Assembly (NCBI GenBank): GCA_965112735.1
Contig: OZ218957.1
Span: forward strand, 3,607,293 to 3,671,292
Reading direction: 5' to 3'
DNA: 64,000 nucleotides
Source: Phaeosaccion multiseriatum
Taxonomy: Eukaryota; Protista; Ochrophyta, other classes
Below the pieces are notes generated by a model, which saw only the letters and a program-made list of their open reading frames with translations, was not told where the DNA came from and made no database searches. Both the position numbers and the translations under genes were made by a program. This document shows, piece after piece, positions 1 through 64,000 of this stretch (positions are counted from its first letter, which is position 1; each line of letters begins with the position of its first letter).

Positions 1-3000
1 ACGATGGAGGGCTCGGAGGAGGACCCCGGGGTGAACGTCAGAGCCCTCACCAGCCTCTTCAAAGGAGCGCAGGAAGATCAGGACGACGTGGTGAGGGAGG
101 GGGGAGGGGAGAGGCGTATGGGCAGAGAGAGGGAGACAAAGGGAGAGAGAGAGATGCCATGCGAGGGCGACGCTTCCCCCCATCTGTCGTACTGCCGCTG
201 TACTGCCGCCGCACTCAGTGCCACTCACTCCCCCCCCTCTCCCTCCTTCTCCAATGACGTATTGAAAGGAGTACTCATTCACCATCAGCATGATGGAGAT
301 CTACAATGAAACCGTCAGGGACCTGCTGGTGCCCGGGGGGACCACCGGTGAGTGGGGGTCGTGCTTGGGTCCCCAGCGAGGGCATGCTTAGGCCTGGGCT
401 GAGGGAGAGGAGCTCCGGACCGTAAAGGGTGGTGCTGGAAGCAGATGGGTCGGAAAAGAAGCAGCCCGATATTGACGTGTTGACAAGAAGCTTGGCTTGA
501 TATTGACGTGTTGACAAGAAGCTTGGCTTGATATTGACGTGTTGACAAGAAGCTTGGCTTGATATTGACGTGTTGACAAGAAGCTTGGCTTGATATTGAC
601 GTGTTGACGACGTGTTGACAAGAAGCTTGGCTTGATATTGACGTGTTGACAAGAAGCTTGGCTTGATATTGACGTGTTGACAAGAAGCTTGGCTTGATAT
701 TGACGTGTTGACAAGAAGCTTGGCTGATATTGACGTGTTGACAAGAAGCTTGGCTTGATATTGACGTGTTGACAAGAAGCTTGGCTTGATATTGACGTGT
801 TGACAAGAAGCTTGGCTTGATATTGACGTGTTGACAAGAAGCTTTGGCTTGAGGCTTGATGTCACTCTCCAGAACCATCATTGCAATTTGTATCATGGTG
901 GGGCTCTACCCCCCCCCCCCCTCGACTCCCCGGGGCTCAATCGATGGCTCCTGACCCCTCCCTCCCTCCCCCTTCTTGCGTGTGTGTGCAGGAGAAAAGT
1001 TGGACATTCGGCAGTCACCCACGGGCACCGTCGTACCCGGCCTGACGGAGGTGAGTCTAACCGCTTCGAGACTTTGACGTCGACCTTGACGTCGACTTTG
1101 ACGTCGGCTTTGACGTCGACTTTGACGTCGACTTTGGCATCGACTTTGACCTCGATTTTTGGAGTCGGGCTTGTTACGGGGACGAGGGAGACTGGATGTG
1201 TACCGCAGGTGTCTTCTCTGCTTGGCACTGTCTGCATCAATCTTGTTTGTGGCCCTCTGCTGCTGTTTTTGTTTCTGCCGACTCTGGACTCTTCCCTTCC
1301 CTTGCCATGGAGGATGGACCACCTTCGCTTCCCTCCTGCATGATGTTGTGTTGTGTTGTGTTGCCGAGCCCCGACCCTCTCCGGCCTCCAATATCGATCC
1401 CAATATCGATCCCAATATCGACATGCACACACTGTGGACGTGCCTCCACTCAGGTATCTGTGAGCAGCATCGAGGAGGTGAACGTGCAGCTGGAGCAGGG
1501 CCGCTCGGGAAGGGCCGTGGGCAGCCACGACATGAACGAGCACAGCAGCAGGAGCCACATGATCTTCAGGGTCATGGTCACAGGGGTCAACAGGTCGGTA
1601 CTAAGTCAATGGGTGGGGTGGGGGAGCTGTGTGTGTGGTTGGCCTGTGGCAACGCTTCCTCCCTTCCCCCCTATGCGATGATCCCCGCAGCGCCATCAGG
1701 TGCCATCGGGTTGATGGTTGGCACCGCCTCACCTCTGCTCTACCCCGCTCCGCGCCCTGCCCACCAACACGCTTCTATACCCTCAGACCGCAACAACCAC
1801 CAGCATCCGCTCCACACTCTAACTAATCCATATGCCTCAAACATGCCCCTATGCTTCTACTGTGCCCATATGCCTACACAGACACAACAACACCAACATC
1901 CGCTCCAAGCTGCACCTCATCGATCTCGCAGGTAAATATTTCATCATCGCGGGCAGGCATATGGGCAGGCACATGAATATGAGCAGGCATATGGGCAAGC
2001 GTAAGGATAGGAATATGGGTCGGCAGCACAGCACAGCACTCGTCCTTGCCCTGGGGGTGGAGCTGAAGCTTCAGCACCCCATGCAACTGTCCACCCAACA
2101 CTCCATCCATTGCCATCCCCTACGCCCCCCCCCCCTCAGGCAGCGAGCGTATCTCCAAGACCGATGCCACGGGAGACAGGCTCAAGGAGGCGCAGAACAT
2201 CAACCGCTCCCTCTCGGCCCTCGGTGACGTCATCGCCGCCCTCTCTTCCTCCAAGAAGGGCGGGCACGTGCCCTACAGAAACAGCAAGTAAGTGCAGTAA
2301 GGCAGTGGAAGGAAGACAGATCACACATGACACACACACTCGATCGGAGGGAGGGGAATCCTCTTCGCCTCTCTCCCCCTCTCTCCTCTTCCCCTCTCCC
2401 CCTTCTCTCCCACTCTCCCCCTCTTCCTTTCTCTGCCCCCCCCCGTCCCCCTGTGTCCCCCCTCTGCCCCCCTACCCAAGCCTCTCTCGAGCTTGCCTCC
2501 CTATTGACTGGCTGCCCCCCTCCCTCTGTGACTGCTCCGCCCCCCCCTCCCTTGCCCAGACTGACGTTTCTGCTGCAGGACTCCCTGTCGGGCAACAGCA
2601 AGGTCATGATGTTCGTCAACGCATCCCCCGCGGAGTACAACGTCGGAGGTACGCAACACGCACCCACGCACGCACCCACGCACGCGCCCACGCACGCCCA
2701 TCTGGCCTCCTGCTCTCCTCCTCCTCCTCCTCCTCTCCCTTGTCCTTCTCCTTCCTAACTGCACTGCTGCCGTACCACCAACTGCTGCACTGCAGAGACG
2801 GTGTGCTCTCTGACGTTTGCGTCGCGCTGCCGAGCCGTGGAGCTTGGAGGCGCAAAGAAGAACGTCGACAGCCTCGAAGTAGGCAAGGTCAGTTGGAGGC
2901 TTATGGGGAGGGAGGTGGAATGGGCTTGGGTGGAGGTGTATGAGCAGGGCCCCGCGGGTATCTTAAGTCATGGGGTGGCAGGGGGTGAGGCCTCAGGGCG

Positions 3001-3471
3001 TTTGGATGGCCGCCTGCGGAGAAGAGGGCAGGCAGGTACGGAACCTTCTCTCTTCTCTCTCCCCTCTCCCCTATCCTCACCTTGCCCCTCTGCCGTCCTG
3101 CCCGTACGCCTCCACCCACCACCCACCCACCCACCCACCCACCCAACCTATCCACCGCCACCCGCGCCCCCTCCCTTGGTTCCATCGACCATCGACAGTA
3201 CCGACGGGCCATCGACAGTCTGCAGGCTCAGCTTGTGGCCGCCGGCATCACCCCCACCACTGGGCCTCCGTCCACACCGGGGGGAGGGGGAGGAGCATCG
3301 GCCACGGCCTCCCCGGGGGGCGCCGGCTCAGGCCCAAGCTCAAGCGGTAGCGCTAGTGGGAGCGGCGGTAGTGGCGGCGCGGCCACGGGCACCCCCACTC
3401 CGGGCATGACGAGGAGAGGGAGCGGCAGCCTCACCCCGGGGGCCCCGGCGGGGAGGAAGACCCTCAAATGA
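1..3471 (+). CDS. Kinesin motor protein, probably kinesin-14 (KIFC/Kar3-like); 5' part lies outside the window; multi-exon
   Basis: Spliced GT-AG exons give [48 protein letters not shown] (switch I), [12 protein letters not shown] (switch II), [50 protein letters not shown] and [12 protein letters not shown] short Gly/Ser-rich tail ends at TGA 3469-3471. Confidence 0.93.
468..842. repeat. Intronic minisatellite, 31-bp unit GATATTGACGTGTTGACAAGAAGCTTGGCTT, ~12 copies
   Basis: Direct tandem copies inside a kinesin intron. Confidence 0.95.
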
Positions 3472-3948
3472 TCAATAGCCCCCCCCCCCCCCCGAGTAGC
3501 CGAGTAGCCTCCCACACGCCCCTCCTCCTCCTCCCCATATGCGCTGCCTGCTGCTGCCTGCCTCTGCCTGTTTTTCGGGCTGTGAGTATGGCGGACAGAC
3601 GACAAGGAGGGAAGAGAAGGGAGGTGCGGAGGCCACATCGTGGGAAGGAAGGAAGGAAGGAAGGAAGCGACGGATCTTCCATCTTCGACCATCTTCCTCC
3701 CCTCACTTTTCTGCTCTTGCTCTTCCGCTTCGAGTCCAGTCGGAGTGATGTTCCACAAAAAGAGTTCGAAAAAAAAAAACAAAAAAAAACACCGCTCACC
3801 GCTCACCAGTTGCGCTCACAGCGAAAGTGCTTGCATGAAACTGAAACTGAAACCGTTCACCGACCCTGAATAGAGAGAAAAACAGCAAAACAAACTTAAC
3901 CTTTAAGCTTTAAGCTTTAGTTTTACACGAGATAGAAAGAGAGGCACG

Positions 3949-5840
3949 ATGGGAGACTTGGAGGACCGAATCCTGAAGAAGAACATCCCCGGCAAGTACA
4001 GCTGGTGGGAGAAGGATGCGGATGAGGGGCCCGGCGGGCGGACAGACTGGATCGACCCCGACGCTTCGGATGATGAGGCAGAGATGACTGAGATGGACAA
4101 GCAGAGGAAGTTCGTGGAGGCAGACGTGCCGGATCCGGTGCGGAGGAGTATCATGGCGGGGGAGGTAGAGCGGCAGCGGGCGACGTCGTCCAAGACCGGC
4201 GTGAAGGGCGTGCTCAACGACTACCACGTGAGTGAGGGAGGAAGGGGGAGGATTGCTCATTGACGGTCCTTGTGGTACTCCCATCTTGTACTCTGCTACT
4301 ATTGATGATTGCTTCAGCTGCATCGAGTCCTGCGTCATGTTCTTATTAGGTCCCCCAATCCCTTGTCTCGACCTGCCTCTGTGCACGTCATGACCGTGTT
4401 CTTCCTCCTCCTCCTGCTCCTCCTCCTCCTCCTCCTGCTGCTGCTGCTGCTGCTGCTCCTCCTTCTTCTCCTCCTCCTCCTTCTTCTCCTCCTCATCCTC
4501 CTTCTCCTCCTCCTCCTCCTCCTTCTTCTTCTTCTTCTTCTTCTTCTTCTTCTTCTTCTTCTTCTTCTTCTTCTTCTTCTTCTTCTTCTTCTTCTTCTTC
4601 TTCTTCTTCTTCTTCTTCTTCTTCTTCTTCTTCTTCTTCTTCTCCCCCCCCCGTAGGACTGGAGCGAAATGATGCAGGCCCAAGACTCGATGGAGGCGGA
4701 CCACCGCGCCGCGCTGCTGAAGCTCATGGTGGAGGGCGCCAAAAGAGAACCCGACGTGTTCAAGCCCAAGACTCAGGCAGACATCGAGGCCGAGGGACAG
4801 GGCAGCGGGGAGGACGGGGAGGACGGGGAGGACGACGCGGACTTCCTGCGGGACTTCCGTGCGGCCCGATTGGAGCAGATGAAGGCCTCTGCAGGCAGGC
4901 CGCGCTTCGGGGACATCAGGGAGGTGACGAGGTCGGAGTTCGTGGCGGCGGTGGACGAGTGCGACCCCCGCACCTTCGTGGTGGTGCACCTCTACGAGCC
5001 TTACATCAAGCTCTGCCAGAAGTGAGTAGGGCAGACAGTGGGGTACAACTGGGTGCTCTGCCGGAGTGAGTAGGGATGGCAGTGGATGGGAAGGAAGGGG
5101 GTTCTCCCTTCCCCTGCTGCACACGGATGGAAGGAGCTGTGCCTGCCTTTCCACGGCGACACGAAGAAAGCGCCCTCGAGCAACACAGCACTGACACAGC
5201 ACTGACACAGCATTGACACAGCACTGACACAGCACTGACACAGCACTGACACAGCACTGACACAGCACTGACACAGCACTGACACAGCACTGACACAGCA
5301 CTGACACAGCACTGGCTCTCTCACTCTCTTCGCCGCCATCCTCTCTCTCTCTTTCTCCGTCTCTTGTGTGTTCTTCCTCGCGCTGTCTTTGTGTCTTTCC
5401 CTCTCTCTCTTTTTCCGTCTCTCTTCTCTCCCTCCCCCCTCACTTCCCTCCCTCCCTCCCTCCCCCTCCCCTCTCCCCTCCACAGAATGAACCGTTACCT
5501 TGAGCAGCTGGCCAAGGAGCACACCTCCGTCAAATTCCTGCGGTTACAGAGCACTAAAGCAGACGGAGACTACGACCCCATCGCCCTCCCCACCCTCCTC
5601 CTCTACAGAGACAAGCAAGTGGTGGAGGTGCTCACACGAGTCACAGATGACATCGGAGGGGACATGTTCACGAAGGATGATGTAGATTGGCTGCTGCAGG
5701 AGAAGGAAGTGTTCGAGGCGGTGGGAGGTGTCAGGACAGGGGCGGTGGGGGGCGGGCTGGCGAGGTACGAGCAGAATAGGGCGGAGGACAGCGGAGACGA
5801 TGCTGGCGACGACGTGGAGGAGTACGAGGGATACAGCTGA
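3949..5840 (+). CDS. Phosducin-like protein (PhLP1-type, thioredoxin fold), 3 exons
   Basis: Exons ~3949-4227, 4658-5021, 5486-5840. Motifs: KTGVKGVLNDY (phosducin TGxKGVxxD), FLRDFRAARLEQM, FGDIREV...VVVHLYE...C, LAKEHTSVKFLRL, ALPTLLLYR. Confidence 0.88.
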
Positions 5841-6375
5841 GACGGAAGTGGGAGGGCTACAAGAAAGAGGGGGATGGGGGAGGCAGTTATAGAGGAGGCG
5901 ATGCGACGAGGGAGGGAGAGAGACTGACAGACTGACCGACAGGCGGATCGAGACAGAGACACACAAGGAGGAAGCGCTTCCTCTCGCTCAGCCGCTGGCC
6001 GCAACAGCTCTGTGAAGGATGTGACACCCCTGCTGCTGTATCACCAACTGCTGCCGCTCGCTGGCTACGACCTGCGCTTGTACTGGACTGGTCATTCACC
6101 CGTTTGACCTATTTGAGTGCCCGCGTACCCGTTGTACATGTGTATTGGCTATGGCCACAGCTGATGGCTATGGCCATAGCCGAACCCCTCAATGGTACCC
6201 GCCCGCAAGGCAGTCAGCTGCACGCTGCAGCGGAGAGCGACGGTGGAGGGGTCTGACAGCAGTCCGAAAGAGAGAGAGAGAGAGACGGAGAGAGAGAGAG
6301 ACAGAGAGAGAGAGGGAGACAGAGAGAGAGAGAGGGAGCCAGAGAGAGACAGAGAGAGAGAGAGAGAGAAAGAGG

Positions 6376-6413
<38 letters not shown>

Positions 6414-6940
6414 CAGAGAGAGAGGCGCTCTGTGGACTCTTTTTGTCTCTGGGTGTGCACGATTGCGTCTGTGTGTGCGGCCCTCCCCCGACGGCTGATG
6501 AACAGATGGCAGTGGAAGGTGCCGTGTGGGGGCGTGCGCCAAGGCAGAGAGGCGCACTGTCTACCCCCCGGGGTCAGGGGAGGCCCGCGTCAGTGCGTTA
6601 CAGTGCCGTGACGTGCCGTCACAGTGCGTTACAGTGCCGTGACATGCCGTCGCAGTGGAGGGGGTCTACAACAGCTCCCCTCACTCACTCGTTACTCGCG
6701 GCAGGGGCACGGCTGTGCAGTCTCGAGCAGGGGCGGGGCAGAGACGGCCTCCCTTAAGGATAGGGGAGATGGTAGACCGTCCACTGCCATCCTCGACCAG
6801 GCATGCACTTCACTTCGCTTTTTGCTGAGTGTATCTGATAAAAATATCCATGATAAAATATCCGTATCCCCCCGATCCTGTGCCTCTCTTGGCCCAGTGG
6901 GAGCATGTCCAACCTACAGCCTAGACTATTGAGTGCCCAG

Positions 6941-8640
6941 CTAGCGATCCCAGGTTCTGGGTGGGGATGGAGGGGGGCCTCCCAACAAGCTCCCCTCCAC
7001 AATCTCAATGCCGGCGTCAATGTCCTGCTGCATGGCCTTGCTGCCCTCCGTCATGTGCCACTCCTTCATGACCAGCATCATCATCTTCGCATCGTTTCTA
7101 GTGCGTACGAGCTCCAGTCCGGGGTCCTTCTTGACATTCAGCGCCTCCAGCAGTTGGTCCTCCGCGTGTATGGCATCAAGTTCATGCTGCATCATGGCGC
7201 CAATGTCCTCCAGCTCGGCCCTCTTCCTCAGGCTCATGCGTTTGCCCTTGCCCCTGCCCTTCTCCTTATCCTTGTTTCCCCATCGCTCCAAGCTCACATC
7301 AGGCCCTGCCTCAAACAAGCGCTCGTGCCTCTCCACCCAGCCGTACTTGTTGTCCTCCTTGAACTTCTCCAACCACTTCTTCTTCCTCTCGGCGGCCAGC
7401 TGCTTCTCCGTCTTCGGCTTCACCTTCTTGGGCGCCTTCTTCTCTGCCTCTCTCCGCAGCCCCGGCACCGGCACACCCAGTACCTTCCTCCTCTTGTCCT
7501 TCTTCCTCCTCTGATTGGTGCCGGCGGGCTCTATCTTGAATCGCACCTCCTTCTCCACCACTCCTGTATCGAGGTCCTTCACCTCCCTCTCCTCCATGTT
7601 GACTTGCACGTCCTTGCGGTCGAGCAGCTGGTACAGCATGCCGGGGAAGTCCGGGCGGACGATGCGCATCTGAAAGGGTGGCTTGGGGCTGCGCCAGAAG
7701 CGCGGGTATGAGCGCCTGTGCCACGTGCCTATACCCTTCTGGTTGAGCACACACACCCATCTGAGCACGCAATGGGTGGAGGTGGATGGCGGGGGCGGGG
7801 CGGGGAAGGGGATGAGCGGAAAGCTCCGGGTGGAGGCAGTTCGGCCGCACCACGCACGCACGCACGCACGCACGCTAGGGGGGGGGGACTCTCTACAGGG
7901 GAGAGGGAAGCTCGGCTTGTGACTCATCCCTACACTCACTGGTACTTGTAGTCCTTGAATCGCTTCTTCTTCCGCTCAAGGTCCTTCCGGCTCGTGGGCC
8001 CGTTTTCAAACACCTGATGAAGAGTTGGTTGGTGCAAGCAAGCAGTACACGAGGAACGTCAGTTCACAGCAGGTAGTACTGGCACAGCAGCAGGTGGGAC
8101 CCACTGCAAGCACGAGGGGCGCATCCGACTGAGAGCGGTGGCAGCGAATGCTGGGGCTGGGGCTGGGGCTGGACCTGACCCTCCACGAAACCCACCCCTC
8201 TGCCTGTCTGCCGGTCTGACTGTCAGTTTGTTACGCAGCGAGGGAGCCAAAGGGCAAGCTCCCCCAAGCAGAGGGCGCCACAGAGGGCGCCACCCAGCCG
8301 CAGCCCTCCTCTTGCCCCCCCTCGGCCCCTCAGCCCTTCTGCTGCCCAACCTCTCAACCACCCTGTGTCTCACCTGCAGGGGACAGGGCGGGTAGGCCTC
8401 CAGGAACTTGGCAATCTCCGCCACTTCCATGTTTCTTGTCTTCTTCTTGTTCCTATAGTACTCGCTGTACTCTTTGTAGTTCTTCGCCTTGTCCCACAGA
8501 TCGGCCGTCAAGTCCCGCAGCCCCCCGGCAAACCCCTCAGTCTTCTTGGCCTGTACTGTGTCCAGCGTGCCCAGCAGCACCAGCATGACGGCTGCAGCCA
8601 GCAATGTGCTCAGGCCCAAAGCCATTTTGAGGCGCGGCAT
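6941..8640 (-). CDS. Hypothetical Lys/Glu-rich protein with N-terminal signal peptide, ~3 exons
   Basis: Hydrophobic N-terminus MALGLSTLLAAAVMLVLLGTLDTVQA. Exons ~8640-8374, ~8014-7940 and ~7760-6941 have GT-AG borders and coding-like composition. No family recognised. Confidence 0.6.
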
Positions 8641-8889
8641 CCTCCTGCGCCCCCCCCAACCCTCCTCAGCCCTTCAGGGGGAGAAACAGAGCAGCAACAC
8701 AGCAGCAGAAGAAGAAGCGGCAGCAGCGATAGTCACGACAAGGAACCACCGGAGGGGAGGGGGGAAGTACGCGGGGTCGAGCATGAGGTGGCCCGGGCCC
8801 AAGCAATGTGTGTGGCATCGGCTGCCTTCCTTCCCCCTCGAATAATGCGAATCGCGAATGTAAAAAACAAAATCGTCATCATTATTGCA

Positions 8890-10883
8890 ATGCCGCCTCA
8901 GGATATGGCGGGGGGTGGGGACGCAGGGGATGAGGTCCTTGAGACACCCCTGTCTGTCGCGGAGGAGCGCATCCGTGCCACCGGCCGAGAGATGAGCTTG
9001 GTCTCCCCGGACACATCACTTCCCAAACACTGCTGGGCTCGCAGACTCGATGAGCCGCTGCCCTCCCGCGACGTGCATAAGCCCGCTCGGCCGCCCCTCA
9101 AAGAAGCCCTCTCGCTCCTCCCGGTGCGTGAAGTGGAGGGGGGCAAGGACTTGCTGTGGTGGAAAGGGCCACAGCCCCCTCCGTACGAAGGCCTTGCGCC
9201 CTGCACTCTCTCTCTCAGCTCTCTCGCCTGTCTGCTCTCTCACTGGCCTGCTCTCTGCTCCCTCGCCCCCTCTTCCCCCTCTTCCCCCCTCGTATCACCA
9301 ACTGCCTCAGGTCGCTCTGCGCGTTGCCAAGTATCTAAACCGCGAGAAGAAAGGAGGCAGGGATCCTATTCTTGATATAGACCTGCCCCTCATGAAGCCC
9401 CCGGGTCAGTGCCTAGCCGCCGAGTTGGGTAGTCAGTCAGTAGGAAGTCAGTCAAGCAGTTCGTCAAGCAGTCAATCACTCAGTCAGTGAGTCAGTCAGG
9501 GAGTCAGTCAGTGAGTCAATCAGTCAGGTAGTCAGTCATTCAGTCAGTCGGTCAGTCCGTCAGTCAATCAGACAGTCAATCAGACAGTCAATCAGACAGT
9601 CAATCAATCAGTCAGTTAGACAAGGAGAGGTCGAATTCCCCACCAAGCACAATTCCTTTCTCGTTTGCGTACCATTGCACCGCGCCACTCGTGAAGCTTA
9701 CGCCCTCCCCTCCCCTCCCTCCCTCCGCTCTCTGCCCACCCTCAGACCCCGGGCCGTACGCCGGCGTGCCGCTGGGCGGCATGGGGGGGGGCTGCATCGG
9801 CCGGGGCTTCCGTGGGGACTTCCGCCGGTGGAACTTGTGGCCCGGCAGGTACATGTAGCGTGAGCGTGTCGTAGGCGTATCGTGAGCTATTGCCGTGTAT
9901 GCCCTGTATGGCCGTCAAAGCCGATCGATACCTTCAATACGCCCCTGCCCCTACCTATAATTTCCCCCTCCCTCCCTCCCTCCCTCCCTCCCTCCCTCCG
10001 TTCCTCCCTCCAGGTACCGGAGCTGCCCCGTTGCGGCGGATCAGTTCAGCGTGCGCGCCAGAGTCGTGCCTGCTCCTCCTGCCCCCGCCCCTGCGCCCCC
10101 CGTAGGACACCCCCCCCCCCCGCCCGCCGCCCAGGTGCTGTCCGTGGAGACCTCGCCCCCCGGGGAAGACGCTATTCCCCCGGGGGGCGCTTGCGGTGGC
10201 CTCTCATCTTGGAAGTGGGGCCTCCCCCCCAAGCAGGCCTACTCCGCGGCACTGTACCCACGGGCCTGGAGCGCGTACGACTCTCCAGTACCCGGTGTGC
10301 GCTTGGCGTGTCGGCAAGTATCGCCCGTGTTCCCTCACGAGTATCGCGAGACGTCTCTGCCGGTGAGCGTCTTTGTATGGACTGTGCACAACTCGAGTAC
10401 CGAGTGTCAGGAGGTCAGCCTCATGTTCTCTCTGCAGAGTGGGGCGGGGGTGGCCAATGACGCGGCGGGTGGGCATGTGAATCGGCCCTTCGTGTGGAGG
10501 GAGGGGGATGGGGATGGCAGTGGACGGGGCAGCGGCGGCGGCAAGAGAAGGAGGAGGAGACGCGGACAAGACGAGCGCGGAGGGGCGGCAGCAGAGGAGG
10601 GGGAGGGGGATGGTGTGAGGGGGGCGGAGCGGGCGTATAGCCACATCGAAGGAGTGGAGATGCGCTACATTCATCGCTCCTCCAAGGTGTACGAGACGGA
10701 TGAGGAGGCGGAGGTGAAAGAGAGAGGAGAGAGAGGGAGCTTCAGCTTAGGATCCTCCCGCACCACGCGCCCAAACGCCCCGAGTAAGACCAAGGGGAAG
10801 GGCAAGGCGAAGGACAAGAGGGAGGCCTTTGAGGACTCTCTCACCTTCGCCATCGCGGGCGGGGTGCCGGTGAGGGCACAAGA

Positions 10884-10915
<32 letters not shown>

Positions 10916-12975
10916 ACGGAAGTGGCGCCCCGGAGCTCAGCTGCTGCTCCTCCTTTCGGGCGAGCAGCGCATCTCTCCCCACGCGGGACAGTGGCAACGG
11001 CATGTCATGTCGACGCGGAGACCGAGAGGGGAGGGTAGACGCGTGCACGGGGAGAAGGAGGAAGAGAGATGTCGCCAAACACCACTTGAAGAAGGGCATC
11101 GCGGGCATACGGGCCAAGCCAAAGAAGGGGCAAAGGGGGCGGGGGAAGGAAGGAAAGACAGAAGACGAGCTGGGCAGCTCTGCGACTCCGACCGAACCGT
11201 CCGGAGAGAGGGGGGGGGGAGGGACATCACGAGGCAGGGAGGACAGCGGGGAGGGCGGAGGGGAGGGCGGAGGGGAGAGAGAGGGGAGAGAAGGGAGAGA
11301 AGGGATAGAGGGGGGAGAGGGGGGAGAGGGGAGAGAGGGGAGAGAGGGGAGAGAGGGGAGAGAGGGGGGAGAGGGGGGAGAGGGGAGAGAGGGGAGAGAG
11401 GTCGGTCCCGCGAGGGTGGCGGCGGCGCACGTGTGGAGAAGCTTCGTGGAGAGGGGGTGCCTCGATGAGGCCTATAAACAGCGGGGGGGGAGGGGGGGGA
11501 GGAGAACTGTCCGTCATAGTCTTGTCGATGGGGAGGAGCGGGAGGAAGAGGGAGACGAAAGGGAAGAGAGGGAGGAGAACGGGGGGGAGGAAGAGGAGGA
11601 GGAAGAAGAAGGCTACGACTGCTCCTATCCCACACCCCCCTCTTGTCCCTCCGAGGCGGGCGAGACGGTGGCCGGGGCGGTGTGTCAGAAGGTGACGCTC
11701 TTGCCCGGTCAGCAGCAAGAGATGGTGTTCGCTCTGAGCTGGGACATGCCGCTGGCGCGCTTCGGAGGGGGGTCAAGCCTGCCGAGGAGGTACACGCGCT
11801 TCTTCGGGAGGGAGGGCAGGGCGGCGCCAGCGCTGGCCAGGTGGGTGGGTGGGTGGGTGGGTGGGTGGGGTGTGAGTTGTTGTAAGCTCTGCTTGGAGCG
11901 TGTCCATGTCGAGATGGAAGTGCGGTATGGACTGAAACTCAAGCTTAAACTAACTGCCGACTGGCAGGTACGCGCTGGAGGAGTACCCGCGCTGGGAGCG
12001 CCTCATTGACTTATGGCAGGGAAAGGTGCTGCGAAACACGCTCCTGCCGGCCTTCTACAGGTGAGTGGGTGGGGATGGGGCAATGATGAGAGGAGGGGTA
12101 GTGCAGTGCGAGTTTGCGCTTCTCGAGTCTCAGGACCGTGAGAGGAGGGGGGGCGGCGGTGTCTCGCGAGGCTCCCCGTCCTTCGCAGTGTGCTGCAGTG
12201 TGCTGCACTGTGCTAGAGCCTGTGGACGGGGCGGGACGGCACTTCCTTCGCTCAGACGCGCCCCCCCCTCATGGCCCCGCTGCTCCTCCTGCCTCTTGTG
12301 TTGCCCATCCTCCTCCGCCCCTTCTCGTGTTGCCCCTCCCCCTGTCCCCCTCCTCCTCCTCCTCCTCCTCCTCCTCCTCCTCCTCCTCCCCCTGTTTCCA
12401 TCGCATAGATACACGCTGTTCAATGAGCTCTACTTCGTAACGGATGGGGGCACTTTGTGGCTCGACAGCTCTGACGGACAAGCCAACCCTCTGCCGGACT
12501 GGGAGGGACAGAGTGAGGGGAGGGGCAGTGGTGCCAAGGTACAAGCGCTGCCCAGTGCGGAGTGCAGGAGGCGGCGGAGAGAGCGTCTGCGGCCCAGGGG
12601 GGGAGGAGGGCCCAGGGGGGGGGTAAAAGATGGAGTTGAAGGTGGAGGGGCACAAGAGGAGACGCAAGGGGAGAGAGGACAGGACAATCGACAACACAAC
12701 GGACACGAGGAGGGTGAAGAGGAGGACAGCACGTGCCACGGCTCCTCGCTGTGCATGGGGCAGTTCCTGTACTTGGAGGGGCACGAGTACCTCATGTACA
12801 ACACTTTGGATGTGCACTTCTACGCCTCCTTCGCGCTGGCGCAGTGCTGGCCCATGCTACAGCTCGGTCTCATGCGGGATGTGGCCAAGGCTGTGGGCAG
12901 GGGGGACTCAGTCATGCGCACCTTGCTCGGGGAAGGGGACTTCCGACCGAGAAAGGTGTGTGTGTGTATGTGTGT

Positions 12976-13046
<71 letters not shown>

Positions 13047-13449
13047 TGTGTGTTTGGTTGGGTCTGTCCATCCCTCGCTCGTCGTGTTGTACCGCGCCCC
13101 CTCCGCCTTGCTTGCCTTGCTCACTCCTCCCCCTCGCCGCAACACCAACTCCCCCCCTAAGGTGGTTGGTGCGGTGCCTCACGACATGGGCACCCCGTCC
13201 GAGTGCCCCTTCTTCAAGCTCAACGCATACGTCTTTCAGGACGTGTCGCAGTGGAAGGACCTCGGCCCCAAGTTCGTCCTGCAGGTATAGATGGAGGAAT
13301 GTACCTCCTCTCCGTCTCGCTCTCTCTTCCTCTCTCTCTCTCTCACATACACACGCTCTTTCTCCCTCTCCCTCTCTCTCCCCCTCTCCTTCTCTATGTC
13401 TCTCTCTCTCCCTCCCTCCGGCCCGGCACCTGCCTGCCTGCCTGCCTGT

Positions 13450-13492
<43 letters not shown>

Positions 13493-15315
13493 CCCCCAAG
13501 GTGTACCGTGACTTTGTGGCCAGCGGTAGTTGGCCCTTTCTGCTGGAGCTGTGGCCCACCGTCGTCGGAGTGATGCGCTCCACCGAGGCATATGACACCG
13601 ACGGGGATGGGCTCATTGAGAACTCGGGCTTTCCCGACCAGACGTACGACATTTGGTCCGTCAAGGTAAGTCACAAACGGCGCTGACCTCCCACCCGGAT
13701 CCGCTTACCGTTCTCGCTGGTCGCGCTCTCTCTCTCTCTCTCTGTGCGTGTGCGTGCCCCCCTCTGGACAGGGTCCATCGGCCTACACGGGCGGGCTATG
13801 GGTGGCGGCCCTCTCGGCCTGCGCCAAGATGGCCGAGCTCGTGGAGGAACGGGGGGCGGTTGGAGATTTTCCAGCAGTTGGTGATACAGCAGCAGCTGAT
13901 GATACAGCAGCAGTTGATGTTGCAGCAGTTGTTGGTAAGGCAGCAGCGGTGGACGAGCTCGTGGAGGCAGGCGAACCCGGGAAGGAGGGGAAGCCTGTTG
14001 CTGCTGAAGCACCAACTGCTACTACCGCCGCTGCTGTGTCTCCAAGCACCGCTGATGGGAGCGTAGAGCTCGGCAGCAGCGCGTACTACCAACGGCTGTA
14101 CCTCCGCGCCAAGGCCGCCTACAAGGAGAAGCTTTGGAACGGCCGCTACTTGAACTACGACGGCAGCGGCAGCGCTCAGAGCGACTCCATAATGGCGGAC
14201 ATGCTGGCGGGGCAGTGGTACGCGAGGGCAACGGGCCTGCCCCCAGTGGTGGAGGGGCCTCTCGCGAGAAGCTGCCTCGACATGGTCTTCCAGAACAACG
14301 TGCTGCGCTTCGGGGAAGGTGAGGGGGGGGGGAGGTGAGGAGGAGGAGGAGGAGGAGGAGAGGGGGAGGAGGAGGAGTGTGTGGCAGTGTACAGTGTAGG
14401 CTCACTCCTCGCTCCGCCTCTGTTCGTTCGTTTCCTCCCCCTCGCCCCTCTTCCTTTGCCTTTCTCCCCTTCTCCTCTCCGTGCGGGCCTTAGGACGAAG
14501 CAGAGGCGCGGTGAACGGCATGAGCCCCGGGGGGGAGGTGGACTCGAGCTGTCTGCAGAGCAGGGAGGTGTGGACAGGGGTCACGTACGCTGTAGGGGCC
14601 GCCATGCTGCACGAGGCCGGCCAGGCCCTGAGCAGGTTTCCCGAGGGGGGCCTTCCCGAGGGGGTAGAGGGCTCTCTTATGCCTCAGGTGAGCAGAGGGT
14701 GGGCCGCTGCCGCTGCTGAAGCGCTCGTGCCGTCACCCCCCGTCACCCCACCATTTGGAGGCCCTGCAGAGAAGAGACGCAGGCATAGGCACACTGAATA
14801 TTCTCTCTTCTCGTCTCCTCTCCTCCCCTCTCTTCGCTCTCCAATTCCTCGCCTTGCAGGAGGAGGATGGTGACGAGGCGGTCAAGAGGCGGGCGGCGGG
14901 CAGACGCCTTTACCTTGCGGCCTTCGAAACCGTCCGCGGGCTGCACGACTACGGCTGGTGGGAGTACGGCTACTGGTTCCAGATGCCCGAGGGCTGGGAG
15001 CGCTCCGGCAACTACCGCAGCCTGGGCTACATGCGGAGCCTTGCCGTGTGGGCCGTGCAGTGGGCCATTGAGCGCGGTAAGTCAGTGAGCGGCCCGAGGG
15101 AGCAGAGTGGAGAGTTTCAGTGTCACAGTCCCTGTACAGAGGTACACAAAAGTGGAACACGGGCAGAAAGAGCCGAGAGGAGAGGCGGTGGGTCGCGGGA
15201 CTCACATACTCAAGTCTCCTCCCTGTTTCTTGATCTCTCTCTTTCCCTGCCCCCTTCTCGGTGCTTCTCGCTCTTCCTCCCTGTGGCTTCCTCATCCCTG
15301 CAGAGGGTGCGCTAA
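8890..15315 (+). CDS. GBA2: Non-lysosomal glucosylceramidase, glycoside hydrolase family 116; multi-exon; 3' end uncertain
   Basis: Motifs [30 protein letters not shown]...[143 protein letters not shown]. Confidence 0.93.
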
Positions 15316-15632
15316 GCGGAGCTTCAGCTGACGGCGGTGGCGAAGGAGAGGTGGGCGGGCCCACACCACGTGAAAAATGATCAAAATGATCGGTCATGCC
15401 TGGGACATGGCCTGTGGAGCCTTGATGGTGAAGCAGAGGGTGCACGCGAACGGACACCTCTGCCTCTGCCCAGCCTGATTGAAGATAAATGTATTGAAGC
15501 TCCCAAGTTGAACGATCTCTGCTCACCCCAGTGGGCGCTGCACTTCGCTCGCATGGCCCTCATTAACGAATAACCTCATGGCCAACCGTAGTTAATCTTT
15601 TCAACTCCTTAGAAGCTCAGAAGCTCAGAAGC

Positions 15633-17776
15633 TCAGAAGCCAGCCCAGTCGCCTTGATCCGGGTTGATGCGTCCCGAGATCTTGTCGGTGGTCTCCATCA
15701 TGTTGTCGATTGCGCCCTCGTCGTCAAGCTTTTGGAAGTACTTGCCCCACTCGTCCGTTTGCTCCGACGCGCGGTAGCTGTAGAGCAGGGCAGAGCACAG
15801 GGGGGATGGCAATCCATGGCAGTCAGCGGCAGTCGATGGCAGTCCACGGCAGGGACAGAGAAAGAGACAGAGATAGCAGAGACCCCTCCAACGCCGCACT
15901 GCACTCACTTCATGACGATGGATTTGCTGCGTGTGCTCTTGAGGTCCTGGCAGATGGCGGACCAAAAGGCGGCGAGCAGGCCCGGCCCCTTCTCCAGCAC
16001 TCCGGGCGGGCAGCACAACTCGCCCAGCACGGCTCCTGCGTACCGCAGCCCCCCCGCCCCGAGCTCCGCGTGGCGCTCCCCCACCCGTCCATCCCCGGCG
16101 GGCACACTCACGTCCGCAAGCACGATGACGCGCTTGGCCAGATCGGCCGAGACCTGCGCAAGGAGGGGGGGGAGGGATGGCAGTGGATGGGGAGGGGGGA
16201 TGGCAGTGGGTGGGGAGGCGAGAGAGGGGCGGGCCGTGAGCTCGGTCCATCTTTGAGCGGTACTCTGAGCAGTGAGGGGCACACAACACCCACCCTGACC
16301 ACCCACTGCCATCCACTGCCATCCCCACCTCGATGGCCTTGCCCTTGGCGCGGACGATGCCTCCGTCCCCCACAACCCCCGCAGCCGCTTCAATCACTGC
16401 ACGGCACGGCGCGGTTAGCGGTCACACACAGGCACACGACGCAGAGCGCGGAGGGAGGGAGGGAGGGAGGGAGGGAGGGAGTGTCAGCACAGCACCGCAC
16501 TGCGCTTCGCAAGGCCCAATACGCCACCCAACCATACTTGCTTCACAATAGGCCCGCTCCTCTGCTCTGCTTTGATGTACGTACCTGCTTCCGTGTCTGA
16601 CTCTCCAATGTCTACGGTGAGCAGCGGCACCAGCCCGGCCTCTCGGGCGGCAGCGGCGCCTGCCTCGTCCTCCACGCACACACCCACTGCAGAGAGAGGG
16701 AGAGGGGCAAAGCGGGACGTATGTGCAGGGACAGGGGCAGAGGCAGGATGAGGGCGGGACACGCAAACAACATGAGTCAACATGAGTCGAGACGAGCGGG
16801 GGAGGATTGCTGCGGTCTGGGGTTCCCAACTAGACTGTTGGTGTGTGTGCGTGCGCGCGTGTCTGACCTGCTCCTGTCTGCGCCACTGCAGCCAAGTCGA
16901 GGCCCTTGACGCCGCTCTCCCCCTCGGGCACGCCCTCCGCGGGGCCCGCGTACAGCACGGGCACGGGGTCGGGCATGCCTCCTCTTGCGCTCTCCTGCTC
17001 CTTGCACACCTCGCCCAGCACCTTCAAGTTGCAGCTCAGCAGCAGCGCGTTGGCCTGGGGTAGCGGCGAAGGATGGCAGCGGGTGGCGCGGGGAGAGGAG
17101 GGGGCAAGCAGCAGGCATAAGGAGGGGGGGGGGGGCACAGCTCTAACCTCGTGGGCAGGGCGGCCCACGGCCAGGGCTCCACTACACATCTAACACCCAC
17201 CGTACCTTGGCCGTCTCTCTCAGCGTCTTGGAGAGGCCGGTAACGTCCGCGTTGAACTCCGCGAGGGCCATGAAGTCAGTGGGCGTGCCCACCGTGAGCT
17301 CTGGCACCAGCGTCAGCTTGCCCGCCACATGGCGCAGCTTGTAGGTCACGCTGTTGAGAGAGTCCTCGAGGACTCCCGCCGCCGCCAAGGCCGAGCCCGA
17401 CGCGCCCATCCGCCCCCTCCTTCCTGCTAGTACCGCTGCTGCTGCCGCTGCTGCTGGGCCCATGCGCTGCTGCTGCCGTAGTGCGTCCTGTTTGACAGAG
17501 TTGAGCGCATATTTGAGTTGGGCATCACACGACATAGATGCGATAGATGAATGTCGAGTAGTGAGAGATGACGGGACAAGGAGGCGCACTCACGGCTTTG
17601 GCTCCCGCTGCTCCTGTCGCTACTCCAGCTCCTGAAGGGAAGGCCGAAGGCGCGTGCACAAAAGCGTCTGCGCAGCGATGGAGGGTCGCGAGGGAGAGCG
17701 TGACAGAGGCCACGGGCAAGGCCAGAACTGTCCACACATTCGGCCTCTTCCTGCTGCTGCTTCCGCCGCCCGCCAT
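15633..17776 (-). CDS. Plastid-targeted protein, possibly a degenerate indole-3-glycerol-phosphate-synthase-like TIM barrel; multi-exon
   Basis: Signal-like stretch followed by ADA-FVHAP. The first intron (GTGAGT..AAACAG) joins in frame to DALRQQQRM. Later exons read YKLRHVAGKLTLVPEL..LSKTLRE, PDPVPVLY and DLKSTRSKS..WGKY. The IGPS resemblance is from memory and weak; the gene model itself is well supported. Confidence 0.5.
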
Positions 17777-18093
17777 CTTGGTCTAATCTCGTTTCTCTTT
17801 TCTTCCTCTCCTCTCTTCCTACTACGATTGGCGTCTTGTATTTCGCAGGTGGAAGAGGCAGACCAAGAAAGATGAAGAGCTCGAGCGGAGGTAAGAGGGA
17901 CAGAGATCGAGAGTACACTAAGGGGCCGCAGGCGAGGCTTGGGGAGGGGAAAACAGGGAGTGTGTGGAGCCGGAGAGAATGGTAGAGGAGGTGGTCGTAT
18001 ACTCACGCCATCTGTGAAGCAGTCGGGAAGGCCGGGAAGGCCGCGCTTCCCCATACACTTTTTACCAACAACAGAGCGGCAGCAGCAGCTAGT

Positions 18094-19112
18094 ATGGACC
18101 CCGAGGCCAATGCAATGCGGAATGGACTCGTGGAGGCACTTCTCCTTGAGGTGCCGGAGCCTGAAGAGGGATCCAACGCTCCCACCAAGAGCAGCCTCGC
18201 CAAGTAAGCGAGAGGGAGAAGAAAGAAGAAAGAGAGTTATCCAAGGGCTTAGTGAGAAGCACTTTCACCCCGCTGTGTCCTTGCTCACTATCTATTTCCC
18301 CTTTTCCTTCTAACTCCTCTGGTCACCATGTCTCTGACTCAGCCCCCACCATCTTTGCACGTTGTCCTCCCATGTACAGACAAATAGACAATTGCCTTCA
18401 AGTGCCTTGCCAGAAGGTGGTGGCAAAGTGCAGGGGCAACGATGGGCCCTGCAAGCAGTCAGCAGCGCGGCTCTTGGCGAGGAGGGTGAGTGGCACCGCA
18501 AGGGAGAGACGAGCCGTCATCCAACCCTCACCACTCTTCCCTCTGGCTTCTTTTCTGTTCCGCCTCGTGGGGGCGCAAGTATGCCCCAAGCATGCTCGGC
18601 ATGGTCATGGATGGGATGGCGTTTAAGCCCCTAACCCTTGTCCCCTACCCCCCCCCCGCAAAGGAGTGTCGGCCGCTCAAGACGGAGCTCATGGCCACGC
18701 ACCGCGAGGCGTGCTCCGAGCAGGTGCTGAAGCTCTTCATGGCCAAGCCCAAGGCACTGGGGACGCCGGCAGCGGGCACGCTTCGAGGGAACGAGTACGA
18801 GGGGTGAGGCCCAGAGAGGAGGCGGGGGGGGGGGGGGGGGCAAGAGAGCGGGAGGTTGGAAGCCTGCTTCACTCACTGTCGAGTCTGTCGATGGGCGGGT
18901 ATCAACGTACGATAGGATGTATGACTGCAAGAGCACTGCACTCAGCCAACCCCTTCCCCTTCATTGTGTGCATCGTCATCATGGTTAGGTGGGTGAATCA
19001 GTGCCAGCACGCAGAGGCAGAGAAGGAGGACAAGTACTCAAGGTGCTTCACGGAAACCCTCCATAACACTCTGATCGACGTGAGTGCTGTGATATGTCAC
19101 GAGAGGCCCTGA
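18094..19112 (+). CDS. Small Cys-containing hypothetical protein, ~4 exons
   Basis: Exon-like blocks MDPEANAMRNG..SSLA, KVVAKCRGNDGPCKQSAARLLARR, ECRPLKTEL..NEYEG and WVNQCQH..ICHERP* are bounded by GT-AG. Divergent from the gene starting at 17776. Confidence 0.5.
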
Positions 19113-21506
19113 GAGGCCTTCGGAGGCCTTCTCGATCAGTCCTCAGTCGACCTTGCGTCCCTTCCGCCCTTCTCGCCGTCCCCTCCGCGCCACCCAGCGA
19201 CGTCCCTGGCCAGGCTCCGTCCTCTCCTCTGACCCCCTGCACGGCAACCCTCTCCCCCTCTCCCCTCCCTCCCTCTCCAGTGTGCCTCTGACAAGTGCCT
19301 GGACAAGGCAAGGACTTGTGCCCAGCGTTCCTGCAACCTGCTCCTGCCATCACCCCCGGGGGAAGAGTGATCTCCAGGGGGGGGGGGGAGAGCTCCCTCC
19401 CCGGCACGACTACGGCAGTCACCAGTCACCAGTCACCAGTCACCAGTCACCTAACACCTGATACCACTCACTTGGCACCTGACAACACTCACCGGTCAGC
19501 TCTTTCTGAGGCCAACCTTTGGACTCTCCACTTTGGCGAGTCGGCGCGATGACCTCACGAGAATCGAATACTGCGGAGCTCACAGTTGGGTGGGGTCGCT
19601 GCTTGACGCACTTTGGGTGTGCTGCTGAGGCGTACCTGCCGCTGCATGCAAGGCAGACAGGTTGTGAGGCAGAGAAGGCGAGAGCGACCAGAGCTGCCTA
19701 GCCACAGCAGGGGGGGGAGGGAAGACATCGGAGGGAGAGATGAGGGAAGGCACCGGAGGAGGAGGAGCAGCTACAGGCGTGTTGATCGTTCTCTCGTGTC
19801 TGTGCGACCATAACCGTTACGGTTACGGTTACGGTTACGGTTACGTTGCGAGGGGCGGCGACGCTCAAGGGACGCCCCTTCCCCCTTCGATCTTTCTCTC
19901 TCTCTGAGCTCTATACAACCTTGAGTCCGAAGGGGTGCCGATAGCGTGGAAGTGTCGCTTTACCGATACGGTGTGGAAGTGTCTCTCAGCAGCAAACACC
20001 GGCCTTCTTGTTGCCGCCTCGACAGAGACGGATTCGTTGCGAGTCATTGCTGCCTTTGGGCCTTTGCTCCCCGCCAGCGACAACCACAGGAGCAGCCAAA
20101 GGGACAGCGAAGGAGCGAAGGGACACACGACAGGGCTGCGGTGCGGTGGGAATTGGCGTTTGGTGTTAGGGACTCGGAAGGCTCCTGACACACACACGCT
20201 GCTTGTGCTTGCGCCTTTGTCCTGACACTCGGTTGTTGAGGATACGGGCTGAGCCTCTTGAGGGCACAGCACGGTTTGGGCCTTTGAAACACTCCATGAT
20301 AGGAGGGGAGAGGGGATGCTGCCATGAAGCTCGCACGCCGAGAGCTGGGGCAGCCTGGATAGGAGGGGAGGAGGAGGCAGCCAGCAGCCTGACCCGACTG
20401 GAGATGGGCACAAGAGGAGACACTGGTGGCGGTGGTGGCGGAAGGAGGCGCAGCGGGCCTGGCGGGACGGGAAGACTCTGTCTAATTGGCCCCAATGTTT
20501 TATTTTTCTTTTCTCATCAGTCTCTACTTGATTTTTGCACCAATCCTGCCGCTCCGTACTGCGGGCACACACGGCACTGTCGCGCTTTGCCGCCAATGAC
20601 ACAGATAGCGCGTCGATCAGTGCGGCTCCTGCTCTGCTGCTGTATCACCAACTGCTGAGGCTCCTGCTCTGCTGCTGTATCACCAACTGCTCCCGCTGAG
20701 CGTCGTGCCTTCGGGTGAGGTGGGAGACGAGAGGCACGAGGGAGGTGGTGGGGGGGGTGCCCAAGTGCAGTACCTCCTCTCCCTCTTCCTCTCCCTCGCC
20801 TCCTGCCCCACAGCCCTCTCTGTCCTCCCGGGTGTGGTGTGTCGTTCTTAAGTCGCGCGAGGCGTGCATCGCCCCCTCCCGTCCCCTCCTGGCGGTGAAG
20901 CGGCGGAGGAACAGGGATGGCCCCCCTCGCCTTCGCTCACTGTGCAGTCACTGTGCAGGGAGGGCATCCGAGGGTTAGCTCAGCTTGCAGTGAAGGGCAG
21001 GCGGGCATCCCCGGTCAGTGAGAGTGTCGACTGTGACAGGGACAGTGACAGAGACAGGGGCAGGGCAGCATATCCATGCGCCCCTCCCTGCCGTCAAATG
21101 CCGGACAGACACACACACCACACCTCCGCCTCCGCTGCCATGGGACTCGCCCCGTGCGCTGGCCGGGTGGGGCATTGCCCTTTGTGCATCTCAGCGTCGA
21201 ACGCCTTCCTCCTTTCCGCGCGCCTTGCCTCGCGGAGTGCCAAGAGGAGAGGAAGCGCCTGGCTGCTCAAGCTGCCGATCCTTTCTACTGCACTGAGGGT
21301 TTGAGGGACCCGGCTCGGCCGGGGCAAGACAGGGTAGACACAACGTGACAGAGGCCAGGCCTGCTCCAGCTTGTTGAGAGGTGAGGCAGTGGGAGGACTG
21401 GACTGCCGCCCTTCACTGGAAGACGAGGCGCTCACTACACGACGGCATTGCCGGGGGAAGCCCGCCCGGGGAAGCCCTCTTCGGTCCTTTGGTGCTCCGC
21501 TTCACT

Positions 21507-22784
21507 TCAGCGCCCCCTCACGGCGTACACCCCCCAATTGGCGACGGCGGCACTCCCATCCGTATCGCGTACCTCTCTTCGGCTGCGGAAGGGATTGCGC
21601 CTCTCAAGCAGCAGCCACTCCACAGCCGCGGATGATGATGCGCCGCTCTCCTCCAGGCGGAGGTCGGCTTTATGCTGCCATCTGAGGCCTCGCAGGAGCC
21701 GCACGTCTGCCTCCATGTCCTTCTGGCTCAGGCCGCTGACGAGCAGAGGCGCTGTGGAGGCGAGCAGGCGGGACAGTGTTGGGCGCCACTTGGCTTTGAG
21801 GGCGGGGCTGGACAGGCCGGGGTTGAACAGCACAAAGAGGTCCGGGGAAGGCAACAGACGCCCCGCTTCCTGTCCGATGCCAGGCATCACGTCGTGGAGA
21901 TAGCCCTTTTGGTATGTGATTCGCATGCTGCGCTCGCCGCTCTTCGGCGTGCCCTCCTCCTCCTCGTCCTCCTCCTTCTCCTCGTCCTTCTCGTCCTCCC
22001 CCGTCCGTCTGCTCTCCCCTACCCATGGCACACTAACATTGAGCACTCCCCTCTCGCCTCTCCTGACGGCACGCGCATCTCGCTGGTTGGTGGGAGTGGC
22101 CATCTGGGGGCCGAGAAGATGCAGGTTGATGTGCCTGAGCGGCTCCGGGAGGCACAGCAGCAGGTGCTTCCATAGCTCCGACGGCAGCATCGCCTCTGCG
22201 CGGGCCCCCACGCACACCACAGTCATCTCCTCCTACCAGCAAGCGTCGTGGTGAGGAGGAGAAAGAAGCGCAATGGTCACGTCAGTCGATACATATATAT
22301 ATTGCATTGAGCAAGGGAAGGATGGAGGGAGGAAAGAACGACCTAAACAGACACACTTATATGCGCACATCCCCCCCTTGTCCAAGCTGACCATTGCCCA
22401 AGCTGACCAGGTACGTACCTGATCTGGGAGGGATCGATGCTGTTGCAGTTCCTGCATGCCAAAGGCCAGCGTCAGAGGATAAGTCAGCTCGTGCGAGGCC
22501 CTCTCCCTCGCTGCTGCTGCCGCTGGTGCTGATGCTGGTCCTGGTGCTGCTGTTGGTATTGATGAGTGTGGTGCTGCCTCATCAATACCACTCTGATGAT
22601 CACCACGGGCGAGGGGCCAGGAGGGAGAACCGCCTGTTCCCTCTAAATAGGCATCGAGCGACGAGAGGGGCTGTCCTCGATAAGATCTACAGCTCCATTC
22701 GATGGAGGATCCTGCAGTTCCTCCTGCTCCTGCTACTCTTGATAGAACTGCACCACGATATCTACACGCAACCCTCCATGCCAT
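21507..22784 (-). CDS. MSS51 C-terminal-domain-like protein, 2 exons
   Basis: LTYPLTL, VVCVGARAE..LP..W, INLHLLGP, GYLHD, PDLFVLFNPGL, W.PTL..L, NPFRS and ANW match the MSS51/zf-MYND-associated C-terminal domain pattern. The N-terminus is Arg-rich and could be a mitochondrial presequence. Confidence 0.7.
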
Positions 22785-22914
22785 GAAGGAGCAAGGCGAA
22801 AACACGAGCGGAGTCTCCCAAGCAAAGGAGGAAGTAGGCGTGGTGGGCCTCCGATCGCTATCTGTGATCAGCGCACATTTTTTGGATTTTCGTTTGTGTG
22901 CACCTTTCCCCAGC

Positions 22915-25900
22915 ATGATTGGAGCGCTGAGGGGAACAAGAAGCTCTACATTCTTGCCTGTGCTGCGTTCGAAAGAGAGGGGAGTGCCATGTCTGGAGAT
23001 GAGGCGCCACCTCAGCTGCAGGAGGAAGAGAAGTCGAGCAGCAGCAGGGGGGTTAGGAGGGGGAGGGAGACCGTATTTCGGCCTGCCCCTGTACGGTGCG
23101 CACGCAAAGCATGCACTGTTTGGCTTCAGATATGATCCATTGGGAATGTGCTCTGCGCCCAGCAGCACGAGGCGGGGCTATAAAAGCGGCGGCTCCTTAA
23201 TTAAAGTAAGCGAAGAAGTTCAGGCTGCGCTTGAAGAGAAACGAGCGGTTGTGGCCCTGGAGAGCACCATCATCAGCCAAGGCAAGTGAGACAGAGAGGA
23301 TAATACACAGATACCGCCTTCCCACCTCTAACTCGCTCCGCGACCCCGACGCACGCACAGGCATGCCCTACCCCACCAACCTTTCCGTGGCGAGGGAGGT
23401 GGAGGCCTTGGTGCGGAAAGCTGGGGCCGTGCCCGCCACTGTCGCCATCCTTGGGGGAGTTCCCCATGTAGGGCTCGGACCGGAGCAGCTCGAGAAGCTG
23501 GCGAGAGGCGCACAGAGGTGAGCTCCTGAAGCGCAAGTAGAGAGGGAGAGAGGGAGAGAGACGGACGGAGGGAAGGAGGGAGTGAGGGAGGGGAGGCACA
23601 GAATGGGAGGGGGCGGTCAAGGGAGGTTGTGGGGACTCCCTGTGCGTGCCCTTGCTTTTCTCGAGCACTTCATCTCCACTGTCATGTATTCATCTCCACC
23701 GGGAACTCTGGGAAGACTGGGCCTCAGAAGCAGTCCTGTTCTTCTGCTGCTCTCGTGCTGGTACCCGCCCCGCCCCGTCCCCCCCCCTGCAGGAACAGCG
23801 ATAGCCCCGGCGGCGCGAGTGGGGCAGTGCGCAAGTGCTCCAAGAGGGACATTGCGCACTGCGTAGCAACGGGTGCGGACGGAGCGACCACCGTTGCCGC
23901 CACCATGCACCTCGCGCACCAAGCGGGCATCGCCATCTTCGTCACGGGAGGTGCGTGTGTAGAGGGCAGAGAGCCTAGAAAGTCGACCTGTCGAAGCGAA
24001 AAGTCGATCTCCGTTGGACTGCATGGCTCATGTATAGACACACGCACACACTCGAAGCTCGTCACTCTGCCACATTTCCAGAGACAGGGTCGCGCACACG
24101 CCCACACCCTCATGCCCTCTCCTTCTCTCCCTGTCCCCCTTCCTCCACCCTGGGCAAGTCCTGTCTGCCGTTGTCCTTTGATTGTGCTGCGTCAGTGTGT
24201 ATTTGCTCATCTGCTCGCATGACTTTGACTTCCTCCCTACCTCCTTCCTTCCTTCCTTCCTTCCTTCTCTCCGCCCTGTCCCCAGGCATCGGCGGCGTGC
24301 ACAGAGGTGCGGAACTGTCCTTCGACGTGTCCGCGGATCTGCAGGTACAATATATGGGTATCAGACTGCGATTCGCGGCCTGATTTGTTGCATCTCTGGC
24401 CTTTCAGGAGCTGCGTCTGTCGCCCCTCGGCCTTTCTTGCACTTCACTCCTTCACCTCGGCTTAGTTTTCGCCGCCCGGAATCAGTGTCAGGACTTGGAG
24501 TCAGGACTTACTGTCAAGTTTGAGTCTGAGAGCCCTCTTACCCCCCCCCCCACAGGAGCTCGGGCGTACCCCGGTGGCGGTGGTGTGCGCAGGAGTGAAG
24601 TCCATCCTCGACATGAAAAAGACGCTGGAGGTGCTGGAGACCCAGGGGGTGCCCGTCATCGGGTGAGAGCTCGGGGAGGAAAGCGTATGGACAGGGGAAA
24701 GGGTGAGGGATAGAGGCGTATGTGTGCCTGCCTACCTACCTACCTGCCTGCCTGCCTGCCTACCTACCTGCCTGCCTGCCTGCCTGCCTGCCTACCTGCC
24801 TGCCTGCCTGCCTGCCGGCCTGGCATGTCCATGTGTGTTTGTGTGCGTGTGTGTGTGCTCCCACTGCCCACCCTCTTCCTCTTCTCCCCCGCCTCACCGC
24901 TTTGGCCTGGATCCTCCTCCCCTTCTCAGCTACGGAACGGACGACTTCCCGGCCTTCTTCACTCGCTCGTCTGGCCTGCGCTGCCCCCTAAGGCTGGACT
25001 GCCCTGCCCAAGTGGCCGCCGCCATACACGCCGCGCAGCGGATGCGGACCGGTACAGGAATGGTCGTCGCTGTGCCGAACGAAGATTCCGACGACGCCTT
25101 GGCCGAGCTCATCGAGCTGGCCACCACAAAAGGGTGAGAATCAGAAGTTATCCACTTTCAATATCGAGGGAAGGGCATGAGAATTAGACATGCTCTTCGA
25201 CCTTTCCTTGCCACTAAGGGGGGATGAGAATCAGAGGCAATTGCCAAGGGTGACAACTGGAGTGAGTCGGTTACGTCGGTTACTGCATCCTCCTCAGCGT
25301 GTCCTGTATGCTCTGTGTGTGTCTCTCTGTGCCTTGTCCTTGTCCCTCTCCTCTCCCCTCTCCTCTCTCCCTCGCTTCGCCCACCTGTCCTCCCCCTCGC
25401 CACTCTCTTTTACGCCCAAGACCCTGTCGTATAATTGGAGATGATAAATGGACCCCCATGCCCCTGATACGTAGCTCTTAGGTTGATTCCTGTAAGTCAA
25501 TAACCCCCCCCTCCCCTGCCCCTGGCCGTGCTTGATTCAGTGTGCAGGAGTGCGCAGAACAGGGCATCTCCGGAAAGGACATTACGCCCTTCGTGCTGAA
25601 GCGTGTCAGCGACCTCACCGGGGGGGAGAGCCTCGAGTGGTCAGTGCCTGGAGGAGGGGGAGGAGGGAGGGGGGCCTGTGACAAAGGCAGGCAGAGCATG
25701 TGTGACTTTGACTGCCGAGAATGCTGTTTTGTGTGTGCGGACTCGACTCGCTTGACTCTGTGCTTGACTCAGTGCTTGACTCACTGTGGACCCCACCTCC
25801 CTCCTGCGCCTGCTCCGCCCCCGATCGCTGACTACCCCCTTTGGTTCCGCCGTCACACCGTTTTTGCAGCTCTCCTGACGCCCTCCTCTCGTCTCCTGCC

Positions 25901-28900
25901 ACCTCCTCTCCCCTCCCCTCCCCGTATGCCTCTAAATCCCCCCCCCTTTGGCCCTTTGCAGTAACATCGCTCTCATCAAGCGCAACGCCTCATTGGGTGC
26001 CCGAGTGGCCGTGGAGCTTGCCCGCCTGCAGGCCCTCCAACAGGAGCGGTGAGCATCAGCAAAGCAAAGCAAAGCAAAGCAAAGCAAAGCAGAGCAGTCA
26101 GCGGTGAGGACCAATGGCCACACGACCACCACACGCCCTTTATGACATGCAAACGCACTCAGTGTAGGCAGTGGCAGTGGCAGTGGGGTTGAGCTTATCA
26201 CAGGCAGTGGGGTTGAGCTTATCACAGGCAGTGGGGTTGAGCTTATCACAGGCAGTGGGGTTGAGCTTATCACAGGCAGTGGGGTTGAGCTTATCACAGG
26301 CAGTGGGGTTGAGCTTATCACAGGCAGTGGGGTTGAGCTTATCACAGGCAGTGGGGTTGAGCTTATCACAGGCAGTGGGGTTGAGCTTATCACAGGCAGT
26401 GGGGTTGAGCTTATCACAGGCAGTGGGGTTGAGCTTATCACAGGCAGTGGGGTTGAGCTTATCACAGGCAGTGGGGTTGAGCTTAGCACACGCGAGCCCT
26501 CCCCCCCACCCCGGGGAACAGAGAACACGTGCGTGCTTTTCCTCTCCAGTGCCGTGCTGAGTCATGCCCCCTCCCCCCCCCCCCCTCTCCCGTCTTCTAT
26601 CTCTCTTCCCCCTTCTTCTTTTGTCCTTTATGTGCCCTTGGAAACCCTCAGGCCACCGCCCAACTCTCGAAGCCCTCTAAGCTCTCCAGCCGGCCCCGCG
26701 GGTCTCTTCTCCCCCAGGGGCATCTGTCCTGTGACCGTCATCGGATCAGCGGTGGTGGACAGAGTGGCACGGCCTGCCCCTTCCGTTCCGGAGCTTCTCC
26801 TGCACACCTCCAACCCTGGTGAGTGAGTGAGTGAGTGAGTGAGTGAGTGAGTGAGTGAGTGAGGGAGGGAGGGAAGGAACGAGGGGGTGGTGTGCGCCTT
26901 GTGGTGCCCTTGTGGTGCCATCCGCTTCTGGGGAGAGGGTAGAGGCTGTGAGGACGGGAGGGGCGACCGGGGGGGGACGGTGGACAAGGAAATGGGGAGT
27001 GGGTGGTGTGGGTGGTTGCGAGTGAGTGAGTGGGTGGGTGGGTGAGCGAGAGAGAAACACGGAGAGGGCGAGGCAGACAGAGCGCACGGGTGCAAGCCAC
27101 CACCCACAGGCAGTCAGTCGACTTACCCCCACCTCACTCCCATGCACTTGATTCGCACCCCCTCGATCCCTATAAGTCAATGAGACCCCCCTCGAACCCT
27201 GCCTGCCCTGCTCACTGCCGCTTTTGCTGTGCAGGGACGGTGTGCTCCCGCCCCGGGGGGGTCGGCCGGAACATCGCTTACTTGCTTGCAGGGCTCATGA
27301 ACGGCCAAGGGGCAGGGCAAGGGGCAGGGCAAGGGGCAGGGCAAGGGGTAGGACCCACACTCGTCACTGTCGTGGGGGACGACGACGCAGGTGAGGGCAA
27401 GGGGGTGCGTATGTGTATGTGCGTGCGTGGGTGTGTGGGTGTGTACGTTTGTGTGCTTTATATATATGTGTGTTTGTGTGTGCATGTGTGTTCGTGTGTG
27501 TACGTTTGGGGCGGTGCTGTGCGAGGAGGTGCCACTCCGCTCGGCCCCTCTCGCTCGGCGCCTCTGAGCAGTGCTCCATCCTGCTCAGCTCTGCCCCCTC
27601 CCCCCTCCCCTCAGGGCGTCAGCTTGTGCAGCACTGCTCAGAGGCGGGGGTGCGTGTGGCGGAGTCCGTCGCTGTCGTGCCCTCGAGCAGCACCGCCTCC
27701 TACCTTGCCGTGCTGGACAGCCGAGGGGACTTGCACACCGCAGTGGCGGACTTTGGGGTCATGGAGCACTTGGATGCTGAGGTGAGGTCATGGGAGGGAG
27801 GGAGGGAGGAAGGCAGTGGCTCGCATCTGTACACCCGTGCAGAGCGGTTGTGGAGAGCTTACGTTGAGCTTGCCGTATGGAGGTGTAACTGTAACTGTAC
27901 GCTGTTGCCCCCCCCAACTTTCCCCTCCCTCTCCACCATCCTTCGCCTCCGCAGCTCATTGAGAGGCAAATGGCGAAGCAGCAGCAGCACCTCAGCGGGG
28001 AGGGGGGGGATGGCAGTGGACAGGGGGGCCTTGTCATAAGCGACGCCAACCTCTCTGTGGAGGCGTTTCAGCGCCTGGCAAGTGTGAGTACGTCCCCGCT
28101 TGTGTTCGAGCCCACCAGTGTGGCCAAGTGCAGCCTGGCCGCACGCGCGGGATGTCTTGACGCGGTGTCGGTGGCCTCTCCCAACCTGCTGGAGTTGCTG
28201 GAGATGGACAGGAGCCTCAGCAGCAGGGGGGGGGGGAGCTGCTCCTCCCGAGGGGGGAGGCAGAAGCCCCCCGGGGGCGTGGCTCGGGTAGGAGAAGAAG
28301 GGGATGGGTGGGAGCACCTTCGGCCGGCGGCTGCGAGGCTTCTCTCCGCCATGACGGCTCGGAGCGCCCCTTGGCACTCTTTCATTCGCGGCAAGAAGCA
28401 CCTCGTCGTCACTCTGGGAGGGCAGGGCGTGCTGCTCGTGTCTGCAGGGGCCCGTGGGGGGGGGGAAGGGGGAGACGGGCAAGGGGAACAGCACACAGAT
28501 GGCGACGACGATGTGATGGACGTGGAGGTGGAGGCGTGGCACTTCCCCGCCCGGCGTGTGGAGGCGGTGGCAGACTGCACGGGAGCGGGTGACGCGCTGA
28601 CGGCGGGCATGAGCCTGGGCCTGGCCTTGAGTTTGAGTTTGGAGGATCAGCAGCAGCAGTTGGTGATGCAGCAGCCTCCGGACCGGTTGACTGACCAAGG
28701 CATGCAGGAGTGCGTTTTGGTTGGGATTTCGTGCGCGTGGAGGGCCCTGCAGGTCAACGCCTCTGCGGTACAGCAGTTGGTAGTACAGCAAGTAGGCGAA
28801 GGGCTGTCAGCAGCGGATGATGGCCGGGCCCTCTCCGCTGCGCTCCTCGCGGAAGCCCTGAAGGAGGGGACTGCGCCACGGTGCCTGCACTGGGCAACAC

Positions 28901-28938
28901 CCCGGGGGGGGGGGGGCGGCGGCGGCGGCTCGGGATGA
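22915..28938 (+). CDS. Bifunctional pseudouridine-5'-phosphate glycosidase (PsuG/IndA) + PfkB-family pseudouridine kinase (PsuK); ~12 exons; start codon uncertain
   Basis: PsuG: [96 protein letters not shown]. An in-frame splice (26049/26652) leads to PfkB motifs [56 protein letters not shown]. Confidence 0.92.
26178..26485. repeat. Intronic minisatellite, 24-bp unit GGCAGTGGGGTTGAGCTTATCACA, ~13 copies
   Basis: Near-perfect tandem copies in the intron that separates the PsuG and PsuK halves. Confidence 0.95.
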
Positions 28939-29396
28939 CAAGTTATAAAAAAGCTCACTCAGCTCACTGACTCCACTGTGGATGGCAGCTGATGCGCCTG
29001 ATCGCAGAGAGGGCCCCTCTTTTTCCGCGCCACAGGGGGGGGAGGGTAGGGTGACGCGACACGGCATGGCATGCCTCGTGAGCGAAGCCTATGCTTGACG
29101 CATGGTCTATCTATGGTTGAAGCATGGTCTTAGACTCTCTGGGCGCTGCTCGGCATGAGCCTGCGACACAACACAGAGCCTGCACAAGCTGTAAGATACG
29201 GACTTGAATGTGTTTGGAAGCAATCTGTTTATTACACTTGGTTTTAGACATGGACCATGGCCCTTCCTTCCTTCTAACGCTCTAATACATGATATCGCTC
29301 TATCTCTTACTTAAATGGGAAAGAAGGGCCTGGGCCGGGCCCGTGTTGTCAAAATCACGCGCTGGTTTGTGTTTGCATGTATCATGCACCTACGGC

Positions 29397-29993
29397 TTAC
29401 TGGAGCTCGAGCACAACGTCGATGGCGTGGATGAGGCCGTTGCTGGCTGGCACATCGACGGGGTAGGTCTGTCCCTTGGAGGCGCCCGCAGACACGATGC
29501 CCACCATGGCCTCGTCGAGGAAGGTCTTGCGGAAGCGGCGGCCGTAGGTGAGGGTGGAGCTCAGGGTCTGCACATCGCCAGTGATGGCCGAGAGGGGCAG
29601 GTGGCCCTGCACCACGTGGTTCTTGATGAGGGTCGCGTCCAGGGGGCCCTTGTACACAGACATGGCCTTGTCGGTGGGCGCAAAGATGGTCCAGGGCCCG
29701 CCCTGCCTGAGCTCGTTGGCCACCCCCGAGCTCTGCAGGGCCTGCGCGAAGAGGCCGAAGTTGTCGTAGCCCCTGATGTCGGCCTCCTCATGCCCCAGCG
29801 GCACACCTGCTGCGCCCCAGTACACCACGGGGCCCTGCAGTCCCGCAATAGTGTCCACCACATCGCCCTGCATCCTCAGGCTGGAGGCAGATGCGCGGCT
29901 CACCGGCACGGCGGGGCGCATGGGCGCGAGGAAGCCCGTGAAGGCCGTGGTGCTGACCACGAGGGAAGCGAGTGCGATGATAGTGGCGCGCAT
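29397..29993 (-). CDS. Fasciclin (FAS1) domain protein, 198 aa, bipartite plastid-type presequence; copy A
   Basis: Presequence MRATIIALASLVVSTTA-FTGF. FAS1 motifs WTIFAPTDKAM (H1), IKNHVV and ASNGLIHAIDVVL (H2). Intronless. Confidence 0.9.
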   Translation of the reverse strand: MRATIIALASLVVSTTAFTGFLAPMRPAVPVSRASASSLRMQGDVVDTIAGLQGPVVYWGAAGVPLGHEEADIRGYDNFGLFAQALQSSGVANELRQGGPWTIFAPTDKAMSVYKGPLDATLIKNHVVQGHLPLSAITGDVQTLSSTLTYGRRFRKTFLDEAMVGIVSAGASKGQTYPVDVPASNGLIHAIDVVLELQ

Positions 29994-30991
29994 GATTGCA
30001 AAGAGGGGGGGGGTTGTAATTGCTAGCGAAAAATGGATATGGAAGGAAGTTGTAGGAGCGGGGGGGGGGAATTGTGAGGAATTGAAAGATTTCACAACGA
30101 CCGCAACAGAAACTGGAACTGAAAACTTCATTGATTACGTAAGGTTCAAAGTTCGGGTGCTAAAAACTAGTTTTTGAGCAGAGCGAGTTTACGAGTCGAT
30201 AGTATCGTATAAAACGTATTTTCGGGAAACGGGGAGGACTGGCAGTTACAGTGTTACAGTCAAGAAATGGTTGAAGGCAAGGGTACGCCGCGCCGACTGA
30301 CGCAAGGGGCCTAGCGGCCCGCTCGACACGTAGGACGCCCACCGCACCGGGGTATAGCAAGAATCTAGCATTCACTACTGTAAAAGAGGAGGCGACGCGA
30401 GTACGGCGTCGCAAGAGTTGTAGCAAGTGCCGAAGAGCTCAGCGCGGTGAGAAGGACAGCGAAGGGGCGGAGCAGCCCAGCAGTCCACCGCGCAAAGGAG
30501 ACGGCAGCGACAGCAAAAGTTTCCCCACCCGCCCGGCCCGGGGGGACGAGTGGGATTATCGGGAATCCAACGGGGTGGATGGGAGTAGGGGCGAGGCAGA
30601 CGCGTCTGCCCGCCCTGCTTTGGCACCCCCTGGAAATCGCATTTACCCCCCCTTACACAATATAAACAATTATAAGTATTAGCAGTTTGAATGAGGGAGA
30701 GAGGTTGAGGGGAAGGCATGGGCAGTACTAGGTGTCAGGACGTAGTGGACTGAAAATCTTTTTCTTTTTTCAACACAACAGCACTTGTTAAGCAGCGCCA
30801 GGCATGCAATTGAGTTGTACAAAGTGTTTACATGATTAGTTGGCGCCGGGCCGGGCAAGCTCAGGGAGATGAATACACCAAAGCCTCTGGGCCTCTTGGC
30901 TCCTCTTGGCTATGGTAGGGCCCCTCCTTTAACTCTTCGGATGCGAGGGGGGGCTTGTGGAGACATTGGGTCGGTACCGTCCACCCACGCG

Positions 30992-31288
30992 TCAGCCCCC
31001 TGTCCGCCTCTTGCCCCCACCTTCCCCTCCGGCCCCGCAATCCCCCCCCACCTTCTTCCTCTTCCTGAACTTGGGGTAGTGCTCTCGCGAGTCTGCTGAG
31101 TCGGCTGGTGCGGCTTCTTGTTGCCCTCCCCCCTCTGCCTTGGCGGCTAAGGAGCTATGCTCGGCATCCTCTCCCTCTCCCTCTCCCTTTCCTGCCTCCG
31201 CCGTCTCCGTTTGTACATTTCCCGGCGGAGCGTCCTCAGCTGCCGCCGCTACTGCTGCTGCATCTCCAACTGTATCTCCAACTGCAAG

Positions 31289-31319
<31 letters not shown>

Positions 31320-32494
31320 TTTGTTGGTGACTCCTCCGATGATGTATTGCCAACTGCCAGAGCATTCGGTGCCCTTCCTGCAGGTGCTGTATCACCAACT
31401 GCCCCTCCCTTGGGCGGTTCCAACGGCGTACTCTCTTGTGGACCCCCTTGTTCGTCACGGTCGGCAGGGAGGGAATCAGGAGCGCCTCCTTCTAGCCCGG
31501 GTGCCGTTCCCGCTGGCTTGGAAGCAAACTGGACTACTGCTGCTTGGGCAGCACTTTCCCTGTCGCCCTCTGATCCAGAACCCTCCAACCCCCCGGCTGC
31601 TCCTCCGTGCATTCCTTTGGCCGTCTCTCCTCCACCTCCCGTCGTAACAGAGGAGAAGGAAAAGGACTGCACCCCACTCGGGCCTTTTGTGTCCGGCACC
31701 CCCCCCCCTTGCCCTGCTTTGTGTCGCTCGCCCCCCCAACCACTGTCGTCGCTGGCGGTCTTGTTGGCCGCACCCGATAGCCTCAACTCGGTGAGCGCAT
31801 CTCGGTAGTCTTGGTGCCGCTCCCCTGCCAAAACGATGTCTCTGAGCTTGCTGTGCCCAAGCTTCATGATGGATTGCGAGTCGAGCCTTTCCCATGGCAC
31901 CAGGTCGTCCGTCCAAAAGGCAGGTTTCGTCGTCTTTTTACCCACGCCCCATCTCGCCCCCCTGCCCTCCGTATCGTTCACTCCAGAAACGTGTTTGCTC
32001 ACACATATTTTGGCGTTTCGGTGCATGAGCTTCTCGGCAAACACTTTGAGCGTCTCGAGGGAAGGGCCCTGGCCTCGACTCCTGCCCCCCAATCCCGTTT
32101 CACTCCGCTGCGCATCCGCCTGTGCCCCTTTGGCAAGGCTTTCAAGGGCGCTTGCAACACTCTCCATTGCCCCGCTCTTGGAGTCTGCGAGGGCGGCCCT
32201 CCTCTCTCGCACGACAGGGTCCATCCACACAGACACCCCCTTGTTCCCAAAGAACTTGGCACTTCCCAGTGGATCTTTCGCTGAAGCCGTTCCGAGCACG
32301 AATTCGAAGCCCTGAGGCTCAAGCACCTTAGCCGCATCTTTGAGCACGGAGTGGACCCTGTCTAGGCAGATTTTGACTGCTCTTTCCTCCTCCCCCTTGG
32401 CAACTCCGTCTCTGAGAAGACTCGCCACACTCACGCGAGTCGGAGCGGCCTTCGTGGAGTCAGCCTGGCTCGGTTGGCTTTGCCCCTTCTCCAT
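30992..32494 (-). CDS. Intronless 500-aa ORF, putative NRF1/Ewg-like DNA-binding protein
   Basis: LKVFAEKLM...GRGARWG...KPAFWTDDLVPWE...LRDIV resembles NRF1 LRAFIPEML..GRGKPGWG..KPIWWPEDIPWA..LRTIV. Low-complexity C-terminal half; C-terminal NLS-like KFRKRKK and KRR. Confidence 0.55.
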
Positions 32495-32841
32495 GCCTGT
32501 ACCGAGTCAACCTTCTTTATCTGCAGGGCGGCATAGGGCAGCGCAGGGGAACAGGGAAGGGGGGTGGAGGTGTGGTGATCAAGGGGGAGACCGAGAGGAT
32601 GGTAAGATCGAGAGCACAAGGGAGCACACAGCCGAGAGCGGCCGAGGAAAGGAGGGGTTCAGTGCTTACCTGCAGCGAGTGCTGCCGCGCCCCCCCGTCT
32701 GTGGCCGATTCGAAAGCTTGGGTTGGATTGCATAAAAGTAAAAAGCCCTCTTCTCGAAAATTGTTCTCCCTCATCTTCCCTCATACAACTTTGTTCCGGA
32801 TTGAACTTCCCCCCCCCCCTCTCGAGACCCTCTTTGCAATC

Positions 32842-33438
32842 ATGCGCGCCACTATCATCGCACTCGCTTCCCTCGTGGTCAGCACCACGGCCTTCACGGG
32901 CTTCCTCGCGCCCATGCGCCCCGCCGTGCCGGTGAGCCGCGCATCTGCCTCCAGCCTGAGGATGCAGGGCGATGTGGTGGACACTATTGCGGGACTGCAG
33001 GGCCCCGTGGTGTACTGGGGCGCAGCAGGTGTGCCGCTGGGGCACGAGGAGTCTGACATCAGGGGCTACGACAACTTCGGCCTCTTCGCACAGGCCTTGC
33101 AGAGCTCGGGGGTGGCCAACGAGCTCAGACAGGGTGGGCCCTGGACCATCTTTGCGCCCACCGACAAGGCCATGTCTGTGTACAAGGGCCCCCTGGACGC
33201 GACCCTCATCAAGAACCACGTGGTGCAGGGCCACCTGCCCCTCTCGGCCATCACCGGCGATGTGCAGACCCTGAGCTCCACCCTCACCTACGGCCGCCGC
33301 TTCCGCAAGACCTTCCTCGACGAGGCCATGGTGGGCATCGTGTCTGCGGGCGCCTCCAAGGGACAGACCTACCCCGTCGATGTGCCGGCCAGCAACGGCC
33401 TCATCCACGCCATCGACGTTGTGCTCGAGCTCCAGTAA
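32842..33438 (+). CDS. Fasciclin (FAS1) domain protein, 198 aa; copy B (inverted paralogue of 29397-29993)
   Basis: Protein identical to copy A except EEAD/EESD, plus a few synonymous changes. Confidence 0.9.
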   Translation: MRATIIALASLVVSTTAFTGFLAPMRPAVPVSRASASSLRMQGDVVDTIAGLQGPVVYWGAAGVPLGHEESDIRGYDNFGLFAQALQSSGVANELRQGGPWTIFAPTDKAMSVYKGPLDATLIKNHVVQGHLPLSAITGDVQTLSSTLTYGRRFRKTFLDEAMVGIVSAGASKGQTYPVDVPASNGLIHAIDVVLELQ

Positions 33439-33738
33439 GCCGTAGGTGCAAACACAAACCAGCGCGTGCTTTTCACAGCACTGGGACTCGTTTAGCGAAG
33501 AGAGGGAGCGTTGTTTGAAAGAACGCTCGAAAATCATCAGCAACAGACGATATATATGAAGGTCCTTCCTTTATTACACCCATAATACTAATCAATCATA
33601 CTAGACCGGTTCGCGACAACGTCGCACGTTTACATGCAAAGTCGTTCCTTCCTCTACTGTAGGACGCGTATGTGAGGCTTCAGCTCAACGGGAAGAGGGC
33701 CCGTGGTCCAACGCAATCCACTCTCAGGCTTCCCCCTT

Positions 33739-33787
33739 GACACTGAGCACTGAACCCTGAAACTCAAACTGGTGGAGGGCAGCGTCA

Positions 33788-33820
<33 letters not shown>

Positions 33821-33924
33821 GCAGCCGCATTCGGACCCTCGGCGCCGTCACGTAAGATCCACGTAAGTTGGTGGGGATGGCCGTGGACGACGACGCATAG
33901 GGTGGGGGCGGGGGGGGGGAGCTG

Positions 33925-34004
<80 letters not shown>

Positions 34005-35217
34005 CGCTACACCACCTGCCCCTCCCTCCCTCCCTCCAAAACCAACTCACACACAGGTCGCACGTCCCGACACGCATCCTGAGCTTTCGGGCTACCTCGG
34101 AGGTGCTGCTCAGCCTAGGCCCCGACTTGGGCTCCCGCGGACGCTTCACCACCATGAGCCAGCAGCTCTTCGAGATGAGTGCCCTGGAGGCCTCCCAGAG
34201 AGAGGCGGAGGCCTCCGGGAGGGAGCTGCAGCGCCTGCCGACACAGCTCGAGCGCGCGGTACGTGAAGCGAGAGACCGGCAAGGGATGGGCGGGAGACGG
34301 AAGAGGGAAGACAGGGGGTGAGGCAATGGGCCTGAAGGAAGCAGTAAGTCAGCAGGATGAAGCAGTACGTCAGCAAGTGAACTCTTGTGGCTTGCTTGAC
34401 ATGTGCTGACCGCTGATCTGTGACCTCGATCGCATCGTTTGTACGGCCCTTCACAGATGGCACAGATGAATGATGTGTTTTTTGGGGAAGCTAAGGAGAG
34501 GGCGGTGGCGCTCGAGTGTAATCCCCAGGCCGCGCAGGAGGAGAAAGAGCGCCTCGACGACGCCCCCCACGAGCAGAAGCAGCAGTCCTGCAAGGACGAG
34601 GTAAGAGTAAGGGGCAGTAGGGTACGGCTGGATACCTTTATCGCTCTCCATTCTCTCTGCGTCTGTGCAAGAGTGTGAGGAGCCAAGGTTCAGGGGAGAG
34701 AGAGAGGAAGAGAGGCAGAGGTTTCAGGGGTCAGGGCGAAGCTGCGCTTCTCTGGAGGGGAGGCCACAACCGTCTGGTAGAGGAGAGGCTTGGGACACAG
34801 GCCCTCGCTCGAAGCTCATTAGCAACTCCTCCCCTCCTCCTTCCTCCCTCCCTCCCTCCCTCCAACGCAGGAGAGCGGTGCTCGGGAAGAGGGCACGAGG
34901 GCGCCGGTGGACCTCCGCATGGCAACCGGAGGCACGAGCAGCGCTGTTGTGAGGTAGGTACGGCTCGTGGATGCGGCCGCATGTGGGTGTGCGCGTGGGT
35001 GCGCGTGTAGGTGCGCCTTGGTGGTTCTCTCCTCCTCCTCCTCCTCCTCCTCCTCCTCCTCCTCCTCCTCCTCCTCCTCCTCCTCCTCCTCCTCCTCCTC
35101 CTCCTCCTCCTCCTCCTCCTCCTCCTCCTCCTCCTCCTCCTCCTCCTCCTCCTCCTCCTCCTCCTCCTCCTCCTCCTCCTCCTCCTCCTCCTCCTCCTCC
35201 TCCTCCTCCTCCTCCTC
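33739..35217 (+). repeat. Segmental duplication copy 1 (gene-fragment exons), ending in a (CCT)n tract
   Basis: Colinear with 41320-43198, e.g. the shared CAGGTCGCACGTCCCGACACGC... and ...GGTGCGCCTTGGTGGTTCT(CCT)n. Confidence 0.9.
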
Positions 35218-35262
35218 GTAGTAGTACTCCTCCTCCTGCTGCTGCTACTACTACTACTAGGA

Positions 35263-35333
<71 letters not shown>

Positions 35334-35482
35334 CTACTCCTCCTCCTCCTCCTCCTCCTCCTCCTCCTCCTCTCCTGCTCCTCCTCCTCCTCCTCCTCCT
35401 CCTCCTCCTCCCCACCACTGCCACCACCACCTCCTCCTCCTCCTGCTCACACGAACAGTTTGCGTTGTTTTGTGGCCCGCAG

Positions 35483-36546
35483 CTCATCGGCAATCGCTGG
35501 GCAGAGATCGCTCGGCTGCTCAAGGGCCGGCCCGAGAACATGGTCAAGAACCGCTTCAACAGCACCTCCAGGTGAGAGAGTGAGTTCGGCAGGCAGCACT
35601 ACTCAGAGTGTATATTGTCGGTGGAGTGGATGATGGCGGGTGCGACTCGTCTCCTCCTTGTCTCATACACTCTGCCCCCTCCCCCCACCCACCCCACCCC
35701 CCGGTGTGCCGACACACACACACACACACATGCACCTTCAGACGCAAGTGGGACCGGTCCTCGGAAGCCGTGTTGGACAAGGTGCGGCGCTTGCTCGCAG
35801 AGGCGGACAGGGACCACACAAAAGCACCGGATAGGGAGATTATTGTAACGGCGGCGACGGCGGCGGGGGGGGGGGGGAGAGGACGGCGGAGTCCTGACAA
35901 GGACAGGCGGCGGGACAGTTCGTGTGAGGAGCTTGCTGGCATGGGCTTTGTTGGGGCCCCAATGGCCGATGTGGAGGGGGGGGACCCAAGCAGGCGGTCT
36001 CCGGCGGGGCCCACTAGCCGAGTTGGTGATACAGCAGCAGCAGCAGCAGCAGAAGGTGCGAGGCCTGGGGCATTGGCAGAGGTAGGAGGGTCGGTTACAG
36101 GAGTAAGCCGGATACAAAGCAGTAGGCCGCCTCCGCTCTCGGTGGATCGCTCAGGGCGAGGTGGGCCGATGGCTGAGTCGGCGGCAGGAGGGGCGGGGCG
36201 CTCCTCGTCCTCGTCCACGTCAGACTCCCTGGCTGCGCTGCTGCTGCTGAAGACACCGACCTCGGAGGCCGGAGAAGGAGGGTGAGGGGGAGAGGGAGGA
36301 GGAGGAGGAGTAAGACGAGGAGGAGGAGCAAGAGAAGAAGAAGAAGGAGGAGGAGGAGGAGGGGGGCGCAGGCAGTCATGGCTGCGCGGGAGACCATGCC
36401 CCGTGTGTCCCCCTCTGAGAAAATTCCCCTGGACATGATGCGCTACTTCCACTACCTCAACGACGACGCACAGTACAACATCATGCGGCAGCTCGTCAAC
36501 AAGATGGCGGACACGGCCATTGATGAAGGGGGCAAGGAGGAGGCGG

Positions 36547-36577
<31 letters not shown>

Positions 36578-37634
36578 CAAGTTAGTGATACAGCCGGCCG
36601 CAGAGGGCATGGCGGTGGAGGTGGAGGGTGGCAGTGCCCGGGAGCGGGGGGGGCAGCAGCAGCAGCAGCAGGAAGAAGAGGAGGAGGAGCAGTCGGTGGT
36701 GCAGCAGGTGATACAGTCGTTGTCAGCGCGCAGTCCCCCTCGTGGGGCCGTGCCGCCTCGCCCCACCTCCATATCCACGCTGGGCGGGGCTCGCCAGGAG
36801 CGCTATAGCACCAGGCAGTCACCAGTAAGGGGCTCGGAAGGGGCCTTGTCCTCCCAGTGGGGCATCGCCAGCAGCAGCGGGGCGGGGGGGGGAGCGGGCT
36901 CGCGCAGGGAGAGACACCGGAACGGGTCCCTGTCACCCCCGGGGATTATGTCAGCGCAGGAGTTGGCGGCAAGGGCGGAGGCCTACCTCACCGGCGCGAT
37001 GCCCACGGTGCCTCCAGACGAACACTCCAGCCCGGGGGGAGGAGGAGGAGGAGGAGGAGGAGGAGGAGGAGGAGGAGGGGGGGCGCGGAGCAGGAGTGGC
37101 AGTACCAACCCGAGCGGCGGGGACGAGGCCTTTAGTGCTCCTCTGCCCCCCCCAGCAATGGCCAAGGATAGAGGAGGAGACGTGCAGGCACAGCAGCAGC
37201 CCGGCGGGGTGCCCGGGTACATGAGCAGCGCAGGCACGCGCTCGAGGAGCGGCACGAACATGTCTCTTGACTCGCTCGGCTCCCAACCCTACCTCAACAC
37301 GCCCATCCGCCTCAACACGGAGGACGAGCTGCACCTGAACCTCAACGGGCCCATTCGCATGAACACGGATGAGGAGATTGACCTCATGTTCAACGGGACC
37401 GCCAGGCGGTGGCCGACCATATGCAGGCCCTGCTCGCGGGAGCGGGCAGCAGTAGCATCAGCAGCAGAGGAACAGACGGCAGCGGTGGCGGCAGCCGCAG
37501 CAAGGCGACAGGGGCAGGGGCAGGGGCAGGCAGTGGATGACGCGAGGAGAGGCGGTGAGGCGCTGTATGGCGCTCGAGTGGGACATGGAGCGACATGCAT
37601 GGAGTGTGTGGGGATTGACTGGCTGGTCAATTGA
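35483..37634 (+). pseudogene. Truncated MYB transcription factor gene (C-terminal half of an R3 repeat plus low-complexity tail)
   Basis: Exon 35483-35571 reads LIGNRWAEIARLLKGRPENMVKNRFNSTSR, a canonical MYB R3 helix 2/3. No upstream MYB exons are present, and the frame breaks at ~36283. Confidence 0.7.
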
Positions 37635-37819
37635 GTGGCTTGTCCGTGGCCCTCGCTGAGTCGAGGGGGGGCGGGCAGGGGCGGCAGCTGGCCGTTCGGC
37701 AGCAGGGCAGGAGCGTCACTCCCCTCAGGGCCCCTTGAGGGCCTGGCGGGGGCTCCGGTGGTACCCACCCAGTCGTAGTCTCGTAGAGCGGGGAGTCGGG
37801 GATAGTCGGGGACTGACAC

Positions 37820-38180
37820 TCAGCCCCATGCACGCCTAGCGGTTTTGCTCTAGGCCGCTCACTTTTCACCAGTCCTAGGCGGCCTCTAGCCCGCCTCTAG
37901 GCAGCCTCCCAGTGACCGTGGGCGCGTGCGTTGTGCCGCCCAGCCAGTGGGTAGCAGCACACCTGTAGGCCTGCACACCTCGTAGGGCCAGCGAGGCGGA
38001 AAGAGACAACACAAACCAATTCTACTCCTCCCTTCTAACTGACTACTCTTTGCACTCTGGGCACTCCCACCGTCCGCCTACAGTAGTTGGCTTCTGCCCT
38101 AGGCGGCGGCATATAAATAGGCCGACGCTAGGCCGGGCAATTTTCCCAATTAGGCCTATAGGAGGCGTGCATGGGGCTGA
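37820..38180. mobile_element. 361-bp MITE-like non-autonomous DNA transposon (hAT-like ends)
   Basis: Perfect 18-bp TIRs TCAGCCCCATGCACGCCT (37820-37837) and AGGCGTGCATGGGGCTGA (38163-38180). Flanking direct repeat TGACAC (37814-37819, 38181-38186). Repeated subterminal CTAGG/TAGGC motifs; no ORF. Confidence 0.75.
38112..38119 (+). promoter_or_regulatory. TATA-box-like TATAAATA inside the MITE
   Basis: Consensus TATAWAWA in a GC-rich context, ~240 bp upstream of hairpin 1. Confidence 0.35.
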
Positions 38181-38357
38181 TGACACACACACACACACAC
38201 ACCCGCTCCAAATCTAACATTCGAAATAAAGGCTGGGTTGATGACACACCAGCTCCAACTTCAACCTCACGCTTGGGAATTTAACACAACACAACACAAC
38301 AACACAACACAACACACCTGCGCGCTTGCTTAGTGAAGGGGGGAAAGCCGCCATACG

Positions 38358-38572
38358 TCGTCCTTGCGATGCCGTACATGCGGCGGTGAGTTCATTGAGG
38401 GGCCTCCTTACATTCTTCAGCACAGGCCCGATGAGCAGGGGTGGATGCGTGGCCCATAGCGCCAGGGCAGGGCGTATAACCGCTCACCGCTCTGCTCATC
38501 GGGCCTGTGCTGAAGAATGTAAGGAGGCCCCTCAATGAACTCACCGCCGCATGTACGGCATCGCATGGACGA
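38358..38572. repeat. Hairpin 1: inverted repeat, 81-bp arms, 53-nt loop (pre-miRNA-like size)
   Basis: 38358-38438 is the reverse complement of 38492-38572 with one mismatch. Confidence 0.92.
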
Positions 38573-39304
38573 ACCAGACACCATTCGTGATCTGCTGCTG
38601 TTGCCACCGTCGTGCTCATGTGTATGAGGGCGCCCTTTCTTTGGAGGACCCCTATGCGTTGAGCGAGGAGGACGCAACAAACATTTTGCGTCATGGTGAG
38701 GTCTAGCAGCAGCAAGGTAAGGAAAGGGTATAGAAGGCGGAGCCACAAACGGCTCTCACAAACGGCTGGAGAGGAAGAAGGGTCTGTAAGCCCTCGGCCA
38801 ATGACAGATGTGTGTAGAAGAGGAGAAGAAGCAGTCGGAAGGTCAACGCACTTTAAATCGGTCCACACTGCCCCTCTCCCAACACGCTGTCCGCTGCTCT
38901 GCCTCCCCCCCTCCCTGCGCAGCCACCAACCGCACACAAGCCAGACGCTCGCCCTCCAGCCAGCCATGGACAGCGCTGCGAGCGGCCCAGCCTCAGCTGG
39001 AGAGGCGCAGCCGGCACAACGCGAGGTGCGCAAGCCCCTTCTGCCGAGGGAGGGTAACGCCTCGTCACAGGTGCAGAAGCAGCAGCAGCCCATACCGACC
39101 AAGCCAACTACTTCCAGCGGTGCGTGAGCTCGAGCCCTTTGACTGTTCCACTACCGCCCCATTGCCTCACTCCCTCGTGTGCAATGCTTGTCGCGTGCCC
39201 CCACTCAAGATGACCCACTGCCCTCCCTTCTCCCCCTGCCTTCTCTGTCGCACAATACTGTTTTGTTCCCCCGTGAAGTGGACCCGGAGGCCAAGTTGCG
39301 GAGG

Positions 39305-40058
39305 CACCCACACTCACCCATGCTGTCGTGCGTGGTGCTCGAGGACCTGGATAGCGACACTCCGCGTCGCGTCTGACCACTCCGACTCGATCCGCTTCAC
39401 CAACGTGGTTGTGACGGCCGCCACGAGTCTCGAGAGCTCCTCCTCCAAGCCCTTGGCCATGATGCGGTCTTGGGCGTCGAAGAAGAAGCGAAGCAGCCTC
39501 CATACGTCGTTCCACACAGCCACGTTTCGGACTGTATTCCTTCTGAGAAAAATAGCACAGAGAGAGAGGCAAATGGCTGGGGACCGTCCTCTTTCCGCAC
39601 CTTGGGCACGACCAAATACTGTGGTGAGTTTCTCCGCAAGAAGCGCTGCCACAACGGTATGTGCTCGTACTTGCATCATCTTGCATCATGATGCAAGTAC
39701 GAGCACATACCGTTGTGGCAGCGCTTCTTTCGGAGGAAGTCACGACATTGGTCGTGCCCAAGGTGCGGAAAGAGGACGGTCCCCAGCCATTTGCCTCTCT
39801 CTCTGTGCTATTTTTCTCAGAAGGAATACAGTCCGAAACGTGGCTGTGTGGAACGACGCATGGAGGCTACTTCGCTCCTTCTTTGACGCCCAAGACCGCA
39901 TCAAGGCCAAGGGCTTGGAGGAGGAGCTCTCGAGACTCGTGGCGGCCGTCACAATCACGCTGGTGAAGCGCATCGAGTCCGAGTGGTCAGAGGCGACGCG
40001 GAGTGTCGCTTTACAGCTCCTCGAGCACCACGCACGGCAGCATGGGTGAGTGTGGGTG
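39305..40058. repeat. Hairpin 2: ~375-bp-arm palindrome of a gene fragment, essentially without a spacer
   Basis: Arms 39305-39679 and 39688-40058. Mirror ORFs RNTVRNVAVWND.WRLLR on both strands; scattered substitutions between arms. Confidence 0.92.
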
Positions 40059-41147
40059 GACGGATGGTTGTAGTGTATGGGTGGGTGGAGGGGTGGGTGG
40101 AGGGGTGGGTGGATGGCAGTGGATGGATGGATAGATGGTTGGTTGCGTGGGTGTGTGTCTGGATGGATGGCAGCAGATGGATGGCAGTCAGTGGACGGTA
40201 GTGGGTGGACGGATGATGGCAGTGGATGGATGGGTGGGTAGAGATGGATGGGTGGGTGGAGGGGTGCGTGGATGGCAGTTAATGGACTGATAGATAAGTG
40301 CGTGGGAAGGTGTGGGTGGGGTGGGGTGGGTGTGTGTCGGTGCGTGGATGGATGGCAGTGAATGTGTGGTAATGAATGACAGTCGATGGATGGGTTGTGG
40401 GTGGGGCTTTTGCGTCCTCTTCATGTTCGCTCTCGTCCCCGTGTCTTCAATTGCAGTGAGTGGTGCGACGGCAGCGCCATGGTGAAGTGGAGCCTGGGCG
40501 AAGACGGCACCACCCTCCTCTTTGCAAGAGGCACACGCTCCGGCTCGCTCCCGTCGTACGAGGAGAAGTCGTGGAGGAACACGCAGCGCTTGTTCGTGGA
40601 GACCGTCGGCGAAGAGACTCCTTCAGTGCCCGTGTGTCTCAGATATGCGCTGACATCCGAGCCCTCCATAGTCACGGTCGAGCCCCAGAAGGCCTACCAG
40701 GAGCTCTTGTCCTGGTCTGAAGTCGACGACTGCTACGTGGCCCGCTACAAACGGCCAAGCAAGGTGGGTGGGGGGTCTTATCGGTAGGTGTGTGCGTGTG
40801 TGGGTTAACGGAGGGGTGGGGGGGTTTGGGTGCACACCTACCGATAAGGGGCGAGGTCGTCGGCAGCACCACGCACATGACCCATCCCATTCGCTTTCTG
40901 CCTTCTGTCGGCTCACGGACCAGGTTCATTGCCTCTGCCCCCCCCCCTCTCTTCCATCCACTGCCTTCCCCCTCCCCAACTCCCCCACCACGTGCCCCCT
41001 CTCGCCCACCCGCATCCACTGATGCCTGACCCTCCGCTTCCCTCCCTCAAGGATGCTTCCAAGCCCCCTGCCTTGCAGTGCTTCGCCTTCAAGTGCCCCG
41101 AGAAGGTGGTGATGAGCTGCAAGGCCATGGCAGGGCTCCTGCACCAG
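39688..41147 (+). pseudogene. Fragment of an unidentified spliced gene
   Basis: Exon-like blocks ~39688-39762, 39821-40045, 40456-40762 and 41052-41147 with GT-AG borders. No recognisable continuation. Confidence 0.5.
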
Positions 41148-41319
41148 GTGAGTTTCAGTTTCAGTTTATTATTTCATGTCTGCAAGAGATGGAGTGCTTG
41201 TGTGGTTTGGTAGTGGGCAGTGGCTTGTCGTTTGATGTAACTCATGGGTAGGTATTCGTATGTGTATTGATGCCCCGAATTGTGTTGATTGATTGCCTCT
41301 CTGTACTCCACTGAAATTG

Positions 41320-43198
41320 GACACTGAACACTAAACCCTGACAATCAAACTGGTGCAGGTGAGCGCGTGCGGCAGCATTCGCGCGCTCAGCAGCAGCAGC
41401 GGCAGCAGCATTCACATGCTCGGTGCCATCAGGTAAGTTGGTGGGGATGGCAGTGGACGGCGGCGAGTAGGGTGGGAGCGGGGGGGGGGGCGCTACATGT
41501 GTGTGTGGCTGTGTGCGTGTGTGTGAGTGTGTGTTTTGTTTATGTATGTATGTGTGTGTGTGAGTGAGGGAGAGCGCTACACCACCTGCCCCTCCCTCCC
41601 TCCCTCCAAAACCAACTCACAAACAGGTCGCACGTCCCGACACGCATCCTGAGCTTTCGTGCCACCTCGGAGGTGCTGCTCAGCCTGGGCCCCGACTTGG
41701 GCTCCCGCGGACGCTTCACCACCATGAGCCAGCAGCTCTTCGAGATGAGTGCCCTGGAGGCCTCCCAGAGAGAGGCGGAGGCCTCCGGGAGGGAGCTGCA
41801 GCGCCTGCCGACACAGCTCGAGCGCGCGGTACGTGAAGCGAGAGACCGGCAAGGGATGGGCGGGAGACGGAAGAGGGAAGATAGGGGGTGAGCGATAAAG
41901 GTATCAAGCAGTACCCTACTGCCCCTTACTCTTACCTCGTCCTTGCAGGACCGCTGCATCTGCTCGTGGGGGGCGTCGTCGAGGCGCTGTTTCTTCTCCT
42001 GCGCGGCCTGGGGATTACACTCGAGCGCCACCACCCTCCTTCAGCTTCCCCATATCATTCATCTGTGCCATCTGTGAAGGGCCCTTCACAGATGGCACAG
42101 ATGAATGATGTGGAAGCTTAAGGAGAGGTGGTGGCGCTGAGTGTGGGGAAGAACCAGCGCCTCGACGACGCCCCCCACGAGCAGATGCAGAAGTCTGCAA
42201 GGACGAGGTAAGAGTAAGGGGCAGTTGGGTACGGCTGGATACCTTTATCGCTCTCCATTCTCTCTGTGTCTGTGCCAGAGTGTGAGGAGCGAAGGTTCAG
42301 GGGAGAGAGAGAGGAAGAGAGGCAGAGGTTTCAGGGGTCCGCGCGAAGCTGCGCTGCTCTGGAGGGGAGGCCACAACCGTCTGGTGGAGGAGAGGCTTGG
42401 GACACAGGCCCTCGCTCGAAGCTCATAAGCAACTCCTCCCCTCCTCCTTCCTCCCTCCCTCCCTCCCTCCAACGCAGGAGAGCGGTGCTCGGGAAGAGGG
42501 CACGAGGGCGCCGGTGGACGTCCGCATGGCAACCGGAGGCACGAGCAGCGCTGTTGTGAGGTAGGTACGGCTCGTGGGTGCGGCCGCATGTGGGTGTGCG
42601 CGTGGGTGCGCGTGTAGGTGCGCCTTGGTGGTTCTCTCCTCCTCCTCCTCCTCCTCCTCCTCCTCCTCCTCCTCCTCCTCCTCCTCCTCCTCCTCCTCCT
42701 CCTCCTCCTCCTCCTCCTCCTCCTCCTCCTCCTCCTCCTCCTCCTCCTCCTCCTCCTCCTCCTCCTCCTCCTCCTCCTCCTCCTCCTCCTCCTCCTCCTC
42801 CTCCTCCTCCTCCTCCTCCTCCTCCTCCTCCTCCTCCTCCTCCTCCTCCTCCTCCTCCTCCTCCTCCTCCTCCTCCTCCTCCTCCTCCTCCTCCTCCTCC
42901 TCCTCCTCCTCCTCCTCCTCCTCCTCCTCCTCCTCCTCCTCCTCCTCCTCCTCCTCCTCCTCCTCCTCCTCCTCCTCCTCCTCCTCCTCCTCCTCCTCCT
43001 CCTCCTCCTCCTCCTCCTCCTCCTCCTCCTCCTCCTCCTCCTCCTCCTCCTCCTCCTCCTCCTCCTCCTCCTCCTCCTCCTCCTCCTCCTCCTCCTCCTC
43101 CTCCTCCTCCTCCTCCTCCTCCTCCTCCTCCTCCTCCTCCTCCTCCTCCTCCTCCTCCTCCTCCTCCTCCTCCTCCTCCTCCTCCTCCTCCTCCTCCT
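41320..43198 (+). repeat. Segmental duplication copy 2, containing an internal fold-back and ending in a ~565-bp (CCT)n tract
   Basis: Colinear with 33739-35217 except for 41890-42081. Confidence 0.9.
41890..42253. repeat. Hairpin 3: spacer-less palindrome centred on GGG|CCC (42081/42082), arms ~190/170 bp
   Basis: Core ATCATTCATCTGTGCCATCTGTGAAGGG|CCCTTCACAGATGGCACAGATGAATGAT. Outer ends GAGCGATAAAGGTATC / GATACCTTTATCGCTC. Confidence 0.92.
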
Positions 43199-43338
43199 TA
43201 CCCCCTTTCTTTTTGTGATATCGCGATGGACTTCCTAAAGAGCTGTCGCCCTTTGCTTCGTCTGGCTCATCGCACCGCTTGCTTGTCCCCTCGTGCCTCT
43301 GTCTCTCCTTCACTTCACTTCATCGCTGCTCTCAAAGC

Positions 43339-44438
43339 CCCGGCCGAGGTCGAGACACACGTCCCGAGGAAGGCTCCTCCCCGTCCAGGGCCGTCGCCAG
43401 CCTTCCATGGGACGCTCCCTCTCTCCAAACCCCCGCTCACCACCACGTGCCTTGGCTCCCCGCCCAAAATGAATCAAGCGCCGCGTCCTCCTCCTGAGCC
43501 GGCAGGCAAGGCAGAGAAGGGAAAAGGAAACAGAAGTCTCAGACGCGCTGCGGGAGGAGAAGCTCAAGTGCGTGGAGGCGAAGAACAAAATGTTGGAGCA
43601 GGAGGTGCAGCAGCTCAAGATGTTCGAGCAGGAGGTGCAGCAGCTCAGAGTGAGTTGATGTCCCTCCTCACTCATCGTTGATGATATGCATCGCACCCCC
43701 CTTAATGTATTCTCTTGACCCCCCCTCTCGCTCACTCACTCACCCACTCACTCCAATCCCTCCGCCGCACCATTCGAGGCGCTCGTTCTGCCTTTTCCCT
43801 CCAAGCCCATCCCAAGCCTGGCTGCCTCATTTCCCCTTTACCCTAAGTGTCGGCCCATCCTCACTCCCATGCACCACCTTCTTCCCTTCCTCACTCCCTC
43901 CCTTGCGGGGCTGACATGCGCCCCCTCTCTGCTGCTGCACCTGCAGGAAGCCGATGAGCGCTCTCGACTGGACCTTCAATTGGAGCTTGAGCGCAGCCGA
44001 GAGGAAGCAGAGGCGGCAAAGCGGAGGGTGGTCGAGCTGGAGCATTGGAGGGAGATGGAGGAGCTGGAGAGCACCTTAGAGGAGGTGGTGAGCAGCGCTG
44101 GAGGCAGTGACGGAGACGACGACGACCACGACGACGAGGAGGAGCAGGAGGAGGAGAACCACCATCAGCAGCAGCAGCAGCAGGAGGAGGAGAAGAAGGA
44201 GGAGGAAGAGGAGGAGGAGGAGGAAGTGGAAAAGAAGGAGGAGCAAGAGAAGAAGAAAGAGAAGGAGGAGGAGGAGGAGGAGGAGGAGGAGGAGGAGGAG
44301 GTGGTGGTGGGACATGACGTTGGGGCCTCTGCTTCTTCCCAAGGGGGTCGAAGCTTACACCACCGCGCCCGCCTCACTGAGCCGGAGTTCGTGGAAGCTG
44401 CAGGGGGCGCTGCACAGGTTGGTCACAGACCAGGGTAA
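43339..44438 (+). pseudogene. Fragment of a coiled-coil/acidic protein gene
   Basis: ALREEKLKCVEAKNKMLEQEVQQL|GT...AG|EADERSRLDLQLELERSREEAEAAKRRVVELE. The upstream frame is interrupted by stops. Confidence 0.45.
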
Positions 44439-44521
44439 TCCAGTCTCACTCCTTCATTTCTTCATTCGTTCGTTCATCCGTTCCTTGCTTGTTTGGGCAT
44501 ATGATGTCCTGTTCTGACCCA

Positions 44522-44868
44522 CCCCTCCCTCCCTCCCTCCCTCCCTCCCTCCCTCCCTCCCTCCCTCCCTCCCTCCCTCCCTCCCTCCCTCCCTCTCTCC
44601 CTCCCTCCCTCCCTCCCTCCCTCCCTCCCTCCCTCCCTCCCTCCCTCCCTCCCTCCCTCCCTCCCTCCCTCCCTCCCTCCCTCCCTCCCTCCCTCCCTCC
44701 CTCCCTCCCTCCCTCCCTCCCTCCCTCCCTCCCTCCCTCCCTCCCTCCCTCCCTCCCTCCCTCCCTCCCTCCCTCCCTCCCTCCCTCCCTCCCTCCCTCC
44801 CTCCCTCCCTCCCTCCCTCCCTCCCTCTCTCCCTCCCTCCCTCCCTCCCTCCCTCCCTCCCTCCCTCC
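44522..44868. repeat. (CCCT)n microsatellite, ~345 bp
   Basis: Direct observation. Confidence 0.97.
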
Positions 44869-45750
44869 AGCCACCTTGCGCCGCTGTCCTAATCGTGTAG
44901 CTCTCTCGCCCCCTCCTCCTGTCAGTCCACCTTATCTAAACAAGTCAGCCTCTTAGAGGAGGCCATGAGAGACCGCTAGGCTCTTCACAAAGTCCCTGAC
45001 CTCCTCATCGGTCTGCGCTCCCTTTGTGATTTGAACCTCCTCGGCCGATACCCGGTACATCCGGTACTTGAATCCCCCTGTGGGCCACTTAGCTTCCGAT
45101 CGGGGGTTGGCCGTGAGTGTCGTGCCGATAAGGTCCTCGGAGTGTCGGAAATAGATCCGGCTGCGCGGCCCATGTACGGGAAGCCAAATCATGTCCTTCT
45201 CCTTCGGGAAACCCTCCGTACCAACCACCCCCCCAAAGAAGCGATGGGTATCGTCGATCTGCAGCTTGCCGTGGATCCCCGCCCACAGGCCACCAGGGAC
45301 ACTCGTAGCGAAGATGCTGTATCCTGGACAAACTTTGGGAAGTGGGAGCTGCAGATCGACGATACCCATCGCTTCTTTGGGGGGGTGGTTGGTACGGAGG
45401 GTTTCCCGAAGGAGAAGGACATGATTTGGCTTCCCGTACATGGGCCGCGCAGCCGGATCTATTTCCGATACTCCAAGGACCTTATCGGCACGACACTCAC
45501 GGCCAACCCCCGATCGGAAGCTAAGTGGCCCACAGGGGGATTCAAGTACCGGATGTACCGGGTATCGGCCGAGGAGGTTCAAATCACAAAGGGAGCGCAG
45601 ACCGATGAGGAGGTCAGGGACTTTGTGAAGAGCCTAGCGGTCTCTCATGGCCTCCTCTAAGAGGCTGACTTGTTTAGATAAGGTGGACTGACAGGAGGAG
45701 GGGGCGAGAGAGCTGCACGATTTACGACAGCGGCGCAAGGTGGCTGGAGG
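44864..45750. repeat. Hairpin 4: ~403-bp near-perfect arms, 80-nt loop; inverted duplication of a terminal exon and 3' flank
   Basis: 44864-45266 versus 45347-45750. Mirror ORFs end ...DFVKSLAVSHGLL* on both strands. Confidence 0.95.
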
Positions 45751-46413
45751 CGGCTCGAGGGGAGTATGGGGCAGGAGGGGGGGAGGAGGCAGTGGTAGTG
45801 TGGGACGACAGCGGAAGGAGAGGAACGGACACAGAAAGAGGCGGAGGGGGAGATGGGCCTCACAGAAGTTCATCTCCTTATGCATTGTCCTTACGCAGTG
45901 TTGTGTTGTGATGGTTGATAGTAGGGACTTTTCTAGGGACTGGATTTTGCTTTGTATATTGGAGGGCGTGACGTGACATAGATAGATGGGTATAGGGGTC
46001 TCTGGTCAAGAGTGGATGGACGGTGGCAGTGCGCTAGCTATCCTGACTCTACACTTACACTTGAACGGTGGGTGGGGGGTGGGTAGCGAAGGGGCATGGG
46101 AAACCACTCTCTTCCCTCCGGTTCATGATATGATACTGAATAATGCAAGTCTTAAGAGCAGAATGAAAGTATAAACGTTCTTGTGCAAGTCTCGTGTATA
46201 CGTCTGACACCGTCTTCCAGCCATCTCATACCAGGCCCCGCTCCATCAAGTAGGAGGTAGGGTGAAAGGGGGAGAGAAGCCCCTGCTGTCGTCGTCGTGC
46301 CCCCAAACACCTTCCTATTCTGCACTGCTCATCGCAACACTCGTGCTCCCTCCCGTCCACAAAGAGCACCCTAGCAGAGCTCTATACCTCCCTCCCTCCC
46401 TCCCTCCCTGCGT

Positions 46414-49400
46414 GGCCCATCTGGCCTGATATCGACACGGGAGGGTTGAACTGTGCTGTCTCTGGGCCGATGGGGATAAAATGGTCCCGCCATGGTCGCA
46501 ATGAGTGTGCTGAGCGTCTCTGGTGTGCCCGGTACGGTGTTCTGTGTGGTTGGACAGGCCCATCTGTGGGCCCCGGGGGGTCATCTGGCGCCTGATTTCG
46601 ACACGGGAGGGTTGAACAATGGCTTCCATGGGCCGGTGGGGTTGAAATGGTCCCACCATGGTCGCAATGAGTCTGTGCGGGGTCTATGGCGCGCTCGGCG
46701 GGGTTGAACATGGGCCTCTGTGGGGTTGAACAGGCCCATCTGTGGCCCCCGGTGGGCAATCTGGGCCTGATCTCGGCACGGGAGGGTTGAACAATCGCTT
46801 CCATAGGCCGGTGGGGTTGAAATGGTCCCACCATGGTCGCAATGAGTCTGCGCGGCGTCTATGGGGTGCTCGGCGGGGTTGAACATGGGCCTCTGTGGGG
46901 TTGAACAGGCCCATCTGTGGGCTACCCCGGTGGGCAATCTGGGCCTGATTTCGGTACGGGAGGGTTGAACAATCGCTTCCATGGGCCGGTGGGGTCGAAA
47001 TGGTCCCACCATGGTCGCAATGAGTCTGCTTTTCATCTATGGTGTGCTCGGCGGGGTTGAACATGGGCCTCTGTGGGGTTGAACAGGCCCATCTGTGGCC
47101 CCCGGTGGGCAATCTGGGCCTGATTTCGGCACGGGAGGGTTGAACAATGCCTTCTGTGGGCCGGAGGGGTTGAAACGTTCCCAGCATGATTGGAATGGGT
47201 CTGCGATGCGTCTATGGTGCGCTCGGCGGGGTTGAACATGGGCCTCTGTGGGGTTGAACAGGCCCATCTGTGGCCCCCGGTGGGCAATCTGGGCCTGATT
47301 TCGGCACGGGAGGGTTGAACAATGCCTTCTGTGGGCCGGAGGGGTTGAAACGTTCCCACCATGATTGGAATGGGGCTGCGATGCGTCTATGGTGCGCTCG
47401 GCGGGGTTGAACATGGGCCTCTGTGGGGTTGAACAGGCCCATCTGCTGCCCCCCGTGGGCAATCTGGGCCTGATTTCGACACGGGAGGGTTAAACAATCG
47501 CTTCCATGGACCGGTGGGGTTGAAGTGGTCCACCATGGTCGAAATGAGTCTGCGATGCGTCTATGGCGTGCTCGGCGGGGTTGAACATGGGCCTCTGTGG
47601 GGTTGAACAGGCCCATCTGTGGACGCCGGTGGGCAATCTGGGCCTGATTTCGGCACGGGAGGGTTGAACAATCGCTTCCATGGGCCGGTGGGGTTGAAAT
47701 GGTCCCACCATGGTCGCAATGGGTCTGCGCGTCGTCTACGGTGTGCTCGGCGGGGTTGAACATGGGCCTCTGTGGGGTTGAACAGGCCCATCTGTGGCCC
47801 CCGGTGGGCAATCTGGGCCTGATTTCGACACGGCAGGGTTGAACAATGCCTTGTGTGGGCCGGTGGGGTTAAAATGGTCCCACTATGGTCGCAATGAGTC
47901 TGCGCGGCGTCTATGGTGCGCTCGGCGGGGTTGAACATGGGCCTCTGTGGGGTTGAACAGGCCCATCTGTGGAGCCGCCCCCGGTGGGCAATCTGGGCCT
48001 GATTTCGGCACGGCAGGGTTGAACAATGCCTTGTGTGGGCCGGTGGGGTTGAAATGGTCCCACCATGGTCGCAATGAGTCAGCGCAGCGTCTATGGTGCG
48101 CTCGGCGGGGTTGAACATGGGCCTCTGTGGGGTTGAACAGGCCCATCTGGGGAGCCGCGCCCGGTGGGCAATCTGGGCCTGATTTCGGCACGGGAGGGTT
48201 GAACAATGCCTTCCATGGGCCGGTGGGGTTGAAGTGGTCCCACCATGGTCGCCATGAGTCTGCGATACGTCTATGGTGCGCTCGGCGGGGTTGAACATGG
48301 GCCTCTGTGGGGTTGAACAGGCCCATCTGTGGCCCCCGGTGGGCAATCTGGGCCTGGTTTCGGCACGGGAGGGTTGAACAATGCCTTGTGTGGGCCGGTG
48401 GGGTTGAAGTGGTCCCACCATGGTCGCAATGAGTCTGCGATACGTCTATGGTGTGATCGGCGGGGTTGAACATGGGCCTCTGTGGGGTTGAACAGGCCCA
48501 TCTGTGGCCACCGGTGGGCAATCTGGGCCTGATTTCGGCACGGGAGGGTTGAACAATGCCTTCCATGGGCCGGTGGGGTTGAAGTGGTCCCACCATGGTC
48601 GCAATGAGTCTGCGATACGTCTATGGTGCGCTCGGCGGGGTTGAACATGGGCCTCTGTGGGGTTGAACAGGCCCATCTGTGGCCCCCGGTGGGCAATCTG
48701 GGCCTGGTTTCGGCACGGGAGGGTTGAACAATGCCTTGTGTGGGCCGGTGGGGTTGAAGCGGTCCCACCATGGTCGCAATGAGTCTGCGATACGTCTATG
48801 GTGTGCTCGGCGGGGTTGAACATGGGCCTCTGTGGGGTTGAACAGGCCCATCTGTGGCCACCGGTGGGCAATCTGGGCCTGATTTCGGCACGGGAGGGTT
48901 GAACAATCGCTTCCATGGCCGGTGGGGTTGAAGTGGTCCCACCATGGTCGCAATGAGTCTGCGATACGTCTATGGTGTGCTCGGCGGCGTTGAACATGGG
49001 CCTCTGTGGGGTTGAACAGGCCCATCTGTGGCCCCCGGTGGGCAATCTGGGCCTGATTTCGGCACGGCAGGGTTGAACAATGCCTTCCATGGGCCGATGG
49101 GGTTGAAGCGGTCCCACCATGGTCGCAATGAGTCTGCGCGGCGTCTATGGTGCGCTCGGCGGGGTTGAACATGGGCCTCTGTGGGGTTGAACAGGCCCAT
49201 CTGTGGACCCCGGTGGGCAACCTGGGCCTGATTTCGGCACGGGAGGGTTGAACAATCGCTTCCATGGGCCGGTGGGGTTGAAGCGGTCCCACCATGGTCG
49301 CAATGAGTCTACGCGGGGTCTATGGCGCGCTCTGCGGGGTTGAACATGGGCCTCTGTGGGGTTGAACAGGCCCATCTGTGGACCCCGGTGGGCAATCTGG

Positions 49401-50497
49401 GCCTGATTTCGGCACGGGAGGGTTGAACAATCGCTTCCATGGGCCGGTGGGGTTGAAGCGGTCCCACCATGGTCGCAATGAGTCTGCGCGGCGTCTATGG
49501 TGCGCTCGGCGGGGTTGAACATGGGCCTCTGTGGGGTTGAACAGGCCCATCTGTGGACCCCGGTGGGCAACCTGGGCCTGATTTCGGCACGGGAGGGTTG
49601 AACAATCGCTTCCATGGGCCGGTGGGGTTGAAGCGGTCCCACCATGGTCGCAATGAGTCTACGCGGGGTCTATGGCGCGCTCTGCGGGGTTGAACATGGG
49701 CCTCTGTGGGGTTGAACAGGCCCATCTGTGGACCCCGGTGGGCAATCTGGGCCTGATTTCGGCACGGGAGGGTTGAACAATCGCTTCCATGGGCCGATGG
49801 GGTTGAAAAGGTCCCACCATGGTCGCAATGAGTCTGCGCGGCGTCTATGGCGTGCTCGGCGGGGTTGAACATGGGCCTCTGTGGGGTTGAACAGGCCCAT
49901 CTGCGGCCCCCCGTGGGCAATCTGGGCCTGATTTCGACACGGAAGGGTTGAACAATCGCTTCCATGGACCGGTGGGGTTGAAGTGGTCCCACCATGGTCG
50001 CAACGAGTCTACGAGGGGTCTATGGTGCGCTCGGCGGGGTTGAACATGGGCCTCTGTGGGGTTGAACAGGCCCATCTGTGGAGCCGCCCCCGGTGGGCAA
50101 TCTGGGCCTGATTTCGGCACGGGAGGGTTGAACAATGCCTTCCATGGGCCGGTGGGGTTGAAGTGGTCCCACCACGGTCGCAATGAGTCTGCGATACGTC
50201 TATGGTGCGCTCGGCGGGGTTGAACATCGGCCTCTGTGGGGTTGAACAGGCCCATCTGCGGCCCCCCGTGGGCAATCTGGGCCTGATTTCGACACGGGAG
50301 GGTTGAACAACCGCTTCTATGGGCCGGTGGGGATGAATGGGACCCACCACGGCCGCAATGAGTCTGCGCGGCGTCTATGGTGTGCTCGGCGGGGTTGAAC
50401 ATGGGCCTCTGTGGGGTTGAACAGGCCCATCTGTGGGCTCCCCCGGTGGGCAATCTGGGCCTGATTTCGACACGGAAGGGTTGAACAACCGCTTCTA
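46414..50497. repeat. Subtelomeric satellite, ~175-bp unit, ~23 copies
   Basis: Period of 175 bp (some units 174-180). Four GGGTTGAA submotifs per unit. Degenerate at the proximal edge. Confidence 0.95.
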
Positions 50498-50498
50498 T

Positions 50499-51927
50499 GA
50501 GAACCACTTCGTCCGAGGCCTCAGGACTCGAGAACCACTTGAGAACCACTTCGTCCGAGGCCTCAGGACGCGAGAACCAGTGGAGAACCACTTCGTCCGA
50601 GGCCTCAGGACTCGAGAACCACTTGAGAACCACTTCGTCCGAGGCCTCAGGACTCGAGAACCAGTGGAGAACCACTTCGTCCGAGGCCTCAGGACTCGAG
50701 AACCAGTTGAGAACCACTTCGTCCGAGGCCTCAGGACGCGAGAACCAGTGGAGAACCACTTCTCCGCGGCCTCAGGACGCGAGAACCAGTGGAGAACCAC
50801 TTCGTCCGAGGCCTCAGGACTCGAGAACCACTTGAGAACCACTTCGTCCGCGGCCTCAGGACGCGAGAACCAGTGGAGAACCACTTCGTCCGAGGCCTCA
50901 GGACCCGAGAACCACTTGAGAACCACTTCGTCCGAGGCCTCAGGACTCGAGAACCACTTGAGAACCACTTCGTCCGAGGCCTCAGGACGCGAGAACCAGT
51001 GGAGAACCACTTCGTCCGAGGCCTCAGGACTCGAGAACCACTTGAGAACCACTTCGTCCGAGGCCTCAGGACTCGAGAACCAGTGGAGAACCACTTCGTC
51101 CGAGGCCTCAGGACTCGAGAACCAGTGGAGAACCACTTCGTCCGAAGCCTCAGGACTCGAGAACCACTTGAGAACCACTTCGTCCGAGGCCTCAGGACTC
51201 GAGAACCAGTGGAGAACCACTTCGTCCGAGGCCTCAGGACTCGAGAACCAGTGGAGAACCACTTCGTCCGCGGCCTCAGGACTCGAGAACCACTTGAGAA
51301 CCACTTCGTCCGAGGCCTCAGGACTCGAGAACCAGTGGAGAACCACTTCGTCCGAGGCCTCAGGACTCGAGAACCAGTTGAAAACCACTTCGGCCGAGGC
51401 CTCAGGACGCGAGAACCAGTGGAGAACCACTTCTCCGCGGCCTCAGGACTCGAGAACCAGTGGAGAACCACTTCGTCCGAGGCCTCAGGACTCGAGAACC
51501 AGTGGAGAACCACTTCGTCCGAGGCCTCAGGACTCGAGAACCACTTGAGGACCACTTCGTCCGAGGCCTCAGGACTCGAGAACCAGTGGAGAACCACTTC
51601 GTCCGAGGCCTCAGGACTCGAGAACCACTTGAGAACCACTTCGTCCGAGGCCTCAGGACTCGAGAACCAGTGGAGAACCACTTCGTCCGAGGCCTCAGGA
51701 CTCGAGAACCAGTGGAGAACCACTTCGTCCGAGGCCTCAGGACTCGAGAACCAGTGGAGAACCACTTCGTCCGAAGCCTCAGGACTCGAGAACCACTTGA
51801 GAAGCACTTCGTCCGAGGCCTCAGGACTCGAGAACCAGTGGAGAACCACTTCGTCCGAGGCCTCAGGACGCGAGAACCAGTGGAGAACCACTTCGTCCGA
51901 GGCCTCAGGACTCGAGAACCAGTGGAG
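50499..51927. repeat. 42-bp telomere-associated satellite, proximal block (~34 units)
   Basis: Unit GAGAACCACTTCGTCCGAGGCCTCAGGACTCGAGAACCA(CTT/GTG). Confidence 0.97.
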
Positions 51928-53689
51928 TGTAAAACGACGTACGCACGACCGACATGCGCTGTCGCCTACAGATAGGATAGAACTAGACACACGGACAAGG
52001 TAACAGCAACCCCAAAGCCAGCCTAGCAGCCAGCCTTGCCTCTATTAACTTATCGCATGCTAGTCCTAAACGACCACCTTCGCACATAGGATAGTGAGAG
52101 CCACGCCACCCGTTCTCACTGTATCTGCCTGGGCCTGGGCCATTGACTTATGGCCCATCTCATCTGAGGCCTTCCAACATCCCCAATGCCTATCCCGGGG
52201 CCTTCCAACATCCCCAATAGCTATCCGCCACTTCCAACATCCCCTTGACAAGACTGTTGCGTGTCCCCACGCAACACAAGCGGATTCGCCTACTGAAGCT
52301 CGACTGTCGCACAAGCCTCCATGCTGCTTCCAAAAAAAGAAAACGGATGAGCATTATGCAACACTCACCCAGATGTGTGCGACCGCTCCTCCCACACACA
52401 CCCCCTGTATTGATGAGAAAATCCCACGACTCAAACTCACCCACACAGGCTCACGGATGAGAAGATCCCACGACTCAAACTCACCCGCGCCATATCTTTC
52501 TCCACTCCTACTCGCCACCAGCGTTGCCAAAGCCTCGTTGCGCACCACTAATGCTGACTGCTAAAGTGTTTACTGGTGTGCCTACAAGGCACCCAGACAG
52601 TCCCTAAAGCAGCCTTGCGAGTATCCTTCTCTGTCTCCCACCAAGCTCCGTGCAACAACAACATCCGTGCTGCTGCCGCACTCGAAAGCCGTGCCCGCTG
52701 TAAGACACCGCTCCCGGCAACTCTCTCTCTCCACTGCCCACCAACCTCCAGCATCCATTTCCGTGCAACAACAACATCCGTGCTGCTGTCACACTCGAAA
52801 GCCGTGCCCGCTGTAAGACACCGCTCCCGGCAATTCTCTCTCTCCCCTGCCCACCAAACTCCAGCATCCATTTCCGTCCAACAACAACATCCGTGCTGCT
52901 GCCACACTCGAAAGCTGTGCCCGCTGTAGACACCACTCCCGGCAATTCTCTCTCTCCACTGCCCACCAACCTCCAGCATCCATTTCCGTGCAACAACAAC
53001 ATCCGTGCTGCTGCCACACTCGAAAGCTGTGCCCGCTGTAAGACACCGCTCCCGGCAATTCTCTCTCTCCACTGCCCACCAACCTCCAGCATCCATTTCC
53101 GTGCAACAACAACATCCGTGCTGCTGCCACACTCGAAAGCTGTGCCCGCTGTAGACACCACTCCCGGCAATTCTCTCTCTCCACTGCCCACCAACCTTCA
53201 GCATCCATTTCCGTGCAACAACAACATCCGTGCTGCTGCCACACTCGAAAGCTGTGCCCGCTGTAGACACCACTCCCGGCAATTCTCTCTCCACTCCCGC
53301 CTCTCCGTGCAACAACAACTCCGCTGCTGTCGCACGTCGTACGGCACTGCGTATGTGCCGCACGGTGCTCCCCTAACACGCCTCTTCCTTCCCTGCCTAA
53401 GCCTCTTGGCTAAGTGCTGCTTTCGGGCCTTTGGGGTTGTAAAACGACGTACGCACGACCGACATGCGCTGTCGCCTACAGATAGGATAGAACTAGACAC
53501 ACGGACAAGGTAACAGCAACCCCAAAGCCAGCCTAGCAGCCAGCCTTGCCTCTATTAACTTATCGCATGCTAGTCCTAAACGACCACCTTCGCACATAGG
53601 ATAGTGAGAGCCACGCCACCCGTTCTCACTGTATCTGCCTGGGCCTGGGCCATTGACTTATGGCCCATCTCATCTGAGGCCTTCCAACA
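51928..53689 (-). mobile_element. Non-autonomous LTR retrotransposon (TRIM-like), 1762 bp, two identical 252-bp LTRs
   Basis: LTRs 51928-52179 and 53438-53689, both TG...CA. 4-bp TSD GGAG (51924-51927, 53690-53693). On the minus strand a short GGGGA tract abuts the 3' LTR (TGTTGGAAG). No gag/pol motifs seen. Confidence 0.92.
52650..53330. repeat. ~113-bp tandem repeat (~6 copies) inside the LTR element
   Basis: CAACAACAACATCCGTGCTGCTGCCACACTCGAAAGC... recurs every 112-113 bp. Confidence 0.9.
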
Positions 53690-56600
53690 GGAGAACCACT
53701 TCGTCCGAGGCCTCAGGACTCGAGAACCACTTGAGAACCACTTCGTCCGAGGCCTCAGGACTCGAGAACCACTTGAGAACCACTTCGTCCGCGGCCTCAG
53801 GACTCGAGAACCAGTGGAGAACCACTTCGTCCGAGGCCTCAGGACTCGAGAACCAGTGGAGAATGAGAACCACTTCGTCCGAGGCCTCAGGACTCGAGAA
53901 CCAGTGGAGAACCACTTCGTCCGAGGCCTCAGGACTCGAGAACCACTTGAGAACCACTTCGTCCGAGGCCTCAGGACTCGAGAACCAGTGGAGAACCACT
54001 TCGTCCGAGGCCTCAGGACTCGAGAACCACTTGAGAACCACTTCGTCCGAGGCCTCAGGACTCGAGAGCCAGTGGAGAACCACTTCGTCCGAGGCCTCAG
54101 GACTCGAGAACCACTTGAGAACCACTTCGTCCGAGGCCTCAGGACTCGAGAACCAGTGGAGAACCACTTCGTCCGAGGCCTCAGAACGCGAGAACCAGTG
54201 GAGAACCACTTCGTCCGAGGCCTCAGGACTCGAGAACCACTTGAGAACCACTTCGTCCGAGGCCTCAGGACTCGAGAACCACTTGAGAACCACTTCGCCC
54301 GAGGCCTCAGGACTCGAGAACCACTTGAGAACCACTTCGTCCGCGGCCTCAGGACGCGAGAACCAGTGGAGAACCACTTCGTCCGCGGCCTCAGGACTCG
54401 AGAACCACTGGAGAACCACTTCGTCCGAGGCCTCAGGACTCGAGAACCACCTGAGAACCACTTCGTCCGAGGCCTCAGGACTCGAGAACCACTTGAGAAC
54501 CACTTCGTCCGAGGCCTCAGGACTCGAGAACCACTTGAGAACCACTTCGTCCGCGGCCTCAGGACTCGAGAACCACTGGAGAACCACTTCGTCCGAGGCC
54601 TCAGGACTCGAGAACCACTTGAGAACCACTTCGTCCGAGGCCTCAGGACTCGAGAACCAGTGGAGAACCACTTCGTCCGAGGCCTCAGGACTCGAGAACC
54701 ACTTGAGAACCACTTCGTCCGAGGCCTCAGGACTCGAGAACCAGTGGAGAACCACTTCGTCCGAGGCCTCAGGACTCGAGAACCAGTGGAGAACCACTTC
54801 GTCCGCGGCCTCAGGACTCGAGAACCACTTGAGAACCACTTCGTCCGAGGCCTCAGGACTCGAGAACCAGTGGAGAACCACTTCGTCCGAGGCCTCAGGA
54901 CTCGAGAACCACTTGAGAACCACTTCGTCCGAGGCCTCAGAACGCGAGAACCAGTGGAGAACCACTTCGTCCGAGGCCTCCGGACTCGAGAACCACTTGA
55001 GAACCACTTCGTCCGAGGCCTCAGGACTCGAGAACCAGTTGAGAACCACTTCGTCCGAGGCCTCAGGACTCGAGAACCACTTGAGAACCACTTCGTCCGA
55101 GGCCTCAGGACTCGAGAACCAGTGGAGAACCACTTCGTCCGAGGCCTCAGGACGCGAGAACCAGTGGAGAACCACTTCGCCCGAGGCCTCAGGACTCGAG
55201 AACCACTTGAGAACCACTTCGTCCGAGGCCTCAGGACTCGAGAACCACTTGAGAACCACTTCGTCCGAGGCCTCAGGACTCGAGAACCAGAGGAGAACCA
55301 CTTCGTCCGAGGCCTCAGGACTCGAGAACCACTTGAGAACCACTTCGTCCGAGGCCTCAGGACGCGAGAACCACTTGAGAACCACTTCGTCCGAGGCCTC
55401 AGGACTCGAGAACCAGTGGAGAACCACTTCGTCCGAGGCCTCAGGACGCGAGAACCACTTGAGAACCACTTCGTCCGAGGCCTCAGGACTCGAGAACCAC
55501 TTGAGAACCACTTCGTCCGAGGCCTCAGGACTCGAGAACCAGTGGAGAACCTCTTCGTCTGAGGCCTCAGGACGCGAGAACCAGTGGAGAACCACTTCGT
55601 CCGAGGCCTCAGGACTCGAGAACCACTTGAGAACCACTTCGTCCGAGGCCTCAGGACGCGAGAACCACTTCAGAACCACTTCGTCCGAGGCCTCAGGACT
55701 CGAGAACCAGTGGAGAACCACTTCGTCCGAGGCCTCAGAACGCGAGAACCAGTGGAGAACCACTTCGTCCGAGGCCTCAGGACTCGAGAACCACTTGAGA
55801 ACCACTTCGTCCGAGGCCTCAGGACTCGAGAACCACTTGAGAACCACTTCGTCCGCGGCCTCAGGACTCGAGAACCACTTGAGAACCACTTCGTCCGAGG
55901 CCTCAGGACTCGAGAACCACTTGAGAACCACTTCGTCCGCGGCCTCAGGACGCGAGAACCAGTGGAGAACCACTTCGTCCGAGGCCTCAGGACTCGAGAA
56001 CCACTTGAGAACCACTTCGTCCGAGGCCTTAGGACTCGAGAACCACTTGAGAACCACTTCGTCCGAGGCCTCAGGACTCGAGAACCAGTGGAGAACCACT
56101 TCGTCCGAGGCCTCAGGACTCGAGAACCAGTTGAGAACCACTTCGTCCGAGGCCTCAGGACTCGAGAACCACTTGAGAACCACTTCGTCCGAGGCCTCAG
56201 GACGCGAGAACCACTTGAGAACCACTTCGTCCGAGGCCTCAGGACTCGAGAACCAGTGGAGAACCACTTCGTCCGAGGCCTCAGGACTCGAGAACCACTT
56301 GAGAACCACTTCGTCCGCGGCCTCAGGACTCGAGAACCACTTGAGAACCACTTCGTCCGAGGCCTCAGGACTCGAGAACCACTTGAGAACCACTTCGTCC
56401 GCGGCCTCAGGACGCGAGAACCAGTGGAGAACCACTTCGTCCGAGGCCTCAGGACTCGAGAACCACTTGAGAACCACTTCGTCCGAGGCCTTAGGACTCG
56501 AGAACCACTTGAGAACCACTTCGTCCGAGGCCTCAGGACTCGAGAACCAGTGGAGAACCACTTCGTCCGAGGCCTCAGGACTCGAGAACCAGTTGAGAAC

Positions 56601-59600
56601 CACTTCGTCCGAGGCCTCAGGACTCGAGAACCAGTTGAGAACCACTTCGTCCGAGGCCTCAGGACTCGAGAACCAGTGGAGAACCACTTCGTCCGAGGCC
56701 TCAGGACTCGAGAACCACTGGAGAACCACTTCGTCCGCGGCCTCAGGACTCGAGAACCACTTGAGAACCACTTTGTCCGAGGCCTCAGGACGCGAGAACC
56801 ACTTGAGAACCACTTCGTCCGAGGCCTCAGGACTCGAGAACCAGTGGAGAACCACTTCGTCCGAGGCCTCAGGACTCGAGAACCAGTGGAGAACCACTTC
56901 GTCCGAGGCCTCAGGACTCGAGAACCACTTGAGAACCACTTCGTCCGCGGCCTCAGGAATCGAGAACCACTGGAGAACCACTTCGTCCGAGGCCTCAGGA
57001 CTCGAGAACCAGTGGAGAACCACTTCGTCCGCGGCCTCAGGACTCGAGAACCACTTGAGAACCACTTCGTCCGAGGCCTCAGGACTCGAGAACCAGTGGA
57101 GAACCACTTCGTCCGAGGCCTCAGGACGCGAGAACCACTTGAGAACCACTTCGTCCGAGGCCTCAGGACTCGAGAACCAGTGGAGAACCACTTCGTCCGA
57201 GGCCTCAGGACGCGAGAACCAGTGGAGAACCACTTCGCCCGAGGCCTCAGGACTCGAGAACCACTTGAGAACCACTTCGTCCGAGGCCTCAGGACTCGAG
57301 AACCACTTGAGAACCACTTCGTCCGAGGCCTCAGGACTCGAGAACCAGAGGAGAACCACTTCGTCCGAGGCCTCAGGACTCGAGAACCACTTGAGAACCA
57401 CTTCGTCCGAGGCCTCAGGACGCGAGAACCACTTGAGAACCACTTCGTCCGAGGCCTCAGGACTCGAGAACCAGTGGAGAACCACTTCGTCCGAGGCCTC
57501 AGGACTCGAGAACCAGTTGAGAACCACTTCGTCCGAGGCCTCAGGACTCGAGAACCACTTGAGAACCACTTCGTCCGAGGCCTCGGGACTCGAGAACCAG
57601 TGGAGAACCTCTTCGTCCGAGGCCTCAGGACGCGAGAACCAGTGGAGAACCACTTCGTCCGAGGCCTCAGGACTCGAGAACCACTTGAGAACCACTTCGT
57701 CCGAGGCCTCAGGACGCGAGAACCACTTCAGAACCACTTCGTCCGAGGCCTCAGGACTCGAGAACCAGTGGAGAACCACTTCGTCCGAGGCCTCAGAACG
57801 CGAGAACCAGTGGAGAACCACTTCGTCCGAGGCCTCAGGACTCGAGAACCACTTGAGAACCACTTCGTCCGAGGCCTCAGGACTCGAGAACCACTTGAGA
57901 ACCACTTCGTCCGCGGCCTCAGGACTCGAGAACCACTTGAGAACCACTTCGTCCGAGGCCTCAGGACGCGAGAACCACTTGAGAACCACTTCGTCCGAGG
58001 CCTCAGGACTCGAGAACCAGTGGAGAACCACTTCGTCCGAGGCCTCAGGACTCGAGAACCAGTGGAGAACCACTTCGTCCGAGGCCTCAGGACTCGAGAA
58101 CCAGTGGAGAACCACTTCGTCCGCGGCCTCAGGACTCGAGAACCAGTTGAGAATCACTTCGTCCGAGGCCTCAGGACTCGAGAACCAGTGGAGAACCACT
58201 TCGTCCGAGGCCTCAGGACTCGAGAACCAGTGGAGAACCACTTCGTCCGCGGCCTCAGGACTCGAGAACCACTTGAGAACCACTTCGTCCGAGGCCTCAG
58301 GACTCGAGAACCACTTGAGAACCACTTCGTCCGAGGCCTCAGGACTCGAGAACCAGTGGAGAACCACTTCGTCCGAGGCCTCAGGACTCGAGAACCAGTG
58401 GAGAACCACTTCGTCCGCGGCCTCAGGACCCGAGAACCACTTGAGAACCACTTCGTCCGAGGCCTCAGGACTCGAGAACCAGTGGAGAACCACTTCGTCC
58501 GAGGCCTCAGGACCCGAGAACCACTTGAGAACCACTTCGTCCGAGGCCTCAGGACTCGAGAACCACTTGAGAACCACTTCGTCCGAGGCCTCAGGACGCG
58601 AGAACCACTTGAGAACCACTTCGTCCGAGGCCTCAGGACTCGAGAACCAGTGGAGAACCACTTCGTCCGAGGCCTCAGGACTCGAGAGCCAGTGGAGAAC
58701 CACTTCGTCCGAGGCCTCAGGACTCGAGAACCACTTGAGAACCACTTCGTCCGAGGCCTCAGGACGCGAGAACCACTTGAGAACCACTTCGTCCGAGGCC
58801 TCAGGACGCGAGAACCAGTGGAGAACCACTTCGTCCGAGGCCTCGGGACTCGAGAACCAGTGGAGAACCACTTCGTCCGAGGCCTCAGGACTCGAGAACC
58901 AGTGGAGAACCACTTCGTCCGAGGCCTCAGGACTCGAGAACCACTTGAGAACCACTTCGTCCGCGGCCTCAGGACTCGAGAACCACTTGAGAACACTTCG
59001 TCCGAGGCCTCAGGACTCGAGAACCAGTGGAGAACCACTTCGTCCGAGGCCTCAGGACTCGAGAACCAGTGGAGAACCACTTCGTCCGCGGCCTCAGGAC
59101 CCGAGAACCACTTGAGAACCACTTCGTCAGAGGCCTCAGGACTCGAGAACCAGTGGAGAACCACTTCGTCCGAGGCCTCAGGACCCGAGAACCACTTGAG
59201 AACCACTTCGGCCGAGGCCTCAGGACTCGAGAACCACTTGAGAACCACTTCGTCCGAGGCCTCAGGACGCGAAAACCACTTGAGAACCACTTCGTCCGAG
59301 GCCTCAGGACTCGAGAACCAGTGGAGAACCACTTCGTCCGAGGCCTCAGGACTCGAGAGCCAGTGGAGAACCACTTCGTCCGAGGCCTCAGGACCCGAGA
59401 ACCACTTGAGAACCACTTCGTCCGAGGCCTCAGGACTCGAGAACCACTTGAGAACCACTTCGTCCGAGGCCTCAGGACTCGAGAACCAGTGGAGAACCAC
59501 TTCGTCCGAGGCCTCCGGACTCGAGAACCACTTGAGAACCACTTCGTCCGAGGCCTCAGGACGCGAGAACCACTTGAGAACCACTTCGCCCGAGGCCTCA

Positions 59601-61080
59601 GGACTCGAGAACCACTTGAGAACCACTTCGTCCGAGGCCTCAGGACTCGAGAACCACTTGAGAACCACTTCGTCCGAGGCCTCAGGACGCGAGAACCACT
59701 TGAGAACCACTTCGTCCGAGGCCTCAGGACGCGAGAACCAGTGGAGAACCACTTCGTCCGAGGCCTCGGGACTCGAGAACCAGTGGAGAACCACTTCGTC
59801 CGAGGCCTCAGGACTCGAGAACCAGTGGAGAACCACTTCGTCCGAGGCCTCAGGACTCGAGAACCACTTGAGAACCACTTCGTCCGCGGCCTCAGGACTC
59901 GAGAACCACTTGAGAACCACTTCGTCCGAGGCCTCAGGACTCGAGAACCACTGGAGAACCACTTCGTCCGCGGCCTCAGGACTCGAGAACCAGTGGAGAA
60001 CCACTTCGTCCGAGGCCTCAGGACGCGAGAACCACTTGAGAACCACTTCGGCCGAGGCCTCAGGACTCGAGAACCAGTGGAGAACCACTTCGTCCGAGGC
60101 CTCAGGACTCGAGAACCACTTGAGAACCACTTCGTCCGAGGCCTCAGGACTCGAGAACCACTTGAGAACAACTTCGTCCGCGGCCTCAGGACTCGAGAAC
60201 CACTTGAGAACCACTTCGTCCGAGGCCTCAGGACTCGAGAACCAGTGGAGAACCACTTCGTCCGAGGCCTCAGGACTCGAGAACCACTTGAGAACCACTT
60301 CGTCCGAGGCCTCAGGACGCGAGAACCACTTGAGAACCACTTCGTCCGAGGCCTCAGGACTCGAGAACCAGTGGAGAACCACTTCGTCCGAGGCCTCAGG
60401 ACTCGAGAACCACTTGAGAACCACTTCGTCCGAGGCCTCAGGACTCGAGAACCAGTGGAGAACCACTTCGTCCGAGGCCTCAGGACCCGAGAACCACTTG
60501 AGAACCACTTCGTCCGAGGCCTCAGGACTCGAGAACCAGTGGAGAACCACTTCGTCCGAGGCCTCAGGACCCGAGAACCACTTGAGAACCACTTCGTCCG
60601 AGGCCTCAGGACTCGAGAACCACTTGAGAACCACTTCGTCCGAGGCCTCAGGACGCGAGAACCACTTGAGAACCACTTCGTCCGAGGCCTCAGGACTCGA
60701 GAAGCAGTGGAGAACCACTTCGTCCGAGGCCTCAGGACTCGAGAGCCAGTGGAGAACCACTTCGTCCGAGGCCTCAGGACCCGAGAACCACTTGAGAACC
60801 ACTTCGTCCGAGGCCTCAGGACTCGAGAACCACTCTCGAACCACTTCGTCCGAGGCCTCAGGACTCGAGAACCAGTGGAGAACCACTTCGTCCGAGGCCT
60901 CAGGACTCGAGAACCAGTGGAGAACCACTTCGTCCGAGGCCTCAGGACGCGAGAACCAGTGGAGAACCACTTCGTCCGAGGCCTCAGGACTCGAGAACCA
61001 CTTGAGAACCACTTCGTCCGAGGCCTCAGGACTCGAGAACCACTTGAGAACCACTTCGTCCGCGGCCTCAGGACTCGAGA
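53690..61080. repeat. 42-bp telomere-associated satellite, distal block (~176 units)
   Basis: Same unit as 50499-51927; directly abuts the telomere. Confidence 0.97.

Positions 61081-64000: not shown

Follow-up and report, generated by a model that had tools for sequence, protein, structure and literature searches.

The window analysed here is a stretch of 64,000 nucleotides from Phaeosaccion multiseriatum (contig OZ218957.1), and four long inverted repeats lie within 7.4 kb of it. They raise the question of whether this part of the chromosome end is a source of hairpin RNAs, as the initial annotation had proposed, or whether the fold-backs are scars of DNA repair, which it had named as the alternative. 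A repeat search and gapped self-BLAST of the window (E-values from 1e-63 to 0) confirmed that the four inverted repeats, HP1 to HP4, are real and lie at the positions claimed for them. The hairpins, to which no strand is assigned, are the following:

38358-38572, HP1: arms 38358-38438 and 38492-38572, 81 nt with 1 mismatch, loop of 53 nt
39305-40058, HP2: arms 39305-39679 and 39688-40058, about 375 nt with about 94% identity, spacer of 8 nt
41890-42256, HP3: arms 41890-42081 and 42082-42256, about 190 and about 175 nt, zero loop
44864-45750, HP4: arms 44864-45266 and 45347-45750, 403-404 nt with 5 differences, loop of 80 nt

HP2 can alternatively be laid out with a zero loop centred on the palindrome CTTGCATCA|TGATGCAAG. 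The arms of HP3 are 84% identical with many indels, and their centre reads GAAGGG|CCCTTC. Folded as RNA, HP1 reached -198.6 kcal/mol (z = -22.6), and long, stable inverted-repeat stems of this kind are a feature of hpRNA, endo-siRNA and proto-miRNA loci. The content of HP2 to HP4 (exon plus intron or exon plus flank) was confirmed, and the view that they are DNA-level inverted duplications of gene pieces was supported. In HP4 the two pieces stand head to head, each arm consisting of the last ~105 codons of an orphan open reading frame and ~90 nt of 3' flank. This frame has a coding-like GC content by codon position (0.60/0.42/0.72), and DNA and protein searches of the 67 Mb genome recovered no copy of it beyond the two arms themselves.

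Three of the hairpins are located inside or just upstream of the degenerate copy of a multi-exon orphan gene, which we call gene X; HP1 lies ~400 nt upstream of its first exon, and HP4 follows ~430 nt downstream of the copy. The surrounding features are:

38967-44438, forward strand, gene X copy, with exons E1-E10 picked by eye
39820-40046, forward strand, exon E2 of gene X in the right arm of HP2, with an antisense copy at 39317-39543 in the left arm
33739-35448, forward strand, older, incomplete tandem-like copy of gene X that corresponds to 41320-43052 and keeps the pre-HP3 state
40059-40400, forward strand, G-rich minisatellite of the GGATGG type, starting at the exact end of the HP2 arms
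44523-44868, forward strand, (CCCT)86 microsatellite, ending exactly at the start of the left arm of HP4
46412-64000, forward strand, chromosome-end context of satellites followed by telomere repeat
46412-50499, forward strand, 175-bp satellite
50499-61081, forward strand, 42-bp satellite, interrupted at 51928-53689
61081 to the end of the window (64000), forward strand, (TTAGGG)n

Towards the chromosome end, no gene-like DNA follows the gene X copy before the satellites of the subtelomere and the TTAGGG telomere are reached. The GGATGG-type minisatellite is also found in the paralogue on C3 and thus predates HP2. A mini LTR element was observed 6 kb from the hairpins. Exons E1-E6 and E8 aligned without gaps to the C3 paralogue, and E2 retains an open frame, an acceptor (ttttctcag) and a donor (GTGAGT) and is also gap-free against the C7 copy. 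E7 carries stops in all three frames here, whereas it is open in C3 and at 34457-34600, and three exons that are intact in C3 are missing at HP2. The loss of these three exons, together with the disruption of an E7 that remains open in the two other copies, marks this copy of gene X as dead. No Pfam family matched any gene X exon.

The unfolded state of HP1 to HP3 is kept in the internal C3 paralogue and in the second partial copy in the window. The segment C3:4707590-4715471 is collinear with positions 36806-44196 of the window and contains none of the hairpins. Alignment to the unfolded paralogues placed the inverted copy of HP1, HP2 and HP3 directly beside its own template, and original DNA had been replaced (~80, ~880 and 123 nt, respectively) rather than merely inserted into. 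For HP1, the unfolded state is present in both C3 and C7. Here, the ~80 nt of ancestral DNA gave way to an 8-nt filler and an inverted copy of the first arm together with the next 38 nt; the filler corresponds to a motif that the ancestral sequence carries 24 nt downstream, and the distal junction shows CGA microhomology. The original sequence of HP2 is found in its right arm, with the inverted copy on the left, and the ~880 nt that are gone held the three missing exons. The centre of HP2 falls on the above palindrome, which has a TCATGA core; the microhomology at the outer junction is only 0-1 nt. The same hairpin recurs with identical junctions at C7:3932596-3933170.

HP3 has the same layout, with the inverted copy on the left and the original (intron end, exon E7 and the start of the next intron) on the right. 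Its ancestral state can be read at 34322-34646 of the window and in C3, and comparison shows that 123 nt of intron were exchanged for the ~190 nt that follow, in reverse complement. The outer (left) junction carries GAG microhomology, the centre sits on an ancestral GGCC, and the hairpin is decaying through deletions near this centre. In HP1 to HP3 junction microhomology amounts to 0-4 nt, and two centres (HP2, HP3) coincide with short natural palindromes. The two arms of HP4 are the sole copies in the genome. The outer end of its left arm adjoins (CCCT)86, with GGAGG common to both. As HP4 has no ancestral copy, its original arm and its junctions, including a GGAGG microhomology with (CCCT)n, are putative.

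The initial annotation had considered that this zone may capture gene pieces. A general capture of genes from elsewhere was not supported, since each arm copies adjoining sequence. The sole exception is a 120-nt fragment in HP2:

39560-39679, forward strand, fragment of a CCCH zinc-finger exon (C-x8-C-x4-C-x3-H), in sense orientation within the left HP2 arm
39688-39807, antisense, mirror copy of this fragment in the right arm of HP2

The fragment is absent from the C3 paralogue, and its only other relative detected by tblastn and blastn lies at C5:2859927-2860027 (83% DNA identity). The Pfam model zf-CCCH_10 matched the C5 open reading frame with E = 0.025, which is below the cut-off. These inner 120 nt of each HP2 arm must reflect an earlier or more complex step.

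We consider it likely that the four hairpins are scars of recurrent fold-back repair or template switching in a dead, already redundant copy of gene X at the subtelomere's inner edge, and the non-functional repair scars that the initial annotation had offered as its alternative fit the junction anatomy best. Template-adjacent inverted copies, loss of sequence (HP1-3) and microhomology or a palindrome at the junctions are the marks of such events. As to the enzymology, we infer that a break or a stalled fork would remove a stretch of the original DNA, and that copying of the sequence flanking the gap on one side, in reverse complement, would fill it. By the most likely route, a resected 3' end would fold back at a natural palindrome of 4-6 nt (GGCC in HP3, TCATGA in HP2) or further in, leaving a loop (HP1, HP4). 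The folded end would then be extended by 80-400 nt, and the new end would be joined across the break via 0-5 nt of microhomology. A replicative strand-to-strand template switch would yield an equal product, and FoSTeS/MMBIR is likewise a form of replicative template switching. The loop of HP1 is oriented opposite to the simplest model, so that a loop flip or three template switches would be needed. The flanking G/C-biased repeats may have stopped synthesis or caused the breaks. In addition, an existing palindrome may render its neighbourhood break-prone, which would explain the crowding of the hairpins.

This crowding exceeds the background of our controls. The initial annotation had noticed no such hairpins in the first 29 kb, and we found that HP1 to HP4 are the only inverted repeats with a spacer of up to 300 nt in the 64-kb window. 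The only other inverted pair in the window consists of two intact genes 2.8 kb apart (29.3/32.8 kb). According to our own calculation, four points would fall within 7.4 kb of 61 kb with a chance of ~0.007. The control sample was small (150 kb); inverted repeats with arms of at least 80 nt were not found in samples from 12 other chromosomes that totalled 120 kb, and one inverted repeat was present in 30 kb of C3, as compared with four in 7.4 kb here. At the rate of this small sample the Poisson probability of the crowding is ~2e-7, and at the upper 95% bound of that rate it is ~1e-4 (own calculation).

Such crowding might also be expected if one catastrophic event (serial template switching, chromoanasynthesis-like) had made all four hairpins. 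Several inverted segments are a known outcome of events of this kind, and HP1, with its multiple junctions and its templated filler, would fit. However, HP2 is common to the ends of C8 (this chromosome) and C7, whereas HP1 is absent from C7 and C3; the events therefore took place at different times, at least two in number. Arm identities moreover span 84% to 99%, and long collinear, unrearranged stretches separate the hairpins. A single event is thus very improbable, and we count at least two, probably four separate fold-backs. The repeated events over time postulated in the initial annotation were borne out by presence and absence in the paralogous copies; arm divergence, on which that claim had been based, is unfit for dating since gene conversion distorts it. 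That HP2 has identical junctions in both of its diverged loci (the second on C7) also bears on an assembly artefact from chimeric fold-back reads, which the near-perfect arms of HP1 and HP4 and the adjoining satellites might suggest. No arm pair is identical, however, the hairpins lie in the interior of a telomere-to-telomere contig, and HP3 is only 84% identical with many indels. Such an artefact is unlikely, and we attach a very slight probability to it. Still less credence is given to inserted fold-back transposons, MITEs or by-products of retroelement hairpins. The mini LTR element lies 6 kb away, but the arms of HP1 to HP3 copy adjacent host sequence that is unfolded in the paralogues, and no further copies exist in the 67 Mb outside the paralogous segments. 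Target-site duplications were sought in the hairpin flanks and not found, and the ends are not of the TG...CA type.

It is accepted that both young MIRNA genes of plants and the hpRNAs of Drosophila originate when a target gene is duplicated in inverted orientation. Plant proto-MIRNA and Drosophila hpRNA loci have long exon-derived stems, an intact paralogue elsewhere and complementarity beyond a single small RNA, and they are defined by transcription, dicing and target regulation. The hairpins described here resemble them in their exon-derived stems and their intact paralogue. If the locus produced functional hairpin RNAs or endogenous siRNAs, transcription of the dead copy would be followed by dicing of its stems and silencing of the C3 paralogue (perhaps also of the C5 CCCH gene). 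Judging from the gene content, a small-RNA role appears feasible: the genome encodes a Piwi-domain (Argonaute) protein on C13, RNase III on C1, C2 and C4 and an RdRP on C1 (all above Pfam cut-offs), and the exact runs shared with the C3 gene, the only other copy of the family, measure 113 nt (HP2) and 62 nt (HP3). The stems are long and very stable, and HP2 and HP3 would lie in one transcription unit in the orientation of the old gene. Transcription of the region is possible, in which case the stems would be expected to undergo Dicer-type processing. A paralogue elsewhere, of the kind that the initial annotation had proposed to search for, exists for HP2 and HP3, but HP4 has no other copy and therefore no possible target in trans except itself. 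HP1 matches only non-exon upstream sequence, and the longest exact match to the C5 CCCH gene is only 17 nt.

Unlike in proto-MIRNA and hpRNA loci, the arms show no sign of constraint. Among the four HP2 arms, a small sample, there were no double (compensatory) changes versus up to 7 single-arm changes, and in the same small sample identity between C7 and C8 is no higher for the arms (93-98%) than for their flanks (94-98%). HP3 is decaying through its central deletions, and Rfam returned no match. We therefore regard a functional small-RNA locus as improbable. A self-feeding scenario, in which HP2 arose before the C7/C8 split and created a fragile site, repeated fold-back repair followed and the diced stems gave small RNAs acting on the C3 paralogue, is doubtful as well, if somewhat less so. 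It would include a lineage unusually tolerant of palindromes of hundreds of base pairs and, across that lineage, a natural path from the death of a gene to the birth of a hairpin RNA.

The preferred reading, fold-back repair or template switching, has precedents in other organisms. In yeast, breaks at which fold-back priming is followed by end joining have been documented (PMC11724301). The snap-back insertions described there (NHEJ or alt-EJ) share with our hairpins the template-adjacent inverted copy, the loss at the break site, microhomology at the fold-back point and capture junction and, in some cases, templated fillers or pieces of distant loci. However, the yeast insertions are mostly 5-34 bp long, whereas those reported here measure 80-400 nt, have become fixed in a wild genome and occur repeatedly within 7 kb. 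ODIRA likewise generates inverted duplications at short inverted repeats or microhomologies, and its template switching fits both the natural palindromes on which HP2 and HP3 are centred and the multiple junctions seen in HP1, but it amplifies large origin-containing segments, whereas we observed small local replacements with net deletion (PMC10766183). Large human fold-back inverted duplications (PMC3907307) have the same fold-back geometry with a short spacer and the same association with chromosome ends and pre-existing palindromes. In Aspergillus flavus, palindrome-associated inverted rearrangements cluster in subtelomeres, and its inverted triplications agree with our hairpins in geometry and in their association with chromosome ends and palindromes (10.1101/2025.01.14.632981). 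The human (PMC3907307) and A. flavus (10.1101/2025.01.14.632981) events are, however, of kb to Mb size or transient and of low abundance, in contrast to the series of small, fixed hairpins described here for a single dead gene.

For three of the four events, copies preserved in the earlier state allow a base-by-base reading, which is rare outside laboratory break assays. The locus is thus a natural record of how small fold-back duplications form, survive the duplication of chromosome ends, exchange with paralogues and decay. If palindromes seed further breaks, this alga would be useful for studies of palindrome tolerance and fold-back repair, and if the stems are diced, the locus would represent the first step in the birth of a hairpin-RNA gene in a stramenopile-like alga.

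The right end of the 3.67-Mb contig C8 (OZ218957.1), which the window covers (C8:3607293-3671292), belongs to an assembly of 67 Mb in 22 contigs with a GC content of about 60%. The chromosome end itself carries three repeat blocks:

61081-64000, (TTAGGG)n, the outermost block
50499-61081, 42-bp satellite, broken at 51928-53689
46412-50499, 175-bp satellite, between the 42-bp satellite and gene-bearing DNA

The initial annotation had described four inverted repeats in the gene-bearing DNA. A repeat search and gapped self-BLAST recovered all of them (HP1-HP4) at the same coordinates and with the same arm and loop sizes, and the arm contents confirmed that HP2-HP4 consist of exon plus intron or flank DNA:

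38358-38438 and 38492-38572, HP1, 81-nt arms, 53-nt loop, about 400 nt upstream of exon 1 of the host gene (gene X)
39305-39679 and 39688-40058, HP2; the right arm runs from a 120-nt antisense CCCH zinc-finger exon fragment through an intron end and exon E2 to 12 nt of the following intron, and the left arm mirrors it
41890-42081 and 42082-42256, HP3, no loop; the right arm spans exon E7 with the end of the intron before it and the beginning of the one after
44864-45266 and 45347-45750, HP4, 80-nt loop; each arm covers the final ~105 codons of an orphan ORF together with its 3' flank, and the arms lie head to head

These four are the sole inverted repeats with a spacer of up to 300 nt in the 64-kb window (one extra row in the search output was inner HP2). 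Inverted repeats with arms of at least 80 nt were absent from twelve arbitrary 10-kb samples of twelve other chromosomes, and a 30-kb control from contig C3 contained one. This lone small palindrome (positions 3197-3393 of L025, C3:4720001-4730000; arms of ~100 nt, 83% identical) was the only fold-back with arms of at least 80 nt across the 150 kb of control sequence. The hairpin density in our region is about 80 times that of the control, which corresponds to a Poisson P of ~2e-7 at the control rate. With none in 120 kb and one in 30 kb of control sequence, the local crowding of hairpins is real.

Gapped self-BLAST of the window yielded only one additional inverted pair, two fasciclin-like genes (29343-30007 and 32828-33481) that are 97% identical, both intact and separated by a 2.8-kb spacer. 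The genome has no further copy of them, and this larger inverted duplication lies at the inner edge of the hairpin zone:

29397..30131, minus strand, fasciclin-like ORF
32572..33438, plus strand, fasciclin-like ORF, with a 500-aa ORF between the two

Gene X is an orphan multi-exon gene (38967-44438, plus strand). HP1-HP3 lie in it or just upstream of it, and HP4 follows about 430 nt downstream. When its exons, examined singly, and the HP4 ORF were compared with Pfam, nothing scored above the cut-offs, and an ESM Atlas search for their identity gave no usable match. A HMMER search of 1.84 billion representatives returned a single match, a 1394-aa bacterial cadherin-repeat protein that aligned weakly, over 12 stretches with 28% identity; we regarded this match as repeat-inflated and discarded it as not meaningful. 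The GC content of the HP4 ORF by codon position (0.60/0.42/0.72) is coding-like.

Related copies of the host region provided the hairpin-free and hairpin-bearing states for comparison. Only the first of them is a full copy of gene X, and the genome has no other besides the one in the window:

C3:4707590-4715471, C3 copy, 1.15 Mb from the contig end, collinear with window 36806-44196, hairpin-free
33739-35448 of the window, older partial copy, equivalent to 41320-43052
C7:3928373-3933170, C7 copy, ~10 kb from the C7 contig end, collinear with window 35047-39863

In HP1, the ancestral order A(81)-B1(38)-~41 nt-C was replaced by A-GGGTGGAT-rc(B1)-rc(A)-C, where rc denotes the reverse complement. 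The 8-nt filler corresponds to an ancestral motif located 24 nt downstream, and CGA is common to both sides at the last junction. At HP2, exon 2a breaks off after ~30 nt, and the right arm in reverse complement comes next. Some 880 nt with exons 2a-2c are missing, and all three exons are open in C3. The centre of HP2 is the palindrome CTTGCATCA|TGATGCAAG. The CCCH fragment inside HP2 has a sole relative, a gene on contig C5 (83% DNA identity), which combines a weak RRM-like match with a C-x8-C-x4-C-x3-H zinc finger, and long stretches of polyglutamine come after the finger:

1035-2421 of L008 (C5:2858427-2861527), minus strand, zinc-finger gene

At HP3, the next ~190 nt, in reverse complement, took the place of 123 nt of intron; the outer junction has GAG in common, and an ancestral GGCC forms the centre. 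The outer boundary of HP4 falls exactly at (CCCT)86 (44523-44868), with GGAGG common to both, and that of HP2 exactly at a G-rich GGATGG-type minisatellite (40059-40400) older than HP2 itself. Two of the four hairpins thus stop exactly at long strand-biased G/C repeats, and both repeats could fold into G-quadruplexes or i-motifs and obstruct polymerases or forks. Elsewhere in the window, (CCT)188 at 42636-43198 is 100% perfect over 563 nt, and the equivalent repeat in the older copy (35029-35448) is 92% regular; the perfect tract suggests a very recent expansion or homogenisation.

Exons E1-E6 and E8 of gene X are gap-free relative to C3. E7 has stops in every frame in this copy, but its counterparts in C3 and at 34457-34600 are open. 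Judged by its exons, including those missing at HP2, the window copy of gene X is dead.

The C7 copy, which differs from C8 by ~2-7% substitutions, has HP2 with an identical outer junction and centre, and HP2 is therefore older than the exchange that took place between the ends of C7 and C8. HP1 is absent from both C7 and C3 and must be younger, and neither C3 nor the first C8 copy has HP3. The presence and absence of hairpins in these copies bear out the proposal of repeated events over time and prove that two or more events took place, separated in time; four separate events are likely. The initial annotation had read this timing from arm divergence, an approach that fails on a block of ~10 sites in HP2, in which the left arm matches C3 and the right arm matches the left arm of C7. 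This pattern points to gene conversion among paralogues, and since conversion appears to have reshuffled the HP2 arms, we dropped arm divergence as a clock. An excess of C7-C8 conservation in HP2, suspected from gapped BLAST identities, vanished when substitutions were counted alone. The right (original) arm of HP3 has lost 9, 1, 1, 17 and 1 nt within ~70 nt of the centre (42082-42160), and the copied arm still has the ancestral bases at these sites. These losses resemble the deletions close to the centre by which palindromes become stable.

A silencing locus, as initially proposed, is feasible: the dead locus could be a source of hairpin RNA acting on the C3 gene. The genome has Piwi, RNase III and RdRP genes, and source paralogues do exist for HP2 and HP3, which match the C3 gene exactly over 113 and 62 nt, respectively. 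However, DNA and protein searches found no further copy of HP4 in the genome, which leaves it without a trans target. Moreover, compensatory changes are absent from the four HP2 arms, the hairpin arms are no more conserved than their flanks, HP3 is in decay, and an Rfam search returned no family. Exact-protein look-ups in public assemblies and a metagenome scan for the HP2 centre, aimed at transcripts or other strains in collections that may lack records of this genome, gave no match. Taken together, the sequence evidence leans against a selected silencing role, and a hairpin-RNA function is feasible but unsupported.

For fold-back repair, initially offered as the alternative, the combination of deletion, adjacent inverted copy and short microhomology fits two known routes. 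In one (PMC11724301), a resected break end would prime on itself by fold-back and then undergo end joining; in the other (PMC10766183), replicative strand switching would lead to the same structures. Strand arithmetic under the break model yields exactly X-rc(R)-R-Y, the arrangement of HP2 and HP3. The templated extras reported for such repair are of the same kind as the zinc-finger fragment of HP2 and the filler of HP1. The genome has family-A polymerase genes, candidates at most for Pol theta, at three loci. A common polarity of the hairpins was considered and rejected: the original lies telomere-side in HP2, HP3 and probably HP4, HP1 is opposite or ambiguous, and 3:1 is not significant.

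The flanking repeats may have halted synthesis or caused breaks, and HP2 may have made its neighbourhood fragile. The C7 copy stops inside the right arm of HP2 at C7:3933170, where unrelated DNA beginning with TGTTAG follows; this end is compatible with fragility but is no proof of it. Further out, C7 carries inverted 42-bp satellite blocks and only 85 bp of TTAGGG, which looks like an interstitial telomere tract; 6.4 kb more follow, and the contig ends in (GGCCA)n:

C7:3933170-3936527 (~3170-6530 of L029, C7:3930001-3940000), junction, satellite blocks and TTAGGG tract
C7:3933938-3934252 and 3934413-3934727, inverted satellite blocks, 315-nt arms, 100% identical
C7:3936443-3936527, TTAGGG tract

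The best reading of the hairpins at this chromosome end is that they are scars left in a dead gene copy by recurrent fold-back repair.

What the first reader, a model, noticed from the sequence alone, without database searches (positions are those of the whole stretch)
51928..53689. Miniature LTR retroelement with an apparent tRNA-independent (Tf1-type) self-priming site
Seen: on the minus strand the 5' LTR is followed not by a TGG-type tRNA PBS but by CA|ACCCCAAAG (+ strand 53429-53439). This is perfectly complementary over 11 nt to CTTTGGGGTTG inside the same LTR (+ 53517-53527). An AT-rich TAAGTTAATA lies ~25-35 nt upstream of that LTR motif, where a TATA box would put the transcript start. 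Known: Schizosaccharomyces pombe Tf1 and related Gypsy elements prime reverse transcription with the first ~11 nt of their own RNA annealed to the PBS. Inference: this is a non-coding TRIM-like parasite of a self-priming Gypsy element in an alga. Identical LTRs and an intact TSD imply a very recent insertion.
Basis: partly seen in the sequence, partly recalled or inferred. Interest (0 to 1): 0.8.

Follow-up and report, generated by a model that had tools for sequence, protein, structure and literature searches.

The report
Self-priming mini retrotransposon in an alga
A young 1.76-kb non-coding jumping gene beside a chromosome end of a photosynthetic protist seems to start its own DNA copying with a piece of its own RNA instead of a host tRNA, and the genome holds inserted hairpin-shaped by-products that look like misfires of that trick.

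Summary
Window 51928-53689 is a non-coding LTR element whose sense strand is the minus strand. It has identical 252-bp LTRs and a 4-bp GGAG duplication, and lies in a subtelomeric satellite. The 11 nt that start at the last two bases of the 5' LTR are a perfect complement of LTR positions 163-173.

Self-priming is supported, with corrections.
- The motif pair is kept in about 35 full copies of two related mini families.
- The autonomous partner I identified is a 13.5-kb Ty3/gypsy element with an exonuclease in Pol. It shares the polypurine tract and LTR ends but has a different site, matched by a different LTR motif at the same aligned columns.
- A second 6-bp helix 7 nt upstream also covaries. 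The primer strand therefore spans LTR 150-173, and the RNA start may lie near + 53543 rather than 53527. The start site was not measurable.
- Thirteen LTRs are joined, exactly at this complementarity, to an inverted LTR. Four of five units examined carry 4-bp duplications, so I read them as integrated aberrant cDNAs.

It is not shown to belong to the Tf1/sushi lineage, because no chromodomain was found, and it is too long for a strict TRIM. Other readers of this scan noted self-priming and fold-back LTR units elsewhere in this genome.

The parts
51928..53689 (-). Whole non-autonomous LTR element (family T1), 1762 bp
   Evidence: Identical LTRs and a TSD. At least 13 further full copies with the same LTR-to-site junction.
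53438..53689 (-). 5' LTR (252 bp, TG..CA)
   Evidence: Orientation is fixed by the polypurine tract and by the partner's ORF direction.
51928..52179 (-). 3' LTR, 100% identical to the 5' LTR
51924..51927 (.). Target-site duplication GGAG, left copy; the right copy is at 53690-53693
   Evidence: The satellite unit is restored when the element and one GGAG are removed.
53429..53439 (-). Primer-binding site, helix 1 acceptor strand (11 nt, overlaps the last CA of the LTR)
53517..53527 (-). LTR positions 163-173: self-primer strand of helix 1
   Evidence: Invariant in about 97 of 100 listed LTRs.
53535..53540 (-). LTR positions 150-155: upstream strand of helix 2
   Evidence: Covariation across three families. 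Present in the minimum-energy folds.
53416..53421 (-). Downstream strand of helix 2, starting 8 nt past the 11-nt site (7 unpaired bases between)
   Evidence: A in 13 T1 copies and G in 20 T2 copies at the covarying base.
52180..52196 (-). Polypurine tract, 17 nt, identical to that of autonomous family A
52197..52247 (-). Two extra copies of the unit 'LTR start + purine tract'; fold-back units end at these sites
52647..53291 (-). 113-bp internal tandem repeat, 5.7 copies; copy number differs between elements, and family T2 has a homologous repeat
53553..53562 (-). AT-rich TATA-like motif in the LTR
   Evidence: Conserved in T2, and family A has TATAAGG at a similar distance from helix 1.

Best explanation
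This is a young, non-coding LTR retroelement (family T1). It is copied by the proteins of a 13.5-kb Ty3/gypsy element (family A), and starts minus-strand DNA synthesis by self-priming.

Proposed mechanism:
- A stretch of its own leader RNA, LTR positions 150-173, folds onto the region just after the 5' LTR.
- The fold uses a perfect 11-bp helix that overlaps the terminal CA, plus a 6-bp helix.
- RNase H is inferred to cut after position 173. The freed 3' end is then extended through U5.
- I favour an RNA start near LTR 147 (+ about 53543), so that the first ~27 nt form the primer. A start at 163, an exact Tf1 copy, is the alternative.

Because plus-strand strong-stop DNA ends in a copy of the primer, its 3' end also matches the LTR of any plus-strand DNA. 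Mispairing there gives LTR-to-inverted-LTR cDNAs, which integrase inserts.

Shown: the anatomy, copy numbers, covariation, the partner's shared ends, and the fold-back units with duplications.
Inferred: the RNA start, the RNase H cut, and the route to the fold-backs.
For: 1. No TGG-type site. The 11-nt complement beats chance: 9 of 20000 shuffles for T1 and 42 of 20000 for the 9-nt match in family A.
2. The junction is kept in 13-14 T1 and 20 T2 copies. The LTR motif is invariant in about 97 of 100 LTRs, although U5 differs in length and sequence.
3. Family A has the same polypurine tract, 41 of 44 identical first LTR bases, the same TTTTACA end and 4-bp duplications. Its site and its LTR motif nevertheless differ from T1 in a matched way.
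4. On alignment A2, 6 of 17 pair columns change on both sides and 91% of cells pair, against 27-59% when the partner columns are slid.
5. Minimum-energy folds of RNA starting at about LTR 146 contain both helices in T1, T2 and A.
6. Thirteen exact LTR-site-inverted-LTR junctions stand beside about 35 normal ones, and there is one in family A at its own motif.
7. Fold-back units end at purine-tract cleavage sites and carry the duplications CCAA, CAGG, ATCC and TCAT. Some join LTRs of different families.
8. Four metatranscriptome runs hold LTR plus site plus internal sequence, but not the flanking satellite.
Against: - The RNA 5' end was not measured. The RNA data are contigs and cannot show starts.
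- The indirect hints on the start disagree. The TATA-like motifs lie about 30 nt from position 163 in T1 and A. Helix 2 and two 27-nt arms point to about 147.
- Covariation rests on only two or three lineages of one genome.
- The tRNA comparison was indirect. I made pattern searches for tRNA T-arm context, not a full nuclear tRNA set.
- No full copy shows its site converted to the primer's perfect complement, which a 27-nt primer would predict unless the tail is trimmed.
- The closest database relative examined (L073, about 35% identical Pol) has a TGG-type site.
Confidence: 0.7

Rival explanations
1. An exact Tf1 copy. Transcription starts at LTR 163 (+ 53527), and only the first 11 nt pair and serve as primer. 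Helix 2 would then be formed by the 3' LTR copy, for example to circularise the RNA for strand transfer, or would play no part in priming.
For: AT-rich TATA-like motifs lie 26-35 nt (T1) and about 29 nt (A) upstream of the first paired base. Tf1 uses exactly 11 nt (PMC7175516). All roughly 35 full copies keep the genomic version of the site region, as an 11-nt primer predicts.
Against: Helix 2 covaries in register in three families, and its LTR strand would be absent from the 5' end of such an RNA. An RNA for family A starting at the motif does not fold into helix 1, but does when started 16-17 nt upstream. Two truncated arms both end 27 nt from the cut site.
Confidence: 0.25
2. The site is bound by a host small RNA, such as a tRNA fragment, and the LTR copy of the motif is incidental.
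For: Half-tRNA priming is known in Ty1/copia lineages (PMC6317226). My tRNA test was incomplete.
Against: T1/T2 and A have different sites, each matched by its own LTR at homologous columns. The motif was not found 3' of a T-arm. It was found upstream of one three times against one in the control, and none of the three is tRNA-like. There is no TGG. Fold-back junctions show that a DNA 3' end within the site can pair with the LTR motif.
Confidence: 0.06
3. The pairing is real but serves RNA dimerisation, packaging or strand transfer. Priming uses something else.
For: Long-range leader pairings with such roles exist in retroviruses and Ty1 (my own knowledge, not tested here).
Against: The helix sits exactly where the primer must sit, overlapping the terminal CA, and no other candidate site follows the LTR. 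The fold-back arms show that a DNA 3' end lay within the 11-nt site, because the switch from internal to LTR-complement sequence falls there.
Confidence: 0.12
4. The complement is a relic of an ancestral fold-back, or chance, and the fold-back loci are ordinary genomic inverted duplications.
For: This genome has many palindromic rearrangements (earlier notes). Template-switch products are common around these LTRs.
Against: The shuffle tests. Single-base compensatory changes with an unconserved loop between the helices. Duplications of 4 bp around whole fold-back units, and arm ends at purine-tract sites.
Confidence: 0.04

Closest known systems
Tf1/Tf2 of Schizosaccharomyces pombe and other self-priming Ty3/gypsy elements (Tj1, Maggy, Skippy, sushi; plant Tcn1 clade)
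   Same: There is no tRNA site. The site directly after the 5' LTR is complementary to a stretch of the same LTR, and the perfect helix is 11 bp as in Tf1 (PMC7175516, PMC4600332, PMC6317226).
   Different: The host is a photosynthetic, stramenopile-like protist. The partner lacks a chromodomain and carries a DEDDy exonuclease in Pol. The duplex is bipartite, with a covarying 6-bp helix upstream of the 11 nt, so the primer may be about 27 nt. Integrated fold-back by-products are abundant. I found no report of these in the papers searched.
TRIM / small non-autonomous LTR retrotransposons (e.g. plant TRIMs, bivalve and ant TRIMs)
   Same: Short LTRs, no coding capacity, a polypurine tract, duplications, tandem arrays that share an LTR, and dependence on an autonomous element with matching ends.
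   Different: At 1762 bp it is longer than the usual limit of under 1 kb. The site is not tRNA-type and is not shared with the partner. The duplication is 4 bp.
TAR lineage of plant Ty1/copia (Houba, Osr-1), predicted self-primers
   Same: Predicted self-priming outside fungi and vertebrates (PMC6317226).
   Different: A different superfamily. There is no evidence there of a second helix or of fold-back insertions.
Self-priming of strong-stop DNA in retroviruses (fold-back of minus-strand strong-stop DNA at TAR in HIV-1)
   Same: A strong-stop DNA end pairs with an internal complement and is extended (my own knowledge, not checked in a paper here).
   Different: Here it concerns plus-strand strong-stop DNA, follows from the self-primer design, and the products are found integrated in the genome.

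Membership tests
Self-priming LTR retroelements (mechanistic class) | No tRNA-type primer site (TGG... matching a tRNA 3' end) after the 5' LTR | tested here: met
   The sequence after the LTR starts ACCCCAAAGG. No tRNA context was found around the complement beyond chance. The tRNA set was not exhaustive.
Self-priming LTR retroelements (mechanistic class) | The site adjacent to the 5' LTR is complementary to a stretch inside the same LTR | tested here: met
   11 of 11 nt, with 9 of 20000 shuffles reaching this. Kept in about 35 copies.
Self-priming LTR retroelements (mechanistic class) | The complementary stretch lies at the 5' end of the transcript | tested here: inconclusive
   RNA contigs cover the region but cannot show starts. 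TATA spacing fits LTR 163, while helix 2 and the 27-nt arms fit about 147.
Self-priming LTR retroelements (mechanistic class) | RNase H cut in the RNA duplex frees the primer | not testable with these tools
   This needs biochemistry. The partner does encode RT and RNase H.
Self-priming LTR retroelements (mechanistic class) | Site and leader change together between lineages | tested here: met
   6 compensatory columns in 17 pairs across T1, T2 and A.
Tf1/sushi lineage (chromoviruses) | Chromodomain at the integrase C-terminus | tested here: not met
   No PF00385 in the 1959-aa Pol, nor in its last 380 aa at E up to 0.1.
Tf1/sushi lineage (chromoviruses) | RT/IN phylogeny groups with Tf1/sushi | not tested
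The nearest database Pols are at most 38% identical and unnamed.
TRIM | Total length under about 1 kb with LTRs of 100-250 bp | tested here: not met
   1762 bp with LTRs of 252 bp. Other copies measure 1.5-1.76 kb.
TRIM | No coding capacity; polypurine tract; target duplication | tested here: met
Ty3/gypsy (the partner, family A) | Pol order RT - RNase H - integrase, with LTRs and a duplication | tested here: met
   Pfam order RVT_1, RT_RNaseH, (DNA_pol_A_exo1), Integrase_H2C2, rve. LTRs of 200 bp, and duplications ATGC, GCAG and ACGC.

The most novel reading that the evidence does not exclude
The self-primer is the first ~27 nt of the RNA, so plus-strand strong-stop DNA ends in a tail that matches its own LTR perfectly but the true acceptor only in part. 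The DEDDy 3'-5' exonuclease built into the partner's Pol trims that tail so that the second strand transfer can proceed. The integrated LTR-to-inverted-LTR units are the products formed when trimming loses to fold-back or to pairing of two strong-stop DNAs. That would be a new enzymatic step in reverse transcription, and a built-in source of hairpin loci aimed at the element's own promoter.
Probability: 0.15. Interest if true: 0.85.

Novelty: new variant of a known kind. Interest (0 to 1): 0.62.

Why it matters
Self-priming has been shown by experiment only in fission-yeast elements, and has been inferred by sequence in fungi, vertebrates and some plants. Here it appears in a distant algal lineage, in both an autonomous element and its small parasites. 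Each has its own matched primer and site, which is what a cis-acting primer predicts and a shared host tRNA does not.

The inserted fold-back units are natural fossils of reverse-transcription intermediates. They show that a DNA 3' end lay within the 11-nt site and that different families shared a particle. This gives testable predictions about the RNA start and about the role of the unusual exonuclease in the partner's Pol.

Tried and rejected
- RNA evidence for the start site. The only RNA runs are kept as contigs. They show the element, but not the satellite flank, in four metatranscriptomes, and no starts.
- Full tRNA comparison. ARAGORN on all held DNA (359 kb) gave one doubtful hit. I fell back on T-arm context patterns.
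- A third independent lineage. None was found among the held loci.
- Relatives in other organisms. Pol hits are at most 38% identical and none has the exonuclease. One fetched relative has a TGG-type site. Another locus (L071) had no clear LTRs.
- I first read a 900-bp stretch after the partner's ORF as its LTR. It is a 200-bp LTR plus flank plus a truncated T2 element.
- The plus strand as the sense strand was rejected, because the purine tract and the partner's ORF fix the minus strand.

Full report
**Observation**

The two LTRs (51928-52179 and 53438-53689) are 252/252 identical and run TG..CA. GGAG flanks both ends, and removing the element and one GGAG restores the unit of a 42-bp satellite. 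That satellite runs from 50499 to 61081 and abuts a TTAGGG telomere at 61081-64000.

On the minus strand the 5' LTR is followed by CA|ACCCCAAAG. Together with the terminal CA, this is an 11-nt perfect complement of LTR positions 163-173 (+ 53517-53527). With shuffled LTRs such a match arose in 9 of 20000 trials.

The interior has only repeat-derived open frames with no family above threshold. The element has no Rfam match.

**Family and orientation**

The genome is 67 Mb in 22 contigs, with rbcL on small contigs. It holds more than 100 such LTRs.

Every 3' LTR is preceded by the same purine tract ending GGCATTGGGGA. Every 5' LTR of this family (T1) is followed by the same site. There are 13-14 such junctions. 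A second mini family (T2) has LTRs about 80% alike, a U5 that is 19 nt shorter and a homologous 113-115-bp internal repeat. It has 20 junctions with the same 11 nt.

**Partner**

At C3:4756878-4770747 a T1 copy is nested in a 13.7-kb element. That element's 1959-aa ORF has RT, RNase H, a DEDDy 3'-5' exonuclease and integrase.

Its 200-bp LTR shares 41 of its first 44 bases and the end TTTTACA with T1, and its purine tract is identical over 17 nt. Its copies have 4-bp duplications, as T1 does. I take this family (A) as the source of the proteins. Pfam finds no chromodomain. The nearest Pols in the large protein database are at most 38% identical and lack the exonuclease.

**Covariation**

Family A is followed by ACCCGTTTTG rather than the T1 site. 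At the same alignment columns where T1 has its 11-nt motif, the A LTR reads CAAACGGGTTC. Nine of the eleven pairs are therefore kept through four double changes.

A second helix lies 7 nt upstream in the LTR. It joins positions 150-155 (+ 53535-53540) to six bases that start 8 nt past the site (+ 53416-53421). It is in register in all three families. One column reads T:A in T1, C:G in T2 and A:T in A, and another reads T:A or A:T. All 13 T1 and 20 T2 junctions agree with this.

In total, 6 of 17 pair columns change on both sides and 91% of cells pair, against 27-59% for slid partners. Only two or three lineages underlie this. The loop between the helices is not complementary, so wholesale copying of the LTR cannot explain the single-base compensations.

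**Fold-back units**

In 13 places an LTR runs through the 11 nt straight into the reverse complement of an LTR, from position 173 back towards position 1. Family A has one such junction at its own motif. Five units were read in full:
- L036 5964-6388 is an LTR plus an inverted LTR 173..1, with duplication CCAA.
- L035 and L034 have arms that end at the extra 'LTR start + purine tract' units, with duplications CAGG and ATCC.
- L048 joins a T2 LTR to an inverted LTR of a third variant, with duplication TCAT.
- An older unit in L037 has no duplication.
- Separately, L038 8198-8610 joins a T2 LTR to an inverted T1 LTR.

The evidence consists of duplications around whole units, arm ends at purine-tract cleavage sites, and mixed-family arms. 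Together these indicate products made during reverse transcription and inserted by integrase, not later genomic rearrangements.

My reading is an inference. Plus-strand strong-stop DNA ends in a copy of the primer, so its 3' end can pair with the LTR motif of the same or a second strong-stop DNA. It is then extended to that strand's 5' end. Two such strands give a duplex with an LTR start at both ends.

**Where does the RNA start?**

This could not be measured. Four metatranscriptome runs hold LTR, site and interior as contigs and nothing of the satellite flank, but contigs show no starts. The indirect hints conflict:
- The AT-rich motifs lie about 30 nt upstream of position 163 in T1 and A.
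- Helix 2 needs LTR 150-155 in the same molecule as the site.
- RNAs started near LTR 146 fold into both helices in all three families, whereas an A RNA started at the motif does not.
- Two truncated fold-back arms, one T2-like and one of A, are both 27 nt long and start at adjacent alignment columns.

I favour a start near LTR 147 (+ about 53543), but hold the exact Tf1 form at about one in four.

**tRNA test**

There is no TGG. The 11-nt motif is never found 3' of a tRNA T-arm. It is found 5' of one three times against one in the control, and none of the three is tRNA-like. The nuclear tRNA set itself could not be fetched, so this test is partial. The different, self-matched sites of T1 and A are the stronger argument against a host primer.

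**Comparison with what is known**

Self-priming was shown for Tf1: the first 11 bases pair with the site and RNase H cuts between bases 11 and 12 (PMC7175516). It is inferred for Tj1 and other fungal and vertebrate elements (PMC4600332). In plants it is predicted for the Tcn1 and TAR lineages, and for 12% of surveyed elements overall (PMC6317226).

Among the top-ranked hits of a search combining self-priming with stramenopile, diatom, alga or oomycete, none mentions self-priming. I also found no description of integrated fold-back products.

The element works like Tf1. Membership of the Tf1/sushi lineage is not shown, and one defining feature, the chromodomain, is absent. It is TRIM-like rather than a strict TRIM.

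**Earlier notes of this scan**

Other readers flagged self-priming sites (s1-352762, s1-352830) and fold-back LTR units (s1-342217, s1-357270, s1-326290, s1-360344) on other pieces of this genome. They also flagged the exonuclease Pol (s1-352606, s1-345947). I had reached the fold-back units and the partner from the sequence before reading the self-priming and fold-back notes; the exonuclease notes were already listed.

**Verdict**

Self-priming is supported at about 0.7. The details of the start site, the lineage and the TRIM label are corrected. This is a new variant of a known kind.

Noticed in passing
window 46541-64000: Chromosome end: a 175-bp satellite (46541-50499), a 42-bp satellite (50499-61081) and about 486 TTAGGG repeats (61081-64000). 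The same 42-bp satellite flanks T1 or family A LTRs on other contigs (L029, L048, L062), so subtelomeres collect these elements.
   Followed up: partly
L038:93-5969 (C3:4764593-4770469): The partner's Pol carries a DNA_pol_A_exo1 (DEDDy) domain between RNase H and integrase. No database Pol found here shares it. Its possible link to trimming of strong-stop DNA tails is speculation.
   Followed up: partly
L045 rc of 1150-2150 (C16, about 506275-506800): An internally deleted family A derivative: LTR, its site, 18 further nt of inverted LTR (27 nt with the site), then the last ~60 nt of the interior, the purine tract and an LTR. This is a possible route by which mini elements arise.
   Followed up: partly
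L012 112-561; L031 7100-7790; L032 8452-9045: Zig-zag LTR rearrangements with several strand switches. One uses a different 14-nt inverted match inside U5.
   Followed up: no
G000 C14:2.30-2.76 Mb: A dense cluster of T1, T2, family A and fold-back copies on one contig stretch. It may be a centromere-like or otherwise TE-rich region.
   Followed up: no
G000 C17-C22: Small contigs rich in tRNA genes, repeated at about 56-kb spacing on C17. rbcL is on C18 and C21. These are organelle genomes assembled more than once.
   Followed up: no
window 52647-53291 and L038 7000-7765: The 113-115-bp internal tandem repeat is conserved between T1 and T2 while copy number varies. RNA contig depth is highest there. 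Its function, perhaps packaging, is unknown.
   Followed up: no
G000 C5:1433692-1433788: A diverged LTR whose leader reads CGTGGAAGTTC instead of the usual motif. Its site could not be read. It would be a good further test of covariation.
   Followed up: no
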